Positions 1 through 64,000 of a DNA stretch of 64,000 nt are shown piece by piece (position 1 is the stretch's first letter; the number at the start of each line of letters is the position of its first letter). The DNA lies in the NCBI GenBank assembly GCA_963767005.1, contig CAVYCN010000003.1, positions 128,001-192,000 on the forward strand. Direction: 5' to 3'. The translations under genes and the position numbers were made by a program. The notes below the pieces were generated by a model. It had not been told where the DNA came from and searched no databases. It saw only the letters and a list, made by a program, of their open reading frames with translations. The stretch is from an uncultured Actinomycetes bacterium (GTDB lineage Bacteria > Actinomycetota > Thermoleophilia > UBA2241).

Positions 1-26
1 CCCGGCAGGCAAGCGAGGAGAACGGC

Positions 27-1022
27 ATGAAGAGATGGCTCTGGGTCGCGGCGGCGCTCGCGGCGGCCGCCGTCGTCGCGCTCGGCGCCTGGGCCGCGTT
101 CGGGCGCGGTGGCGCGGGCGGCCCTGCCACCGGCTCAGCGACCGTCGCGGCGACGGGCTCGCCGGGCGCGACGCCGGGCACGGCGACGATTCCCGGCTCA
201 CCATCGTCGTCGCTCTCGCCGGGCGCGCCCGGAGCCGGCTCGCCCGCGGCCACGCCCTCGCCGGCCCCGTCGTCGTCGGCCACCCTGTTGGCGCTGCCGC
301 ACGGCGTCGGTCACTTCCGCCGCGCGCCGGTGCACCGCGTCGTGAGCGGCCCGCGCGGCCGTCCGGTGCCGATCCTCATGTACCACGTGATCGGCACGCC
401 GCCGTCGACCGAGCCCTACCCTGAGCTGTTCGTGTCGCTCGCCGACTTCGCGGCCCAGATGCGCTACCTCGAACACGATGGCTACACGGCGGTCACGCTC
501 GACCAGGTCTACGCCTTCTGGCACGGCCACGGCACGCTGCCGGCCAAGCCGGTCGTGCTGAGCTTCGACGACGGCTACCGCAGCGACTGGACCGACGTGG
601 CGCCGATCCTGCAGCGGATCGGCTGGCCGGGCGTGCTGGACCTGTGCATGAACGCCGTGGGGCCTCACCGCGACCTGCCCGTGGGCCTGGTGCACGGCCT
701 GGTGCGGGCCGGCTGGGAGATCGACGACCACACCCTCACCCACCCCGACCTGACGACGCTCGACGCGGCCGGGCTGCACCGCGAGATCGTCGGCTCGCGC
801 GCCGTGATCCGGCATCTCACCGGCGAGCCCGTCTCGTTCTTCTGCTACCCCGCCGGCAAGTACGACGCCCAGGTCATCGCGGTCGTGCGCGCGGCCGGCT
901 TCCTGGGCGCCACGACGGAGATCGAGGGCGCCGCGACCCGGCAGGACAGGTTCACGCTCGCGCGCCTGCGGGTGCCGGGCGGCGAGAGCCTCACGGAGTT
1001 CGCGGCGACGCTCGCCGGATAG
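27..1022 (+). CDS. Secreted/membrane-anchored polysaccharide deacetylase (NodB/IcaB-like) with Pro/Ser/Gly-rich linker
   Basis: N-terminal hydrophobic segment; motifs PILMYH, LSFDDG, HTLTHPDL, FCYPAG of carbohydrate esterase family 4. Confidence 0.85.
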   Translation: MKRWLWVAAALAAAAVVALGAWAAFGRGGAGGPATGSATVAATGSPGATPGTATIPGSPSSSLSPGAPGAGSPAATPSPAPSSSATLLALPHGVGHFRRAPVHRVVSGPRGRPVPILMYHVIGTPPSTEPYPELFVSLADFAAQMRYLEHDGYTAVTLDQVYAFWHGHGTLPAKPVVLSFDDGYRSDWTDVAPILQRIGWPGVLDLCMNAVGPHRDLPVGLVHGLVRAGWEIDDHTLTHPDLTTLDAAGLHREIVGSRAVIRHLTGEPVSFFCYPAGKYDAQVIAVVRAAGFLGATTEIEGAATRQDRFTLARLRVPGGESLTEFAATLAG

Positions 1023-1023
1023 C

Positions 1024-1057
1024 GCGAGGGGGCGGGCCGTGCGGCCCGCCCCCTCGC
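1024..1057. terminator. GC-rich hairpin between convergent genes
   Basis: GCGAGGGGGCGGGCCG-TG-CGGCCCGCCCCCTCGC perfect 16-bp inverted repeat directly after the stop codon. Confidence 0.7.
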
Positions 1058-1082
1058 AACGTGCGTGGTCGTCTCGCGGCTG

Positions 1083-1322
1083 CTAGCGCACGCGAGAGCG
1101 CTCGCTCTCCCGCTCGCTGTCGATCATCTCGCGCTCCAGACGGCGGAGCTGATCGTCTTGCCGGGTGCGCAAGAACTCGCGACGCTCGCGCTCGAACTCG
1201 CGCTGCAGCCGCTCGAGCCGTTCCACCCGCTCCGCCTCTTGCCGGCGGCGTTCGATGAGCCGACGGCGCTCCTCGGCGTCCTCCCGCCACAGGTCAGAGT
1301 AGCCCCTGTAGCCAGTGCACAT
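1083..1322 (-). CDS. Small highly charged (Glu/Arg) coiled-coil hypothetical protein, 79 aa
   Basis: Strong SD AAGGAGG 5 nt before the ATG at 1322; E/R-rich helical sequence. Confidence 0.6.
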   Translation of the reverse strand: MCTGYRGYSDLWREDAEERRRLIERRRQEAERVERLERLQREFERERREFLRTRQDDQLRRLEREMIDSERESERSRVR

Positions 1323-1487
1323 GGGAGCCTCCTTTCGAACGATTTGCAGGAGTTTCCCAATGTGCACGCAACGAAACCGCGAACCTGCGCGCCAGGTGGC
1401 GGCGCGCCGCGGGCGACGGTTCTCAGGCGAGCCGGGCAGATCCGGCCTGCCGGCGGGCCGGCGCGGGCGGATCGAGCGGCGGCCCGC

Positions 1488-3101
<1,614 letters not shown>

Positions 3102-3315
3102 GGCTCCCCAGTCTGCTCGTTGGGCTGGTCTGCTGCGGTGCGGCGCCACCGCGCGCGGCCGCGCCGGCTCCCATGCTCGAGTATAGCGGAGGCAGGCGCG
3201 GCCACGGAATGCGACGGGCCGCAGCGGGCGCGGCGCGGACCGGCGGCCGTCGAGCGGACCGCCGCGCGTCCGGCTGGCCGGCGGGCGCGGACCGCCCGAG
3301 GGCGGCCGCCTGCGC

Positions 3316-5559
3316 CTACAACGAGCGGCCGAGCGCGAAGCCGGCCTTGACCGCGTCGACGACGCGGCCCACGGCGAACGAGTCGCCGATGTTGAAGAGC
3401 TCGGGGGCGACGCGCCGGCGCAGGCACTCGTCGTGCAGGGCGGCGGCCGGCCGCAGGCCGGCCGCCAGCACCACGAGGTCGGCGGCGAGCGTATCGTCGA
3501 CCTCGTCGACCGGCAACGGCCGAGCGAGCGGGTTGCGGATGTTGGCCGGCAGCAGGGGCGCCCAGGTCACGTACGGGTCGGGCACCGCGGGCGCGGCGTT
3601 GCGTCTTACGGCGACCGACGTCTGGCCGACGGCCGCGAGACGCGTGCAGTTGAGCAGCCGCACGCCGTGGCGCTCGAGGTAGTGCAGCAGGTAGCCGCGG
3701 TTGGCGGTGCATGTACCGGCCATGAAGTGGGGCAGCATCTCGACCACCGTGACATCCTTGCCGTGCTCGGCGGCCAGCCAGAAGGCGACCTCGCAGCCCA
3801 CGGCGCCGCCGCCGACCACGACGACGCGGCGGGCGTCGGCGGCGCCCTCGGGGCGCCGCAGCAGGTCGACCGCCGCCACCACGTGGTCGGCGTCGATGCC
3901 GTCGACCGGCGGCCGCACGGTCTCGGCGCCCGTGCAGGTCACGACCACGTCGAAGCTCTCGCCGGCGAGCGTGTCGGGGCCGGCGTCCGTCTCGCAGCGC
4001 ACGTGCAGCTCGTGGGCGGCGGCGGTGCGGTCGAGCAACCCGCCGAGGTAGTCGAGGTAGTTGGCCACGTCGAGCTTGGCGCGCGGTACGGAGCCGGGCA
4101 CCAGCATGCCCCCCGGCCGGTCGAGCCGCTCGTACAGCGTCACGTCGTGCCCACGCTCGGCCGCCGCGCAGGCGCAGGCCACGCCGGCCGGCCCGGCGCC
4201 GACGACGGCCACGCGGCGCGGCGGCGCGGCCGGCGGCGCCACGGCCGGCACAAGGTGCTCGAAACCGGCCCGCGGATTGACGGCGCACTGCGGGTGGCCG
4301 GCCTCGACGATCTCGTTGAGGCACCCTTCCTGGTCGCCGATGCAGGGCACGATCTCGGCGACGCGTCCGGCGTAGGCCTTGAGCGGCCACTGCGGGTCGG
4401 CCAGCAGGGGGCGCGCCAGCATGACCATGTCGCAGGCCTCGTCGCGCAGCGCCTGCTCGCACAGGTCGGGGTTGCCGAGCTTGCCGACCGCGACGACCGC
4501 CACCTCGAAACCGGCGTTCGAGCGCACGCCGCGCGTTCGCAAGTGGTCGCGAGCGACGCGCGCGACCTCAAGGAAGCAGCCCGGCGGCATGAAGGTCGGC
4601 GGGTGCGGCAGCCACCAGTCGTCGTAGCAGCCGAGGTCGACGTCGAAGGCATCGACCCCGGCGGCCACGAGGTCGGCCATGAAGGCGAGCGTCATCTCGG
4701 CCGTGCGCTCGCCGCGCAGGCGGCGCAGCCCGCCCACCGTGCTCATGCGCTCGCCGTAGGTCTCGTCGAGCGCACTCGTCAGGTCGAGCCGGTACATGAT
4801 CGGGTAGCGTGGGCCCGTGCGCCGCCGTACCTCGGCCACGAGGTCGAGCCCGAAGCGGCGCCAGTCGGCGTAACGCCCGTGGCGTCGACGGTTGAAGGCG
4901 GGGCTCGTGAGCTGGTCGAGCAGGTAGCCCTCGTGGCCGTGCAGGTAGACGCCGTCGACCTGCATCGCCCGGGCGTCGGCGGCCGCCTGCCCGGCGGCCT
5001 TCACGATGGCCCGGCACTCACGGTCGAGCAGCGGCCGGCAGGGCACCGTCGGCAGGTAGAAGTTGCGGTTCCACGACGCCGACACCGGCAGCCGGTGCCT
5101 GGAGAGCAGGCACTCGGGCGAGCCCACCCGTCCGAGGCCGGCGGTGAGCTGTACGAAGAACCGCGCGCCGTGGGCGTGGCAGGCCGTCGTGATGTCGCGC
5201 CAGCCGGCGAACACCGAACGCGAGCGGTCGATGCGCGGGAAGTACGACAGGCCGCCGGGCTCGGTGACCGCCGGGTCGATGCCGTGGCTCACCGGCACGA
5301 GACCCGAGGTGATGAGACCGGCGCCGCCGCGCGCCCGCTCGGCGAACCAGCTTACCATGCGGTCGCTCGGCCGGCCCGTCTCGTCGGCCGACGAGAGGTT
5401 GCCCATGGGGCCCATCACGATGCGGTTCTTGATCGTGACCGCATTGATCGCGACCGGCGAGAACAGGCGCTCGAACGGGTGCAGCGTCGCGGTCATGCGG
5501 CCCTGCGCGAGGCGCTCGTCGCGCAGGAACCAGTCGCCGTAGTCGTCGGTGAAGCGCAC
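3316..5559 (-). CDS. NADH:flavin oxidoreductase (Old Yellow Enzyme / 2-enoate reductase-like, FMN barrel + Fe-S + FAD domain)
   Basis: KNRIVMGPM, HGHEGYLLDQ, CIGDQEGC...CAVNP, two GxGxxG motifs; GTG start immediately after phzF stop (ATG 5497 is an alternative). Confidence 0.85.
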   Translation of the reverse strand: MRFTDDYGDWFLRDERLAQGRMTATLHPFERLFSPVAINAVTIKNRIVMGPMGNLSSADETGRPSDRMVSWFAERARGGAGLITSGLVPVSHGIDPAVTEPGGLSYFPRIDRSRSVFAGWRDITTACHAHGARFFVQLTAGLGRVGSPECLLSRHRLPVSASWNRNFYLPTVPCRPLLDRECRAIVKAAGQAAADARAMQVDGVYLHGHEGYLLDQLTSPAFNRRRHGRYADWRRFGLDLVAEVRRRTGPRYPIMYRLDLTSALDETYGERMSTVGGLRRLRGERTAEMTLAFMADLVAAGVDAFDVDLGCYDDWWLPHPPTFMPPGCFLEVARVARDHLRTRGVRSNAGFEVAVVAVGKLGNPDLCEQALRDEACDMVMLARPLLADPQWPLKAYAGRVAEIVPCIGDQEGCLNEIVEAGHPQCAVNPRAGFEHLVPAVAPPAAPPRRVAVVGAGPAGVACACAAAERGHDVTLYERLDRPGGMLVPGSVPRAKLDVANYLDYLGGLLDRTAAAHELHVRCETDAGPDTLAGESFDVVVTCTGAETVRPPVDGIDADHVVAAVDLLRRPEGAADARRVVVVGGGAVGCEVAFWLAAEHGKDVTVVEMLPHFMAGTCTANRGYLLHYLERHGVRLLNCTRLAAVGQTSVAVRRNAAPAVPDPYVTWAPLLPANIRNPLARPLPVDEVDDTLAADLVVLAAGLRPAAALHDECLRRRVAPELFNIGDSFAVGRVVDAVKAGFALGRSL

Positions 5560-5561
5560 CG

Positions 5562-6461
5562 TCAGACCTCGATCGTCCCCTCGCTCACGAGCACGCACTC
5601 GCCGCCGATCCAGGCGCCGACGACCGCGCCGGCGCGCTTCTCGGCGCGCGCCTCGAGCACGCTCGGACGGCCCATCTCGACGCCCTGGGCGATGCGCCAG
5701 GCGAAGCTGCCGTCGGCCGCCGGGTCGAGCCTGGCAAGGAGCGCGGCGAGCGCGCAGTTCGCGCTGCCGGTGGCCGGGTCCTCGGGAATGCCGTCGAGCG
5801 GCGAGAACATGCGGGCGCGCAGGTCGTACTCGTCGCCGCTGCGCACGTACAGGTGGACGTCGGGCGGCTGCACGCCGGCCGCGACGAGCGCCTCGATGCC
5901 GGCGCCGTCGGGTCGCGCCCGCTCCAGCGCAGCGCGATCCGTGAGCTCGGCGATCACGAACGGCAGGCCGACGGACGCGACCACCGGCGCGTGCGCACCG
6001 GTCGCGAGATCGGCGGGCGTGAGCGAGACCGCGCGGGCGAGGAGGTCGACCGGCACCTCGCGACCGAGCGTGAGCCCCTGGGGCGCGGTCAGCTCGCACC
6101 TGACGCGACCGTCGGCGCCAGAGCGCACCGTCACCGGTACGAGACCGGCCTCCTCCTCGAAGGTCACGGTCGTCTCGGTCGTGAGCGGACCCAGTGCCCC
6201 GGTCGCGGCCAGCACGAAGGCCGTGCCGACGTTGGGGTGGCCGGCGAACGGCACCTCGCTCATCGGCGTGAAGATGCGCACCCGGCGGGTGTGGCCGGCC
6301 TCGGGGACGAGCACGAAGGTGCTCTCGGAGAAGTTGAACTCGCGGGCGATCTGCTGCATGCGCCGGCCGTCGAGGCCGTCGGCCTCGGGCAGCACGGCGA
6401 GCTGGTTGCCGCCGAAGCGGGTGTCGGTGAAGACGTCGCAGGTGTAGTAGCGCACACGCAT
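5562..6461 (-). CDS. PhzF family isomerase/epimerase
   Basis: DVFTD..FGGNQLAV, NFSESTF, EVPFAGHP, EDPATGSA, QGVEMGRPS. Confidence 0.93.
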   Translation of the reverse strand: MRVRYYTCDVFTDTRFGGNQLAVLPEADGLDGRRMQQIAREFNFSESTFVLVPEAGHTRRVRIFTPMSEVPFAGHPNVGTAFVLAATGALGPLTTETTVTFEEEAGLVPVTVRSGADGRVRCELTAPQGLTLGREVPVDLLARAVSLTPADLATGAHAPVVASVGLPFVIAELTDRAALERARPDGAGIEALVAAGVQPPDVHLYVRSGDEYDLRARMFSPLDGIPEDPATGSANCALAALLARLDPAADGSFAWRIAQGVEMGRPSVLEARAEKRAGAVVGAWIGGECVLVSEGTIEV

Positions 6462-6662
6462 ACCGGATGCTCCCTCTCGCTGCCGTGGTGGGGCCATGAT
6501 ACGTCGCGCGGCCGGTCCAGGTTGTCCCGCTGCGCGACCGCCTTCTGCCACCCTGTCCATCTCCCTGCGACGGCGGTCGTACGCTTTTCCGTTCTTTGAG
6601 TTGCGCGCGCCTCGACGACGCATTACCTTACGCCGTTGGACACGTGGCTCGGGGGGCAGTCG

Positions 6663-8282
6663 ATGGCAGAAGACGTCGTCCAGATCGTCGTGGGCACGGC
6701 AGCCCACCTCACGGCGAGTCTGCGAGAGGACCAGGTGCTGAGCGCGGCCGTGCACGACGTCGGGCAGGGGACGCGTGCCGCCAGTTGCTGCGTCTACGAC
6801 TACTCGCAGACGTACGACCTGCTGACGCTGAAGGCAGCCTGGAGCTGCGACGACGACGACGACCTGCAGGCGCTCGTCGGCGCCTCGTTCGGGCCGGCCG
6901 ACCGCCCGAGCCTCTTCCCCGCGGTACGCGAGCGTCGCACGGCCGAGACCCACGTCAACGACCCCGGCCTGTCGCAGTCGCTGCGCGACGACCTGTGGAG
7001 CGACCTCACGGTCGTCGCCACCCCGCTCAGCGCAGGCGCCGAGCTGCTCGGCCTGCTCGTCGTGACCGAGAAGTCGATCAGACACTTCGCCGCGGGCGAG
7101 CGCGAGCTGCTCGAGGCGCTGGCCGCGCTGGTCGGCCCCGCTCTCGCCAACGCCCGGCTGTTCGGACGGCAGGCCGACCAGAACCGCTACCTCGCGGCGC
7201 TCCTCGAGTCGAGCCGCGCCCTGAGCTCCGTGGTCGTGCTCGACAAGGTCCTCGAGACGGTCGCCAGCAAGACCGCCGAGGCTCTCGACGTCGTGCGCTG
7301 CCGCATCTGGGAGTACGACCAGGCGGCCGACCGGTTCGACGAGCGCACCGACTTCATCGCCCCCGCCTACGACGGCCCGCTCCCCGAACCGGCCTCACCC
7401 GACGACCCGTCGTCGGTCGTGCGCCGGGCCGTCGCCACGGGCGAGCTCGCCAGCGAGCGGCTCGTCGCGGAGCAGCAGCCGCCGCACAAGCTGTTCCGGC
7501 GCGAGACGCTGCCCACCCAGGCACTGACCCGCATGGCGCTGCCGCTGCTGTTCGCCGGCGCGCCGGTCGGCGTGATCGTGCTCGTCGAGCCGCGCGGCGA
7601 GCGCGAGTTCAGCGCCGCCGAGCTCGACCTGGCGCGCGGCCTGGCCGAGCAGGCGGCGGCAGCCATCCAGAACGCCCACCTCTACCACCATCTCGAGGAG
7701 CAGGCCATCACCGACGGCCTGACCGGCCTCGCCAACCACCGCCACTTCTACGACCGGCTCCACGAAGAGGTCGCGCGCGCGCGGCGCTACCGCTTTCCGC
7801 TGTCGCTGCTCATGCTCGACATCGACGACTTCAAGCGCTTCAACGACGCTCACGGCCATCAGGCCGGCGACGAGGCGCTGCGCCTGGTCGCCGCGATCCT
7901 GCGGCTGGGCCTGCGTCAGAAGATCGACCTGGCGGCGCGCTACGGCGGCGAGGAGTTCACCGCCATCCTGCCCAACACCGCCCTCGGCGGCGCCACAGTG
8001 GCCGGCACGCGCCTGGCCAACGAGATCGCGCAGCTCGTCTCGGACCATTCCTCGGGCGACAGCCACCAGGAGGGCGCCGCCAACGTCGGCGAGCGCCTGC
8101 GCCAGAGCATCGCCGACGCGTCTGCCACGACCACGTCCATCCTGCCGGAGCGCATCACGGTGAGCGTCGGCGTGGCGGAGCTCGGCGACGAGCACGGCGC
8201 CGACGAGCTCGTCGCCGCGGCCGACGCCGCCCTCTACGTCGCCAAACGCACGGGCAAGAACAAGGTCTGCGTCACGCCGTAG
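6663..8282 (+). CDS. Diguanylate cyclase with two GAF domains
   Basis: DGLTGLAN, DIDDFKRFND, RYGGEEF, ITVSVG, ADAALYVAK; two GAF-like segments N-terminal. Confidence 0.92.
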   Translation: MAEDVVQIVVGTAAHLTASLREDQVLSAAVHDVGQGTRAASCCVYDYSQTYDLLTLKAAWSCDDDDDLQALVGASFGPADRPSLFPAVRERRTAETHVNDPGLSQSLRDDLWSDLTVVATPLSAGAELLGLLVVTEKSIRHFAAGERELLEALAALVGPALANARLFGRQADQNRYLAALLESSRALSSVVVLDKVLETVASKTAEALDVVRCRIWEYDQAADRFDERTDFIAPAYDGPLPEPASPDDPSSVVRRAVATGELASERLVAEQQPPHKLFRRETLPTQALTRMALPLLFAGAPVGVIVLVEPRGEREFSAAELDLARGLAEQAAAAIQNAHLYHHLEEQAITDGLTGLANHRHFYDRLHEEVARARRYRFPLSLLMLDIDDFKRFNDAHGHQAGDEALRLVAAILRLGLRQKIDLAARYGGEEFTAILPNTALGGATVAGTRLANEIAQLVSDHSSGDSHQEGAANVGERLRQSIADASATTTSILPERITVSVGVAELGDEHGADELVAAADAALYVAKRTGKNKVCVTP

Positions 8283-8350
8283 CGCCGCCGGGCGGGTTCT
8301 GCGGGACCGGACCCTTGGGGCGGCTCAGACGCCCCGGCCGGCCCTGACGC

Positions 8351-9037
8351 CTACTCGGGTCGGCAACCCTGCTCGAGGAGCGCCGCCGTCTCGACCGCGA
8401 ACCGCTCGAGCGCCTCGGCCGACGGCGCGGCGCTGCCCGGTGGCACGGCGGTCTCCAGGAAGAACGCCTCGGCCAGCCCGATGACGCTCCACGCCAGCGC
8501 ACGTTCGATGCCGGGCCGCAGGCGCCCGCGGGCGCTCCAGGTCGAGAGGTAGTCGGTGAGCGCGGCGCACGCCCGGGCGCGCTGCGCCTGGAGCAGCGCC
8601 GCGATGTCGGGGTCGGTGAGCCGCTGGCTCTCGATGATGAGCGTGGTCACGCGATGCTCCGAGAGCGCGTTCACGATCTGGCGCAGGCCCTCGGCCAGCA
8701 GCTCGCACAGCGTGAGGTGCTCCCACGGCTCCTCGAGCAGCGACATCACGGTCGAAGGGCCGCGCTCGGTGGCGAGGGCCACGAGCATCTCGTACTTGCC
8801 CGGGAAGTAGCGGTAGATGAGACCGGGCGTCACGCCGGCCCGGGTGGCGATGTCGCGCACGGTGGTCGCCCCGTAGCTGCGCGCCAGGAACTCGGCCGCG
8901 GCGGCGTCGAGCAGCCGCTCACGCCGCTCCTCGGGCCGCAGCCGCACCCGGCGCGGCCGCTCGTGCGGCCCCTCGTGCTGTCGCTGTCCGCCCGTCGCAT
9001 CCACCTGTCGCTCCAGTCTAGCCGAGGGCCGCCCCAT
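8351..9037 (-). CDS. TetR/AcrR family transcriptional regulator
   Basis: HTH ATTVRDIATRAGVTPGLIYRYFPGK; ATG overlaps the MFS stop (TGATG); start uncertain. Confidence 0.85.
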   Translation of the reverse strand: MGRPSARLERQVDATGGQRQHEGPHERPRRVRLRPEERRERLLDAAAAEFLARSYGATTVRDIATRAGVTPGLIYRYFPGKYEMLVALATERGPSTVMSLLEEPWEHLTLCELLAEGLRQIVNALSEHRVTTLIIESQRLTDPDIAALLQAQRARACAALTDYLSTWSARGRLRPGIERALAWSVIGLAEAFFLETAVPPGSAAPSAEALERFAVETAALLEQGCRPE

Positions 9038-11673
9038 CAGAAGGCCTCGACCGCGACGGCGTCCGCCTCGCCCTGCGGCAGGGTCCTGCCGAGCGGGACG
9101 GCGAGCGGCAGGCAGAGGAACGCGGCGACGGCCGCCAGCCAGAAGGACGCATCGAAGGAGCTCGTGGCGGCGTCGAGGATGACCTTCTTGACGTGGGCGG
9201 CGGCGTCCATGAGGGCGGCGCCCGACGTAGCCTGGCTCATCCTGCCGGTCGCCGCGGCCGCCGCCGCCGTCCCCTTGTCGAGCTTGCGGGCCCCGGCGCT
9301 GACCCGCTGCGCGCCCGCATCCACCCTGTGGGCTCCACCAGCCGCACCGGCAACGCCGCTGTGGAGTGCGGCCGCGCCGGCGGCCGCCTGGGAGGCGGCG
9401 CTCGACAGCGACGAGGCGCCACGTGCGGCCGTGACGAGACCGTTGCTCAGGCTGCCGCTCCCGGCCGCAAGGCTGCGGGAGCCGGCAGCGAGGGCGCCCG
9501 CACTGGTGCTCGCGGTCGCGAGCGCGGCGCCGAGGCGCGAAGCGCCCACGGCGACGCTCGAAGCGCCGCCGGCGACCTGCGTCGCGCCGGCGGCCAGCGC
9601 GCCGCTCTGCATGCTCGCCTGGTCGAGGCCCGCGACGAGCTGGCCGGCGCCGCCGTCCAGGGCCTGGGCGGTGCCCACAGCCTGCTGGAACCGAGCGTCG
9701 CCCGCAAGCGACGGGTCGGACGCCGCCAGGGACGCGAGCAGGCTCTCGAGCGATTGCGCGCCGGACTGGAGCTGCCCGGCGGAGCTCGCGAGCGTGCCGA
9801 GCCCGCCGGAAAGCGACGCCGTGCCGCTCGCGACCCGCCTCGCGCCGATGCTTACCTTTCGCGAAGCGGCGCTCAGCCGGTCGCTGCTCGCTCCCGCCGC
9901 CGACAGACCGCCGGCCAGGCGGATCGCCCCGGCGCTCAGCCGGCTGCCGCCCGACGCCAAGGCGGCCGCCTGCGGCGCGGCGCCGGCGAGGCTGCCGGCG
10001 AACGTCGACGCTCCTGCGCTGACCTGCGCCGTCCCGGAGCTGAGCGACCCGGCGGCCGTCTGCAGCTTCGTCATGCCGCGCGAGAGGTCGCGACTGCCAC
10101 CGGCTCCGGCGGTCGAGCCGGCGGCGAGCCTGCTCGACGCGGCACTGAGCTGGCGCAGGCCGCCGGCGAGCTTGCCGGACTGCTGCACCAGCGTGTCGAG
10201 ACCGCCGCCCATCCGGCTGAGCGCCGCCACCTCGGCGGGCACGCCTTTGGTCGGCGTGGTCATGGCCGCGGCGCTGAGCTTGCTGTCGCCGCCGAGCTTG
10301 CCCGGCACCTGGGCGATCGCCCGGGTGAGCTGAGCCCTGCCCTGGGTCGCCAGGGCCGCGTTGCCGGCGACGTACCTGCCGGCCGCGGCCTTGGCGCTCG
10401 GCAGACGCGTCCCGCTCGACGCGGTCAGGATCGACACGAGCACGGCGACCCCCACGGCAAAGCCGACCTGCCGGGCCGTGTTGAGGGCGCCGGAGCCGGC
10501 GCCGCCGACACCTTCCGGCAGGCTCAGCAGACCGACCGTCATGAGCGGCACCATCATGAGCGCGAGGCCGGCGCCGATGACCATCGTGCGCACGACGATG
10601 TCGAGGACCGACGAAGACGGCGACAGCATCGTGAGCGAGGCCAGGCCGACGGCCATCGCCACGGCGCCGAGGCCGGTCGACAGGCGCGGCCCTGCCGTGC
10701 GGATCAGTTTCGGGACGACCGGCATGAGCGCCATCGCGACGATCGGCATCGGCGTGATGCACATCGCCGCCTTGAGCTCGGAGAAGCCGAGGATGCCGGT
10801 CATGAACAAAATCAGCATGAGCTGGGCACCCATCACGCCCACGCTCAGGGCGAACAGGCCACCGCTCGCCGCGGCGAAGGGCCGCACCCTGAACAGGCGC
10901 AGGTCGAAGAGCGGCGAGGACGTGTGCAGCTCCCACAGGATGAAACCGCCGAGCAGCGCGCCGGCGCCGACGAACGACCCGACGATCGCCGGCGAGCGCC
11001 AGCCCCAGTCGTTACCCTGGACCAGCGCGAGCACGAGCAGGAAGAGGCCGCCCGACACGAGCGCCGTGCCGGGCACGTCGAACCGCTCCTCGGAAGCGAC
11101 CCGGCGCTCGGGGACGAACGCCAGCCCGAGCAGCACGGCCGCAAACCCGACGGGGACGTTGACGAAGAAGATCCAGTGCCACGAGGCGTACTGGGTGAGG
11201 ATGCCGCCGAGCGTCGGGCCGAGCGCCGCCGCGGCGGCCGAGAGCGCGCCGTAGAAGCCGGTGACGGCGGTCTGCTGCGCCCGGTCCGTGAAGCCCGCCA
11301 CCAGGATCGAGAAGCTGAGCGGGATCAGCGCCGCCGCGCCGAGCGACTGCACGGCGCGGAAGGCGATGAGCTCGTCGATCGAGCCCGAAAGACCGCAGGC
11401 GAGCGACGCCAGCGTAAAGACGACGAGCCCGATGACGAACACCCGCTTCTGGCCATGATGGTCGGCGATGCGGCCCACCGAGAGCAGCAGCGCCGCGACA
11501 CCGAGCGTGTAGGCGTTCAGCACCCAGGTCGCCCGCGTGAGCGTCGTGCCGAGGTCGGCGATGATCGTCGGCATCGCGATGTTGGTGATCGTCAGGTCGA
11601 GGAAGGTGACGAACGAGCCGAGCGAGACGGTCAGCAGCAGGAGCCACTGTCGCCGGGTGAAGCCTGTGCGCAT
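9037..11673 (-). CDS. DHA2 (14-TM) MFS efflux transporter with a large Ala/Gly/Ser heptad-repeat insertion
   Basis: LDLTITNIAMP, WVLNAYTL, GRIADHHG, WHWIFFVNVPVG; ~400-aa xxxLxxG repeat region before the last TM helix. Confidence 0.9.
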   Translation of the reverse strand: MRTGFTRRQWLLLLTVSLGSFVTFLDLTITNIAMPTIIADLGTTLTRATWVLNAYTLGVAALLLSVGRIADHHGQKRVFVIGLVVFTLASLACGLSGSIDELIAFRAVQSLGAAALIPLSFSILVAGFTDRAQQTAVTGFYGALSAAAAALGPTLGGILTQYASWHWIFFVNVPVGFAAVLLGLAFVPERRVASEERFDVPGTALVSGGLFLLVLALVQGNDWGWRSPAIVGSFVGAGALLGGFILWELHTSSPLFDLRLFRVRPFAAASGGLFALSVGVMGAQLMLILFMTGILGFSELKAAMCITPMPIVAMALMPVVPKLIRTAGPRLSTGLGAVAMAVGLASLTMLSPSSSVLDIVVRTMVIGAGLALMMVPLMTVGLLSLPEGVGGAGSGALNTARQVGFAVGVAVLVSILTASSGTRLPSAKAAAGRYVAGNAALATQGRAQLTRAIAQVPGKLGGDSKLSAAAMTTPTKGVPAEVAALSRMGGGLDTLVQQSGKLAGGLRQLSAASSRLAAGSTAGAGGSRDLSRGMTKLQTAAGSLSSGTAQVSAGASTFAGSLAGAAPQAAALASGGSRLSAGAIRLAGGLSAAGASSDRLSAASRKVSIGARRVASGTASLSGGLGTLASSAGQLQSGAQSLESLLASLAASDPSLAGDARFQQAVGTAQALDGGAGQLVAGLDQASMQSGALAAGATQVAGGASSVAVGASRLGAALATASTSAGALAAGSRSLAAGSGSLSNGLVTAARGASSLSSAASQAAAGAAALHSGVAGAAGGAHRVDAGAQRVSAGARKLDKGTAAAAAATGRMSQATSGAALMDAAAHVKKVILDAATSSFDASFWLAAVAAFLCLPLAVPLGRTLPQGEADAVAVEAF

Positions 11674-11689
11674 GAGACCCTCCGGTCGC

Positions 11690-11731
11690 TAATGAACAGA
11701 ACGTCACTAGTAATTGAACGACTGTTCATTA
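11690..11731. promoter_or_regulatory. AT-rich palindromic operator region upstream of the MFS-tetR operon
   Basis: TAATGAACAG...CTGTTCATTA inverted repeat containing ATTGAAC-gact-GTTCATT; typical TetR operator architecture. Confidence 0.6.
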
Positions 11732-11914
11732 ACGCTGTCAAGCGGCCCCGCGATGGGGCGACCTTACCGAAGAGGGCGAAGGGGTTCTCGTGCCGCGATA
11801 GGGGAAAGGACGGCACCACGGACGTTGCATCCTGAACAAACAGCGCCGGTGGGGCTTGCGGCAAGTCCGGGAGCGTGCCGCATGATCGAGCCGAACAAGA
11901 CAAGGAGCGAGCCG

Positions 11915-12442
11915 ATGGCAGCCATCGACGGTGAGAGAAGCGGCGGCGCCGACCCGGGCCCGTTCATCGTGTCGCAGCCGTGCCCGGTGTGTGAGGGGCA
12001 GGGCGTGATCGAGGAGCGGCCCTGCCTCGCCTGCCACGGCACCGGTGTGCAGCGCTTCTTCCACGGCACGAAGGCGGACCTGAAGCCGGGCGACCTGATC
12101 AAGCCCGGCCATCCGCCGAACTTCGGCCCGCCGGAGAGAAGAACGACCTCCGTCTATCTGACTGGCACCATGGATGCGGCCATCTGGGGAGCGGAGCTGG
12201 CCCTCGGCGAAGGTCCCGGCAGGATCTACGCCGTGGAGCCGACCGGCCCGATCGAGGACGACCCCAATCTGACCGGCAAGAAGTTCCCGGGTAATCCGAC
12301 GAAGTCATACCGCTCCCGGGAGCCGCTGCACGTCACGGGCGAGGTCACGAATTGGCGGGGGCACTCCCACGAATCGCTCAAGGCCATGAAGGACGGCATC
12401 GAGCAGGCCAAACGCCAAGGTCTCGAGCCGATCGACGACTGA
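11915..12442 (+). CDS. arr: NAD+:rifampin ADP-ribosyltransferase with N-terminal CxxCxGxG zinc finger
   Basis: FFHGTKADLKPGDLI, AIWGAELA, IYAVEPTGPIEDDPNLT..KFPGNPTKSYRSREPL match Arr; SD AAGGAG before the ATG. Confidence 0.92.
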   Translation: MAAIDGERSGGADPGPFIVSQPCPVCEGQGVIEERPCLACHGTGVQRFFHGTKADLKPGDLIKPGHPPNFGPPERRTTSVYLTGTMDAAIWGAELALGEGPGRIYAVEPTGPIEDDPNLTGKKFPGNPTKSYRSREPLHVTGEVTNWRGHSHESLKAMKDGIEQAKRQGLEPIDD

Positions 12443-12556
12443 GTCGCTCCCCGCATCGTCCAGTCACTCTGCTTGTCAGTGCCGCACCGATCGGGCAGGC
12501 GAGCGGACACCGAGCCGCGGTCATGTACAAGGAGAACGTCGTCGTTCTGACAACGC

Positions 12557-12633
12557 TGGTGGGCCCAGCAGGACTCGAACCTGCGACCGGCCGATTATGA
12601 GTCGGCTGCTCTAACCAGCTGAGCTATGGGCCC
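12557..12633 (-). tRNA. tRNA-Ile2 (anticodon CAU, lysidine type), CCA encoded
   Basis: GGGCCCATAGCTCAGCTGGTTAGAGCAGCCGACTCATAATCGG...GGTTCGAGTCC...GGGCCCACCA; body resembles Ile2 rather than Met tRNAs. Confidence 0.9.
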
Positions 12634-12723
12634 ACACGGCCATGATACGCTGCGCCTCGTGCTGGGCGCGCGCCGTGTGAGCCTCCGCTGCACGAGCGGA
12701 CGGCGCGCCGGCAGGGGGATTCT

Positions 12724-13833
12724 ATGACGGGCACGGGCGGCTCCGATAGCGCAAGGCCGGCGGGCGACCTCGCGCGGCGCACGGTCGTCGTGCTCGCGGT
12801 GGTCCTGGCGTTCGCGGCCGGCGCCTGGCTCCTCCTGCAGGTCCGCGAGATCGTCCTGTGGCTGGTCATCGCCGTGGTGCTCGCGATGGCGCTCGAGCCG
12901 GCCGTGGCCTGGCTCACCCGCCACCGGTTCCGGCGCGGTCTGGCGGCCGTGCTCGTCAGCCTGATCGCGATCGTCGTGCTGCTCGTGATCGTCGCGCTGC
13001 TCGCGGTGCCCCTCGTCAACCAGGCCCGCCAGCTGGTCGACGACCTGCCCGGTTACGTGCGCGACCTGACGAAGCCCGGCAGTCCCTTCGGCAGCCTCGA
13101 GACGCGCTTCCACGTCGTCGAGCGCCTGAAGGCGCTGGCGCCGCGGATGCTCACGCTGCTGGCCGGCGCCGGTACGCCGGCGCTCCAGGCCTTGCGGACG
13201 ACCTTCACGCTGATCGCCGCCGTCATCTCGATCCTCACCATGACGGTGCTGCTACTGATCGACGGGCCGCGTGCCTGGCGGTGGTCGCTCACGCTGCTGC
13301 CAGACGGCCGCCGCCCGCTCGCCCGCGACTTGGCCGCGCGCCTGCTCGCCTCGATCGGCGGCTACGTGCGCGGCAACCTGCTGATCAGTCTGATCGCCGG
13401 CGTCACGGCCTACGTCGCCATGCTCGTCGCCGGCGTGCCGTTCGCCCTGCCGCTGGCCGTGGCCGTCGCCGTCCTCGACCTGATCCCCCTCGTCGGCGCC
13501 ACCCTCGGCGCGATCCTCTGCGTGATCGTGGCGCTGGCCGGCGCCGGCTGGCTGCCGGCGCTGGGGCTGGCCGTGTACTTCATCGTCTACCAGCAGATCG
13601 AGAACAACCTGATCCAGACGGCCGTCTACTCCCGGACCGTAGCGCTTTCGCCGCTGGCCGTCCTGCTGGCGACCCTCTGCGGCGCCGCCATCGCCGGCAT
13701 CGTCGGCGTGCTGCTCGCGATCCCGGTCGCCGCCGCCGTGACGATCACCATCGTCGAGCTCCGCACGCTGCGCGCCGTGACGGTACCGGCCGGGTCGCTC
13801 GCGACCGTCGACGAGCGCGGCGGCGGCGACTGA
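12724..13833 (+). CDS. AI-2E (PerM) family transporter
   Basis: ALEPAVAWL, GGYVRG, LIPLVGA, QQIENN, G..GVLLAIP motifs; multiple TM segments. Confidence 0.9.
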   Translation: MTGTGGSDSARPAGDLARRTVVVLAVVLAFAAGAWLLLQVREIVLWLVIAVVLAMALEPAVAWLTRHRFRRGLAAVLVSLIAIVVLLVIVALLAVPLVNQARQLVDDLPGYVRDLTKPGSPFGSLETRFHVVERLKALAPRMLTLLAGAGTPALQALRTTFTLIAAVISILTMTVLLLIDGPRAWRWSLTLLPDGRRPLARDLAARLLASIGGYVRGNLLISLIAGVTAYVAMLVAGVPFALPLAVAVAVLDLIPLVGATLGAILCVIVALAGAGWLPALGLAVYFIVYQQIENNLIQTAVYSRTVALSPLAVLLATLCGAAIAGIVGVLLAIPVAAAVTITIVELRTLRAVTVPAGSLATVDERGGGD

Positions 13834-14078
13834 CGCACCGTCGCGGGCGACTCGTCCAGCCGCGCGTCAATCGCTTGTCCACTCCGTCCAAGTCCGCCGT
13901 TTGCGGGCGCGATGGCGAAGATAGAGACTAGGCAGATCGGGGAGGGTCGCGGGGTCGAGGGATATCCCCCACGGACTTCCGAAGTGCTCACGGCGAGCGG
14001 GGTCGGCCTGGCCATAGTGACCACCTTCCTACGCCTGCCCGCTCCGTGCTGCCCTGAGCGAACTCCAAGGAGGAGTGG

Positions 14079-15308
14079 ATGGTCGGGCACGTGAACTCAG
14101 GAGACACGGCGTTCATCCTGATCTGCGCGGCACTGGTCGCGCTGATGACGCCGGGGCTCGCGTTCTTCTACGGCGGCCTCGTGCGCCGCAAGAACTTCCT
14201 CGCGATCATGATGCAGTCGTTCATCTCGATGGGCGTCGTGACCACGATCTGGGTGTTCTTCGGCTACTCGCTCGCCTTTTCGGGCGGCGCCGGCGGGGTC
14301 ATCGGCAACTTCCACTGGGCCCTGCTCAGCCACGTCGGCCAGTTGCCCGGCCCGTGGGCGCCGACCATCCCGGCGCAGGCGCACTTCGTCTATCAGGAGA
14401 TGTTCGCCATCATCACCCCGGCGCTCATCACCGGCGCCTTCGCCGACCGCGTCAAGTTCAAGAGTTACCTCTGGTTCCTCGTGCTGTGGAGCATCATCGT
14501 CTACATCCCGTTCGTGCACTGGATCTGGGGCGGCGGCTGGCTCGCCCAGCACGGCGTACGCGACTGGGCCGGCGGCGCGGTCGTCCACATGAGCGCCGGC
14601 TACGCGGCCCTCGCCTCAGTGTTCGCCGTCGGCAAGCGCCGCTTCGCTCCGGGTGAGCGCAGCCTGCCGCACAACGTCGCCTTCGTGGCTCTCGGCACCG
14701 GCCTGCTGTGGTTCGGCTGGTTCGGCTTCAACGGCGGCGACGGATCGGCCGCCAACGGCTTCGCGGCCCAGGCCTGGGTCAACACCGACATCGCCGGCTC
14801 GATCGCGATGTGCACCTGGCTCGCCATCGGCTGGTGGCACGACGGCAAGCCCAGCCTGGTCGGCGCCCTCACCGGCGCTGTGGCCGGCCTCGCCACGATC
14901 ACGCCGTGCGCCGGCTTCGTGCCAACGTGGGCGTCGTTCATCATCGGCGTGAGCGCCGGTTCGGTGGCCTTCTTCGCCGTGATCTTCAAGCAGAAGATGC
15001 AGTGGGACGACGCGCTCGACGTGTGGGCCGCCCACGGTGTGGGCGGCACGCTGGGGATCATCCTGCTGGGCGTCTTTGCCGAATTCGCCATCAACCCCTC
15101 AGGCGGCCAGGGGCTGATTACCGGCCACGTCAGCTTCTTCGGCTGGCAGGTGCTGACCGCCGTCATCGTCGCCGCCTACGCGTTCGTGGCGACGTTCCTC
15201 ATTCTCAAGCTGATCAACCTCTTCGGACCGATCCGCGTGCCCGACTCGGTCGAGCTCAAGGGGCTCGACGAGAGCGAGTTCGGCGAGGCAGCGTACGACC
15301 TGATCTAA
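14079..15308 (+). CDS. amtB: Ammonium transporter (Amt family), copy 1
   Basis: LMTPGLAFFYGG, DWAGGAVVH, WFGWFGFNGG, DDALDVWAAHG; SD AAGGAGG. Confidence 0.95.
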   Translation: MVGHVNSGDTAFILICAALVALMTPGLAFFYGGLVRRKNFLAIMMQSFISMGVVTTIWVFFGYSLAFSGGAGGVIGNFHWALLSHVGQLPGPWAPTIPAQAHFVYQEMFAIITPALITGAFADRVKFKSYLWFLVLWSIIVYIPFVHWIWGGGWLAQHGVRDWAGGAVVHMSAGYAALASVFAVGKRRFAPGERSLPHNVAFVALGTGLLWFGWFGFNGGDGSAANGFAAQAWVNTDIAGSIAMCTWLAIGWWHDGKPSLVGALTGAVAGLATITPCAGFVPTWASFIIGVSAGSVAFFAVIFKQKMQWDDALDVWAAHGVGGTLGIILLGVFAEFAINPSGGQGLITGHVSFFGWQVLTAVIVAAYAFVATFLILKLINLFGPIRVPDSVELKGLDESEFGEAAYDLI

Positions 15309-15397
15309 GGGGTCAGCAAGCACGGCGCGGGGCGCCTGCGGCCGGCAAGCGCAAGGAGCCGGCCGACCCGCACCGACCGTGCGAACGTGCCGCTCAC

Positions 15398-15438
15398 GGG
15401 GGCGGGGCGAAAGCCTGCAAGGCTTTCGCCCCGCCCCC
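15398..15438. terminator. GC-rich hairpin between the two amt genes
   Basis: GGGGGCGGGGCGAAAGCC-TGCAA-GGCTTTCGCCCCGCCCCC. Confidence 0.6.
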
Positions 15439-15592
15439 TCGATTTGCAGCCAAAACGTAGTGGGCGACCGGCACCGCGTGGCCATCCCGTGGCACCCGGC
15501 CGGTTGACCACGGCGGCGCCCGACGAGAGGGTGTCGAGAGGTGACAAGCCGCGAGTCGAGACGGAGCAACCCGCGAGGGAGGGAGCATCTCC

Positions 15593-16816
15593 ATGAACCA
15601 CATCAACCCGGGCGACACGGCCTTCGTCCTGATCTGCGCCGCCTTCGTCGCAATCATGACTCCCGGTCTTGCCTTCTTCTACGGCGGCCTCGTGCGGCGC
15701 AAGAACGTGATCACCATCATGATGCAGAGCTTCGTGTCGCTCGGCGTGGTCACGCTCATCTGGATCGTCTGCGGCTTCAGCCTGGCGTTCGGTCCCGACG
15801 TGCACGGCGTGATCGGCAACCTGCACCTCGCCTTCCTCAACCACGTGGGCCAGGCGCCGAACCCGCAGTACGCGACCACCGTGCCGTTCCTCGCGTTCTT
15901 CGTCTTCCAGCTCACCGTCGCGGCGCTGACGCCGGCCCTCATCACCGGCGCCTTCGCCGACCGCGTGCCGTTCAAGAGCTACATCGCCTTCCTCACGCTC
16001 TGGAGCCTGCTCGTCTACGTGCCGCTCGCCCACTGGATCTGGGGCGGCGGCTTCTTGCAGCAGTGGGGCGTGCTCGACTTCGGCGGCGGCATGGTGGTCC
16101 ACGCGAGCGCCGGCTTTGCCGCCCTGGCGTCGGTGTGGGTGATCGGCAAGCGCGTCTTCGCGCCGGGCGAAGAGGAGCGGCCCAGCAACATCCCGCTGAT
16201 CGCGATCGGCCTCGGCCTGCTGTGGTTCGGCTGGCTCGGCGACAACCCGGCGAACGCGATGCACGCGAACGGCGTCGCGGCGCAAGCCTGCGTCAACACC
16301 TTCATCGCCGGCGGCTTGGCGATGCTGGTCTGGATGTTCACCGACTGGGTGCGCACCGGCAAGGCCAGCATGGTCGGCGCCCTCACCGGTGTGCTCGCCG
16401 GTCTCGTCGCCGTGACTCCGGAGGCCGGCTACGTGCCGACCTGGGCGGCGGCCTTCACCGCCCTCGCGGCCGGCTGGATCTGCTACGGCGCGACCCACCT
16501 GCGCGCCAAGCGCGGCTGGGACGACTCGCTCGATGTCTGGGGCGTGCACGGCATCGGCGGCCTGTTCGGCACGCTGTGCGTGGGCTGGTTCGCCTACGCC
16601 TCGGTCGGCGGCCACAACGGCATGCTCGCCGGGAACGGCCACCAGTTCGTGCTGCAGTGCGCCGGCGTGGGCATCGCGGTCGGCTACGCCTTCGGTGTGA
16701 GCTTCGCCATCCTCAAGGTCGTCGACCTCGTGGCGAGCGTTCAGCTGTCACACCAGGTGCAGCTCGCCGGTCTGGACGAGGAGCTCCACGGCGAGTCGGC
16801 CTACGACCTCGTCTGA
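15593..16816 (+). CDS. amtB: Ammonium transporter (Amt family), copy 2, with a divergent pore
   Basis: MTPGLAFFYGG, LDFGGGMVVH, DDSLDVWGVHG; gate motif altered to WFGWLGDNPA. Confidence 0.93.
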   Translation: MNHINPGDTAFVLICAAFVAIMTPGLAFFYGGLVRRKNVITIMMQSFVSLGVVTLIWIVCGFSLAFGPDVHGVIGNLHLAFLNHVGQAPNPQYATTVPFLAFFVFQLTVAALTPALITGAFADRVPFKSYIAFLTLWSLLVYVPLAHWIWGGGFLQQWGVLDFGGGMVVHASAGFAALASVWVIGKRVFAPGEEERPSNIPLIAIGLGLLWFGWLGDNPANAMHANGVAAQACVNTFIAGGLAMLVWMFTDWVRTGKASMVGALTGVLAGLVAVTPEAGYVPTWAAAFTALAAGWICYGATHLRAKRGWDDSLDVWGVHGIGGLFGTLCVGWFAYASVGGHNGMLAGNGHQFVLQCAGVGIAVGYAFGVSFAILKVVDLVASVQLSHQVQLAGLDEELHGESAYDLV

Positions 16817-16890
16817 CAGTGGCCCTGTAGCGACGGTCGGGGCGGGGCGCCTGCGGCGCCCCGCCCCCGCACGCTGGTAGACTGACGGCC

Positions 16891-17994
16891 ATGACGGCCG
16901 GTGAGGAGAACGTGCGGATCGGCGTGCTGCTGGCGGGCGGCACGGGTCGCCGGGCCGGCGTCGACAAGCGCTTCCTGGTGCTCGACGGCCGTACCCTGCT
17001 GCAACGCAACCTCGCCTTCCTGCACGAGCGGTTTGAGACGCTCGTGGTCTCGCTCGGACAGGACCAGCGGCTCGACCTGGGCGACGCCGCCGCGCTCGGT
17101 GCCGAGGTGCTCACCGACGCCTGGCCCGGCTCGTCGCCGATGGCCGGCATCGCGACGGCGCTCCGGCGCCACCGCGCACCCGTCTTCGCGCTGGCCGTCG
17201 ACCTCGTCCATCCCGCTGCCGGCGCCCGCGAACGGGTGCTCGGCGCGCTGCCCGGCCATGACCTCGCGTTGCCCGCGATCGAGGGCCACTACCAGCCGCT
17301 CTTCGCCGCGTACGGGCCACGCTGCCTGCCGGTCATGGCCGGCCTGCTCGAAAGCGGTCGCCACAGCCTGCTCGACGTGCTGCCCGAGACTCGTGTCGCG
17401 GCGGTGCCGTTCGACGGCGACGAGCCCTTCCATAACGTCAACACGATGGACGACTTCGACGCGGCCCGGCAGCGGTCCGCCGGCGCCACGGTGGGGCCCG
17501 CGCTCGTCGCGATCGTCGGCAAGAGCGACTCCGGCAAGACCACGCTCATCGAGAAGCTCGTGCCCGAGCTCCTGCGGCTCGGGCTGCGGGTCGGCACCGT
17601 GAAGCACGACGCCCACAGCTTCGAGATCGACCACCCCGGCAAGGACTCCTGGCGCCACGGCCAGGCCGGCGCGCACGCCTACGTCGTGGCCTCGCGCGAG
17701 CGCCTCGCCTACATCGCGCGCCTCGACGGCGAGCTGGCCCTCGCCGACATCGCGCGACGCTACTTCGCCGACTTCGATCTGGTGGTGGCCGAAGGCTATA
17801 AGGCCACGGCGCCGCACCGCGTCGAGATCTTCCGCAGCGGGGCCGGCCACGCCGCGCCCCTCTGCGCGCCGGGCGAGGCCCTCGCGCTCGTCAGCGACGC
17901 GGCGCTCGAGCACGACCACCGCTTCGGTCTCGACGACGGCGCAGCCCTCGCCCGCTTCCTGGTCACCCGGCTCGACACCCTCCGCGCTTACTAG
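16891..17994 (+). CDS. mobAB: Fused molybdenum cofactor guanylyltransferase MobA / MobB
   Basis: LLAGG..RR.G.DK, QPLFAAY, FHNVNT (MobA); VGKSDSGKTTL, KHDAH, GKDSWR, VAEGYK (MobB). Confidence 0.9.
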   Translation: MTAGEENVRIGVLLAGGTGRRAGVDKRFLVLDGRTLLQRNLAFLHERFETLVVSLGQDQRLDLGDAAALGAEVLTDAWPGSSPMAGIATALRRHRAPVFALAVDLVHPAAGARERVLGALPGHDLALPAIEGHYQPLFAAYGPRCLPVMAGLLESGRHSLLDVLPETRVAAVPFDGDEPFHNVNTMDDFDAARQRSAGATVGPALVAIVGKSDSGKTTLIEKLVPELLRLGLRVGTVKHDAHSFEIDHPGKDSWRHGQAGAHAYVVASRERLAYIARLDGELALADIARRYFADFDLVVAEGYKATAPHRVEIFRSGAGHAAPLCAPGEALALVSDAALEHDHRFGLDDGAALARFLVTRLDTLRAY

Positions 17995-18142
17995 GCGCGC
18001 GACGTAGTCACGCCTGCCTGAGCGTCGATGACGCAGTCGATCGGGGGACTAGGCGCGCGACGTAGTCACGCCTGCCTGAGCGTCAGCGACGTAGTCTCCT
18101 GACGGACTAGGCGCGCGACGCAGTCACGCCTGCCTGAGCGTC
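17990..18142 (+). repeat. Three tandem copies (58-bp period) of the 37-bp unit ACTAGGCGCGCGACGYAGTCACGCCTGCCTGAGCGTC
   Basis: Copies at 17990-18026, 18048-18084 and 18106-18142 with 21-bp intervening segments; the first copy contains the mobAB TAG stop. Confidence 0.92.
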
Positions 18143-18164
18143 GGCGAGGGAGTTGCTCGCCGGC

Positions 18165-18896
18165 CTAAGGTCGACGCAGCGCCACGAAGCCGGCGACGAC
18201 GCCGGCGGCGAAGCGGCGCCGGGCGACGACGGCGAACCCGGCCTCCTCGAGGTGCGCGGCGACGCGGTCGCCCGTCCCCAGCGCTCGAGTCGAGGCGGCG
18301 AGCAGCTCATACAGCTCGGCGCTGCCCGCAAGCGCTGCACCCAGACGGGGCGCGATCTCGAAGAAGTACAGCCCGGCGGGTGTGCCGAGCAGACTGGGAG
18401 CCGGCGTCACCGAGTCGAGGACCACTAGCCGGCCACCGGGCACGAGCAGCTCGCGCACGGCACGGAGCGGCACGTCCGGCGAGGCGAAGTAGCGCAACCC
18501 GAAGCCGAGCGTCGCCGCCGCGAACGGTCCGTCGATCCCTGCCACGGCGGCGCGGTCGGCCAGGTCGGCGACGACCGTGCGGGCCGGCAGCCCCTCGGCC
18601 GCAAGACGCGCGGCGGCGAGGGCGAGCGCCGCCGGGGCGACGTCGACAGCAGTCACGTCGGCGCCACGCCGGGCGAGGGCCAGGGCGAGCAAGCCGGTGC
18701 CGGCGCAGGCGTCGAGCACTCGTGGACGGTCGGCCGCGGCGACCGCCTGGCGCGCCACCCAGCGCCGCCAGCCGGCGTCGCGCCCGCCGGTGAGCACGGT
18801 GTTCACCCGGTCGTAGGTCGCGGCGCTCTGGTCGAACAGGCGGGCGATGCCCGCCGCGTCGCGCTCCACCGCCGGTCCGGCCGGCGTCCGCGTCAC
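18165..18896 (-). CDS. UbiE/MenG-like class I SAM methyltransferase
   Basis: LFDQSAATYDRVN..LTGG, VLDACAGTG, GFGLR, LVPGGRLVVL; GTGA overlap with ubiA. Confidence 0.85.
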   Translation of the reverse strand: MTRTPAGPAVERDAAGIARLFDQSAATYDRVNTVLTGGRDAGWRRWVARQAVAAADRPRVLDACAGTGLLALALARRGADVTAVDVAPAALALAAARLAAEGLPARTVVADLADRAAVAGIDGPFAAATLGFGLRYFASPDVPLRAVRELLVPGGRLVVLDSVTPAPSLLGTPAGLYFFEIAPRLGAALAGSAELYELLAASTRALGTGDRVAAHLEEAGFAVVARRRFAAGVVAGFVALRRP

Positions 18897-19870
18897 GCCG
18901 TCACCGCGAGGCCGACCAGCAGGGCGGCCAGCATGAGGTCCGGATACAGGCTGCCGCGATTGAAGAACGACGCCGCCTGCGCCGGCGTGGGGCGACGCAC
19001 CAGACGGACGGCGGGGGCGCCGAGCGCCCACACGCCGAGCGCCAGGGCGAGCGCTATCGAGAGCGCCGGCATGGGCAGGAGCACGGTCGCGGCCAGGCAG
19101 GCGCCCGAGACGGCGGCCGCGGCCCGGGCCGCGGCCGCCGCGCCGTGCACCGTGGCCACTGTGCAGATGCCGACGGCAGCGTCGCTCGCGACGTCGCTTA
19201 AATCGTTGACGATGTTGCGGCCGCCGACCTCCCAGAGGGCGAGCACGACGAAGAGTGCGAGGGCGCTCGGCCGCAAGGGCGCGACCGCGGCCCAGCCGGC
19301 CAGGCCGCCGCAGCCCACCATCACGCCAGACAGCACCGTCTTCCAGGGGGTCACCGACCGTAGCGCGCAGTACACGACCTGCGTGGCACCGGCTGCGGCG
19401 AAGAAGGCGAGCGCAAGCGGGCTGAGAGCGGCGGTGCCGAGCGCGCCGAGCGCCGCCAGGCCGACCACCCAGGCGACCGACAGGCGCAGGCTCAGCAGGC
19501 CGCGCGCCAGCGGGTGCCGCACGAAGGCGGTGTCGACGTCGTGCTCGGGGACGGCGCTCTTGCCGGCGCCGAGCGACGCTTCGTCGACCCTGCGGTCGAG
19601 CAGATCGTTCAGCGCGTACAGCGAGAACGATGCCGCGCAGGCGGCCGGCAGACCAATCGCGACGACGCGCAACGGCGGCAGGCCGCCGAGGGCCAGTACG
19701 ACGCCGAGCGCCGGCTGAGCGACGGTGAGGAGGGCCTGCTTGCCGCGCGAGAAGTCGAAGATCACGGCGGCGAGACCCGGCGTCATCGCGGGCGCGCCCT
19801 CGGCGATACGCCCGGCGGCCGCGGCCGTCCCTGCCCGGCCGTCCACAGGCCCGACCCGTGCGCCCTTCAT
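18893..19870 (-). CDS. UbiA family prenyltransferase
   Basis: Asp-rich motifs NDLLDRRVD and NDLSDVASD, RHPLARG, many TM helices; start uncertain. Confidence 0.85.
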   Translation of the reverse strand: MKGARVGPVDGRAGTAAAAGRIAEGAPAMTPGLAAVIFDFSRGKQALLTVAQPALGVVLALGGLPPLRVVAIGLPAACAASFSLYALNDLLDRRVDEASLGAGKSAVPEHDVDTAFVRHPLARGLLSLRLSVAWVVGLAALGALGTAALSPLALAFFAAAGATQVVYCALRSVTPWKTVLSGVMVGCGGLAGWAAVAPLRPSALALFVVLALWEVGGRNIVNDLSDVASDAAVGICTVATVHGAAAAARAAAAVSGACLAATVLLPMPALSIALALALGVWALGAPAVRLVRRPTPAQAASFFNRGSLYPDLMLAALLVGLAVTA

Positions 19871-20070
19871 CGCGACCCCCACCCCCCGGCGCCGCCCCTC
19901 GCGCCGTCGCAACCACCGGCTCGCCGGCCGGATGCACCGCTTGCTTCCCCGGCCGAGCGCCGTTCACACCGCAGCGAGCGGCAGCGAGCGGCACGAGGCC
20001 AGAACGAGCGCGCGGGCGGGCCGGCGTCAGATGACGCCGGCCCGCCCGCGCGGGGGCCTCAGGCTGTCGG

Positions 20071-21018
20071 CTACAGCGCCTGGAGTCGCTCGACGAGGGC
20101 CGGCACGACCTTGTACAGGTCGCCGACGATGCCGTAGTCGGCGAGGGCGAAGATGGGCGCGTCCTTGTCGGTGTTCACGGCCGCGATCACCTTGGCCTGC
20201 GAGACGCCGACGGTATGCTGCACCTGGCCCGAGATGCCGATCGCAAGGTAGACGTCGGGCACGGTCTTGGCGCCCGACAGTCCGACGATGCGGTCCTCGG
20301 GCAGCCAGCCGAAGTCGGCCAGGCTCTTCGTGCAGGCGAGCTCGGCGGCGAGCGCGGCCGCGAGGCCCTCGCCGAGCGTCACGTCCTCGCGCTTGCCGAG
20401 GCCCCGGCCGATGCCGACGATGCGCGGCGCGGCCGACAGGTCGACCGACTCGCCCTCCTTGGGCCGCCGGTCCGCCACTGTCACGGCCGGCGCCGTGAGC
20501 GCGGGCGACACGGCGACGACGTCGCCGCCGCCCGCCGGCGCGCCGGCCTCGAAGACCTTGGGCATGACCGCCACGACCTGGGTGGCCGAGGTGACCGCCT
20601 CGCGCTGGACCGTCGCGCCGCCCAGGTTGTAACGGCCGGCGACCAGGCGGCCGTCCTCGACGGCGAGCGACGTGGCGTCGGTGACACAGCCGGCGCCGAG
20701 GCGCTGGGCCAGGCGGCCGGCGAGCTCGCGGCCGCGACGGGTCGAGCCGAGCAGCACGACCGTCGCGCCCGCCTCGGCGGCGATGTGAGCCAGGGCCTGG
20801 GCGACGACCGCGGGGTCGAGGCCGGCCAGGGCCGGGTCGGCACAGGTGAAGACCGCCGCGGCACCGTGCGCGGCGAGGGCCGGCGCGGCCGCGGCGGCGT
20901 CGGGACCAAGCGCCGCGGCGCACACAGAGAGGCCGAGCTGCGGCGCGAGGCCATGGGCGGCGGCCAGGAGCTCGAGCGCGGTGTCGGGTTGCTCGCTGTA
21001 GACGAGGATCGATGCCAT
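20071..21018 (-). CDS. fixB: Electron transfer flavoprotein alpha subunit (FixB)
   Basis: VGIGRG, VGLSG, PDVYLAIGISGQVQHTVG, AVNTDKDAPIF..ADYGIVGD. Confidence 0.93.
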   Translation of the reverse strand: MASILVYSEQPDTALELLAAAHGLAPQLGLSVCAAALGPDAAAAAPALAAHGAAAVFTCADPALAGLDPAVVAQALAHIAAEAGATVVLLGSTRRGRELAGRLAQRLGAGCVTDATSLAVEDGRLVAGRYNLGGATVQREAVTSATQVVAVMPKVFEAGAPAGGGDVVAVSPALTAPAVTVADRRPKEGESVDLSAAPRIVGIGRGLGKREDVTLGEGLAAALAAELACTKSLADFGWLPEDRIVGLSGAKTVPDVYLAIGISGQVQHTVGVSQAKVIAAVNTDKDAPIFALADYGIVGDLYKVVPALVERLQAL

Positions 21019-21023
21019 CGCCG

Positions 21024-21806
21024 CTACCTCCCCAGGACGCCTTCGGCGACCAGCGCGTTGACCAGGGCCTCGGCCTGGGCGGCCGGCTCGCCGTCGAACA
21101 GCACGTGCTTGCGGGCCTGTTCCTCGGCCAGGTTCGAGCGCACCTCGCGCAGCGGCGCGAGAGCCGCGGCGTCGAGTCCGAGGTCGGCGAGGCCGAGCTC
21201 GGCCACCGGCTTCTTGCCGGCCTTCATGATGCTCATCAGCGAGGGGATGCGCGGCTCGTTGATCTCGCTCACCACGGTGGCGGCCGCCGGCAGCGGCACC
21301 TCGAGGGTCTCGACGACGTCGCCCATGCTGCGCTCGGCGCGCAGGCAGCCGTCGGCCACGGTGACCGCGCGCGCGTAGCCGATCTGGGGCAGGCCCAGCA
21401 GCTCGGCGGTGCGCGACGGCACCTGGCCCGAGTAGCCGTCGGTCGAGCCCTCGCCGAACAGCACGAGGTCGAACGGGCCCGACTTCTCGATGGCGCGCGC
21501 CAGCACGAGCGCGACGCCGGCCTGGTCGGCCGCTTCGAGCGCCGGGTCCGAGACGATGACCGCCTCGTCGGCGCCGATCGCGAGGGCCTCCTTCATGGTC
21601 TCGCGCGCCTTGCGATCGCCCTGCGCCGCCGCGACCGCCACGATGCGACCACCGCCGGCCGCCTCGACCAGCCGCAGGGCCGCCTCGAGCGCGTTCTTCT
21701 CGAGGTCGCCCACCTTGAAGGGCACCGCCTCGAGCAGCGGCCTGCGGTCCTTGACGCGCACGAGCTGCAGGTCGGGATTGGTCTTGACGCACACCGCGAT
21801 GTCCAC
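21024..21806 (-). CDS. fixA: Electron transfer flavoprotein beta subunit (FixA)
   Basis: IAVCVK, ALEAALRL, ALAIGAD, G..STDG.SGQV, INEPRIPS. Confidence 0.93.
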   Translation of the reverse strand: MDIAVCVKTNPDLQLVRVKDRRPLLEAVPFKVGDLEKNALEAALRLVEAAGGGRIVAVAAAQGDRKARETMKEALAIGADEAVIVSDPALEAADQAGVALVLARAIEKSGPFDLVLFGEGSTDGYSGQVPSRTAELLGLPQIGYARAVTVADGCLRAERSMGDVVETLEVPLPAAATVVSEINEPRIPSLMSIMKAGKKPVAELGLADLGLDAAALAPLREVRSNLAEEQARKHVLFDGEPAAQAEALVNALVAEGVLGR

Positions 21807-21858
21807 GGCTTACGCACCTCCGCAGGTCGACGTTTGCCCAAACGACGGGACGGCCTTT

Positions 21859-21904
21859 CGTGCGGGGGCGGGGCGGGCCTTGCGGCCCGCCCCGCCCCCG
21901 CACG
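21859..21904. terminator. 21-bp perfect GC hairpin between fixX and fixA
   Basis: CGTGCGGGGGCGGGGCGGGCC-TTGC-GGCCCGCCCCGCCCCCGCACG. Confidence 0.6.
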
Positions 21905-21906
21905 CT

Positions 21907-22194
21907 CTAGCTCATGCGATACTGCACCCCGAAGCCACCCCTCGGGTAGGTCCACGACAGCGCCTGCGGCTCGCAGCAGATCAGGCAGGTGCCGCACTCG
22001 AGGCAGCCCTCCCAGTTGACGGTCATGTCGCCCTGATCGCTGCGCTCGTACAGATCGGCCGGGCACACCTGCAGGCAGGCGCGACGCACGCAGACCGTGC
22101 GGCACTTCTCGACGTCGATCACGATGTGCGGTTCCTGGTCGAGCTTGAAGACGTCGAGGCCGAGCTTGGCGTCGACCTTGCCGGGTTCGCTCAT
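21907..22194 (-). CDS. fixX: Ferredoxin-like protein FixX
   Basis: CPADLY, EGCLECGTCLICC, WTYPRGGFGV. Confidence 0.93.
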   Translation of the reverse strand: MSEPGKVDAKLGLDVFKLDQEPHIVIDVEKCRTVCVRRACLQVCPADLYERSDQGDMTVNWEGCLECGTCLICCEPQALSWTYPRGGFGVQYRMS

Positions 22195-22206
22195 GACGGC
22201 ATCACC

Positions 22207-23496
22207 TCACACCTTGCGCAGCGACCACAGGTCTTTGAGCGTCGCCAGTTTGAGGAACTCGCGGCGGGCCCCGCGCAGGCCGGTGCTCACCAGCCGCTCG
22301 CCGCCCTCGTCGCCGATCGCGAAGACGTCCTCGAGCAGACGCGCCACGGCGCCGGGGTACTCACTGAACAGTCGGCGGTTCTCGATCGCCTGCGGCACCG
22401 CGCGACCGGCCTCCATCGCGCGCATGACGAAGGTCTCGCGCAGGTAGCGGTCGTAGCAGGCGAGCGAGCTCCCCGAGAAGGAGCCAGCCGCACGCGCCGC
22501 CAGGGCCGCCTGCGCCGCCGCCCAGCCGCTCGCCACGGCGAGGTCCATGCCGCGCACGGTGACGAGGGCGTTCAGGGCAAAACCGGCCGTCTCGCCGGCC
22601 AGCAGGTAGCCGTCGCCCCAGGGCCGCGGCAGATGGTCGTAGCCACCCTCGAACACCGCGTGCGCCGAGTACTCGGCAAGCTCGCCGCCGCGCAGGAGCG
22701 GCTTGACCTGGGCCGCCTCCTTGAAGGCGTCGAGCAGCTGCCACGACTCGAGGCCGTCGGTGCGCTCGCGCAGCTGCGCCATGCTCACCACGACGCCGAG
22801 GGCGATCGACTCGCAGTTGGTGTACAGAAAACCGCCGCCGGTCATGCCGCGCGTGACCTCGCCCATGAAGAGCTGGGCCGCGCCCTCGCCCTCAGCCAAA
22901 TTCCAGCGGTCCTCGATCACGCCGGCCGGCAGCTCGATGATCTCCTTGAAGCCGACGGCGTGGTCGGCGGCGCGGGGCTGCTCGCGCAGCCCCGCGCCGC
23001 CGGACAGCAGGCCGAGCACACCCTCGGCCACGATCGTGACGTCGGCGCCGACCTCGTCGTCGCCGGCCCGGACGCCGATCACGCGGTCGCCGTCGCGCAG
23101 CAGCTCGTCGGCCTTCATGTCGGTGACGACCATCGCGCCGGCGGCCGTGACCTTGTCGGCCAGCCACTGGTCGAACCGCGCGCGCTGCACCGTGTACGAC
23201 AGCGGCGTCGGCGTGAGGAACTTCTCGGAGGCGAGCTCGATGGTCGTCGCCGCGCCGTCGGCCAGCAGCGTCACGAGCTCACGCGCGACGGGCCGCTCGT
23301 AGGGCGCGTCGTCCCAAAGCTCGGGGTAGAGGCGGCGCAGAGGCCGCACGTAGAGCCGGCCGCCGGTGACGTTCTTGGCGCCGGCGTAGTTGCCGCGCTC
23401 GAGCACCATCACCTCGACGCCCTGCGTGGCAAGCCCGTAGGCGGCGGCCAGGCCGGCCGGACCGCCGCCGACCACGATGCACTCGACCTTCTCCAT
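22207..23496 (-). CDS. fixC: FixC-like FAD-dependent ETF:quinone oxidoreductase
   Basis: VVGGGPAG, ERGNYAGAKNVTGG, GGGFLYTN, EYSAH, RGMDLA. Confidence 0.93.
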   Translation of the reverse strand: MEKVECIVVGGGPAGLAAAYGLATQGVEVMVLERGNYAGAKNVTGGRLYVRPLRRLYPELWDDAPYERPVARELVTLLADGAATTIELASEKFLTPTPLSYTVQRARFDQWLADKVTAAGAMVVTDMKADELLRDGDRVIGVRAGDDEVGADVTIVAEGVLGLLSGGAGLREQPRAADHAVGFKEIIELPAGVIEDRWNLAEGEGAAQLFMGEVTRGMTGGGFLYTNCESIALGVVVSMAQLRERTDGLESWQLLDAFKEAAQVKPLLRGGELAEYSAHAVFEGGYDHLPRPWGDGYLLAGETAGFALNALVTVRGMDLAVASGWAAAQAALAARAAGSFSGSSLACYDRYLRETFVMRAMEAGRAVPQAIENRRLFSEYPGAVARLLEDVFAIGDEGGERLVSTGLRGARREFLKLATLKDLWSLRKV

Positions 23497-23603
23497 GTCA
23501 GCCCTCCCTCAGGCGAAGCGGGCTACCGCGCCGGGGCGCCGGCGGGCGGGGCGCGCCGCACACGCGCCCGCCCGCCGTTCCGGCCGGCGACCGGACTGGC
23601 CGC

Positions 23604-23707
23604 GCCTCGCGGCGCGCCTAGTCCCGCGATCGACTTCGTCGTCGCGGCTCAGGCTAGCGTGACTTCGTCGCGCGCTCAATGCGCGCGACTCCGCGGCGCG
23701 CCTAGTC
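23604..23707 (-). repeat. Dispersed copy of the ACTAGGCGCG hairpin repeat family, overlapping the acyl-CoA dehydrogenase TAG
   Basis: Minus strand reads GGACTAGGCGCGCCGCG...GCGCGCGACGAAGTCACGCTAGCCTGAGCC...GACGAAGTCGATCGCGGGACTAGGCGCGCCGCG; matches unit and spacer at 17990-18047; 17-bp direct repeat at both ends. Confidence 0.8.
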
Positions 23708-24934
23708 CTTGAACGGGTTGTGCGTCTCGCCCCACTCGTCGCGGGCGATGATGCCGCGCATGATCATGAGGCCGCCCTCGGCGCCGACCTCGTAGCTCAT
23801 GACGCCGCGGAGCAGCATCTCGAGGGGGGTCTCCTTCGTGTAGCCGAAGGCGCCGTGGTACATCATGCCGTGCCGCGCGATGTCGTGGCAGAGGGCCGGC
23901 GACAGGCACTTGCAGGTGCTGATGATCTTGTTGATCTCGCGCCGGTCGAACGTGCCCGGATTGGCGTGCTCCTGGCCGATCATCCAGGCGCCGCGCAGCA
24001 GGTTCAGCTTGAGCATGTCGAGCTGCATCCAGTCGTCGGCCATCTCGAACGAGATGCCCTCCCACTTGCCGAGCGGCTTGCCGAAAGTGCTGCGCTGCGC
24101 GGTGTACTCGCCGCTGATCTCGAGCCCCCGCTCGGCGCCGCCCAGGCAGGCGGCCGCCACGAGCACGCGGGCGGCGTTGAAGCCGTCCATGTTCACGTAG
24201 AAGCCCTTGCCCTCTTCGCCGAGGACGTACTTGCGGGGCAGCTCGACGTCCTTGTAGATCCAGCCGCCCGTCGACAGGCCCATGCGGCCCATGTCCTTGT
24301 AGGTGGTGTAGGTGATGCCGGGCAGGTGGGCGGGCACCCAGATGAAGGTCATGCCCTTGTGGCCCTGGTTCGGGTCGGTCTTGACCAGGGTGCAGTGGCC
24401 GCTCGGCGGACCCCACTTCGCGCACTCCTTGGGGCCGGAGACGTAGGCCTTCTCGCCGTTCATGACGAAGGCCTGCTTCTCTTCGTTCCAGGGGGCGATC
24501 GTCTTGATGGCGGACAGGTCGGAGCCGCCGCCCGGCTCGGTCGTGTTGATGCCGGCGAAGGCCTTGCCGGCGGCCACGGCCGGCAGGACCTCCTGCTTGA
24601 GCTCCTCGGTGCCGTAGCGGTTGATCATGTACGACCAGCCGATGGTGAGCAGCGTGTAGACCGGGGTGCTCATCGACAGGTCGGCGCGGGCGATCTCGTG
24701 CACCGTGATCATCGCGTAGATCAGGCGCTCGTCGTCGGGCAGCGGCATGCCGCCGTACTCCTCGGGAATCGTCACACCGAAGATGCCGAGCTCGGCCATG
24801 CCGGCCGTGATGTCGTCGGGGATGCCGTCCTCGGCCTCGTCGATCGCGCGGGCGCGCGGCTCGAGGTTCTTGGCCAGCCACTCGCGGATGGCCTGGCGGT
24901 AGAGGTTCTGCTCGGTCGTGTACCTGAAGTCCAT
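23702..24934 (-). CDS. Acyl-CoA dehydrogenase
   Basis: TEPGGGSDL, MNGEKAYVS, LGEEGKGF, RSTFGKPL, HGAFGY; SD GAGGAG before the ATG. Confidence 0.93.
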   Translation of the reverse strand: MDFRYTTEQNLYRQAIREWLAKNLEPRARAIDEAEDGIPDDITAGMAELGIFGVTIPEEYGGMPLPDDERLIYAMITVHEIARADLSMSTPVYTLLTIGWSYMINRYGTEELKQEVLPAVAAGKAFAGINTTEPGGGSDLSAIKTIAPWNEEKQAFVMNGEKAYVSGPKECAKWGPPSGHCTLVKTDPNQGHKGMTFIWVPAHLPGITYTTYKDMGRMGLSTGGWIYKDVELPRKYVLGEEGKGFYVNMDGFNAARVLVAAACLGGAERGLEISGEYTAQRSTFGKPLGKWEGISFEMADDWMQLDMLKLNLLRGAWMIGQEHANPGTFDRREINKIISTCKCLSPALCHDIARHGMMYHGAFGYTKETPLEMLLRGVMSYEVGAEGGLMIMRGIIARDEWGETHNPFKD

Positions 24935-25178
24935 CGGCTCCTCCTCGTGCGACCGCCGGCCGGCCGCGTCGTCGCTTGTCCCCTCGCGTACCGGCGTCTC
25001 CCTCAAGAACGAGAAACGCCCCCAGGGGTGCGCCTGTGGCGCGCTCGCTGGGGGCTCATGGCCGTGGCGACCGCGGCCGAAGGACCGCCGTCGAGCCATG
25101 CGTGCAGCTCGCGCCAATCATATAGGGGCCGCTCCGGCCGCGACAACCGGCCAGGCCGTCCAAGCCTGCGTCCGACGC

Positions 25179-25520
25179 TTATGCGTCGCGGCCCTTGGCG
25201 CGAAACGGCGCCGACAGGTCGACCGCCTCGAACACCTGGTGCAGGGCGAACAGCAGCGCGGCCTGCGAGTGGCCCAGGTAGAACTCGCGCACCGTGGCCT
25301 CGATCTCGCGGCGCTCGCAGACCACGGAGCGGCCGATCAGCAGGCGCGCGAAGAAGTCGCGGGCGAGGTCCATGAGCAGGGTGCTCGAGCAGGCGGTGAC
25401 GACGCCCTGCTCGTCGACCTCGACCACGATGCCGACGCGACGGTGGAGGTTCTGGTGCGACACGTCCTGCGGCAGGCGGGCGTAGCCCGAGAAGAGGTAG
25501 CTCTTCACGTCGTTCGTCAC
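25179..25520 (-). CDS. DUF3870-like small protein
   Basis: FSGYARLP, CSSTL..LARDFF, Y.G.SQ.A pattern resembles DUF3870. Confidence 0.65.
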   Translation of the reverse strand: MTNDVKSYLFSGYARLPQDVSHQNLHRRVGIVVEVDEQGVVTACSSTLLMDLARDFFARLLIGRSVVCERREIEATVREFYLGHSQAALLFALHQVFEAVDLSAPFRAKGRDA

Positions 25521-25825
25521 CTCCGGCGACGGCCTCGTTTCGGTCGCGACGCCGACAGTCTACCGCGTCGCGTCACCCATCGGGCCAGTACTGCGCGCGC
25601 GGCTTGGCAGGGCCGTCCGCTGATGCGGCCTTGCGCCGCCGGGGCGAGGCGGTAGGATGACGGCGCTGCATCCGCGACCTGCGACCGTCCGACAGCCGGT
25701 CGCGCCGGCCGTGGGCCCCCAGCAGGTGCGTACGGCCGCCTGGGGGCTTTTCGCGTTCGGAGGCCGTTCCCGCGCCTTCACAAGGGCAAGCTCAAGCGGC
25801 AGGCGACACGACAAGGAGGGCGGTC

Positions 25826-26818
25826 GTGACCCCATCGTCCGGCGCCGGCGGCGCTCCGACCGGGGCCAGGTTCATGAGCCTCGGCGAGGCCGTCGCGCGC
25901 TTCGTGCCCGACGGCGCGGTGGTCGCCCTCGGCGGTTTTACCATCAACCGCAACCCGATGGCCTTCGTCTACGAGATGGCGCGCCGCGGCGTGCGCGACC
26001 TGCACCTCGTGGCGCACTCCAACGGCCAGGCGCTCGACACGCTCGTCGGCTGCGGCTGCGTGAGCCGCATCGAGGTCGCCTACGGCGGCAACGGCCGCTT
26101 CGCCCCCACCTGCGTGCGCTTCCGCCGCGCGGTCGAGCGCGGCGAAGTCGCGGTCGAGGACTACTCGAACTACCAGATGGCCCTGCGTTTTCTGGCCGGC
26201 GCTCTCAACGTGCCGTTCATCCCGACCAAGTCGGGGCTGCACACCGACCTCGTCGCGCGCCAGGGCTTCGGCGCCGACTACCGGGCGGCCCAGGGCCTGC
26301 CCGACAAGAAGCTCGTCGTCATGCCCGACCCCTTCGACGGCGACGGCGACGACGTCGTCCTGCTGCCGGCGCTCAAGCCCGACCTCGCCGTCGTCCACGC
26401 CCAGACCGTGGCCGACGACGGCACGGTGCGCATCAAGGGGCTCACCTTCGCCGATCTCGAGCAGGCCAAGGCGGCCCGCGCCGTGGTCGTCACCTGCGAG
26501 GAGATCGTGCCGGCCGCCGACCTGCGGCTCGACCCCGACCAGAACGCCCTGCCGCCGTTCCTGGTCGATGCCGTCGTGCTCGCGCCCCACGGCGCCCACC
26601 CGACCGCCTGCCGCTACTTCTACGACTACGACCCGACGTTCCTGAACGACTACCGCCGGGCCGCCCACGACGACGACGCCTGGGCGGCCTTCGTCGACGA
26701 GTGGATCCGCGGCCCCGCCGGCCACGAGGCCTACGTAGCCAAGCTGGGCGCCGAGCGCCTGGCGAAGATCAAGGCCGACCCGATGCGCGGCTACGCCATC
26801 GGGCTGGACAGGCGGTGA
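25826..26818 (+). CDS. Family I CoA-transferase subunit A (glutaconate CoA-transferase GctA-like)
   Basis: GGFTINRNPMA, EDYSN, LPALKPD, HAQ..D..G, GAHPT.C..YDYD. Confidence 0.9.
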   Translation: MTPSSGAGGAPTGARFMSLGEAVARFVPDGAVVALGGFTINRNPMAFVYEMARRGVRDLHLVAHSNGQALDTLVGCGCVSRIEVAYGGNGRFAPTCVRFRRAVERGEVAVEDYSNYQMALRFLAGALNVPFIPTKSGLHTDLVARQGFGADYRAAQGLPDKKLVVMPDPFDGDGDDVVLLPALKPDLAVVHAQTVADDGTVRIKGLTFADLEQAKAARAVVVTCEEIVPAADLRLDPDQNALPPFLVDAVVLAPHGAHPTACRYFYDYDPTFLNDYRRAAHDDDAWAAFVDEWIRGPAGHEAYVAKLGAERLAKIKADPMRGYAIGLDRR

Positions 26819-26822
26819 GACG

Positions 26823-27620
26823 ATGAGCGCGAGCCACCCGAGCACGCAGGCAACGGGCATCCCGCCCTTCACCTCGCGCGAGATGATGGCGATCGCGGCC
26901 GGCCGTTTCGTGCGCGACGGCGACATCCTGTTCGCCGGCACCGGTGTGGCGCTGCTGGCCGCCGGCTGCGCCAAGCGCGTGCACGCGCCCGGCGCCGTGG
27001 TGTTCGTCGAGACCGGCGGCATCGACCCCACGCTCGACGAGATCCCCATGGCGGTCGCCGACCCGCGCGTCATGGACGGCACCTGCATCAACGCCGGCAT
27101 CATCGAAGCCTTCTCGTACATCGCCAACCCGCGGCTGCACACGATCGCCTTTTTGGGCGCCGCCCAGATCGACCGCTACGGCAACCTGAACTCGACCTGT
27201 ATCGGCGACTACGACCACCCCACGGTGCGCTTCTCGGGCAGCGGCGGCGCCTGCGACGCCGCCTCGCTGGCCTCGGCCTTCATCGTGTTCATGCAGCACG
27301 GCCGGCGCAAGTTCGTGGAGCGCCTCGACTACCGCACGAGCCCCGGCTGGCTCGAGGGCGGCGAGCGGCGCCACGAGGCCGGCTTCGCCCGCGGCGGTCC
27401 GCTCGCGGTGGTCACCGACCTCTGCGTGCTGCGCTTCGACGAGACGACCCACGAGATGTACCTGGCCGAGCGCTACCCCGGCGTGACCGACGAGCAGGTC
27501 CAGGACAACACGGGCTTCCCCCTCGACGTGTCGCGCGCGGTCGACGCCGTGCCGCCGAGCGCCGAGGAGCTGCGCATATTGCGCGACGAGGTCGACCCGC
27601 AGCGCCTGATCCTGGGGTAG
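26823..27620 (+). CDS. Family I CoA-transferase subunit B (GctB-like)
   Basis: FAGTG, ETGG, FLGAAQIDRYGNLNST, GSGGACD, V..NTGFPL. Confidence 0.9.
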   Translation: MSASHPSTQATGIPPFTSREMMAIAAGRFVRDGDILFAGTGVALLAAGCAKRVHAPGAVVFVETGGIDPTLDEIPMAVADPRVMDGTCINAGIIEAFSYIANPRLHTIAFLGAAQIDRYGNLNSTCIGDYDHPTVRFSGSGGACDAASLASAFIVFMQHGRRKFVERLDYRTSPGWLEGGERRHEAGFARGGPLAVVTDLCVLRFDETTHEMYLAERYPGVTDEQVQDNTGFPLDVSRAVDAVPPSAEELRILRDEVDPQRLILG

Positions 27621-27722
27621 AGGTCCTCGGCTCAGCCTCGGGTTCCCACCCCCTGCTCTTGGCAAAGGCATCCCGAAGCATCGCCGATGCGCCCGACCCG
27701 TATACAGCGCCGGCAACACCCA

Positions 27723-28058
27723 TCAGTGCAGGAGGCTCGGCAGCACGAAGAAGCCGAGAAGAAACGTGACGGAAGCGGAGAGAACGACCACGCCCGCCAG
27801 GAGGGCGACTGCGCCCGCGATGAGTGGACCTCGCCGTCCAGCCGCTCGTCTCAGGATGGCGGCGGCCACGAGCAATCCGGCGGCCTGCATGGCAAATGCC
27901 GTGGCGAACGCCAGATACCCGGGGACCAATCGGCCGACCGGATAGGCCCAAAGCCCGACGAAAGCCGGGAGGCTCAGTAGCGAGCATGCCAGGCTGACCG
28001 CACATGCCCGTCCGACCGCTTGCGGGCGCGGCGCTGCGACAGGCATCGCACCCCTCAA
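27723..28058 (-). CDS. Hypothetical small membrane protein
   Basis: Three hydrophobic stretches; no recognisable family; start uncertain. Confidence 0.35.
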   Translation of the reverse strand: MRGAMPVAAPRPQAVGRACAVSLACSLLSLPAFVGLWAYPVGRLVPGYLAFATAFAMQAAGLLVAAAILRRAAGRRGPLIAGAVALLAGVVVLSASVTFLLGFFVLPSLLH

Positions 28059-28129
28059 GCTTCAGCCCTTCCTTGGAGCAGCCGGCGGCGAGTTCGAGGC
28101 GGCCGAGCCCATGTAGGCCGTCGCCACGG

Positions 28130-28861
28130 TCAGACTGGCCCCGGCGGCCCGCCCGGGTCGACGCCGGCCCGCCGAAAGGCGCGGTCGCGCAGCTCGCGCA
28201 CCACGCCCTCCCAGTAGTCGAACACGGCGTCGACGTCGAAATCGGGGTCGGCCGCGATCTGCTCGGCGAGGCCGTCGCAGACTGCGACGGTGATCGCGCA
28301 CAGCGGGTCGAGCTCGCGCTTGAGACGAGCGTCGACGTCGGGCGCGAGCGCCCACTCGTCGAGATCGCGGTACCAGCGGTACAGCTCAGCCATGCGCGTG
28401 CGCAGCTCGTCGTCGCGGATGAGCTGCGGGAACAGGTCCCAGAAACGCCGGTAGCCCACCTGCGCCTTGGTGCTGTGGCGATGCATGGCGAGCAGCATCT
28501 CGACGCGGTCGGCGCCGGCCACCTCGGGCTGGCGCAGCGCCCGCAGCAGCGCCATGTTGTCGTCGTGCACGACCGAGTCGGCAAGCGCCTCGACCAGGCC
28601 GGCCTTGTTGCCGAAGTGGTAGCGGATGCTCGCCTTGTTCTCGTGCGCCTCGGCGGCGATCGCCTCGAAGGTGAGGCCGCCGAAGCCGCGCTCGTCGAGC
28701 AGGCGCTTGCTGGCTTCGAGGATGCGCTGCGCGGTGGGCGACAGGTCGGCGGCCGGGTCGGCGCCGGCCGCCGGCCGGCCGCCCACCTCCCAGCGCCGCT
28801 TCGGCGGCGTCGCTCCGCTGTCGTCGGGCCGCCCAGCGGCGGCCTTGCGCTCCCGCGCCAT
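28130..28861 (-). CDS. TetR family regulator divergent from the methylamine methyltransferase operon
   Basis: RILEASKRLL..GFGGLTFEAIAAEAHENKASIRYHFGNKAGL HTH; GGAG SD before ATG 28861. Confidence 0.88.
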   Translation of the reverse strand: MARERKAAAGRPDDSGATPPKRRWEVGGRPAAGADPAADLSPTAQRILEASKRLLDERGFGGLTFEAIAAEAHENKASIRYHFGNKAGLVEALADSVVHDDNMALLRALRQPEVAGADRVEMLLAMHRHSTKAQVGYRRFWDLFPQLIRDDELRTRMAELYRWYRDLDEWALAPDVDARLKRELDPLCAITVAVCDGLAEQIAADPDFDVDAVFDYWEGVVRELRDRAFRRAGVDPGGPPGPV

Positions 28862-28966
28862 CTCCAGCCTCCCGGTCAGTGCCGCAGTATACGACAGCGC
28901 GACGCCACGCACGCCGGCCCCGGCGGTGCGACCGGCGCGGGCCGTGTGCGCGGCGCCGCACCGTGC

Positions 28967-29023
28967 TTGACAGGCCGAACCGTCGCGGGCGAGACTACCA
29001 CAAGTCATTCATCCGACTGACTT
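28967..29023 (+). promoter_or_regulatory. Sigma70-type promoter with downstream palindromic operator for the mtbB operon
   Basis: TTGACA (28967-72), 18 nt, GAGACT (28991-96); palindrome AAGTCAttc-atcc-gacTGACTT at 29002-29023. Confidence 0.65.
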
Positions 29024-29081
29024 AAAGGGCTCGCGCGGCGCGCTGCGCGGGAGCTCTGACGACACCGGCCGGGAGGGGCAG

Positions 29082-30521
29082 ATGGAGCAGAGCATCATCA
29101 CGCGACTGGCCGACGGATCGCTCGTGCGCATGACGCCGAGCGAGATCCACGCCGACCTCGAAGAGGGCAGCGCCGCCGGCGCCAAGAAGGCCAAGGCACC
29201 CCCGCTCGAACCCGACGAGCTCGACCGCCTGCTCGAGATCTTCGCCTCGAACGCCCACTTCACGGCGGTCGACATCGGCGACGAGCTCATCCTGTCGTGC
29301 GACGGCTCGGGCAACATGGACTCCGGCACGCGCATCGACGAGCTCTACAGCTACCAGAGCCACCGCGGCGCCGACATCGTCGAGCTGTACCACATCGACT
29401 ACTCGTACAAGGCCGTCAAGACGGTCATGTCGTTCGAGCAGCAGGTGATGAAGAACGCCCAGCTCAACCTGGTGGCGCCGCTGCAGTACGGGGCGATGCC
29501 CGACCTGGGCCGCTACTCGCAGCCCGACGGGCCCATTCCCAACTGGTCGGAGCTGCTGCCCCTGGGGCGCATCGACGAAGCGCGCGCCGCCCAGGAGGAG
29601 GCAGTCGAGCACGCCGTACGCGACATGGTCTTCGTCGCCGAGGGCATGATCGAGGCCGGCGCCGACGGCATGGACTTCGACACCTCGGGCGCCGCCGGCG
29701 ACGCCGACTTCCTCGCCACGCTGCTCGCCGTCGAGGAGATCAGGCGGCGCCATCCCGATATCGGCATCGAGCTCGGCATGGCGAGCGAGTTCGTGCTCGG
29801 CATGCACGGCGAGCTCGAGTTCCACGGCAAGCGCCTCGCCGGCCTGTGGCCGCGCGACCAGGTCGCCGTGGCGGCCGAGGCGGGCGCGACCATGTTCGGG
29901 CCGGCGGTCAACGTCAACACGACACGCTCCGTGGCCTGGAACGTGGCGCGCGCCCTGGCGATCGTCAAGCCCTGCGTGCAGGAGTCGCCCATCCCGGTGC
30001 ACATGAACGCCGGCATGGGCGTGGGCGGCGTGCCGATGACCGCATACCCGCCGACCGACGCCGTGTCGCGCATGGCGCGCGCGATGCGCGAGGTCGGCCG
30101 CCTGGACGGCTTATAGGTGGGTGTGGGTGACCCGCTCGGCATGGCGTGCAGCCATGCGCTCGCCGCGGGCATGGGCGGAATGCGGACCGCCGGAGACCTG
30201 GTGGCCCGCATGCAGATGACCCGCGGCATGCGACTCGAGCAGGCCAAGACCTACGTCGCCGAACGGCTCGGCGTGAGCGTCCTCGACCTCTGCGACCCGC
30301 TCGTCATGCACGACGTGCGGCGCGAGCTCGGCCTGGGGCTGATCCCCGTGCAGGAGCTCACCTACCCGAGCGAGCCCGGCTCGATCGAGGCCAAGTTCCA
30401 CATCGCCGAGGTGCTCGACGTGCCCATCAACTGCGTGCGGCAGTTCAAGAATCGCGTCGCCCCGCGCTCGCGCGCGCGGCAGGTCGGCGCGACGGCGACC
30501 AGACCGGAGGTGCCCGCGTGA
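29082..30521 (+). CDS. mtbB: Dimethylamine:corrinoid methyltransferase with in-frame amber (pyrrolysine) codon at 30114-30116
   Basis: ORFs 29082-30116 and 30117-30521 are contiguous in one frame: RLDGL-TAG-VGVGDPLGM..SH...GMGGMRTAGDLVARMQ, matching methanogen MtbB DGI-O-IGVGDPLGM...GMRAAGDLVARMQ; HIDYSYK, YGAMP, GMGVGGVPM also present. Confidence 0.93.
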
Positions 30522-31987
30522 AACGTAACCTCTTCGCCGGCCGGCCGCGCAGCGGCGGCCTGCGCCTGAACGTCTTCACCGAGGCCGAGGTCGACGACAT
30601 CCACTCGGCGACGCTCGAGGTGCTCGAACGCACCGGCGTGTTCGTCGAGGCCGACGAGGCGCTCGACATCTTCTCGGACGGCGGCTGCGACGTGGACCGC
30701 GAGACGCACGTGGTGCGCATCCCGCCGCACGCCGTCGAGGACGCGATCCGCTCGGCGCCCGCGAAGATCGTGCTCTGCGGCCGCGAGCCGAAGAACGATG
30801 TCGTGCTCGAGCCGGGCCGCGTCGCCTTCACCAACTTCAGCGAGGGCATCCGCGTAGTCGATCCGTGGTCGGGCGAGATCCGCGACTCGACCAAGGCCGA
30901 CATCGGCGACATCGCCCGCCTGAACGACTACCTGTCCGACATCGACACGCACGAGATCGCGGTCGGCGCCAGAGACGTGCCGCCCGAGACCTGCGCGGTG
31001 CACAACGCCGAGATGCAGTACCTGAACACGACCAAGCCGATCGGCATCGGACCGCTGTCGCGCACCGAGACGATCGCCATCTTCCGCATGGGCGCCGAGA
31101 TCGTCGGCGGCGCCGATGAGCTGCGCCGGCGCCCGATCGTCTACAACGGCGTCTGCCCGGTGAGTCCGCTCAAGCTGCCGCACGAGGCCACCGAGGTGAT
31201 CATCGAGACGGCCCGCTGGGGTATTCCCAACAACATCCTCTCGATGGCGATGGCCGGCGGCTCGTCGCCGGTCACCCTGGCCGGCACCCTGGTCACCCAC
31301 AACGCCGAGGTGCTGTCGGGCATCACGCTGGCGCAGCTCTCTGAGCGGGGCGCGCCCTGCATCTACGGCAGCTCGACGACGGCGATGGACCTCAAGCTGG
31401 CGGCGGCCTGCGTGGGCTCGCCCGAGCTCGCCATGATCTCGGCCGCCGTGGCCCAGATGGCCAGGCGCTACCTGCTGCCGAGCTTCGTGGCCGGCTTGTA
31501 GGCTGACTCGAAGCTCGGTGACGCCCAGGTCGGGCACGAGAAAACCCTCACCGGCATCATGGCAGCGTTGGCAGGGGCCAACCTGATCTACGGTTCGGGG
31601 ATGATCGAGTCGGGCGTCACCTTCGATTGCGGGCAGTTCGTCATGGACAACGAGTTCGCCCGCATGATCAAGCACTGCGTCGGCGGCATCACGGTGAGCG
31701 ACGACACGCTCGCCGTCGACGACATCGCGGCGGTGGGGTCGTTCGGCGACTTCCTGTCGCTCGACGCCACCCTGCGCCACATGCGCGAGCTCTCCCAGCC
31801 GGAGCTCCTCGACCGCCGCGTGCGCGAGGACTGGGAGGAGCGCGGCGCTACCGACCTGCACGCCCGTTGCCTGGCCAAGGCGCGCGAAATCCTCACAAAC
31901 TTCACGCCGGCGCAGCTCGACGACGACGTCAAGGGGCGCATTCGCGATATCGTGGTCGAGACCGATCGTCTGGTCGGTGTCGCCTGA
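30518..31987 (+). CDS. mttB: Trimethylamine:corrinoid methyltransferase with in-frame amber (pyrrolysine) codon at 31499-31501
   Basis: GTGA overlap with mtbB stop; SMAMAGGSSPVTLAGTLVTHNAEVLSG, YGSSTT, VGSPEL, LPSFVAGL-TAG-ADSK...GHEKT...LAGANLIYGSGM aligns with MttB [13 protein letters not shown]...GHEKT. Confidence 0.93.
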
Positions 31988-31999
31988 AAGGAGAGGCCC

Positions 32000-32629
32000 A
32001 TGAAGGAACAGCTGACGCAAGCCCTCATCGCCGGCAACGGCGAGACCGTGAACGCCCTGACCAGCGCGCTGCTCGCGAGCGGCGCGTCGGCCCGGGAGAT
32101 CTTGGACGAGGCGCTGCTGCCCGGCATGGAAGTGGTCGGCGAGCGCATGCGCAAGGGCGAGTGCTTCATCCCCGAGGTGCTGCTCTCGGCGCGCACCATG
32201 CAGGGCGCGCTCGACCTGCTCAAGCCGCACCTCGGCGAGGGTGAGAGCGCCGGCCTGGGCACCATCGTGATCGGCACGGTCGAAGGCGACCTGCACGACA
32301 TCGGCAAGAACCTGGTCGCCATGCTGCTGCAGGGCGCCGGCTTCACCGTCGTCAACCTCGGCACCGGCGTGACGACGACGGCCTTCGTCGCCGCCGTCAA
32401 GGAGCACAGCCCGGTGATCGTCGGCATGAGCGCGCTGCTCACCACCACGCTGCCGCACATGGCAGAGACGATCGCGGCGCTCAAGGACGCGGGGCTGCGC
32501 GACTCGGTCAAGATCATGATCGGCGGCGCGCCGGTCACCCAGGCCTTCGCCGACGAGCTCGGCGCCGACGGCTACGGCGCGAACGCCGGCATGGCCGTCG
32601 AGCGCGCCAAGGCGCTCGCCACAGGCTAG
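32000..32629 (+). CDS. Methylamine/methyltransferase cognate corrinoid protein (MttC/MtbC-like)
   Basis: FIPEVL cap domain; B12 motif GDLHDIGKNLV, SALLTTT, IMIGGAPV; SD AAGGAG. Confidence 0.95.
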   Translation: MKEQLTQALIAGNGETVNALTSALLASGASAREILDEALLPGMEVVGERMRKGECFIPEVLLSARTMQGALDLLKPHLGEGESAGLGTIVIGTVEGDLHDIGKNLVAMLLQGAGFTVVNLGTGVTTTAFVAAVKEHSPVIVGMSALLTTTLPHMAETIAALKDAGLRDSVKIMIGGAPVTQAFADELGADGYGANAGMAVERAKALATG

Positions 32630-32869
32630 AGGCGGCCCGCGGCGCGGCCGCGGCGAACAGAGCCGTCGGGAGACGGCGACGGCAGACGGGACCGGCGCAC
32701 GCGGCGCCGGCGAACTGACTCGGCCACGACGGCGGCCGGCCCCGGGGGCTCGGCCGGCACAGGGGGTGTGAGATGGCCAGCAGCGTCACGCGAGCGCCAT
32801 TGCACGGCGCCATGGCGGAGGAGCGCGTCAAGCTGCGCAAGGTGTTGCGAGCGACCTCGAGGTAGTGAA

Positions 32870-34333
32870 ATGACGATGTTCGAAACGACGGCGCGTCCGC
32901 GCTTGAGCATGCTCGACGCGGCGGCCATCGAGTACGTCCACGAGCAGTCGCTGCGCCTGCTTGAGGAGGTCGGCGTGCGCGTGCCGCTGGCGCGCGCCCA
33001 GGCGCTGCTTTCCGACGCGGGCGCGCGGATCGACGCCGAGACCGGCGTCGCGCGTCTGCCGCGCGACTTGGTCGAGGGCGCGCTGGCGCGCGCCCCGCGT
33101 ACCGTCCTGCTCGCCGCACGCGACCCCGGCAAGGACGCGCTGCTCGACCACACGCGCGCCTTCGCGACCCACGACGGCATGGGCGCCATGTGCCTCGACC
33201 ATCGCACCGGCGAGCGCCGGCCGTCGACGGCGCGCGACCTGCGCGAGGCCATGACGGTGGCCGACGCGCTCGACGAGATCGGCGTGCTCTGGTACACGGC
33301 CTACCCGTGCGACGAGGAGCCGGCCCTGCAGTCGCTGCGCGGCCTGCAGGCGATGCTGGCCGGCAGCGCCAAGCACGTGCAGGGCGAGGTCACCGACCCG
33401 GCCGACGTGCCGTACGTCATGGAGATCCTCGCCGCCGCGAGCCCCGACGGAGTCTGGCACCGGGAGCGGCCCACCTTCTCGATCGTCTACTGCCCCGTGA
33501 GCCCGCTGCAGCACGATGCCGAGAGCCTCGCGGCCGCCATCCTGCTCGCCGAGCAGGGCGTGCCGATCACCGTGTACAGCCTCGCCCTCGCCGGCGCGAC
33601 CGCGCCGATCACCCTGGCCGGCACCGCCGTGCAGACCAACGCCGAGGAGCTCGCCGCCTTCGCGGTCCTGCAGCTCGCCGTACCGGGCTGCCCGCTGATC
33701 TACGTGGCGAACGCCGGCGTCATGGACATGCGCACCTCGACCTACACCTCGGCCGGGCCCGAGGAGGTCCTGCTCAACACGGCGCTCATCGAGATGGGCC
33801 GCCACTATGGCGTGCCGGTGCTGTCCTGCGGCCTGTCGACCGACGCCAAGGAGCTCTGCGTACAGGTCGGCTCCGACGGCGCGCCGATGGCCTACTGCAC
33901 GCTGCTGGCCGGCGCCGACCTGCTCACCGGCGCCGGCATGCTCGACTCGGCCCAGCTCCTCTATCTGCCCAAGCTGGTGCTCGATGCCGAGCTCGTGCGC
34001 CAGGGCCGGCGCCTGCTCGCCGGCGTCACCTTCGACGACGAGCACGTCATGCTCGACGTGAGCGCACGGGTCGGGCCGGGCGGCCACTTCCTCGCTGCCC
34101 GCGAGACGCGCACGTTCCTGCGCAGCGGCGAGCTGCAGCAGCCGCGCCTGTTCGTGCGGGGCTCGTACGACGGCTGGGTGGCCGAGGGCAAGTCCGAAGC
34201 CCAGCGCGCGGTCGCGGCGGTCGACGAGATCCTCGCCACCCACCGGCCGCTGCCGCTGCCCGACGGCGCCGCGCAGCGCATCGAGGACGTGATCGCCGCA
34301 GCCGCGGCCGAGCGCGGCGTGCCGGTGACCTGA
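32870..34333 (+). CDS. Non-pyrrolysine MttB-superfamily methyltransferase (quaternary-amine demethylase type)
   Basis: CPVSPL, GATAPITLAG, NAE, GLSTDAK (Ser at the Pyl position), GAGMLD, VGPGGHFL; no internal stop. Confidence 0.9.
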   Translation: MTMFETTARPRLSMLDAAAIEYVHEQSLRLLEEVGVRVPLARAQALLSDAGARIDAETGVARLPRDLVEGALARAPRTVLLAARDPGKDALLDHTRAFATHDGMGAMCLDHRTGERRPSTARDLREAMTVADALDEIGVLWYTAYPCDEEPALQSLRGLQAMLAGSAKHVQGEVTDPADVPYVMEILAAASPDGVWHRERPTFSIVYCPVSPLQHDAESLAAAILLAEQGVPITVYSLALAGATAPITLAGTAVQTNAEELAAFAVLQLAVPGCPLIYVANAGVMDMRTSTYTSAGPEEVLLNTALIEMGRHYGVPVLSCGLSTDAKELCVQVGSDGAPMAYCTLLAGADLLTGAGMLDSAQLLYLPKLVLDAELVRQGRRLLAGVTFDDEHVMLDVSARVGPGGHFLAARETRTFLRSGELQQPRLFVRGSYDGWVAEGKSEAQRAVAAVDEILATHRPLPLPDGAAQRIEDVIAAAAAERGVPVT

Positions 34334-34362
34334 GAGCTGGACGAGATAGACAACGCGCGTCC

Positions 34363-34400
34363 GGAGGGGGCGGGCGGCCGTACGGCCGCCCGCCCCCTCC
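34363..34400. terminator. GC hairpin closing the methyltransferase cluster
   Basis: GGAGGGGGCGGGCGGCCG-TA-CGGCCGCCCGCCCCCTCC perfect 18-bp stem. Confidence 0.65.
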
Positions 34401-34554
34401 CTCGTCTGTCGCGCTCGTCGTCCGAGCCGTCTCCCCGGCCCGTCCCGCCACCCCGGCGGGTCCATGCTGGACCGCCACGCGCCGCCAACGGTTACTCGCC
34501 GGCTGAGGTGGTGGAAGAAGGTCGCAGGCCAAGGGGTGCAGGAGGGGAGTCGAC

Positions 34555-34917
34555 ATGCATATGCTGATCCTGCAGGGCCGTCGCCTGCCGGAGGGTGGGG
34601 GCGGGGCGAACGGCGACGTCGGGCCGCGGACGTACGGCGCCGGGCGGCGGTGCGCCGCGGACGGGTGCGGCACCATCCTGTCGAGCTACAATCCGAGCTG
34701 CCTCTGCGCCCTGCACGCCGGCGGCTGGGCCGAGCGACCGGCGCGCGAGCCGCGCCACTACTGCGCCCGGCCGGAGCAGACGCGACGCTGCGCCAACATG
34801 CTCTGCTCGATCGAGTTCACGACGGCCAACCCGAGCAGGGTCTACTGCTCGGACCGCTGCCGCATGAAGGCCTTCCAGCTGCGCCTCGCCCAGGGACGCA
34901 GGCAAGCGGCCGCCTGA
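34555..34917 (+). CDS. Small Cys-rich putative zinc-finger protein
   Basis: CxxxxC...CxCxxH and CxxxxC...YCSDRCR motifs; SD GGAGGGG upstream. Confidence 0.6.
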   Translation: MHMLILQGRRLPEGGGGANGDVGPRTYGAGRRCAADGCGTILSSYNPSCLCALHAGGWAERPAREPRHYCARPEQTRRCANMLCSIEFTTANPSRVYCSDRCRMKAFQLRLAQGRRQAAA

Positions 34918-34987
34918 CCGCTCGTCGCGCCGCGCGCCTCGCCAGGCGTGCCGTCTGCGATCTGTCGGCGACTTGCCTGGTCTTTCG

Positions 34988-36652
34988 CTACCGTCCGGGC
35001 AGCTTCACGTCGATCGTCAGTGGCACCTCGACCGCCGAGGCGGTCATCTGGACAAGGACGTCGATGCTCCACCGGCCTTCCACGGAGAGCTCGAGTCCGG
35101 AGCCTTGCCAGACGCCTCGCGACCCGGTGGCGAGGCTGAGAGTCGATGCCTGCACGGTCGTCTGCCCAGGCAGCGAGAAGTCGAGCGTGACCGCTCGCAC
35201 GCCGGTCACAGGCCGCCCGCTGGCGTAATCGCTGAGCGTTGCCGTGAACGCGTTCGAGCCGACCCGACCGGGACTCACCACGAGACGTACCCGCACCGTG
35301 GTCGCGTAGTCGCTGCCGTTCAGCACAAGGTGGCTCTGGGCCTCGGCCCGGGCCGAGGCCGCGGCGATGGTCGCCGGCGCAAGGCCGCTGAGCACGCCGG
35401 TCACCGCCAGGATACCGACTCCGAGCAGGAGCTCGCCGCGCACCGAGCTCCGAAAGAGCGGCGCGGCGCGATCGTCGGCCAGGGCGGGCACCAGCCGGAA
35501 GTGATTGCGCGCCCCGAGCACGACCAGCGCGCAGAAGAGGCCGAGCTTGACCAGAAGCAGCGCACCGAAGCTCGTGTGCAACAGGTTGGCGGGAGCCCCG
35601 ACCTCGGCCACACCCCGCGCGATGCCGGTCGCCAGCACGACACCGAGGCCGATCGTGGCGATCGCCGAGAAGCGCCGCCCGGCCCACGCTCGTTCGTCAC
35701 GCCGCGCCTGTCGCAGCCCGAGCAGCAGCCAGGCCAGCCCGCCCACCCAGGCCCCGACAGCCACGACGTGCAGCCACTGCACGGTCAGGTTGAGGAATCG
35801 GTAGGGAGAGACGCCGCCGGCATGGCTTCCCCAGACGACCGAGAACATCGCGAGGGCGGCGGCCGCGCCGAGCACGGTGAAGGTAACGCGTCCCGGCAGG
35901 AGGCTCATCCATTGCACCGCCAGGCCGCAGAACAGGACCGCGGTCACACACTGGCCCAGCAGGGTGTAGCCCTCCGGGGTCTCGATGAGCGCGAGCAGGG
36001 ACGGAGCCCGCACGATGGCCTGTTCGGTCAGCATGACCGTGAAGATACCGACCGAGGCAAGCAGCCAGGCCGACCAGAACAGGCCGCGACCGCCGACCGG
36101 CAGCCTTCCTCGCCAGACCCAGAGACAAGTCGTGGCCCCACCGAGGAACAGGACCAGCCCGCTCCACAGCAGCCAGCGGCCGGCCGCCTGGGCGCTCGTG
36201 AGCCAGCGAGACGTCGAGACGTACTTGCCGAAGGGCGCCACCCCACCGACATTGGCTACTCCCACCCCAAAGGCGTAAGCCCCTCCCGCGAGATGGCCGT
36301 CCAGAGCCGAGACGGTCTGCCAGTCCACGGTGTAGACGCCGCGGGGCAGCGGGCGGCTCACGGAGACCTCGAGCTGCTGTGAGTTCCCCGGCACCGCACG
36401 AGAGGGCAGGACGCCGGGCGCCGGCCGACCCCGCGTATCGACGACCTGGACGTGTGAGAGGGAGGGGTCGACCGGCTCGCTGAACGTGAGCAGCAGGCGT
36501 TGAGGCGACTGCGTCACGGTGCCGTTCACCGCAGGGCTGGCACGGGTCAGGAGGGCGTGCGCCTCAGCCGTGGCCGGCAGGAGCGCAAGAGCGCCGGTCA
36601 GCAGCGCGAGGCAGAGTCCGGCCCGGGTGGTCGTGCGCATCGAGGCGCGCAA
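34988..36652 (-). CDS. Copper resistance/uptake CopC-CopD-(YtkA-like) fusion (YcnJ-like)
   Basis: Signal + AHALL..SP, LTFSEP, YTVDW..S.LDGH (CopC); SHA, LH...AWVGGL, RFS, LL.K (CopD); PGRVGSN/G.W C-domain. Confidence 0.88.
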   Translation of the reverse strand: MRASMRTTTRAGLCLALLTGALALLPATAEAHALLTRASPAVNGTVTQSPQRLLLTFSEPVDPSLSHVQVVDTRGRPAPGVLPSRAVPGNSQQLEVSVSRPLPRGVYTVDWQTVSALDGHLAGGAYAFGVGVANVGGVAPFGKYVSTSRWLTSAQAAGRWLLWSGLVLFLGGATTCLWVWRGRLPVGGRGLFWSAWLLASVGIFTVMLTEQAIVRAPSLLALIETPEGYTLLGQCVTAVLFCGLAVQWMSLLPGRVTFTVLGAAAALAMFSVVWGSHAGGVSPYRFLNLTVQWLHVVAVGAWVGGLAWLLLGLRQARRDERAWAGRRFSAIATIGLGVVLATGIARGVAEVGAPANLLHTSFGALLLVKLGLFCALVVLGARNHFRLVPALADDRAAPLFRSSVRGELLLGVGILAVTGVLSGLAPATIAAASARAEAQSHLVLNGSDYATTVRVRLVVSPGRVGSNAFTATLSDYASGRPVTGVRAVTLDFSLPGQTTVQASTLSLATGSRGVWQGSGLELSVEGRWSIDVLVQMTASAVEVPLTIDVKLPGR

Positions 36653-36663
36653 CGCCGCCCCCC

Positions 36664-37308
36664 TCAGGCGCGCTTGTGAAGCAACGCGACGAGGGCCACC
36701 GCCAGACCGGCGACGCCGACCGCCAGGCCGACGATGCCGAAGAGCTGGGCCCGAGAGGCGTCAGAAGCGGTCGCCAGGCGCGGCAACGAGACGTTCACGC
36801 GCTGCGAGAGCTCGGTCATCGTGGGCGTCTGTACGGGGAACTCGCTCGCCGTGGGGTCCTGTACCGTGTTGAAGGTGGTGGGACCGCTCGTGAACCTCTG
36901 GTCGATATGCTGCGTGCCGATCGTGCCGATGAAGTGGAACGTGTAGTTGCCGGGGGCGGTCGGAAACAGCCAGGCACGATAGTCGCCGGGTGTACCCAGG
37001 CCGGTGTCCGGGTCAAAAGTGGGCTCAAGGGCGAAGATTGTCATCTGGCTGCCATACATCACCATGACCCTGAGACCGTTGCCCAAGTTGACGACGGGCT
37101 TGCCGGTGCTGCGATCGCTCAGGATCAGCTGGACGCTGTTCTCCTGGCCGACGTAGGCGGGTTCTGTGCCCCAGCCCACGACGAAGCGGTAGGCGCCCAC
37201 GTCGCGGACCTCGTGTGCATGGGCGGGCGCGGCGGTCAGGAGGCCGAGCGGCAAGAGTAGACCGAGCGCAACGACGAGACCAGGCGCGAACCTTCGTGTC
37301 ATGACCAT
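36664..37308 (-). CDS. Secreted, C-terminally anchored protein with N-terminal His (putative copper chaperone partner)
   Basis: Signal peptide ending AHA-HE, VGWG.EPAY, C-terminal TM; directly upstream of copCD. Confidence 0.65.
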   Translation of the reverse strand: MVMTRRFAPGLVVALGLLLPLGLLTAAPAHAHEVRDVGAYRFVVGWGTEPAYVGQENSVQLILSDRSTGKPVVNLGNGLRVMVMYGSQMTIFALEPTFDPDTGLGTPGDYRAWLFPTAPGNYTFHFIGTIGTQHIDQRFTSGPTTFNTVQDPTASEFPVQTPTMTELSQRVNVSLPRLATASDASRAQLFGIVGLAVGVAGLAVALVALLHKRA

Positions 37309-37598
37309 GGCTCCCTTGTCCGGGCTGGGCTGATCTCTGCGTCTCATGACGCGTGCCATCGGGCCTCAGCGGGTGCAGTCGTCGCAGGCTCCACTTGCGT
37401 ACGACTGCGCACCTGTATCCCCCGCACATTGCGTTCTTGCACGCCGGCCGTTGAGGCGCGCAAGAGCCTAAGTACGATGCGGCGCGAAGACCGGTGACGC
37501 CATGGCCGCGTCGCTCGGTGTCGCCGACCTGAGCGAAGCCCCCGCAAGCGGCCTCGGCTTGCGCCGACACCAGCCGCGTACAGGGGCTTCGTAAGAGT

Positions 37599-37674
<76 letters not shown>

Positions 37675-37737
37675 ACGGCTCCGGCGGCCGAAGTATAGGC
37701 CACGCCGGGCGATCGCTCAAACGTGCGGCGGCCGCCG

Positions 37738-38148
37738 TCAGATCAGGGCGCGCACCACGAGCGCCACACACATCGCGGCGGTGAACAGCAGGGCGACCTC
37801 CGCCAGGATGCCGGCCGTCCAGGCGATCCTCGACAGGCGTAGCTCGTCGGACACCTCGCCGGCGCCGCAGCCCTCGGTGAACAGGCCGTAACGGATCACA
37901 CCGTAGATGCCCAGGAAGGCGGCATAGCCCGACAGGCCGAAGCCGACGAAGGCGAGCGGCACGCCCCACCACAGGTTGTCACCCGAGATCACGAGCGCGA
38001 GCATGGCCAGGGCCGCGGCCAGGGCGACGAAGCCCAGGGCCACCCCGAGGCGCACGCGCACGACCGTGCCGGAGATGCCGCGGCGCTCCGTTACCGCGGC
38101 GCCCGTACCAGGGTCGCCGCCGCCGGATACGGCGAGCTCGCTCGTCAT
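37738..38148 (-). CDS. Hypothetical membrane protein (3 TM)
   Basis: Hydrophobic segments, GAGGT SD, follows rpoD. Confidence 0.55.
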   Translation of the reverse strand: MTSELAVSGGGDPGTGAAVTERRGISGTVVRVRLGVALGFVALAAALAMLALVISGDNLWWGVPLAFVGFGLSGYAAFLGIYGVIRYGLFTEGCGAGEVSDELRLSRIAWTAGILAEVALLFTAAMCVALVVRALI

Positions 38149-38245
38149 CGGTCGCACCTCGTTCGTTCGGCCTGGGCCGTCGTGCCCGGCCGGTCGCAGC
38201 TCGCCGCCCGGGCCTGGTCGGACGCGTCTGGTCGCCGGCGCCTCA

Positions 38246-39364
<1,119 letters not shown>

Positions 39365-39459
39365 GCGTTCTCCTCACTTGACTCGGCGAATCGTCATGTT
39401 CCGACAAGGTTCGCAAACCGTCACCGACACCGCCACCCCGCTCGTCCGCCTCTGGCCGG

Positions 39460-39503
39460 CGTCGCTGCCGCTCAGGCGAGCGTGACCTCGTCACGCGCCT
39501 AGT
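39460..39503 (-). repeat. Dispersed copy of the ACTAGGCGCG hairpin repeat family containing the dnaG TAG
   Basis: Minus strand ACTAGGCGCGTGACGAGGTCACGCTCGCCTGAGCGGCAGCGACG vs ACTAGGCGCGCGACGTAGTCACGCCTGCCTGAGCGTCAGCGACG at 18048. Confidence 0.85.
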
Positions 39504-41337
39504 CCTCGACGGGCAGGGCGCGCAGCTCGTCGCGGATCTGGCGCCGGGTGCTCTCGAGCTCGACCAACCTGGCCTCGTTGTCAGAGTCGTCACGCGCCAC
39601 CGCTGTCTTGAGCTTCACAATGAGACGTCCGACGTGCTGTTCCTGGACACGAAGGAACAGCTCTTTCAGCACGAGTGCGGTGAACGACTCGGCGGCCGCC
39701 CTCACCACAATCGCCGCCACGGTACCCTCATCGGTGGCGTCCCCGTCTCTCACCAACCCGTGCCCCTGGTCGTTTTTCCCTGCTCCTTGCGGGCTTAACC
39801 GCCGCAGCGCAGCGCGATAGGCACTCCTCGACCCCTCGGTCGACAAGAAGCTCTCATCGATCGCTGCGAGGTAGTCGCGTCCTTGATCGGGCAACGCCAG
39901 GCAGGCTGCCAGGAAGCTCACTTCGAGCTCGTGCGTGCCCATCAGGACGCGCTCCTCGGCCGTGCGGCGGTCGGCCGGGCGCCGGAGCGCCTCGCCGCCC
40001 GCCGCGCTGCCCGCGAGAGCCGCGCGCCGCGCGCCGGCGGAGGCTTCGTCGCTGAGCAGGAACCTGATGTTGTCTTCGCTCAGCCGCAGCCTGTCGGCGA
40101 CGTACCGGACCTCTTCGTCACGCTCGAGGGGGCTGGCCGCCTGCGCGAGGATGGGGCGCAGCACGGCGAAGGCCCGCATACGACCGTCCACGGTCTGAAG
40201 GTCGTGAGAAGCAAGCACGGTGTGAATCTGGAACTGTAGCAGAGTCTGCGCCGCGGCGGCAAGCATGCGAAAAGCGTCGCCGTCGTTGCCCGCCAGCACG
40301 TAATCGGCCGGATCGAGGCCGTCCGGCACGCGCACGACGCGCATGGTCGCGCCGTGACGGCGGGCGAGCTCGAGGGCGCGGTTCATGGCCGACAGGCCGG
40401 CCGCGTCGGCGTCGAAGCACAGAAAGAGGTTGCGGGTGTGGCGGGTGAGGCGTTTCAGCTGCTCCTCGGTGAAGGCGGTGCCCATGGCGGCCACCACGTT
40501 GGTCACGCCGGCCTGCACCAGCGCGATGACGTCGGTGTACCCTTCGACCACGAACAGGCGGTCGAGCTTGGCGGCGCTCGTGCGGGCCTTGTCGAGGCCG
40601 AACAGGGCCTCGCTCTTGTGGTAGAGCAGGGTCTCGGGCGAGTTCAGGTATTTCGGTTTGTCGTCGCCCAGCGTGCGCGCGCCGAAGCCCAGCACCCGAC
40701 CGCGCTCGTCGGCGAGGGGGAACATGAGCCGGCCGCGGAAGCGGTCGTAGACGCCGCCCCGCTGACCGGGCACGACGAGGCCGGCGTCGGTGAGCTCGTG
40801 TTCGCTGAAGCCCTTCTTGCCGGCCGCGTCGCGCAGCCGCGACCAGGCCGGCAGCGAGTACCCCAGGCGGAACTGCCTGCAGACCTCCTCGCCGAGGCCA
40901 CGCTCGGCGAGGTAGGCGCGGGCGCCGTGCGCCGCCGGCGCTTCCCACAACACCCGCTCGTAGTAGTCGCGCGTGAGCTCGAGAAGCTGGCGCAGGCGCT
41001 CGCGCCGGCGCCGGTCGGCGTCGGCGCGGCTGCTCGACGCGTCGTACTCGAGCTGCACGCCGAAGCGGTCGGCGAGCGCTTCGACCGCTCCGGCGAAGTC
41101 GAGGTTCTCCTTCTTCTCGATGAACGACAGCAGGTCGCCGCCCTCGCCGCAGCCGAAGCAGTAGTACAGCTTCTCGGCGGGGTCGACCGAGAACGACGGG
41201 GTCTTCTCTTCGTGGAACGGGCAGCGCCCCATGTAGTTGGCGCCGGCCTTCTTGAGCTGGGTGTACTGGCCGACGACCTCGAGCATGTCGGCAGCCGCCA
41301 CGACCCGCTCGATGCTCGCTTTGGCGATGCGCGCCAG
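39499..41337 (-). CDS. dnaG: DNA primase (probable CTG start)
   Basis: CPFHEEKTPSF..YYCFGC zinc finger, DRFRGRLMFP, KYLNSPET, VEGYTD, CFDAD; homology extends to CTG at 41337 preceded by AAGGCGG. Confidence 0.95.
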   Translation of the reverse strand: MARIAKASIERVVAAADMLEVVGQYTQLKKAGANYMGRCPFHEEKTPSFSVDPAEKLYYCFGCGEGGDLLSFIEKKENLDFAGAVEALADRFGVQLEYDASSSRADADRRRRERLRQLLELTRDYYERVLWEAPAAHGARAYLAERGLGEEVCRQFRLGYSLPAWSRLRDAAGKKGFSEHELTDAGLVVPGQRGGVYDRFRGRLMFPLADERGRVLGFGARTLGDDKPKYLNSPETLLYHKSEALFGLDKARTSAAKLDRLFVVEGYTDVIALVQAGVTNVVAAMGTAFTEEQLKRLTRHTRNLFLCFDADAAGLSAMNRALELARRHGATMRVVRVPDGLDPADYVLAGNDGDAFRMLAAAAQTLLQFQIHTVLASHDLQTVDGRMRAFAVLRPILAQAASPLERDEEVRYVADRLRLSEDNIRFLLSDEASAGARRAALAGSAAGGEALRRPADRRTAEERVLMGTHELEVSFLAACLALPDQGRDYLAAIDESFLSTEGSRSAYRAALRRLSPQGAGKNDQGHGLVRDGDATDEGTVAAIVVRAAAESFTALVLKELFLRVQEQHVGRLIVKLKTAVARDDSDNEARLVELESTRRQIRDELRALPVED

Positions 41338-41340
41338 GAT

Positions 41341-41772
41341 CTACCGCCTTTCGTGGCCGCCGTCGGCGGCGTCGTCGTCGTCGCGCGCCGCCCGCCGGGA
41401 TTCCTCGGCGATCTTGCGGAGCGCATCGCGCTGGGACCGCTCGCGCGCCTGCAGCAGGCTCATGCCGGCCCGCCGCCGGCGCCGCTCACGGCGTGTGGCG
41501 CGTCGCGGCCGGTCGTAGGCCTGGTAGTGGTAGCCGAGGCGGTCGAGCGCCCAGACCCCGCCCACCATCAGGAGCACGATCCAGACAAGATACACGACCG
41601 CGAGGGCGGCCCACACCCCCGGCGAGGTCGTGTCGTGGAGGGCGCCGTGGGCGACGAGCGCGCCGCGCGCCCGGCTGATGTGGAACAGGCCCGCCCAGAA
41701 GAACAGGGCGGCCGGCACGGGCAGCAGCACGAGCCAGCCGAGGCCGACGAGCAGGCGCCCGTAGCGGCGCAC
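41341..41772 (-). CDS. Hypothetical membrane protein (2 TM + charged tail)
   Basis: GGAGG SD before GTG 41772; two hydrophobic helices. Confidence 0.6.
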   Translation of the reverse strand: MRRYGRLLVGLGWLVLLPVPAALFFWAGLFHISRARGALVAHGALHDTTSPGVWAALAVVYLVWIVLLMVGGVWALDRLGYHYQAYDRPRRATRRERRRRRAGMSLLQARERSQRDALRKIAEESRRAARDDDDAADGGHERR

Positions 41773-41776
41773 GGTC

Positions 41777-42361
41777 CTAGCCTCCGAGCGGCGTTGCGGC
41801 GGCCGGCGGCTGCGCCGCGGCCGCCTTGAGGTCGCGCCCCATGAGCACCTCGTCGTAGAAGCGCCCGGCGCGCTGGAACTGACGTACGCGGCGGCCCTCG
41901 AACGTGAACCGGTGACGTTCGTAGAAGACGATCGCCCGCGTGTTGTGGGGGAAGGCCGAGAGCACCACCTTGGCGAAGCCGGCGGCGGCCGCCCAGGCGG
42001 CCGCCGCCTCGAGCAGGGCCGCGCCCACGCCCAGGCCACGATAGGCGGCAGCGACCGACATGCCGAGCTCGAAGACGTGCGACGAGGGGCCGAAGGCGAC
42101 GCCGGCGCCGCCGAGGTTGCCGGCGAGCACGCCGTCGACCTCGGCGACCAGCATCAGGCCGCGCGGGTCGCGCGCGCTACGCGCGATCAGGCTCTTCACG
42201 TCGCGCAGTGTGATGCTGCCCGGCGTGGCCAGCAGCGGCACCTCGGGCTCGGCCGCGACGGCGTCGATCATGGCGCAGACGGCGCGGGCATCGGCGCCGG
42301 CGGCCGGGCGCACTACGAGCGCCCGGCCGTCGGTCGTGCGTGAGACTGCGGTAGCGGCCAG
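41777..42361 (-). CDS. GNAT family acetyltransferase
   Basis: ELGMSV..AYRGLGVG.ALL, N.RAI.FYER..F; start uncertain. Confidence 0.85.
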   Translation of the reverse strand: MAATAVSRTTDGRALVVRPAAGADARAVCAMIDAVAAEPEVPLLATPGSITLRDVKSLIARSARDPRGLMLVAEVDGVLAGNLGGAGVAFGPSSHVFELGMSVAAAYRGLGVGAALLEAAAAWAAAAGFAKVVLSAFPHNTRAIVFYERHRFTFEGRRVRQFQRAGRFYDEVLMGRDLKAAAAQPPAAATPLGG

Positions 42362-42380
42362 TGCGCCGCCCCCTTTCGGC

Positions 42381-45098
<2,718 letters not shown>

Positions 45099-45201
45099 CG
45101 ATTCCTCCTGAAGCACCACGGTCGCGGGGCTAGTCTCTTGTGCTCCCCGTCGTCATCCATCAACCCTTGACTTCGTTGCAGCACGCCGAGCCACGGGCCA
45201 G

Positions 45202-47480
45202 TCAGCTCTGCTGGACCGGCAGACGGCCGAAGTCGCCGAGGGCGCCGAGCAGCTCGGTCAGCTCGCGCAGCTGGGCCAGGCGGTTGGCGCGCACCGCCTG
45301 GTCCTTGTCCATGACGAGGACCTCGTCGAAGTAGCGATCGACCGGCCCGCGCAGTGCGGCGGCGGCGCACAGCGCCGCCTCGACGTCGCCGCCGGCCAGG
45401 GCCGCCTCGACGGGCCCGCGCACCTCGGCCAGAGCGTCGGCCAGGGCGTGCTCGGCCTCGTCGGCAAAGAGCGCGCGGTCGGGCGCCGCAGGCGCCGCGC
45501 CGGGATCGGTCTCGGCCTTGGCGGCCAGCGCGGCCGGGCGTGTGTAGGCGGTGACGACGTCGTTGAAGTAGGGCTCGTGTTCGACGCGCGCGAAGGCGCG
45601 CGCGAGGGCGGCCACGCGCGGCAGGTCGGCGCCGAAGGCGCGCGCGCCCAGCGCCGCCTCGACCAGCGGGAACGGCAAGCCCTCGTCGAGGAGCAGGACC
45701 TGCAGGCGTTCCCAGATGAACTCGGCGACCTCGCCCTCGGGATCGGCACCAGAAGCCGATGACGGGAGCACCGCCCGGCTTGGGTCGGCCGGCTCCGCGT
45801 ACACGCGGACCGCGGCGCTCGCCAGGGTGCGAGGCGGGATCGCCAGATCGTACTCGAGAGCGATACGGACGATACCCATGGCGGCGCGGCGCAGCCCGTA
45901 CGGGTCGCGCGAGCCCGAGGGCTTCTCGCCGGCCAGCCAGGCGCCGACGATGTTGTCGATCTTCTCGGCTGTGGCGACGAGCCCGCCAGCCAGCGTCCCG
46001 GGCACCGGCGCCGCCGCCGAGAGCGGCTGGTAGTGATCCGCGATCGCCTGCGCGATCGCGGGTGACGCGCCGGCCTTCTCGGCGTAGATGCCACCGACGC
46101 GGCCCTGCAGGCTGGGGAACTCGATCACGACCTGGCTCACCAGGTCGGCCTTGGCGAACTTGGCGGCGACCACGGCTGCCGGCAGCTCGCCGGTGACGCG
46201 CGCCGTGAGACCCTGGTCGGCCGCCGCGGCGACCGGCTCGCGATCGGCGGGTCCGCCGACCCATCCGGCCAGCCAGCTCGTGAGGGCGACCAGGCGCGCC
46301 GACTTGTCGGCGAGCGAGCCCAGCCTGGCGTGGAAGACGACCTCGCCCAGCCTCGAGGCCATGGCCTCGAGGCCCTCGGCGAGGTCGCGGTCGTACGAGA
46401 ACTCGGCGTCGTCGAGGCGGCCTTCGAGCACGCGCTCGTTGCCCCGTGTGACCAGCTTGGCGGCCTCCGGATCGGCGTTGGAGACGTAGAGGAACGCCGG
46501 CAGCAGGCGGCCGCCCTGGTCTTCGACCGGCCAGTAGCGCTGATGGCTCTGCATGGCCGTGATCAGGACATCGTCGGGCAGGCGCAGGTGGCGCTCGTCG
46601 AAGGCGCCGGCGTGTACGCTGGGCCACTCGGCCAGGTAGATGTTCTCCTCGAGGACGCCGGCCGGGTCAGACCAGCGCACCGTCCCGCTTGCGGAGCTCC
46701 CGCCGACCCTGGCGGCGGCCGCGTCGAGGCCCTCGACGATGAGGCGGCGGCGCTCGTCCTGATCGGCGATCACATGCTGCTCGCGCAGGTGCCGCTCGTA
46801 GTGGCTCGCGTGGTCGACGATCAGCGGGCGGCCGAGCACGCGATGGCCCTGGGTGACGGCGCCGGCGTGCAGGTCGTAAAAGTCGAAGGGCACCGGCTGG
46901 CCGGCGAAGATGCAGACCAGCCAGCGCAGCGGCCGCGAGAAGCGCAGGTACTCGTCGGCGCCGGCCGGACGCGCGCCCCAGCGCATGCCGCGCGGGATCT
47001 GCAGCGAGGTGATCAGGCGGCGGCAGGTGTCGGGCAGCACGCGCTCGGCGCCGCGGCGCTCGGCCTCGATCACGGCGACCACGAACTCGGTGCCATCGAC
47101 CGTCTCGCGCCCCAGGGTGGCCGGCGTGAGGCCCTTGCCGCGGGCGAAGCCTTCGCCGGCCCTGGTGGGCGCGCCGTCGGGCCCGAAGGCCACGTCGGCG
47201 CGCGGCCCGCGGTGGCGCAGTGTCTGCGCCGTCTGCTCGCGGGGCACGTCCTTGACCCACACGGCGACGCGCCGCGGCGCCACCATCACCTTGAGACGCG
47301 TCTCGGCGAACACGACCGGATCGGCGGCGTCGCCGAGACCGACCAGCCGCTCCGCGGCCAGCGCCTCGTAAACCAGGCCGGGCGCCTCGGCGGTGCCGGC
47401 GCCGCGAAGCTGGGCAAGCACCGACAGGCAGGTGCGGTAGGGCAGCTCCTCGACGCCGATCTCGAACAGCCAGCCAGCCG

Positions 47481-47484
<4 letters not shown>
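45202..47484 (-). CDS. glyS: Glycyl-tRNA synthetase beta subunit
   Basis: [46 protein letters not shown]. Confidence 0.95.
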
Positions 47485-48503
<1,019 letters not shown>

Positions 48504-48811
48504 GACCGCTCCAAATCGGGACTGAGGATTCTATCAGATGGGCTGCGCGCCGGGGCGTATCGGCCGAGGGCCGTGACGAGCCCCGCGACGCGCGGCGCCG
48601 GTGATCCGCGACGCGCGGCGCCGGGGCCGCGCGCGGCGGCGTCCTGGCGGACGCCGCCGCCGTCCGTCGCCACGTCTGGCGACGGGAACTCACGGGCGCA
48701 GACACGCACGGATCGTGCTCGAAACCGGCGCCCGGCGCCAACACCCGGCCGCGGCGGCTCCGGAGGGCGTCGTATACTTCCAGGCTGCGGCAACCACACA
48801 GGGGGGGAGTC

Positions 48812-50275
48812 ATGGTCCGTCACCGTCTCGCCACGCTCGTCTGCGCGTCGGTCGCGGCTGCAGCGGCGTTCGCCGTCGTGAGCGCGGGCGCGGCTGCACC
48901 GGCCCGCGCCGCAGGCTTGCCGGCCGTCGCCGCGACGCTCGGCGCCCCGTCCCTCGCCGCCACCGCCCTGCCGCCGCGCGGCGTCTGGGCGCTCGCCACC
49001 GGCCCGACCATCGACGCCGAGAGCTGGGTCGACGTGGCCAGCGGCCCCGACGGGACGCTCTACGCCACCGGCTCCTTCGGCGCGAGCGCCACGGCCGGCG
49101 ACATCATGGTCGCCGAGTTCAGCGCCGACGACGCCGCGAGCGACCACCTGCTCTGGAGCGACGTCTGGGACAACCCGACGGAGCACCTCGTCGACCAGGC
49201 CAGCGCCCTCGCCGTCGACCACACCGGCGCCCTGATTGTCGCCGGCACGTCGCAGAGCGCCACCGACGGCCGCGAGTGGGTCGTCGTCAAATGGACCGCC
49301 GCGCACGCCGTGGCCTGGCAGACCGTGATCCCGGCGCACGCGGGCGCCGCCTGGTCGGCGAGCGCGAGCGACGTCGCCTGCGACGCCGCCGGCGACGTGT
49401 ACGTGTGCGGCACGGCGCAGACCGGCACCGCGGGCGGCAAGCCGGTCTCGTCGCTCGTCGTGCGCAAGCTGAGTGGCGCCGACGGCCACGTGGTCTGGAC
49501 GCGCGCCTACGCGGGCGCCCCGCACAGCACGAACTGGGGCCTGCGCCTCGCGCTCGGCACGACCGGCGACCTGTACTGCACGGGTTTCGGCGGCAGCGTG
49601 CACGGCGACCCCGACATGCTCGTCTGCCGCTTGAGCACGGCCAGCGGTCGCCTGGTCTGGCTCTCCCGCCTCGCCGACGCCCGTCGCCTCAAAGACGAGG
49701 GCGTCGCCCTGGCGCTACGCGGCACGCACCTCTGGGTGACCGGCTTCGAGACGACGAGCGCTGCGAGCCGCGTCGCCGTGCTGGCCAAGTACACGCTCGG
49801 CGGCCACCGTCTCTGGCTGCGCACGTGGCTCGAGATGCCCAGGACGTTCGAGGACCCGACCGGGCTCACCGTCGACCGCCACGGCAACGCGGTCGTGGTC
49901 GGCGCCGGCTTTCCAAACCCCGCCACGCGCGAGCACGCCTTCGTCCTTCACTACGACCCGAGCGGTCGCCTCACGTGGCGCAGCATCGCCTTCGACCCGA
50001 TCAGCCACAAGGCGGCCTGGTACGGCGTGGTCGGCGACGGCAGCGGCCGCGTCTGGACGGTCGGGGCGGTGCCGGCCGGCGGCTCGACCGCGCTCGCCGT
50101 CGCGCGCTACGCCGCAAACGGCGTCAACGGCTGGCACAGCGTCTGGGCGGGCGCCGACGGCCTCGGCGCCTCGGGCAACGTCATCTGCCTGGCGAACGGC
50201 GGCGTGTTCGTCGGCGGCGCCGTGGTCACCAACGCCGGCGGCGTCGACGCGCTCGCGGTCAAGCTGACCCGGTAG
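48812..50275 (+). CDS. Secreted beta-propeller repeat protein
   Basis: Signal peptide; recurring (D)xxGxxYxxG...W blades (DGTLYATG, AGDVYVCG, TGDLYCTG). Confidence 0.7.
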   Translation: MVRHRLATLVCASVAAAAAFAVVSAGAAAPARAAGLPAVAATLGAPSLAATALPPRGVWALATGPTIDAESWVDVASGPDGTLYATGSFGASATAGDIMVAEFSADDAASDHLLWSDVWDNPTEHLVDQASALAVDHTGALIVAGTSQSATDGREWVVVKWTAAHAVAWQTVIPAHAGAAWSASASDVACDAAGDVYVCGTAQTGTAGGKPVSSLVVRKLSGADGHVVWTRAYAGAPHSTNWGLRLALGTTGDLYCTGFGGSVHGDPDMLVCRLSTASGRLVWLSRLADARRLKDEGVALALRGTHLWVTGFETTSAASRVAVLAKYTLGGHRLWLRTWLEMPRTFEDPTGLTVDRHGNAVVVGAGFPNPATREHAFVLHYDPSGRLTWRSIAFDPISHKAAWYGVVGDGSGRVWTVGAVPAGGSTALAVARYAANGVNGWHSVWAGADGLGASGNVICLANGGVFVGGAVVTNAGGVDALAVKLTR

Positions 50276-50311
50276 GCGCCGCGACGAGGGCCCGGCCGCG
50301 GAGCGGACGCC

Positions 50312-51052
50312 CTACCGCGCCTGGGCGAAGCGCAGCGCCCGCAGCCGGGCGCCGGTCTCGTGCATGTAGAGCTGATGGATGTGGCGCAGCGCCTCTTCAG
50401 CCCCGGGGGCGCGGTCCTGCGCGCGCAGCTCGGCGAGCGGCAGCTCGACCGAGCCGCGCATGGCCGCGACCGCCTCGGGGCTCACCGGCACACCCTCGGC
50501 GACCGAGCATTCGCAGACGAGGCCGCCGAGCGACGCCGAGAAGGCGAGCGCGAGGCCGGTCGAGCCGCAGCGCGCGCATTGGTCGAGCACCGGCAGGTAG
50601 CCGGCCTCGTGCAGCAGCTTCATGAGCACGCCGAGCACGAGCGGCGCCGAGCGCGCCGGGCCGTCGAAGCCACGGTCGATCTCGGCCAGAGCGTGCGTCA
50701 GCAGGTTGAACACCCGATCGTGGCGCTCCTCTTCGCCGAACAGCCCGGCGACCGCCTCGCAGGCCAGGGCGGCGGCCGTCATGGCTTCGCGATCCTCGCG
50801 CAGCCATAGGAACGCGGCCACGAGCTGGGCCGATGTGATCGTGTACAGCGAGCGGCCGCGAAACATGACGAGGTCGACCACGCCGAACGGCTCCAGGCGG
50901 CCGCCCCAGCGCGACTTGGTGCGACGCACCCCCTTGACCACCGCGTCGAGGCGGCCGAGCTCACGGCTGAACAGTGAGACGATGCGATCGGCCTCGCCGA
51001 GCGGCCGGCTCGACAGCACCACTCCCCGCGTCTTCTCGTACCGGCTCGACAT
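50312..51052 (-). CDS. recO: DNA repair protein RecO
   Basis: GEADRIV.LF..E.G...VKGVR..KSR.GG.LEPF; CxxC zinc motif. Confidence 0.93.
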   Translation of the reverse strand: MSSRYEKTRGVVLSSRPLGEADRIVSLFSRELGRLDAVVKGVRRTKSRWGGRLEPFGVVDLVMFRGRSLYTITSAQLVAAFLWLREDREAMTAAALACEAVAGLFGEEERHDRVFNLLTHALAEIDRGFDGPARSAPLVLGVLMKLLHEAGYLPVLDQCARCGSTGLALAFSASLGGLVCECSVAEGVPVSPEAVAAMRGSVELPLAELRAQDRAPGAEEALRHIHQLYMHETGARLRALRFAQAR

Positions 51053-51055
51053 CGG

Positions 51056-52018
51056 TCACTCGCGCTCGCGGGCCGCGACGACGCGCGGCCGGCCGCCGAG
51101 GTCGTCGCGCACCTCGACCGGCTCGTAGCGGCCGGCCGCCCGGAAGATCTCGACCACCGCGGTCGCCCGGCTCTCGGCGATCTCGACGGCGAGGAACCCG
51201 CCGGGCGCGAGGAACGGCGTCGCCGCCGGCACGATACGCCGGTAGAAGTCGAGGCCGTCGGGACCGCCCAGCAGCGCGACGGCGGGCTCGAAGGCGTGCA
51301 CGTCGGGCGGCGTCGCGGCGAGCTCGTGGTCGGCCACGTACGGCGGGTTCGAGACGATGAGGTCGAACAGCGAGCCCGGCGGCACGTCGGCGAACAGATC
51401 GCTCGCCAGGAACCGGCAGCGGGCCGCGAGGCCGAGCCGCTCGGCGTTCAGGCGGGCCTGCTCGAGCGCCCGGGCCTGCACGTCGATCCCCACGGCGATG
51501 ACGTCGGCGCGGGCGTGGACGATCGCCAGGGCGACCACGCCGCTGCCGGTGCCCACGTCGAGCACCCGCAGCGGCGCCATCTGGCCGGGCCCGCCGCGCC
51601 AGCGGGACGGCGACCCGTCGCCGGCCCCGGGATCGACCCCGTGGGTCTCGAGCCGGCGGCCGGCGGCCAAGACGGCCAGCTTCTCGAGGGCGACCTCGAC
51701 GAGCGTCTCGGTCTCGGGACGCGGGATGAGCGTGTCCGGCGTCACGCCGACCTCGATCTCATGGAACGCCTTCACGCCGGTGAGATAGGCGACCGGCTCG
51801 TGGGCGGCGCGGCGCGACACGAGCTCGTGCAGCGCGCGCCGCTCGTCGGCGGTGAGCACCCGCTCGGGCTCGGCGTAGAGGCGTTCGCGCCGCAGGCCGA
51901 GGACGTGAGCGAGGAGGATCTCGACGTCGAGGCGCGGCGACGCTGAGCTCGCCTGCAGCCGCCGCGCCTCGCTCGCGAGCGCGCGACGCACGGTGCGCGG
52001 CCGCGTCGGGTCGGTCAT
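51056..52018 (-). CDS. prmC: Release factor glutamine methyltransferase
   Basis: [38 protein letters not shown]. Confidence 0.95.
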
Positions 52019-53139
52019 GTCTCGGTGGTCACGCTGGCGAGCTGCTTGCGCCGGTCCTCGGCGGCCAGAGCCTCGGTGAACTCGTCGAGGTCGCCCTCGA
52101 GTACGGCCGCCAGGCGGTGCGAAGTCAGACCGACGCGTCCGTCGGTCACGCGATTCTGCGGGAAGTTGTAGGTACGGATCTTCTGGGCGCGGTCGCCGGT
52201 GCCGACCATGCTGCGGCGCTGGGCGGCGAGCTCCTTGTCCTGCTCGGCCTGGGCGATGTCGAACAGCCGGGCGCGCAAGATGCGCAGCGCCTGCTCTTTG
52301 TTCTGGAGCTGGCTCTTCTCGTCCTGGCAGCTCACTACGAGGCCGCTCGGCAAGTGGGTGATGCGCACCGCCGAGTCGGTCGTGTTGACCGACTGGCCGC
52401 CGGGGCCGCTCGAGCGGAAGATGTCGATGCGCAGCTCGTTCGGGTCGATCTGCACCTCGACCTCTTCGGCCTCGGGCAGCACGGCGACCGTGGCCGTCGA
52501 GGTGTGGATGCGGCCCTGCGACTCGGTCACCGGCACGCGCTGCACGCGGTGCACGCCGCCCTCGTATTTGAAGGTCGAGTAGGCGCCGCGGCCGCGCACC
52601 TCGAAGATGATCTCCTTGTAGCCGCCCGACTCCGACTCGGACTTGGAGAGCTCCTCGACCTCGTAGCCCTTCTTCTCGGCGTAGCGGTAGAGCATGCGGT
52701 AGAGGTCGCCGGCAAAGAGGGCGGCCTCGTCGCCGCCGGTGCCGGCGCGGATCTCGATGATGACGTCTTTGGCGTCGTTAGGGTCGCGGGCGAGCATCTG
52801 CGCGCGGATCTCCTCGGCGAGCTCGGTCAGTCGGCGACGGCTCTCGTAGAGCTCCTGCTGCAGGTAGGCGCGCATCTCGTCGTCGACCTCGCCGGCGCCC
52901 GAGCCGCCGCTGTCGGAGTCGCCGTCGGCGCCGAGCATCTCCTCGGCGTCGGCGATACCGCGCTCGGCCTCGCGGTACTGCAGCGCGAGGGCGTGCGCCT
53001 CGGAGAGCTCGGCGTGGCGGCGCGCCGCCGCCGCGTAGCGGGCGCGGTCGGCCAGCAGCTCGGAGTCGGAGAGCTGCTCGGTGAGCTCGGCGTAGGAACG
53101 CTCGATCTCGTCGATCAATCTGTCGGTCACGTCGGCCAT
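52015..53139 (-). CDS. prfA: Peptide chain release factor 1 (UAG/UAA)
   Basis: [17 protein letters not shown] (RF1 PxT), [11 protein letters not shown]. Confidence 0.97.
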
Positions 53140-53402
53140 GCGGTGTGTGTCATCGTCGTGGGATCCTCATCGCGAGGACCCGGCGTCGTTCGAGGGATCG
53201 GCGGGCCGGACGCGGCGCCTGTGCTCGCCCTGGCCGGGCAGGGCCGGCCTGCGCCGCGCCCTCGCCCCGAGTCCTTCGGCCCTGTCGTGATTATACCTGC
53301 GGGTACGACCGACAAGCTCTGAGCGGCCCGGCCGGCCGAGGACACCGCGCCGGCGAGGACCCTGCGCCGACCACTGACCCGCGTCCCGCGCCGGCCGAAG
53401 GC

Positions 53403-55464
53403 CTACGAGGGCGAGTCGGCCGGTAGCGGCGGACCGAGCGGCGGGCCCAGCTTGCCCGGCCGCTGGGCCGGGTGCGAGTGGCGGCCCTCCTCGGCCGCGC
53501 TGCGCTGGCGGGCCTTCTGGTCTTTGGCGGCAAAGACCTCCTCGGCCGGGGTGCCGCCAAGCAGCGCCTCGAACTCCTCGCGTTCGATCGTCTCGCGCTC
53601 GATCAGGATGGCGGCCACGCTGTCGAGCTGGCTGCGATGCTCGCCCAGCACGCCGCGGGCACGCTCGTGGGCATCGGCGATGATGCGCCTGATCTCCTCG
53701 TCGATCGCGCGGGCGATCTCCTCGGAGTAGTCGGGCTCCTGGTTGAAGTCTCTACCTAGGAAGGGCATCGCCTGGTTGTGGCCCAAGGTGCGCGGCCCGA
53801 GCAGCTCGCTCATGCCGTAGCGCATGATCATCTGCTTGGCGGTGTCGGTGGCCTTCTCCAAGTCGTTGGCGGCCCCGGTCGTGATCTCGGCAAAGACGAT
53901 CTCCTCGGCGGCCCGGCCGCCCAGGGTCATCGCCAGGGTGTCGTTTAACTCGCCCATCGTGGTCAGGAACTTATCCTCGGAGGGCAGCGAGATGGTAAAG
54001 CCCAAGGCGGCGCCGCGGGAGACGATCGAGATCTTGTGGACCGGGTCGGTGTGTTCCAGGTAGTGGGCCACCAGGGCGTGGCCCATCTCGTGGTAGGCGG
54101 TGATGCGGCGCTCGCGCTCGGAGAGCAGGCGGCTCTTCTTCTCGGGGCCGGCCAGCACGCGCATGATGCCCTCTTCGCACTCGGCCTGATCGATCGTCTT
54201 GCGGCCGTGCCGTGCGGCCAGCAGGGCGGCCTCGTTGACCAAGTTGGCCAGATCGGCGCCGGTGAAGCCCGGGGTCTGGGCGGCCAGGGTGTCTGAGATC
54301 CACGCCCTTGGCCAGCGGCTTACCGCGGGTGTGGACGGCAAGGATCGCCTGCCTTCCGATGCGGTCGGGGCGATCGACCACGATCTGGCGGTCGAAGCGG
54401 CCCGGGCGCAGCAGGGCGGGGTCCAAGATGTCGGGGCGGTTGGTGGCGGCGATCAGGATGATGTTGTCCTTCATCTCAAAGCCGTCCATCTCGACCAGGA
54501 GCTGGTTCAGGGTCTGCTCGCGCTCGTCGTTACCGCCGCCAAAGCCGGCGCCTCTGTGGCGCCCGACGGCGTCGATCTCGTCCATGAAGACGATGCAGGG
54601 GCTCTGCGCCTTGGCCTGGGCAAAGAGGTCCCTGACCCGCGAGGCGCCGACCCCGACGAACATCTCGACGAAGTCGGAGCCGGAGATGGAAAAGAAGGGC
54701 ACCCCGGCCTCACCGGCCACGGCGCGGGCCAGCAGCGTCTTGCCGGTGCCGGGCGGGCCGTAGAGCAGCACGCCCTTGGGGATGCGGGCGCCGAGCTGCT
54801 GGAACTTGCGCGGGTTCTCTAAGAACTCCTTGATCTCCTGGAGCTCCTCGACGGTCTCGTCGATGCCGGCCACATCGGCGAAGGTCACCTTGGGGGCATC
54901 GGGGGAGACCTGCTTGGCGCGGCTTTTGGCAAAGCCCATGACGCGGCTGCCGCCGCTGCCCATGCGGCGCATCATGAAGGCAAAGAAGACGACGATCAGC
55001 AGCAGCGGCAAGAGCAGGGTGAGCAGGCTGCCCCACGAGGTGCCGCCGCTCTTGGCGGTGACGGCCACGCCGGGGTGGGCGGCGAGCAGCTGGGCGAGCA
55101 GGGTCGAGTCGGGGTAGGAGATCGTGTAGGGGGTGCCGCCGGCCGGGATCACGGCGATCGTCTGGGCGCTGGTGTCGACGGTGACGGAGCGCACCTGGCC
55201 GGCCTGGAGCTGGGCGACGAAGCTGCTCGGCCCGCCCGCGTAGGTGTGTGTGTTCGGCACGACGTCGGCGGTCGTCGTGGTCCTCAGCAGCTCGACCGAG
55301 TGACGCGCGTAGTAGGCGTGCGGCTGCGCCGCGGAGCCTCGCTCGGCGACGACCGCGAGAGGAAAAGCGACCGCCAGCGCGGCGACGGCAATGAGCGTCA
55401 CGACGAAGCCGCGCCGCTGGCGGCCGCCGCGTCCTTCAGGCAACGGTCCGTGTATCGAGCCCAC
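53403..55464 (-). pseudogene. ftsH: FtsH ATP-dependent zinc metalloprotease split by a +1 frameshift at ~54294 (or an assembly error)
   Basis: [24 protein letters not shown] in one frame; GFTGADL, HEMGH, GAANDL in another; junction GAT CTC A GAC ACC. Confidence 0.8.
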
Positions 55465-55683
55465 GATACCTCGTCTCGTTCGATCACCGGTGGAGGTGGC
55501 GACGCAGCCAGCGGCCGCAGCGCACCCGCACTTCACTTCTACCCGCGCGCCCGCGGCACAAGCCGCTCGAAACGGCGAGGGGCCGGCAGGTGCCGGCCCC
55601 TCGCCACGTTCGTTCGACCGCGCCGTCGTCGCTTGCAAGGACGGCGCGACCTCGTCGTGCCCTGTGCGGCTCTCGCGCCGCCT

Positions 55684-57183
55684 CTAGCGTCCGCTCACGG
55701 CCGGCCCGGTGCTCGGGTCGCGAGCCCCTGCGGCGCTCATCGAGAGCCCCTCCTCGGCGGCGAGCAGCTCGCCCGCCCGCCTGGCGACGCCGGGGCGCAG
55801 CAGGATGTAGACGACGCCGATCGCGATCCACACGATGAAGAAGATCGGCAGCTTCCAGTTCGCCCCCGTCGGATACGGATAGACGTTGCGGTAGATCGTG
55901 TAGATCAGCACCGCGAGCGCCAGGATCGGGATGACGATCTCCCAGGTGCGCACGACCTTGCGACCCGAGAAGAACAGGATGCGGATGGCGCCGATCGTGG
56001 CGAGCACGTAGACCACGAGCAGGATGAGCGTGCCGATCACGCCCGACCAGACGAACTCGTCGAACGGCTTGGCCTTCCAAATGGTCGCGAAGAGCACGAC
56101 CATGATGAACGCGCCGACCGTGACGGCGATCGTGGCCGGCACCGGGGTGCCGCGCTTGGCCGACACGCCGGCGAGCGACTTGGGGCCGACCCCGTCGCGG
56201 CTCAGCGCGTAGAGGATGCGCGAGGCGCCGACCGTGCAGGCGAGCACGCAGCCGAAGGCGCTGATCGAGGTGCCGAGGGTGATGATGTCGCCGACCCAGC
56301 CGGCGATGAACTTGCTGCCGAGGTCGCCGAGCAGCGTGCCCGAGCTGATGAAGGCCTGCACGCCCTTGGCGCTCGTACCGAAGCCCATCATCTCGACGGC
56401 GGTCACGAACACGAAGTAGACGCCGCCGAAGATCGCCACGCCGAGGATGGCGCGCGGGATGTCCTTGTGGGGCTGCTTGCTCTCCTCACCGAGGGTCGAG
56501 GCCGCCTCGAAGCCGGCGAACGACAGAAAGCCGAACACGGCGCCGAGGGCGATGACCGAGCCCGACGTGCCGTGCGGCACGCTGAAGACGCTCCAGGTGA
56601 AGCTCGTATGGGTGGGAGCCGTGTGGTTGAGCAGCTTCACGAGGATGGTGACGCTCACGATCAGGATGAGGGCCACGGTGCTGCCCTCGACCGCCAGCAG
56701 CACGGCGGTGGCCCGCTTGGCCGGCGAGATCGCGAGGTACCAGGCGCCCACGATGGCGATGGCGCCGAACAGAAAGCCGCTCCACGTCGGCGGGCTGTGC
56801 CAGATGCCGACCTCACCGAGGAACGACGCGAAGAAGATGCCGGCCGCCATGCCGGTGACGATCACGTAGAAACCGTAGGTGCCGATCAGCGACCAGCCCG
56901 ACACGACACCGGCGCGCGGGCCCAGAATGGCGCCGACGAAGCCGTACACCGAGCCGGCGTGGTGGAACTGCTGGCACAGCCGCACGAAGGTGTAGGCCAC
57001 GAGCAGCACGCCGATCGTCGCCAGGACGAAGGCGAGCGGCACGGCCCGCCCCACGGTCGTGGCGGCGCCCTGCGGGTTGATGTTGGCCGCCATCGACGGC
57101 GCCATCAGCGCCAGGGAGATACCGATCGCGGCCCAGATGGAGAGCTCCCTGCGAAGCCGAGGCCCTTGTGTCAAGTCCGTCAT
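55684..57183 (-). CDS. APC family amino acid/polyamine permease
   Basis: AGSVYGF, FLSFAGFE....GEE.K.P...PRA, SRILYALSRDG; 12 TM. Confidence 0.9.
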   Translation of the reverse strand: MTDLTQGPRLRRELSIWAAIGISLALMAPSMAANINPQGAATTVGRAVPLAFVLATIGVLLVAYTFVRLCQQFHHAGSVYGFVGAILGPRAGVVSGWSLIGTYGFYVIVTGMAAGIFFASFLGEVGIWHSPPTWSGFLFGAIAIVGAWYLAISPAKRATAVLLAVEGSTVALILIVSVTILVKLLNHTAPTHTSFTWSVFSVPHGTSGSVIALGAVFGFLSFAGFEAASTLGEESKQPHKDIPRAILGVAIFGGVYFVFVTAVEMMGFGTSAKGVQAFISSGTLLGDLGSKFIAGWVGDIITLGTSISAFGCVLACTVGASRILYALSRDGVGPKSLAGVSAKRGTPVPATIAVTVGAFIMVVLFATIWKAKPFDEFVWSGVIGTLILLVVYVLATIGAIRILFFSGRKVVRTWEIVIPILALAVLIYTIYRNVYPYPTGANWKLPIFFIVWIAIGVVYILLRPGVARRAGELLAAEEGLSMSAAGARDPSTGPAVSGR

Positions 57184-57258
57184 CTCTGCCCCCTTTCTCT
57201 TCTGCACGTCACGGACATCCAGCGGATGGGGCGCGCTCGGGCGCCGCCCCGCGCCCCA

Positions 57259-58509
57259 TCAGACGCTCCCCTTCGGCCCACCCCCTTCCGCGAGCCGACC
57301 GTCGAGCAGACCGCGGCCGACGGCGTCGCACAGCCCTGCGGCAAGTCCGCAGCGCGCCGCCACCGAGTCGAGGAGGATGTATTCGTCGGCGGAGTGGTCG
57401 AGGCCGCCCACCGGCCCGAGGCCGTCGAGGGTGGGCACGCCGTCGGCCGACGTCCAGCAGCCGTCCGAGACGCCGCCGCTCGTCTGGCCGCCAACGGCGA
57501 AGCCCAGGCGCGCCGCCAGCCGGTCGGCGGCGGCGAACAGCGCGGCGGTGCCGGGGTTGGGCTCGATGCCGGGCCAGGGTCCCTCGACCATGACGTCGAC
57601 CGCGACCCCGTCGTCGTGCGCCGTGTCGGCGATCCGCTCGAGCGCCCAGCCCAGGTCGCCGCTCGAGGGCGCGCGCACGTCGAGCACCGCCTCGGCGTGC
57701 TCGGGCACCACGTTGGCGATGGTGCCGCCGGCGAAGGTGCCGGCGATCACCGTCAGGCCCGGCCGGCCGCCGTTCAGGCCGTCGCTGCGCAGCACACAGC
57801 GACACAGCGCGAGCACGGCGTTGCGGCCGAGCTCGGGCTCGGTGCCGGCGTGCGCCGGCCGGCCGGTGGCCGACAGGTGCACCCAGGCGCCGGCCTTGCG
57901 GCCCACGACCACGTCGCCGTTCTCCCTGCCGCACTCGAACACGAGCGTGGCGGCCGCCCCGTGCACGTGGGGCAGCGCCGGCAGCATGCCGGTGCGTATC
58001 TCTTCGTCGGGGGCGCTGTGCAGCTCGAGCGTCGCGAAGGGCCGTTCGCCCGCCGCGAGCGCCTCGAGCGCCAGCAGCGCGAGCAGGAGGCCGCCCTTCA
58101 TGTCGGCGACGCCGGGGCCGAAGGCGCGCCCGCCGGCGTGCGCGAACGGGCGCGCCGCCGCCGTGCCGCGGGCGAACACGGTGTCGTGGTGGCCGAGCAG
58201 CACGATGCGCCGGGCGCCGGCCCCGGGCAGGCGCGCCACCAGATGGCCGCCGCCCGGCGTGGGCACGACCTCGCAGGAGCAGCCGGCCGCGGCCGCCCAC
58301 TCGGCGAGCAGCTCGGCCACGCGCTCGCGGCCCGCGGGGCAGTCGTCGCCCGAGTCGATGTCGACGAGCGTCGCCAGCCGCTCGAGGTAGACCGGCCGGC
58401 GGCGCGCCGCGAGCTCACGCGCGGCCACCGCCGCCGCGACGCTCGCCGAGAGGTCGGGCGGGCCGAGCACCGCCGCTCGCAGCTGCGCGCTGTTCTCAGG
58501 TGATGCCAT
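57259..58509 (-). CDS. M20 metallopeptidase (glutamate carboxypeptidase-like)
   Basis: GHHDTVF, GPGVADMKGG, DEE, AHAG..PE.GRNA, GG.SDG, H...E. Confidence 0.9.
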   Translation of the reverse strand: MASPENSAQLRAAVLGPPDLSASVAAAVAARELAARRRPVYLERLATLVDIDSGDDCPAGRERVAELLAEWAAAAGCSCEVVPTPGGGHLVARLPGAGARRIVLLGHHDTVFARGTAAARPFAHAGGRAFGPGVADMKGGLLLALLALEALAAGERPFATLELHSAPDEEIRTGMLPALPHVHGAAATLVFECGRENGDVVVGRKAGAWVHLSATGRPAHAGTEPELGRNAVLALCRCVLRSDGLNGGRPGLTVIAGTFAGGTIANVVPEHAEAVLDVRAPSSGDLGWALERIADTAHDDGVAVDVMVEGPWPGIEPNPGTAALFAAADRLAARLGFAVGGQTSGGVSDGCWTSADGVPTLDGLGPVGGLDHSADEYILLDSVAARCGLAAGLCDAVGRGLLDGRLAEGGGPKGSV

Positions 58510-59692
58510 GCAGCCGCCTGCAGTTGTCGGCGAGGATGCCGGCGCCGATGCGGCGCGCCTCGCCCGTGGTCAGGTGGTCGCGCGCGACGGCGCGCGAGAG
58601 CACCCGTTCGAGAGCCTCACGGGTGAGGCGCGCCGAGACCCAGAAGACCTCGGGCTCGGAGGCCTCGTCGGAGCCGTAGAGCAGCTTGCCGGTGGGCGCC
58701 ACACCGAGCATGATCTCGAGCTCGCGGTCGGCCGCGAGCGAGGCCCACGGCAGGAACTCGGACAGGTCGAGGTACACGAACGGCAGGATCGAGGCGATGT
58801 AGGCGGCCTCGGCCAGCCACGGCCAGCCGGAGTGGATCAGCACGATCGGCTGGTCCATGTGGTCGTGCAGGAGCGGGAAGATGTCCTGGGGCCGCACGTG
58901 GGCGAGCACGATGTCGGGGTCGCCGCCGCCGCAGTGGACGTGCATGACGCGGTCGTGGCGGCGCGCCGCGCGCAGCGCGGCGCGCAGCAGGTAGTCCCGC
59001 ACGGTCTTGCCGGGCCCGCGGTCCTTCGTCCAGCCGGCGGCTCGCCAGGCGTCGTAGGCGGCGGCGGCCTCGGCCGTCGTCGGGTCGCCGACGTCGAGCC
59101 CGGTACGGTAGGCGATCACCGACTTGTAGCCGACCGTGAGCGAGTCGGCGGCGGCCTCGTCGAGACGCGCGTCGAAGGCCGCCTCGAAATCGGCGAAGGC
59201 GAGCTCGCGACCCTGCAGGTCGACGATCCAGGGTTCGATGCGGGCCACGCGGTAGACCGGCACGCCCAGGCTATCCTGGAACTCGGCGCGCGTGACCGTG
59301 GGCTGCGGATAGCCGTCGTCGCCGATCACCGCCGTGATGCCGGCGTCGGTCATGAGGCCGTGAACATAGCCCGCCGGGTCGGCGGCGAGCGCCGTGCGAC
59401 GCGCCGCGGTCAGCGCGTCGTGCTCGGCCGCGACGCCGAGGTAGGCGGCCAGCCAGCGCCGCGCCGTGAGCGCGAACACCGTGCCGTCGCGCAGGGCGAC
59501 GACCTGGGCGGCGATGCGCGCGTCGCTCTGGCCCGACGAAGCGAAGCAGGTGCCCATGATGGTCAGGCGGTCCTCCCAGCCCGCGGCGTCGCGCGCGAGC
59601 AGATCGCTCGTGCGAAAACCGTGGCAGTGGTCGTCGACCACGGCGCAGCCGATCAGATCGATCATCCCGTCGCGCATGCGTGTGTCGGTCAC
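58496..59692 (-). CDS. Amidohydrolase (FluG N-domain / Rv1879-like)
   Basis: DDHCH, KSVIAYRTGL, HVHCGGGDPD, LIH.GWP, LYGSD. Confidence 0.85.
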   Translation of the reverse strand: MTDTRMRDGMIDLIGCAVVDDHCHGFRTSDLLARDAAGWEDRLTIMGTCFASSGQSDARIAAQVVALRDGTVFALTARRWLAAYLGVAAEHDALTAARRTALAADPAGYVHGLMTDAGITAVIGDDGYPQPTVTRAEFQDSLGVPVYRVARIEPWIVDLQGRELAFADFEAAFDARLDEAAADSLTVGYKSVIAYRTGLDVGDPTTAEAAAAYDAWRAAGWTKDRGPGKTVRDYLLRAALRAARRHDRVMHVHCGGGDPDIVLAHVRPQDIFPLLHDHMDQPIVLIHSGWPWLAEAAYIASILPFVYLDLSEFLPWASLAADRELEIMLGVAPTGKLLYGSDEASEPEVFWVSARLTREALERVLSRAVARDHLTTGEARRIGAGILADNCRRLHGIT

Positions 59693-59701
59693 GATCGCCT
59701 C

Positions 59702-61075
59702 CTAGAAGCGCCAGAGCTGTTCGGCGATGAGCTCTTCGAGCGGGCGTCCGGCGTCGGCTTCGGCCTCGGCGCGACGCACGGCGATCATGGCGTCGCAGAG
59801 CACGTCGCCCAGCGCGCTACGCAGCACGTCCGACGCGGCGAGCGCCGCCGCCGCCTCGTCGAGGCTCGACGGCAGTTGCCGCACGGCGGCGGCGGCGCGC
59901 TCTCGGGCGTTCATGTCGTGGGGGTCGAGGGACACCGCCGCGGGCAGCCGCAGGCCGCGGCTCACGCCGTCGAGACCGGCGGCGATCAGGCCGCCGACCA
60001 GCAGGTAGGGATGGCCGCTGCCGTCGACGGCCTTGAACTCCATGTTCGCCGCCCGGCCGCGCGCGGCGGCCGCCCCGGGGATGAAGCGCAGAGCGGCTTC
60101 GCGGTTCTGGGCGCCCCAGCAGGCGTAAGCGCCGGCCCAGTTCTGCGGCCGCAGACGCTCGTAGGAGGGCGTCGTCGCGCAGGCCAGGGCGGTGAGCGCC
60201 GGCAGCTCGGCGAGCACGCCGGCGAGGAACGACTCACCCTCGATGGTGAGGCCGGCCGGCCCGTCGCCGCCCGAGAAGAGGTTCTCGCCGGTCGCGTTCA
60301 AGAGACTGAAGTGCAGGTGGCAGCCGTTGCCGAGGCCGCTGGGCAGCACGACCGGCGAGAACGAGCAGCGGTAGCCGTGCCGGACGGCGACCGTGCGCAC
60401 GGTGTGGCGCAGCAGCACGTGCTGGTCGGCGGCGCGCACGGGGTCGACCGGCTCGGTCGAGACCTCCATCTGGCCGAACGAGTACTCGGGGTGGAAGCAC
60501 TCGACCTCGATGCCCTGCGCGGCGAGTGCGTCGAGCAGTTCGAGCGCGAAGGGGTGCAGCAGCGCCCAGGCGTTGGCGCTGTAGCCCGGGCCGTGGTGGC
60601 AGGGCACCGGCTCCTCGCTGGCGGCGTCGCCGGCGAACCACTCGAACTCGAACGTCATCCGGGGGCGCAGGCCGCGCGCCGCCGCCTGCGTCACCATGCG
60701 CTTGGCGAAGCTGCGCTCGCACCAGGGCGCCACGCTGCCGTCGTCGAGGCACTGGTCGAGAGCCACCCAGGCCCACTCCGGCGTGGCGGCAAGCCGCACG
60801 AGCGAGTCGAGGTCGGCCACCATGCGCATGTCGCCGCTCGGGCCGCCGAGGGCGTCGGTCGTCGCGAAGTGGTCGTTGGTGAGCGCCGTGGCCCAGCAGT
60901 ACGAGAAGCCGATCCCGCTCGTCGCGAGGCTCTGGAGCTTGCCGAGGGGCACCGACTTCAGCCGGTTGATCGAGCCCGTGTCGACGATCGACCCGTTCAC
61001 GTAGCGCACCCCGGCCCGGCGCAGCTCGTCGATCGTGGTGGACAGCTCGACCTCGGTGCTCAAGGCTCGGGCCAC
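59702..61075 (-). CDS. Glutamine synthetase-like gamma-glutamylamide synthetase (GlnA3/FluG-C type)
   Basis: FEFEW, HPEY..GQME, GNGCHLHFSL, SY.RL.P..WAG...WG..NREA.LR, EFK..D...PYL. Confidence 0.88.
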   Translation of the reverse strand: MARALSTEVELSTTIDELRRAGVRYVNGSIVDTGSINRLKSVPLGKLQSLATSGIGFSYCWATALTNDHFATTDALGGPSGDMRMVADLDSLVRLAATPEWAWVALDQCLDDGSVAPWCERSFAKRMVTQAAARGLRPRMTFEFEWFAGDAASEEPVPCHHGPGYSANAWALLHPFALELLDALAAQGIEVECFHPEYSFGQMEVSTEPVDPVRAADQHVLLRHTVRTVAVRHGYRCSFSPVVLPSGLGNGCHLHFSLLNATGENLFSGGDGPAGLTIEGESFLAGVLAELPALTALACATTPSYERLRPQNWAGAYACWGAQNREAALRFIPGAAAARGRAANMEFKAVDGSGHPYLLVGGLIAAGLDGVSRGLRLPAAVSLDPHDMNARERAAAAVRQLPSSLDEAAAALAASDVLRSALGDVLCDAMIAVRRAEAEADAGRPLEELIAEQLWRF

Positions 61076-62040
61076 GATGTCTCCCTTCGTGTCGTTACGG
61101 TCGTCCGGCGCCCGCTTTGGCGCTTCCCTGCGTGCGCGTCGCGGGGCCAAGCGCCGTCGAAACCCAGCTCGCGCTCGCCCCAGGTCGTGCCCTCACGCAG
61201 CCGCTCGAGCTCGCGCATGCGCGGCCGCGCGCGGTCGCCGATCTTCACGGCAAGACCGGCCACCACCGCCTCGACCAAGCCCATGGCCGGCACGAGCGAG
61301 TCGAACGGCGAGGGCGCGACGACGGTCGATGTGAGCACGTGACGGGCGACGTCGGCGATCGGCGAGAGCCAGGGGTCGGTGAACAGGATGACGGTGGCGC
61401 CACGTCGCGCCGCGCGGCGCGCGAACTCGATCGTCGAGTTCTGGTAGCGGCGGTAGTCGAAGGCGACCACCACCGTGCGTTTCGTCACGTCGATGAGCTC
61501 GTCGAAGCGCGGCGTGGGCGATGCGGCCACATAACGGCAGCCGCTGCGCATCATGGCGAGATGCGCAGTCAGGTAGAAGCTCAGGATCTGGCTGAAACGC
61601 CCGCCGGTGAGCAGGACCGGCCGGTGCTCGTCGGCGAGCACGTCGATCACGGCCTCGAACTCGGACGGCGGCACGCCGGCCATCGTCTTCTGGAGCTCGC
61701 CGACGAAGGTCGACAGGCTCGTCGACAGCACCTCTTCGTCGGGCTCGAGCGGCCGCCGTTCGAGCAGCTCGAGCGACGAGGTCAGCTTCTGCTGGATCTC
61801 CTCGCGCAGCGCCTCCTGGAAGGCCGGGTAGCCCTCGAAACCGAGACGGTTGACGAAGCGCATGACGGTCGGGCCGCTGACCTCGGCGCGGGCGGCGAGC
61901 TGGGCGAGCGTCTCGAGGCCGGCGATGGGATAGTGGGCGAGGAGCGCGCGCGCCACCCGGCGCTCGGCCACGGTCAGCTGTCCCATGCTGTCGTGGACCA
62001 GGCCCTGAAGGGTGTCGCGACCGTAGGTCACCTCGTCCAA
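61060..62040 (-). CDS. MurR/RpiR family transcriptional regulator
   Basis: LT.AER.VA, LA.RA.VS.PTV.RF..LGF.GY..FQ HTH + SIS domain (TD...SP). Confidence 0.9.
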   Translation of the reverse strand: MDEVTYGRDTLQGLVHDSMGQLTVAERRVARALLAHYPIAGLETLAQLAARAEVSGPTVMRFVNRLGFEGYPAFQEALREEIQQKLTSSLELLERRPLEPDEEVLSTSLSTFVGELQKTMAGVPPSEFEAVIDVLADEHRPVLLTGGRFSQILSFYLTAHLAMMRSGCRYVAASPTPRFDELIDVTKRTVVVAFDYRRYQNSTIEFARRAARRGATVILFTDPWLSPIADVARHVLTSTVVAPSPFDSLVPAMGLVEAVVAGLAVKIGDRARPRMRELERLREGTTWGERELGFDGAWPRDAHAGKRQSGRRTTVTTRRETSWPEP

Positions 62041-62156
62041 GTTAGAAACGGATGCTAGAAACTCACCGGACTCACGTCAATAGGTAACAAGGATTAGCGC
62101 ACTCATGGACGCAGGGTTCCCGGCGGGCCGGCGTATGTACCACAGCGGTCGCCGGC

Positions 62157-63140
62157 CTACGCCCCGGCGAACTCCGCGGTCAGGCCGCCCTTGCTGCCGT
62201 CGGCGGGGCACTGCGCCATGAACGAGCGGGCGATGTCGATGCGCTTCATGAAGACGACGTCGTCGAACTGCTGGGCCCACTCGATGAAACGCGCGAGACC
62301 GTCGGCGCGCGCCGGGTTGCCGCTGATACGCGGGTGGCAGCCGATCGACATCATGCGGCCGCAGTCGTCGCCGTCGGCGCGCAGCCGGTTCACCGTGGCC
62401 TTGGCGATCTCGATGAAGTGCTCCGGGCTGCCGAAGCCCTGAGCGAGCAGGTAGCGGCAGTCGTTCACGACCAGCGAGTACGGCACCACGAGGTGGTCCT
62501 TGCCGAGGATCCTGGACCAGTAGGGCAGGTCGTCGTTGTAGCAGTCCGAGTCGTAGACGAAGCCGCCCTCCTCGACCACGAGCTCGCGCGTGTTCACGCT
62601 CATCTCACGGCAGTACCAGCCGAGCGGCCGGCTGCCGGTGAGCTTCGTGATCGAAGCGACGGCCTGCCTGATGGCCTCGCGCTCTTCGTCGCGGGTCATC
62701 TCGAAGTGGTTGCTCCAGCGCAGGCCGTGACCGACCGCCTCGTCGCCGCGGGCGGCGAGGCGCGCCGCCACCGCCGGGTTGCGCTCGAGAGCCACGGCGG
62801 CGGCGAAGATTGTGGCCGGGATACCGGCCTCCCCGAACACGCGGAAGAGTCGCCAGATGCCGGCCCGCGAGCCGTACTCGTACATCGACTCGATGGCGAG
62901 GTCGCGGGTGCCCTCCTGCTTGAAGGGGAACTCGTAGAGGATGTCGTTGTCCTGGTCGCCCATGGCGAAGGTCTTCTCGGAGCCCTCCTCCTCGTTGACC
63001 ACGACGTTGATGGCGACCTTGGCTTCGTTGTCCCAGCGCACCACCGGCGGCTTCTCGCCGTAACCGACGAGCTCGCGGGCGGGGCCCTCTACCCCGGCGA
63101 TGTCGGTGCGCATGAAGAACTGCTGGTTGAGCTGATCCAC
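62157..63140 (-). CDS. PuuE/allantoinase-like polysaccharide deacetylase family protein
   Basis: VN.EEGSE, ESMYEYGSRAGIWRL, HGLRW, YDSD.YNDDLPYW, MMSIG.HPR.G.PAR. Confidence 0.88.
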   Translation of the reverse strand: MDQLNQQFFMRTDIAGVEGPARELVGYGEKPPVVRWDNEAKVAINVVVNEEEGSEKTFAMGDQDNDILYEFPFKQEGTRDLAIESMYEYGSRAGIWRLFRVFGEAGIPATIFAAAVALERNPAVAARLAARGDEAVGHGLRWSNHFEMTRDEEREAIRQAVASITKLTGSRPLGWYCREMSVNTRELVVEEGGFVYDSDCYNDDLPYWSRILGKDHLVVPYSLVVNDCRYLLAQGFGSPEHFIEIAKATVNRLRADGDDCGRMMSIGCHPRISGNPARADGLARFIEWAQQFDDVVFMKRIDIARSFMAQCPADGSKGGLTAEFAGA

Positions 63141-63254
63141 CCTGACCTCCTGATCACGTCGTGTCGGGGACGCGGCCGCCGGCGGCCTGACTTTCGAGGA
63201 AGAGCCGCGGCTTGTCGAGGCCCTCCTCGGTGCGGTCGACCGGCCGGCCGTCGG

Positions 63255-64000
63255 CTAAGCGACGGGCGCCCCGGTCTCATGCAGCAGACTCGCCGCCCGC
63301 ACCCCGACGCCCGCCCTCACGAGCTGCTCGGCGGTGCGGTTCACGGCGTCGTGCTTGTCGAGGTAGTTACCCTCGAGCGCCGGCATGATCCCGTCGGCCA
63401 GCGCCGCCTCGCGGGCGACGAAGTAGTCGAAGATGTCGCTCGGATGGTCGCGGCCGACCTCGACCGCGGGCTCGCCGCCCTCGTGCTTCGCTGAGATGTT
63501 CGGCACGCTCGCCGCGGCCCGTACGACATCGTCGCGCCGGTCGTAGGGCTGGCGCACGATCGAGCGGTACGCCTCGGTCACGTGGTGCTCGAAGCGAACG
63601 GCGTCGGTCAGGCCGAGCGCGGCCCGCGCCGCCGACGACGCCTCGATGGTGGCGACGTCGGCCGAGTTCGACAGGTTGAGGCCGGCGAGGCTGGTCGAGC
63701 CGTCGTCGGCGGCCAGCAGCCGCGCGCCCATGAGCAGCCACAGCATCGCGTAAGGGTTGTCGACGCCCATGAACACCGAGATCTTGAACTCGTTCTCGAC
63801 CCCGAGCTTGCGCAGCAGCAGGCCGACGAGGACCGTGCCGAGGTTGACGTTGAGCACCTGGCGGATGCCGTAGCCGGTGAGGTAGTGCAGGTACTCGTCG
63901 GCCCACTTGAGCGGGTAGTCGTTGGGCTCGCCGATGCCGCCGAAGTAGCCGGTGATGGTGTCGGGTCCGCCGAGCATGACGTTGCTGCCGTCGATGCCGC
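63255..64000 (-). CDS. Conserved hypothetical protein (5' end outside the window)
   Basis: Open frame with protein-like composition running off the window end; no family recognised. Confidence 0.6.
   Translation of the reverse strand, partial: GIDGSNVMLGGPDTITGYFGGIGEPNDYPLKWADEYLHYLTGYGIRQVLNVNLGTVLVGLLLRKLGVENEFKISVFMGVDNPYAMLWLLMGARLLAADDGSTSLAGLNLSNSADVATIEASSAARAALGLTDAVRFEHHVTEAYRSIVRQPYDRRDDVVRAAASVPNISAKHEGGEPAVEVGRDHPSDIFDYFVAREAALADGIMPALEGNYLDKHDAVNRTAEQLVRAGVGVRAASLLHETGAPVA

Follow-up and report, generated by a model that had tools for sequence, protein, structure and literature searches.

The in-frame TAG of an actinobacterial trimethylamine:corrinoid methyltransferase gene (mttB) is almost certainly a pyrrolysine (Pyl) codon. 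Three Pyl gene families of the same genome, mttB, mtbB and mtmB, converge on one type of predicted hairpin downstream of the amber; this convergence, its contrast with 895 terminator TAGs and a rule for the codon directly ahead of the amber (position -1) are what this analysis shows.

The mttB gene occupies positions 30518..31987 (+) of the window, by which we mean the whole 64,000-nucleotide stretch of DNA that was analysed. It is preceded by a Shine-Dalgarno-like GGAGGT (30506..30511, +), and its GTG start overlaps the TGA stop of mtbB. Translation with TAG read as pyrrolysine (O) gives 489 amino acids with O328 encoded at 31499..31501 (+), no other stop and a TGA end at 31987, which bears out the sequence-only reading of a single 489-codon gene open to that point. 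The same reading had placed the amber at the conserved Pyl site of the MttB family and had proposed a profile alignment to Pyl-MttB as a check: the whole protein scores 687 bits against TIGR02369 (curated cut-off 525) with the TAG in the Pyl column, and in a full-length alignment with Methanosarcina barkeri MttB (7xcl_A; E 6e-117) O328 pairs with the X that denotes Pyl334. Tyr364, Met249 and Gly372 of the M. barkeri enzyme are all retained, as Tyr358, Met243 and Gly366.

The Pyl site was compared across 35 related loci, the 35th of which stops short of it; it is TAG in 34 of 34 and never TAA, TGA or a sense codon. Within the genome itself the MttB family has 41 matches, seven with an amber, and when the 35 near-full-length ones were aligned, all seven TAGs fell in the same column, which holds a sense codon in the other 28. 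Such constancy within and between genomes upholds the earlier claim that the paired ambers of mttB and its neighbour are not chance decay. That neighbour, mtbB (29082..30521, +; 479 codons, Pyl-type dimethylamine methyltransferase family), does carry an amber of its own at the catalytic position (O345; TAG at 30114-30116, +) and scores 438.6 against TIGR02368 (cut-off 369.1). In 23 colinear orthologues of mttB (11 of the 34 loci, being truncated, frameshifted or gapped, were excluded) dN/dS was 0.12-0.42 downstream of the TAG and 0.14-0.54 upstream, indicating that purifying selection acts on both sides of it.

Standard gene callers break mttB at the TAG into a 327-aa product and a separately started 142-aa product, and in-frame ATGs do lie past the TAG. 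It is nonetheless extremely improbable that the TAG is a true stop, created by a pseudogene or a sequencing error or separating two such proteins, given that 34 of 34 loci have TAG and none TAA or TGA, that a full Pyl machinery is present, that the 19 codons from the TAG to the next ATG are conserved at the protein level, and that the codon specifies the catalytic residue within a TIM barrel (residues 82-395 in the accessible text of PMC9842639). Among the database matches listed, 113 of 120 homologues terminate exactly at the Pyl position, and Pyl-MttB is routinely mis-annotated as a 327-aa fragment. At the level of silent sites, a synonymous-variability window test of mttB codons 329-348 gave no signal (rank 167 of 464), and a dip in synonymous variability was seen at codons 341-360. 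The glycine codons at +6, +11, +31 and +33 after the TAG are the rare GGT, GGG or GGA in 68-98% of 92 mttB genes, a bias for which the core hairpin described below does not account. One clade nested among the Pyl-MttB proteins (L043, L044, L045, L046, L050 and L073; P0046, P0074, P0085, P0091 and P0097) carries Leu or Val in place of the amber; its frames are intact, Tyr364 is mostly gone (Ala or Phe) and some members adjoin a Pyl mttB, and we infer that it is a secondary pyrrolysine loss.

Two further genes follow mttB: one for a corrinoid (B12-binding) protein, the likely methyl acceptor, whose final TAG is taken as an ordinary stop (32000..32629, +), and one for a non-Pyl methyltransferase of the MttB superfamily with Ser at the Pyl column (32798..34333, +; start uncertain within 32798-32903). 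The corrinoid protein scores 191.8 against TIGR02370, below the cut-off of 215.3, and a second corrinoid gene is located in the pyl cluster. A divergent TetR-family regulator (28130..28861, -) is matched in 15 of the 35 related loci; in many relatives non-Pyl mttB, Pyl mttB, Pyl mtbB and a corrinoid gene lie side by side (16, 26 and 20 of 35 loci). At 20071-27620, genes for an acyl-CoA dehydrogenase, FixC/FixX, ETF alpha/beta, DUF3870 and a two-subunit CoA transferase adjoin the methyltransferase operon; this set is reminiscent of carnitine/butyrobetaine pathways, and its CoA transferases are matched in just 6 of the 35 related loci. Elsewhere the window holds a CopC/CopD copper protein (34988-37359), a tRNA-Asn (37599-37674), rpoD-dnaG (38246-41301), a pyruvate phosphate dikinase-like gene (42381-45119) and the RF1 gene at about 52015-53118 (-). 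These surroundings are ordinary chromosome, in which no mobile-element signs were seen.

From what is known of the family, Pyl328 and Tyr358 would activate a tertiary methylamine, most likely trimethylamine (TMA), and its methyl group would pass to the corrinoid protein encoded by the adjacent gene or by the one in the pyl cluster. The corrinoid protein would be re-activated by RACo, the methyl group would reach tetrahydrofolate through an MtqA-like enzyme, and MtbB would then take on the secondary amine. Both a RACo protein and an MtqA-like protein are encoded in the genome, in which AcsB was not found and a motif search for fhs/folD gave nothing credible; EF-Tu and Fhs were not found there by HMM list or motif either, and the assembly may be incomplete.

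TMA is likely to be the main substrate of this MttB, judging from its residues and profile score. At the position of Gly110-Thr111 in M. barkeri the protein has Ser108-Glu109. According to the accessible text of PMC9842639, Gly110 is 100% conserved in 66 sequences and acts through its main-chain carbonyl, so that Ser108 lowers certainty on the substrate and not on family membership. Ser108 occurs in 113 of 120 homologues among the matches listed, and many other amber genes have Ser or Asp. Alternatively, the paralogue might demethylate a different tertiary N-methylamine, such as what the neighbouring non-Pyl MttB produces, in an operon that removes three methyls successively from a single quaternary amine, which would not conflict with the decoding model set out below. 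The co-occurrence in this genome of eight Pyl-MtbB with seven Pyl-MttB paralogues of 50-79% identity, the variation of the Gly110-Thr111 column among these paralogues (SE, SA, DE, GE or GI) and the recurrent adjacency of the four genes lend this alternative some weight, but we consider it doubtful, since the protein passes the TMA equivalog TIGR02369, retains the counterparts of Tyr364, Met249 and Gly372, and shares SE with 120 of 120 Desulfobacterales-like homologues, which makes SE a common bacterial variant. We know of no Pyl-MttB that acts on another substrate.

The host genome (3.44 Mb, about 71% GC) has its closest related loci in MAGs of Thermoleophilia, Actinomycetes or Actinomycetota. 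Its Pyl system is complete and is encoded on the contig that carries the window, some 45-55 kb past it: PylSc (297.8 against a curated cut-off of 178), PylSn (122 against 51), PylB (428 against 348), PylC (279 against 248) and PylD (195 against 150) were all recovered, as was a tRNA-Pyl (pylT) with a CUA anticodon. The genome contains 16 Pyl genes, namely seven for MttB, eight for MtbB (every MtbB having an amber) and one of its four for MtmB; the three amber-less MtmB-family genes are at C19:119913, C2:314112 and C3:104519. PylSc exceeds its cut-off in 60 of 301 genomes of the class, which by a manual count of rows are this genome, 50 of 55 in its family and 9 of 55 in a second family, with none elsewhere. 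Within the family, Pyl-type MttB is found in 57 of 61 genomes, MtbB in 39 of 41 and Pyl-type MtmB in 6 of 61; in a sample of the phylum, Pyl-type MttB is found in 2 of 401.

Several features of the pyl neighbourhoods stand apart from the decoding question. In most genomes of the family a corrinoid gene and a radical SAM gene lie between pylSn and pylSc (here L001:5355-7064); the radical SAM gene, present in 13 of 21 pyl neighbourhoods, has a weak match to the tRNA-modification proteins MnmL/YtqA. Both pylSc (L001:3049-3912) and pylSn (L001:7093-7434) terminate in TAG, as do 11 of 18 and 8 of 15 called neighbourhood copies, respectively; feedback via read-through is possible. In the second family (L149-L154) a single island of about 30 kb, in which the hairpins and a TTA ahead of the amber are retained, brings together pyl genes, mtmB, mtbB, mttB, corrinoid genes, transporters and an MtbA-like gene. 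The genome also encodes a selenocysteine system, with SelB, tRNA-Sec (C19:163121 (-) and C7:106937 (-)) and at least two candidate Sec genes (C4:374451-376409 and C4:389248), one of them formate-dehydrogenase-like with a SECIS-like hairpin, and is thus predicted to use 22 amino acids. Selenocysteine in MttB was considered and rejected, the single TGA match (C10:37067) sitting upstream of the start codon, and no Rfam riboswitch match was found before pylB.

TAG also remains an ordinary stop codon in this genome. It terminates 910 of 2778 genes predicted with a purpose-made codon-model gene caller (about 33%), 15 of the 910 being Pyl genes, and it often directly abuts the ATG of the next gene. 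A genome-wide TAG-to-Pyl code is rejected on this count and by the presence of RF1. Nor is TAG use lower than in pylS-negative members of the family (33.7% of 516 against 24.3% of 111 and 28.3% of 99 genes, in samples), and the open frames that follow terminator TAGs are not shortened (median 67 codons, against 54 after TGA). A read-through scan for more Pyl proteins returned only adjacent genes and known families. With TAG common as a stop and RF1 present, two options are left to the cell: to live with the ambiguity or to mark its Pyl codons.

The codon before the amber is one candidate mark. In mttB it is Leu TTG (31496..31498, +) and in mtbB TTA (30111-30113, +), although TTG and TTA together make up 2.0% of Leu codons genome-wide. 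Leucine precedes the TAG in 12 of the 16 Pyl genes of the genome, as TTG or TTA every time. Across intact, de-duplicated contexts (dropped if an extra stop fell within the 121-codon window, and ignoring three mis-framed mtbB rows), a leucine before the Pyl TAG is TTG or TTA in 134 of 134 cases (39 mttB, 89 mtbB, 6 mtmB), compared with 2 of 70 leucines before terminator TAGs, 0 of 16 in non-Pyl mttB and at most 12 of 74 in other Leu columns, the hairpin's own excepted. In mttB the -1 codon is not leucine in 53 of 92 genes, where it is mostly GCG. More generally, a C stands directly ahead of the TAG in 8 of 188 Pyl contexts against 418 of 895 terminator TAGs. Avoidance of CTAG was rejected as the cause, because it would bar CTC and not CTG and because so many terminator TAGs do have a preceding C. 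In general, the codon held in the P site can affect termination by RF1, and a UUR leucine codon there would weaken it.

The second candidate mark is a hairpin in the message. In mttB the predicted hairpin spans 31563..31585 (+), with a 6-bp core (31567-31582), an AGGG loop (31573-31576), one bulge and three further pairs; in mtbB it spans 30187..30204 (+), with a 7-bp stem and an AGAC loop (30194-30197), and forms the apex of a longer stem at about 30157-30232 (z -5.2). Codons +23 to +25 of mttB, TTG GCA GGN, yield the 6-bp stem with an AGGN loop, codons +26/+27 of mtbB, GGA GAY, yield the 7-bp stem with an AGAY loop, and the Pyl mtmB of the genome has a 6-bp stem with the loop AGGG. The loop A lies at +72, +78 and +114 from the TAG in mttB, mtbB and mtmB, respectively, so that an AGRN-tetraloop hairpin follows the TAG at 72, 78 or 114 nt in all 16 Pyl genes, whose three families are unrelated. 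Within +60..+120, a window picked after seeing the data because a scan to +110 had missed mtmB, such a hairpin follows 5 of 895 terminator TAGs, 18 of 1750 TGAs and 0 of 118 TAAs, and is found in 0 of 28 non-Pyl mttB; the background is 0.128 per kb per strand genome-wide. A genome scan for TAG plus hairpin gave 12 matches, every one a known Pyl gene.

Comparison of relatives, which are not independent sequences, suggests that the hairpin is very probably under selection and tied to the amber. The loop A is supplied by silent positions: Ala+24 of mttB is GCA in 92 of 92 genes (at most three in each of 14 other Ala columns), and all 90 mtbB genes have GGA for Gly+26, a codon that none of 11 other Gly columns shows more than 11 times. 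The hairpin forms in 78 of 92 mttB genes compared with 2 of 300 synonymous resamplings, 14 of the 92 Thermoleophilia mttB falling under 0.5, and in 90 of 90 mtbB genes compared with 69 of 300. RNAalifold recovers the same mttB and mtbB stems unaided. In sets of 25 (mttB) and 36 (mtbB) sequences at no more than 88% identity, none of 500 shuffles, which ignore kinship, reaches either alignment in percent paired or in covariation score, and slid controls are far lower. The mtbB pairs +75:+84 and +72:+87 occur as four or five pair types each; the mttB covariation depends on five cells in 25 sequences. The evidence for mtmB is weaker, with the loop A at +114 in 9 of 10 genes, the full 6-bp stem in 7 of 10 and no two-sided changes. 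Where six close homologues have CTC or GTC at the Pyl site, the hairpin is found in 0 of 6, and the loop A and Tyr364 are each lost in five; these homologues without a TAG all belong to a single clade within the Pyl genes and therefore count as one loss. The fixed loop base argues for recognition over stability, and the mttB hairpin region is by itself unremarkable in stability (z -0.94).

The element was also sought in metagenomes, where a pattern scan matched 121 stretches, of which 80 were examined. The hairpin is present in 59 of these 80 mttB and absent in 21, and in a tree of 61 metagenomic mttB it occurs in 44 rows of a 46-row clade and in 3 of the other 15. Among 52 lower-GC metagenomic mttB, 33 form the hairpin, compared with 39 of 1040 sequences resampled with their own codon usage. 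In the 33 with TTG the pair +66:+81 is A-U in 17, G-C in 13, G-U in one and A-C in none, and the switch between A-U and G-C, silent on both sides, recurs on several branches of the tree. The loop A is retained in metagenomic genes despite Ala-to-Ser/Thr changes. One lower-GC clade is 87% identical to the MttB of a Desulfobacterales MAG, which makes it likely that the element is not confined to Actinomycetota. The hairpin is missing from three sequences that are similar to the M. barkeri protein near the amber and that we infer to be archaeal; viral contigs and plasmids gave no pattern match.

In order to bring these observations together, we propose that the tRNA-Pyl/PylS system of the same contig likely decodes the mttB TAG as pyrrolysine, and that the rare TTG at -1 and the predicted AGGG-loop hairpin at +72 likely bias the ribosome to insertion over release. 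The UUR leucine codon in the P site would weaken RF1 termination, and a putative factor that reads the AGRN loop, for which PylSn or a host protein are guesses, would bind the hairpin and act at a distance. On the sequence comparisons, we judge it fairly probable that both marks aid Pyl insertion at this TAG, and give a slight preference to the view that the hairpin raises insertion directly. Extended to a general rule, the model would have bacteria that use UAG as a stop flag their Pyl codons by UUG or UUA, or at least a non-C, before the UAG and by an AGRN hairpin 70-115 nt downstream in synonymous codons, a solution that mttB, mtbB and mtmB would have reached independently, with a loop-reading factor favouring Pyl-tRNA over RF1; this we put forward tentatively, at somewhat less than an even chance. 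The distance of the hairpin from the codon, its three different offsets and its absence from some Pyl mttB all count against a role in decoding. As to the reader, SelB was rejected: no second SelB-like factor was found, the genome has one SelB-wing match, and such a match occurs in 197 of 301 genomes of the class irrespective of pylS. No candidate factor was seen in 21 pyl neighbourhoods, whose called proteins were judged by eye.

The main rival accepts the gene as a Pyl-MttB and gives the hairpin a protective role, in which, upon pausing or termination of the ribosome at UAG, it prevents Rho loading or nuclease attack on the exposed message and thereby spares the genes further down the operon. 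It accounts for the long and variable distance of 72-114 nt equally well, for the restriction of the hairpin to amber genes and its loss along with the TAG; moreover, the mttB and mtbB ambers both precede further genes of one run, and no dedicated factor was found. A roadblock would need no fixed loop base, however, yet the silent-site loop A is invariant in 182 of 182 mttB and mtbB genes and survives the Ala-to-Ser/Thr changes of the metagenomic genes. Message protection also leaves the TTG/TTA codon unexplained, and the stand-alone Pyl mttB genes of this genome retain the hairpin, so that we regard it as possible but unlikely.

Alternatively, UAG could be ambiguous, with Pyl supply in control as it is in Methanosarcina and Acetohalobium; the hairpin would then be a site for a regulator of methylamine genes or an inherited sequence, outside decoding. 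In the accessible portions of recent papers, no targeted mechanism of Pyl insertion is known in any organism (PMC12626013, 2025), an insertion element is not required (PMC13663744, 2026), and pyl expression in A. arabaticum is under global control (as summarised in PMC11467909); Pyl mttB genes without the hairpin, too, exist. Inheritance alone, in contrast, fails the column controls and the resampling, three unrelated families converge on one loop type, and the non-Pyl methyltransferases of the same operons lack the hairpin (0 of 28). Frequent blind read-through might also be expected to select for short frames after terminator TAGs, which was not seen. We therefore consider this explanation quite improbable, and the two-mark decoding model remains our preferred reading.

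The gene by itself is nothing new in kind, as Pyl mttB and mtbB, both expressed, are already published for Actinobacteriota MAGs from Stordalen Mire (Ellenbogen et al., PMC10805028, accessible text). Those MAGs share the phylum and the two families with our locus, and a 'bog_752' record is among our closest loci, the genus Bog-752 being named there; the text accessible to us does not treat Pyl machinery, copy numbers, stop usage or mRNA signals. Two Actinobacteria with PylRS appear in the part of Guo et al. (PMC9630628) available to us. With M. barkeri MttB (PDB 7XCL/7XCM/7XCN; TIGR02369; PMC9842639 as far as accessible) the enzyme has in common the Pyl, Tyr364, Met249, Gly372, the motif around the amber and an adjacent corrinoid gene; it differs in Ser108-Glu109, a bacterial host, split PylSn/PylSc, seven paralogues, TAG as the stop of a third of genes, and a genome in which AcsB was not found.

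The hairpins overlap in part with known RNA models. Rfam RF02510 (PYLIS_3) matches mttB with 68.1 (gathering score 38) and RF02509 (PYLIS_2) matches mtbB with 60.7 (gathering score 36), both matches beginning at the TAG. In the PYLIS_2 consensus a hairpin on this AGAC loop of mtbB is already present, whereas the PYLIS_3 match is mostly one of sequence, and that model has a different structure, without the mttB hairpin found here. Theil Have et al. (PMC3639795, accessible text) report that mttB genes lack a common structure; a shared loop type, a -1 codon rule and a test against terminator TAGs were not found in that text. The mtmB hairpin, at +114, falls outside the 100-nt windows of this earlier work. 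Zhang and Gladyshev (PMC1976440, 2007), as far as accessible, argued that an insertion element is to be expected in bacterial Pyl genes and found no common structure. In our literature searches, largely of partial texts, neither a hairpin shared across Pyl families nor a -1 codon rule was found. Bacterial SECIS elements read by SelB are likewise small in-frame hairpins that follow a recoded stop and have a purine-rich loop; unlike the Pyl hairpins, 72-114 nt away and paired with no second SelB-like factor that we could find, the predicted fdhA SECIS of this genome lies about 12-30 nt after the UGA and has another loop. The genome likewise differs from the genome-wide TAG-to-Pyl code of Kivenson et al. 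(2025, as reported in the accessible part of PMC13695967), in that TAG still ends about a third of its predicted genes.

The signals around the amber thus matter more than the gene. With 71% GC, 16 Pyl genes and about 900 terminator TAGs, this genome makes selection at silent sites easily visible, and the signal, comprising one loop base, one stem and one codon, is a short and mutable target. If the proposal is true, the two-part mark would be the bacterial PYLIS that was sought and not found in 2007, and it would offer site-selective amber suppression for genetic code expansion. For the organisms themselves, a soil and peat family of Thermoleophilia that has pylS nearly throughout (50 of 55 sampled) and many methylamine methyltransferases likely competes with methanogens for methylamines.
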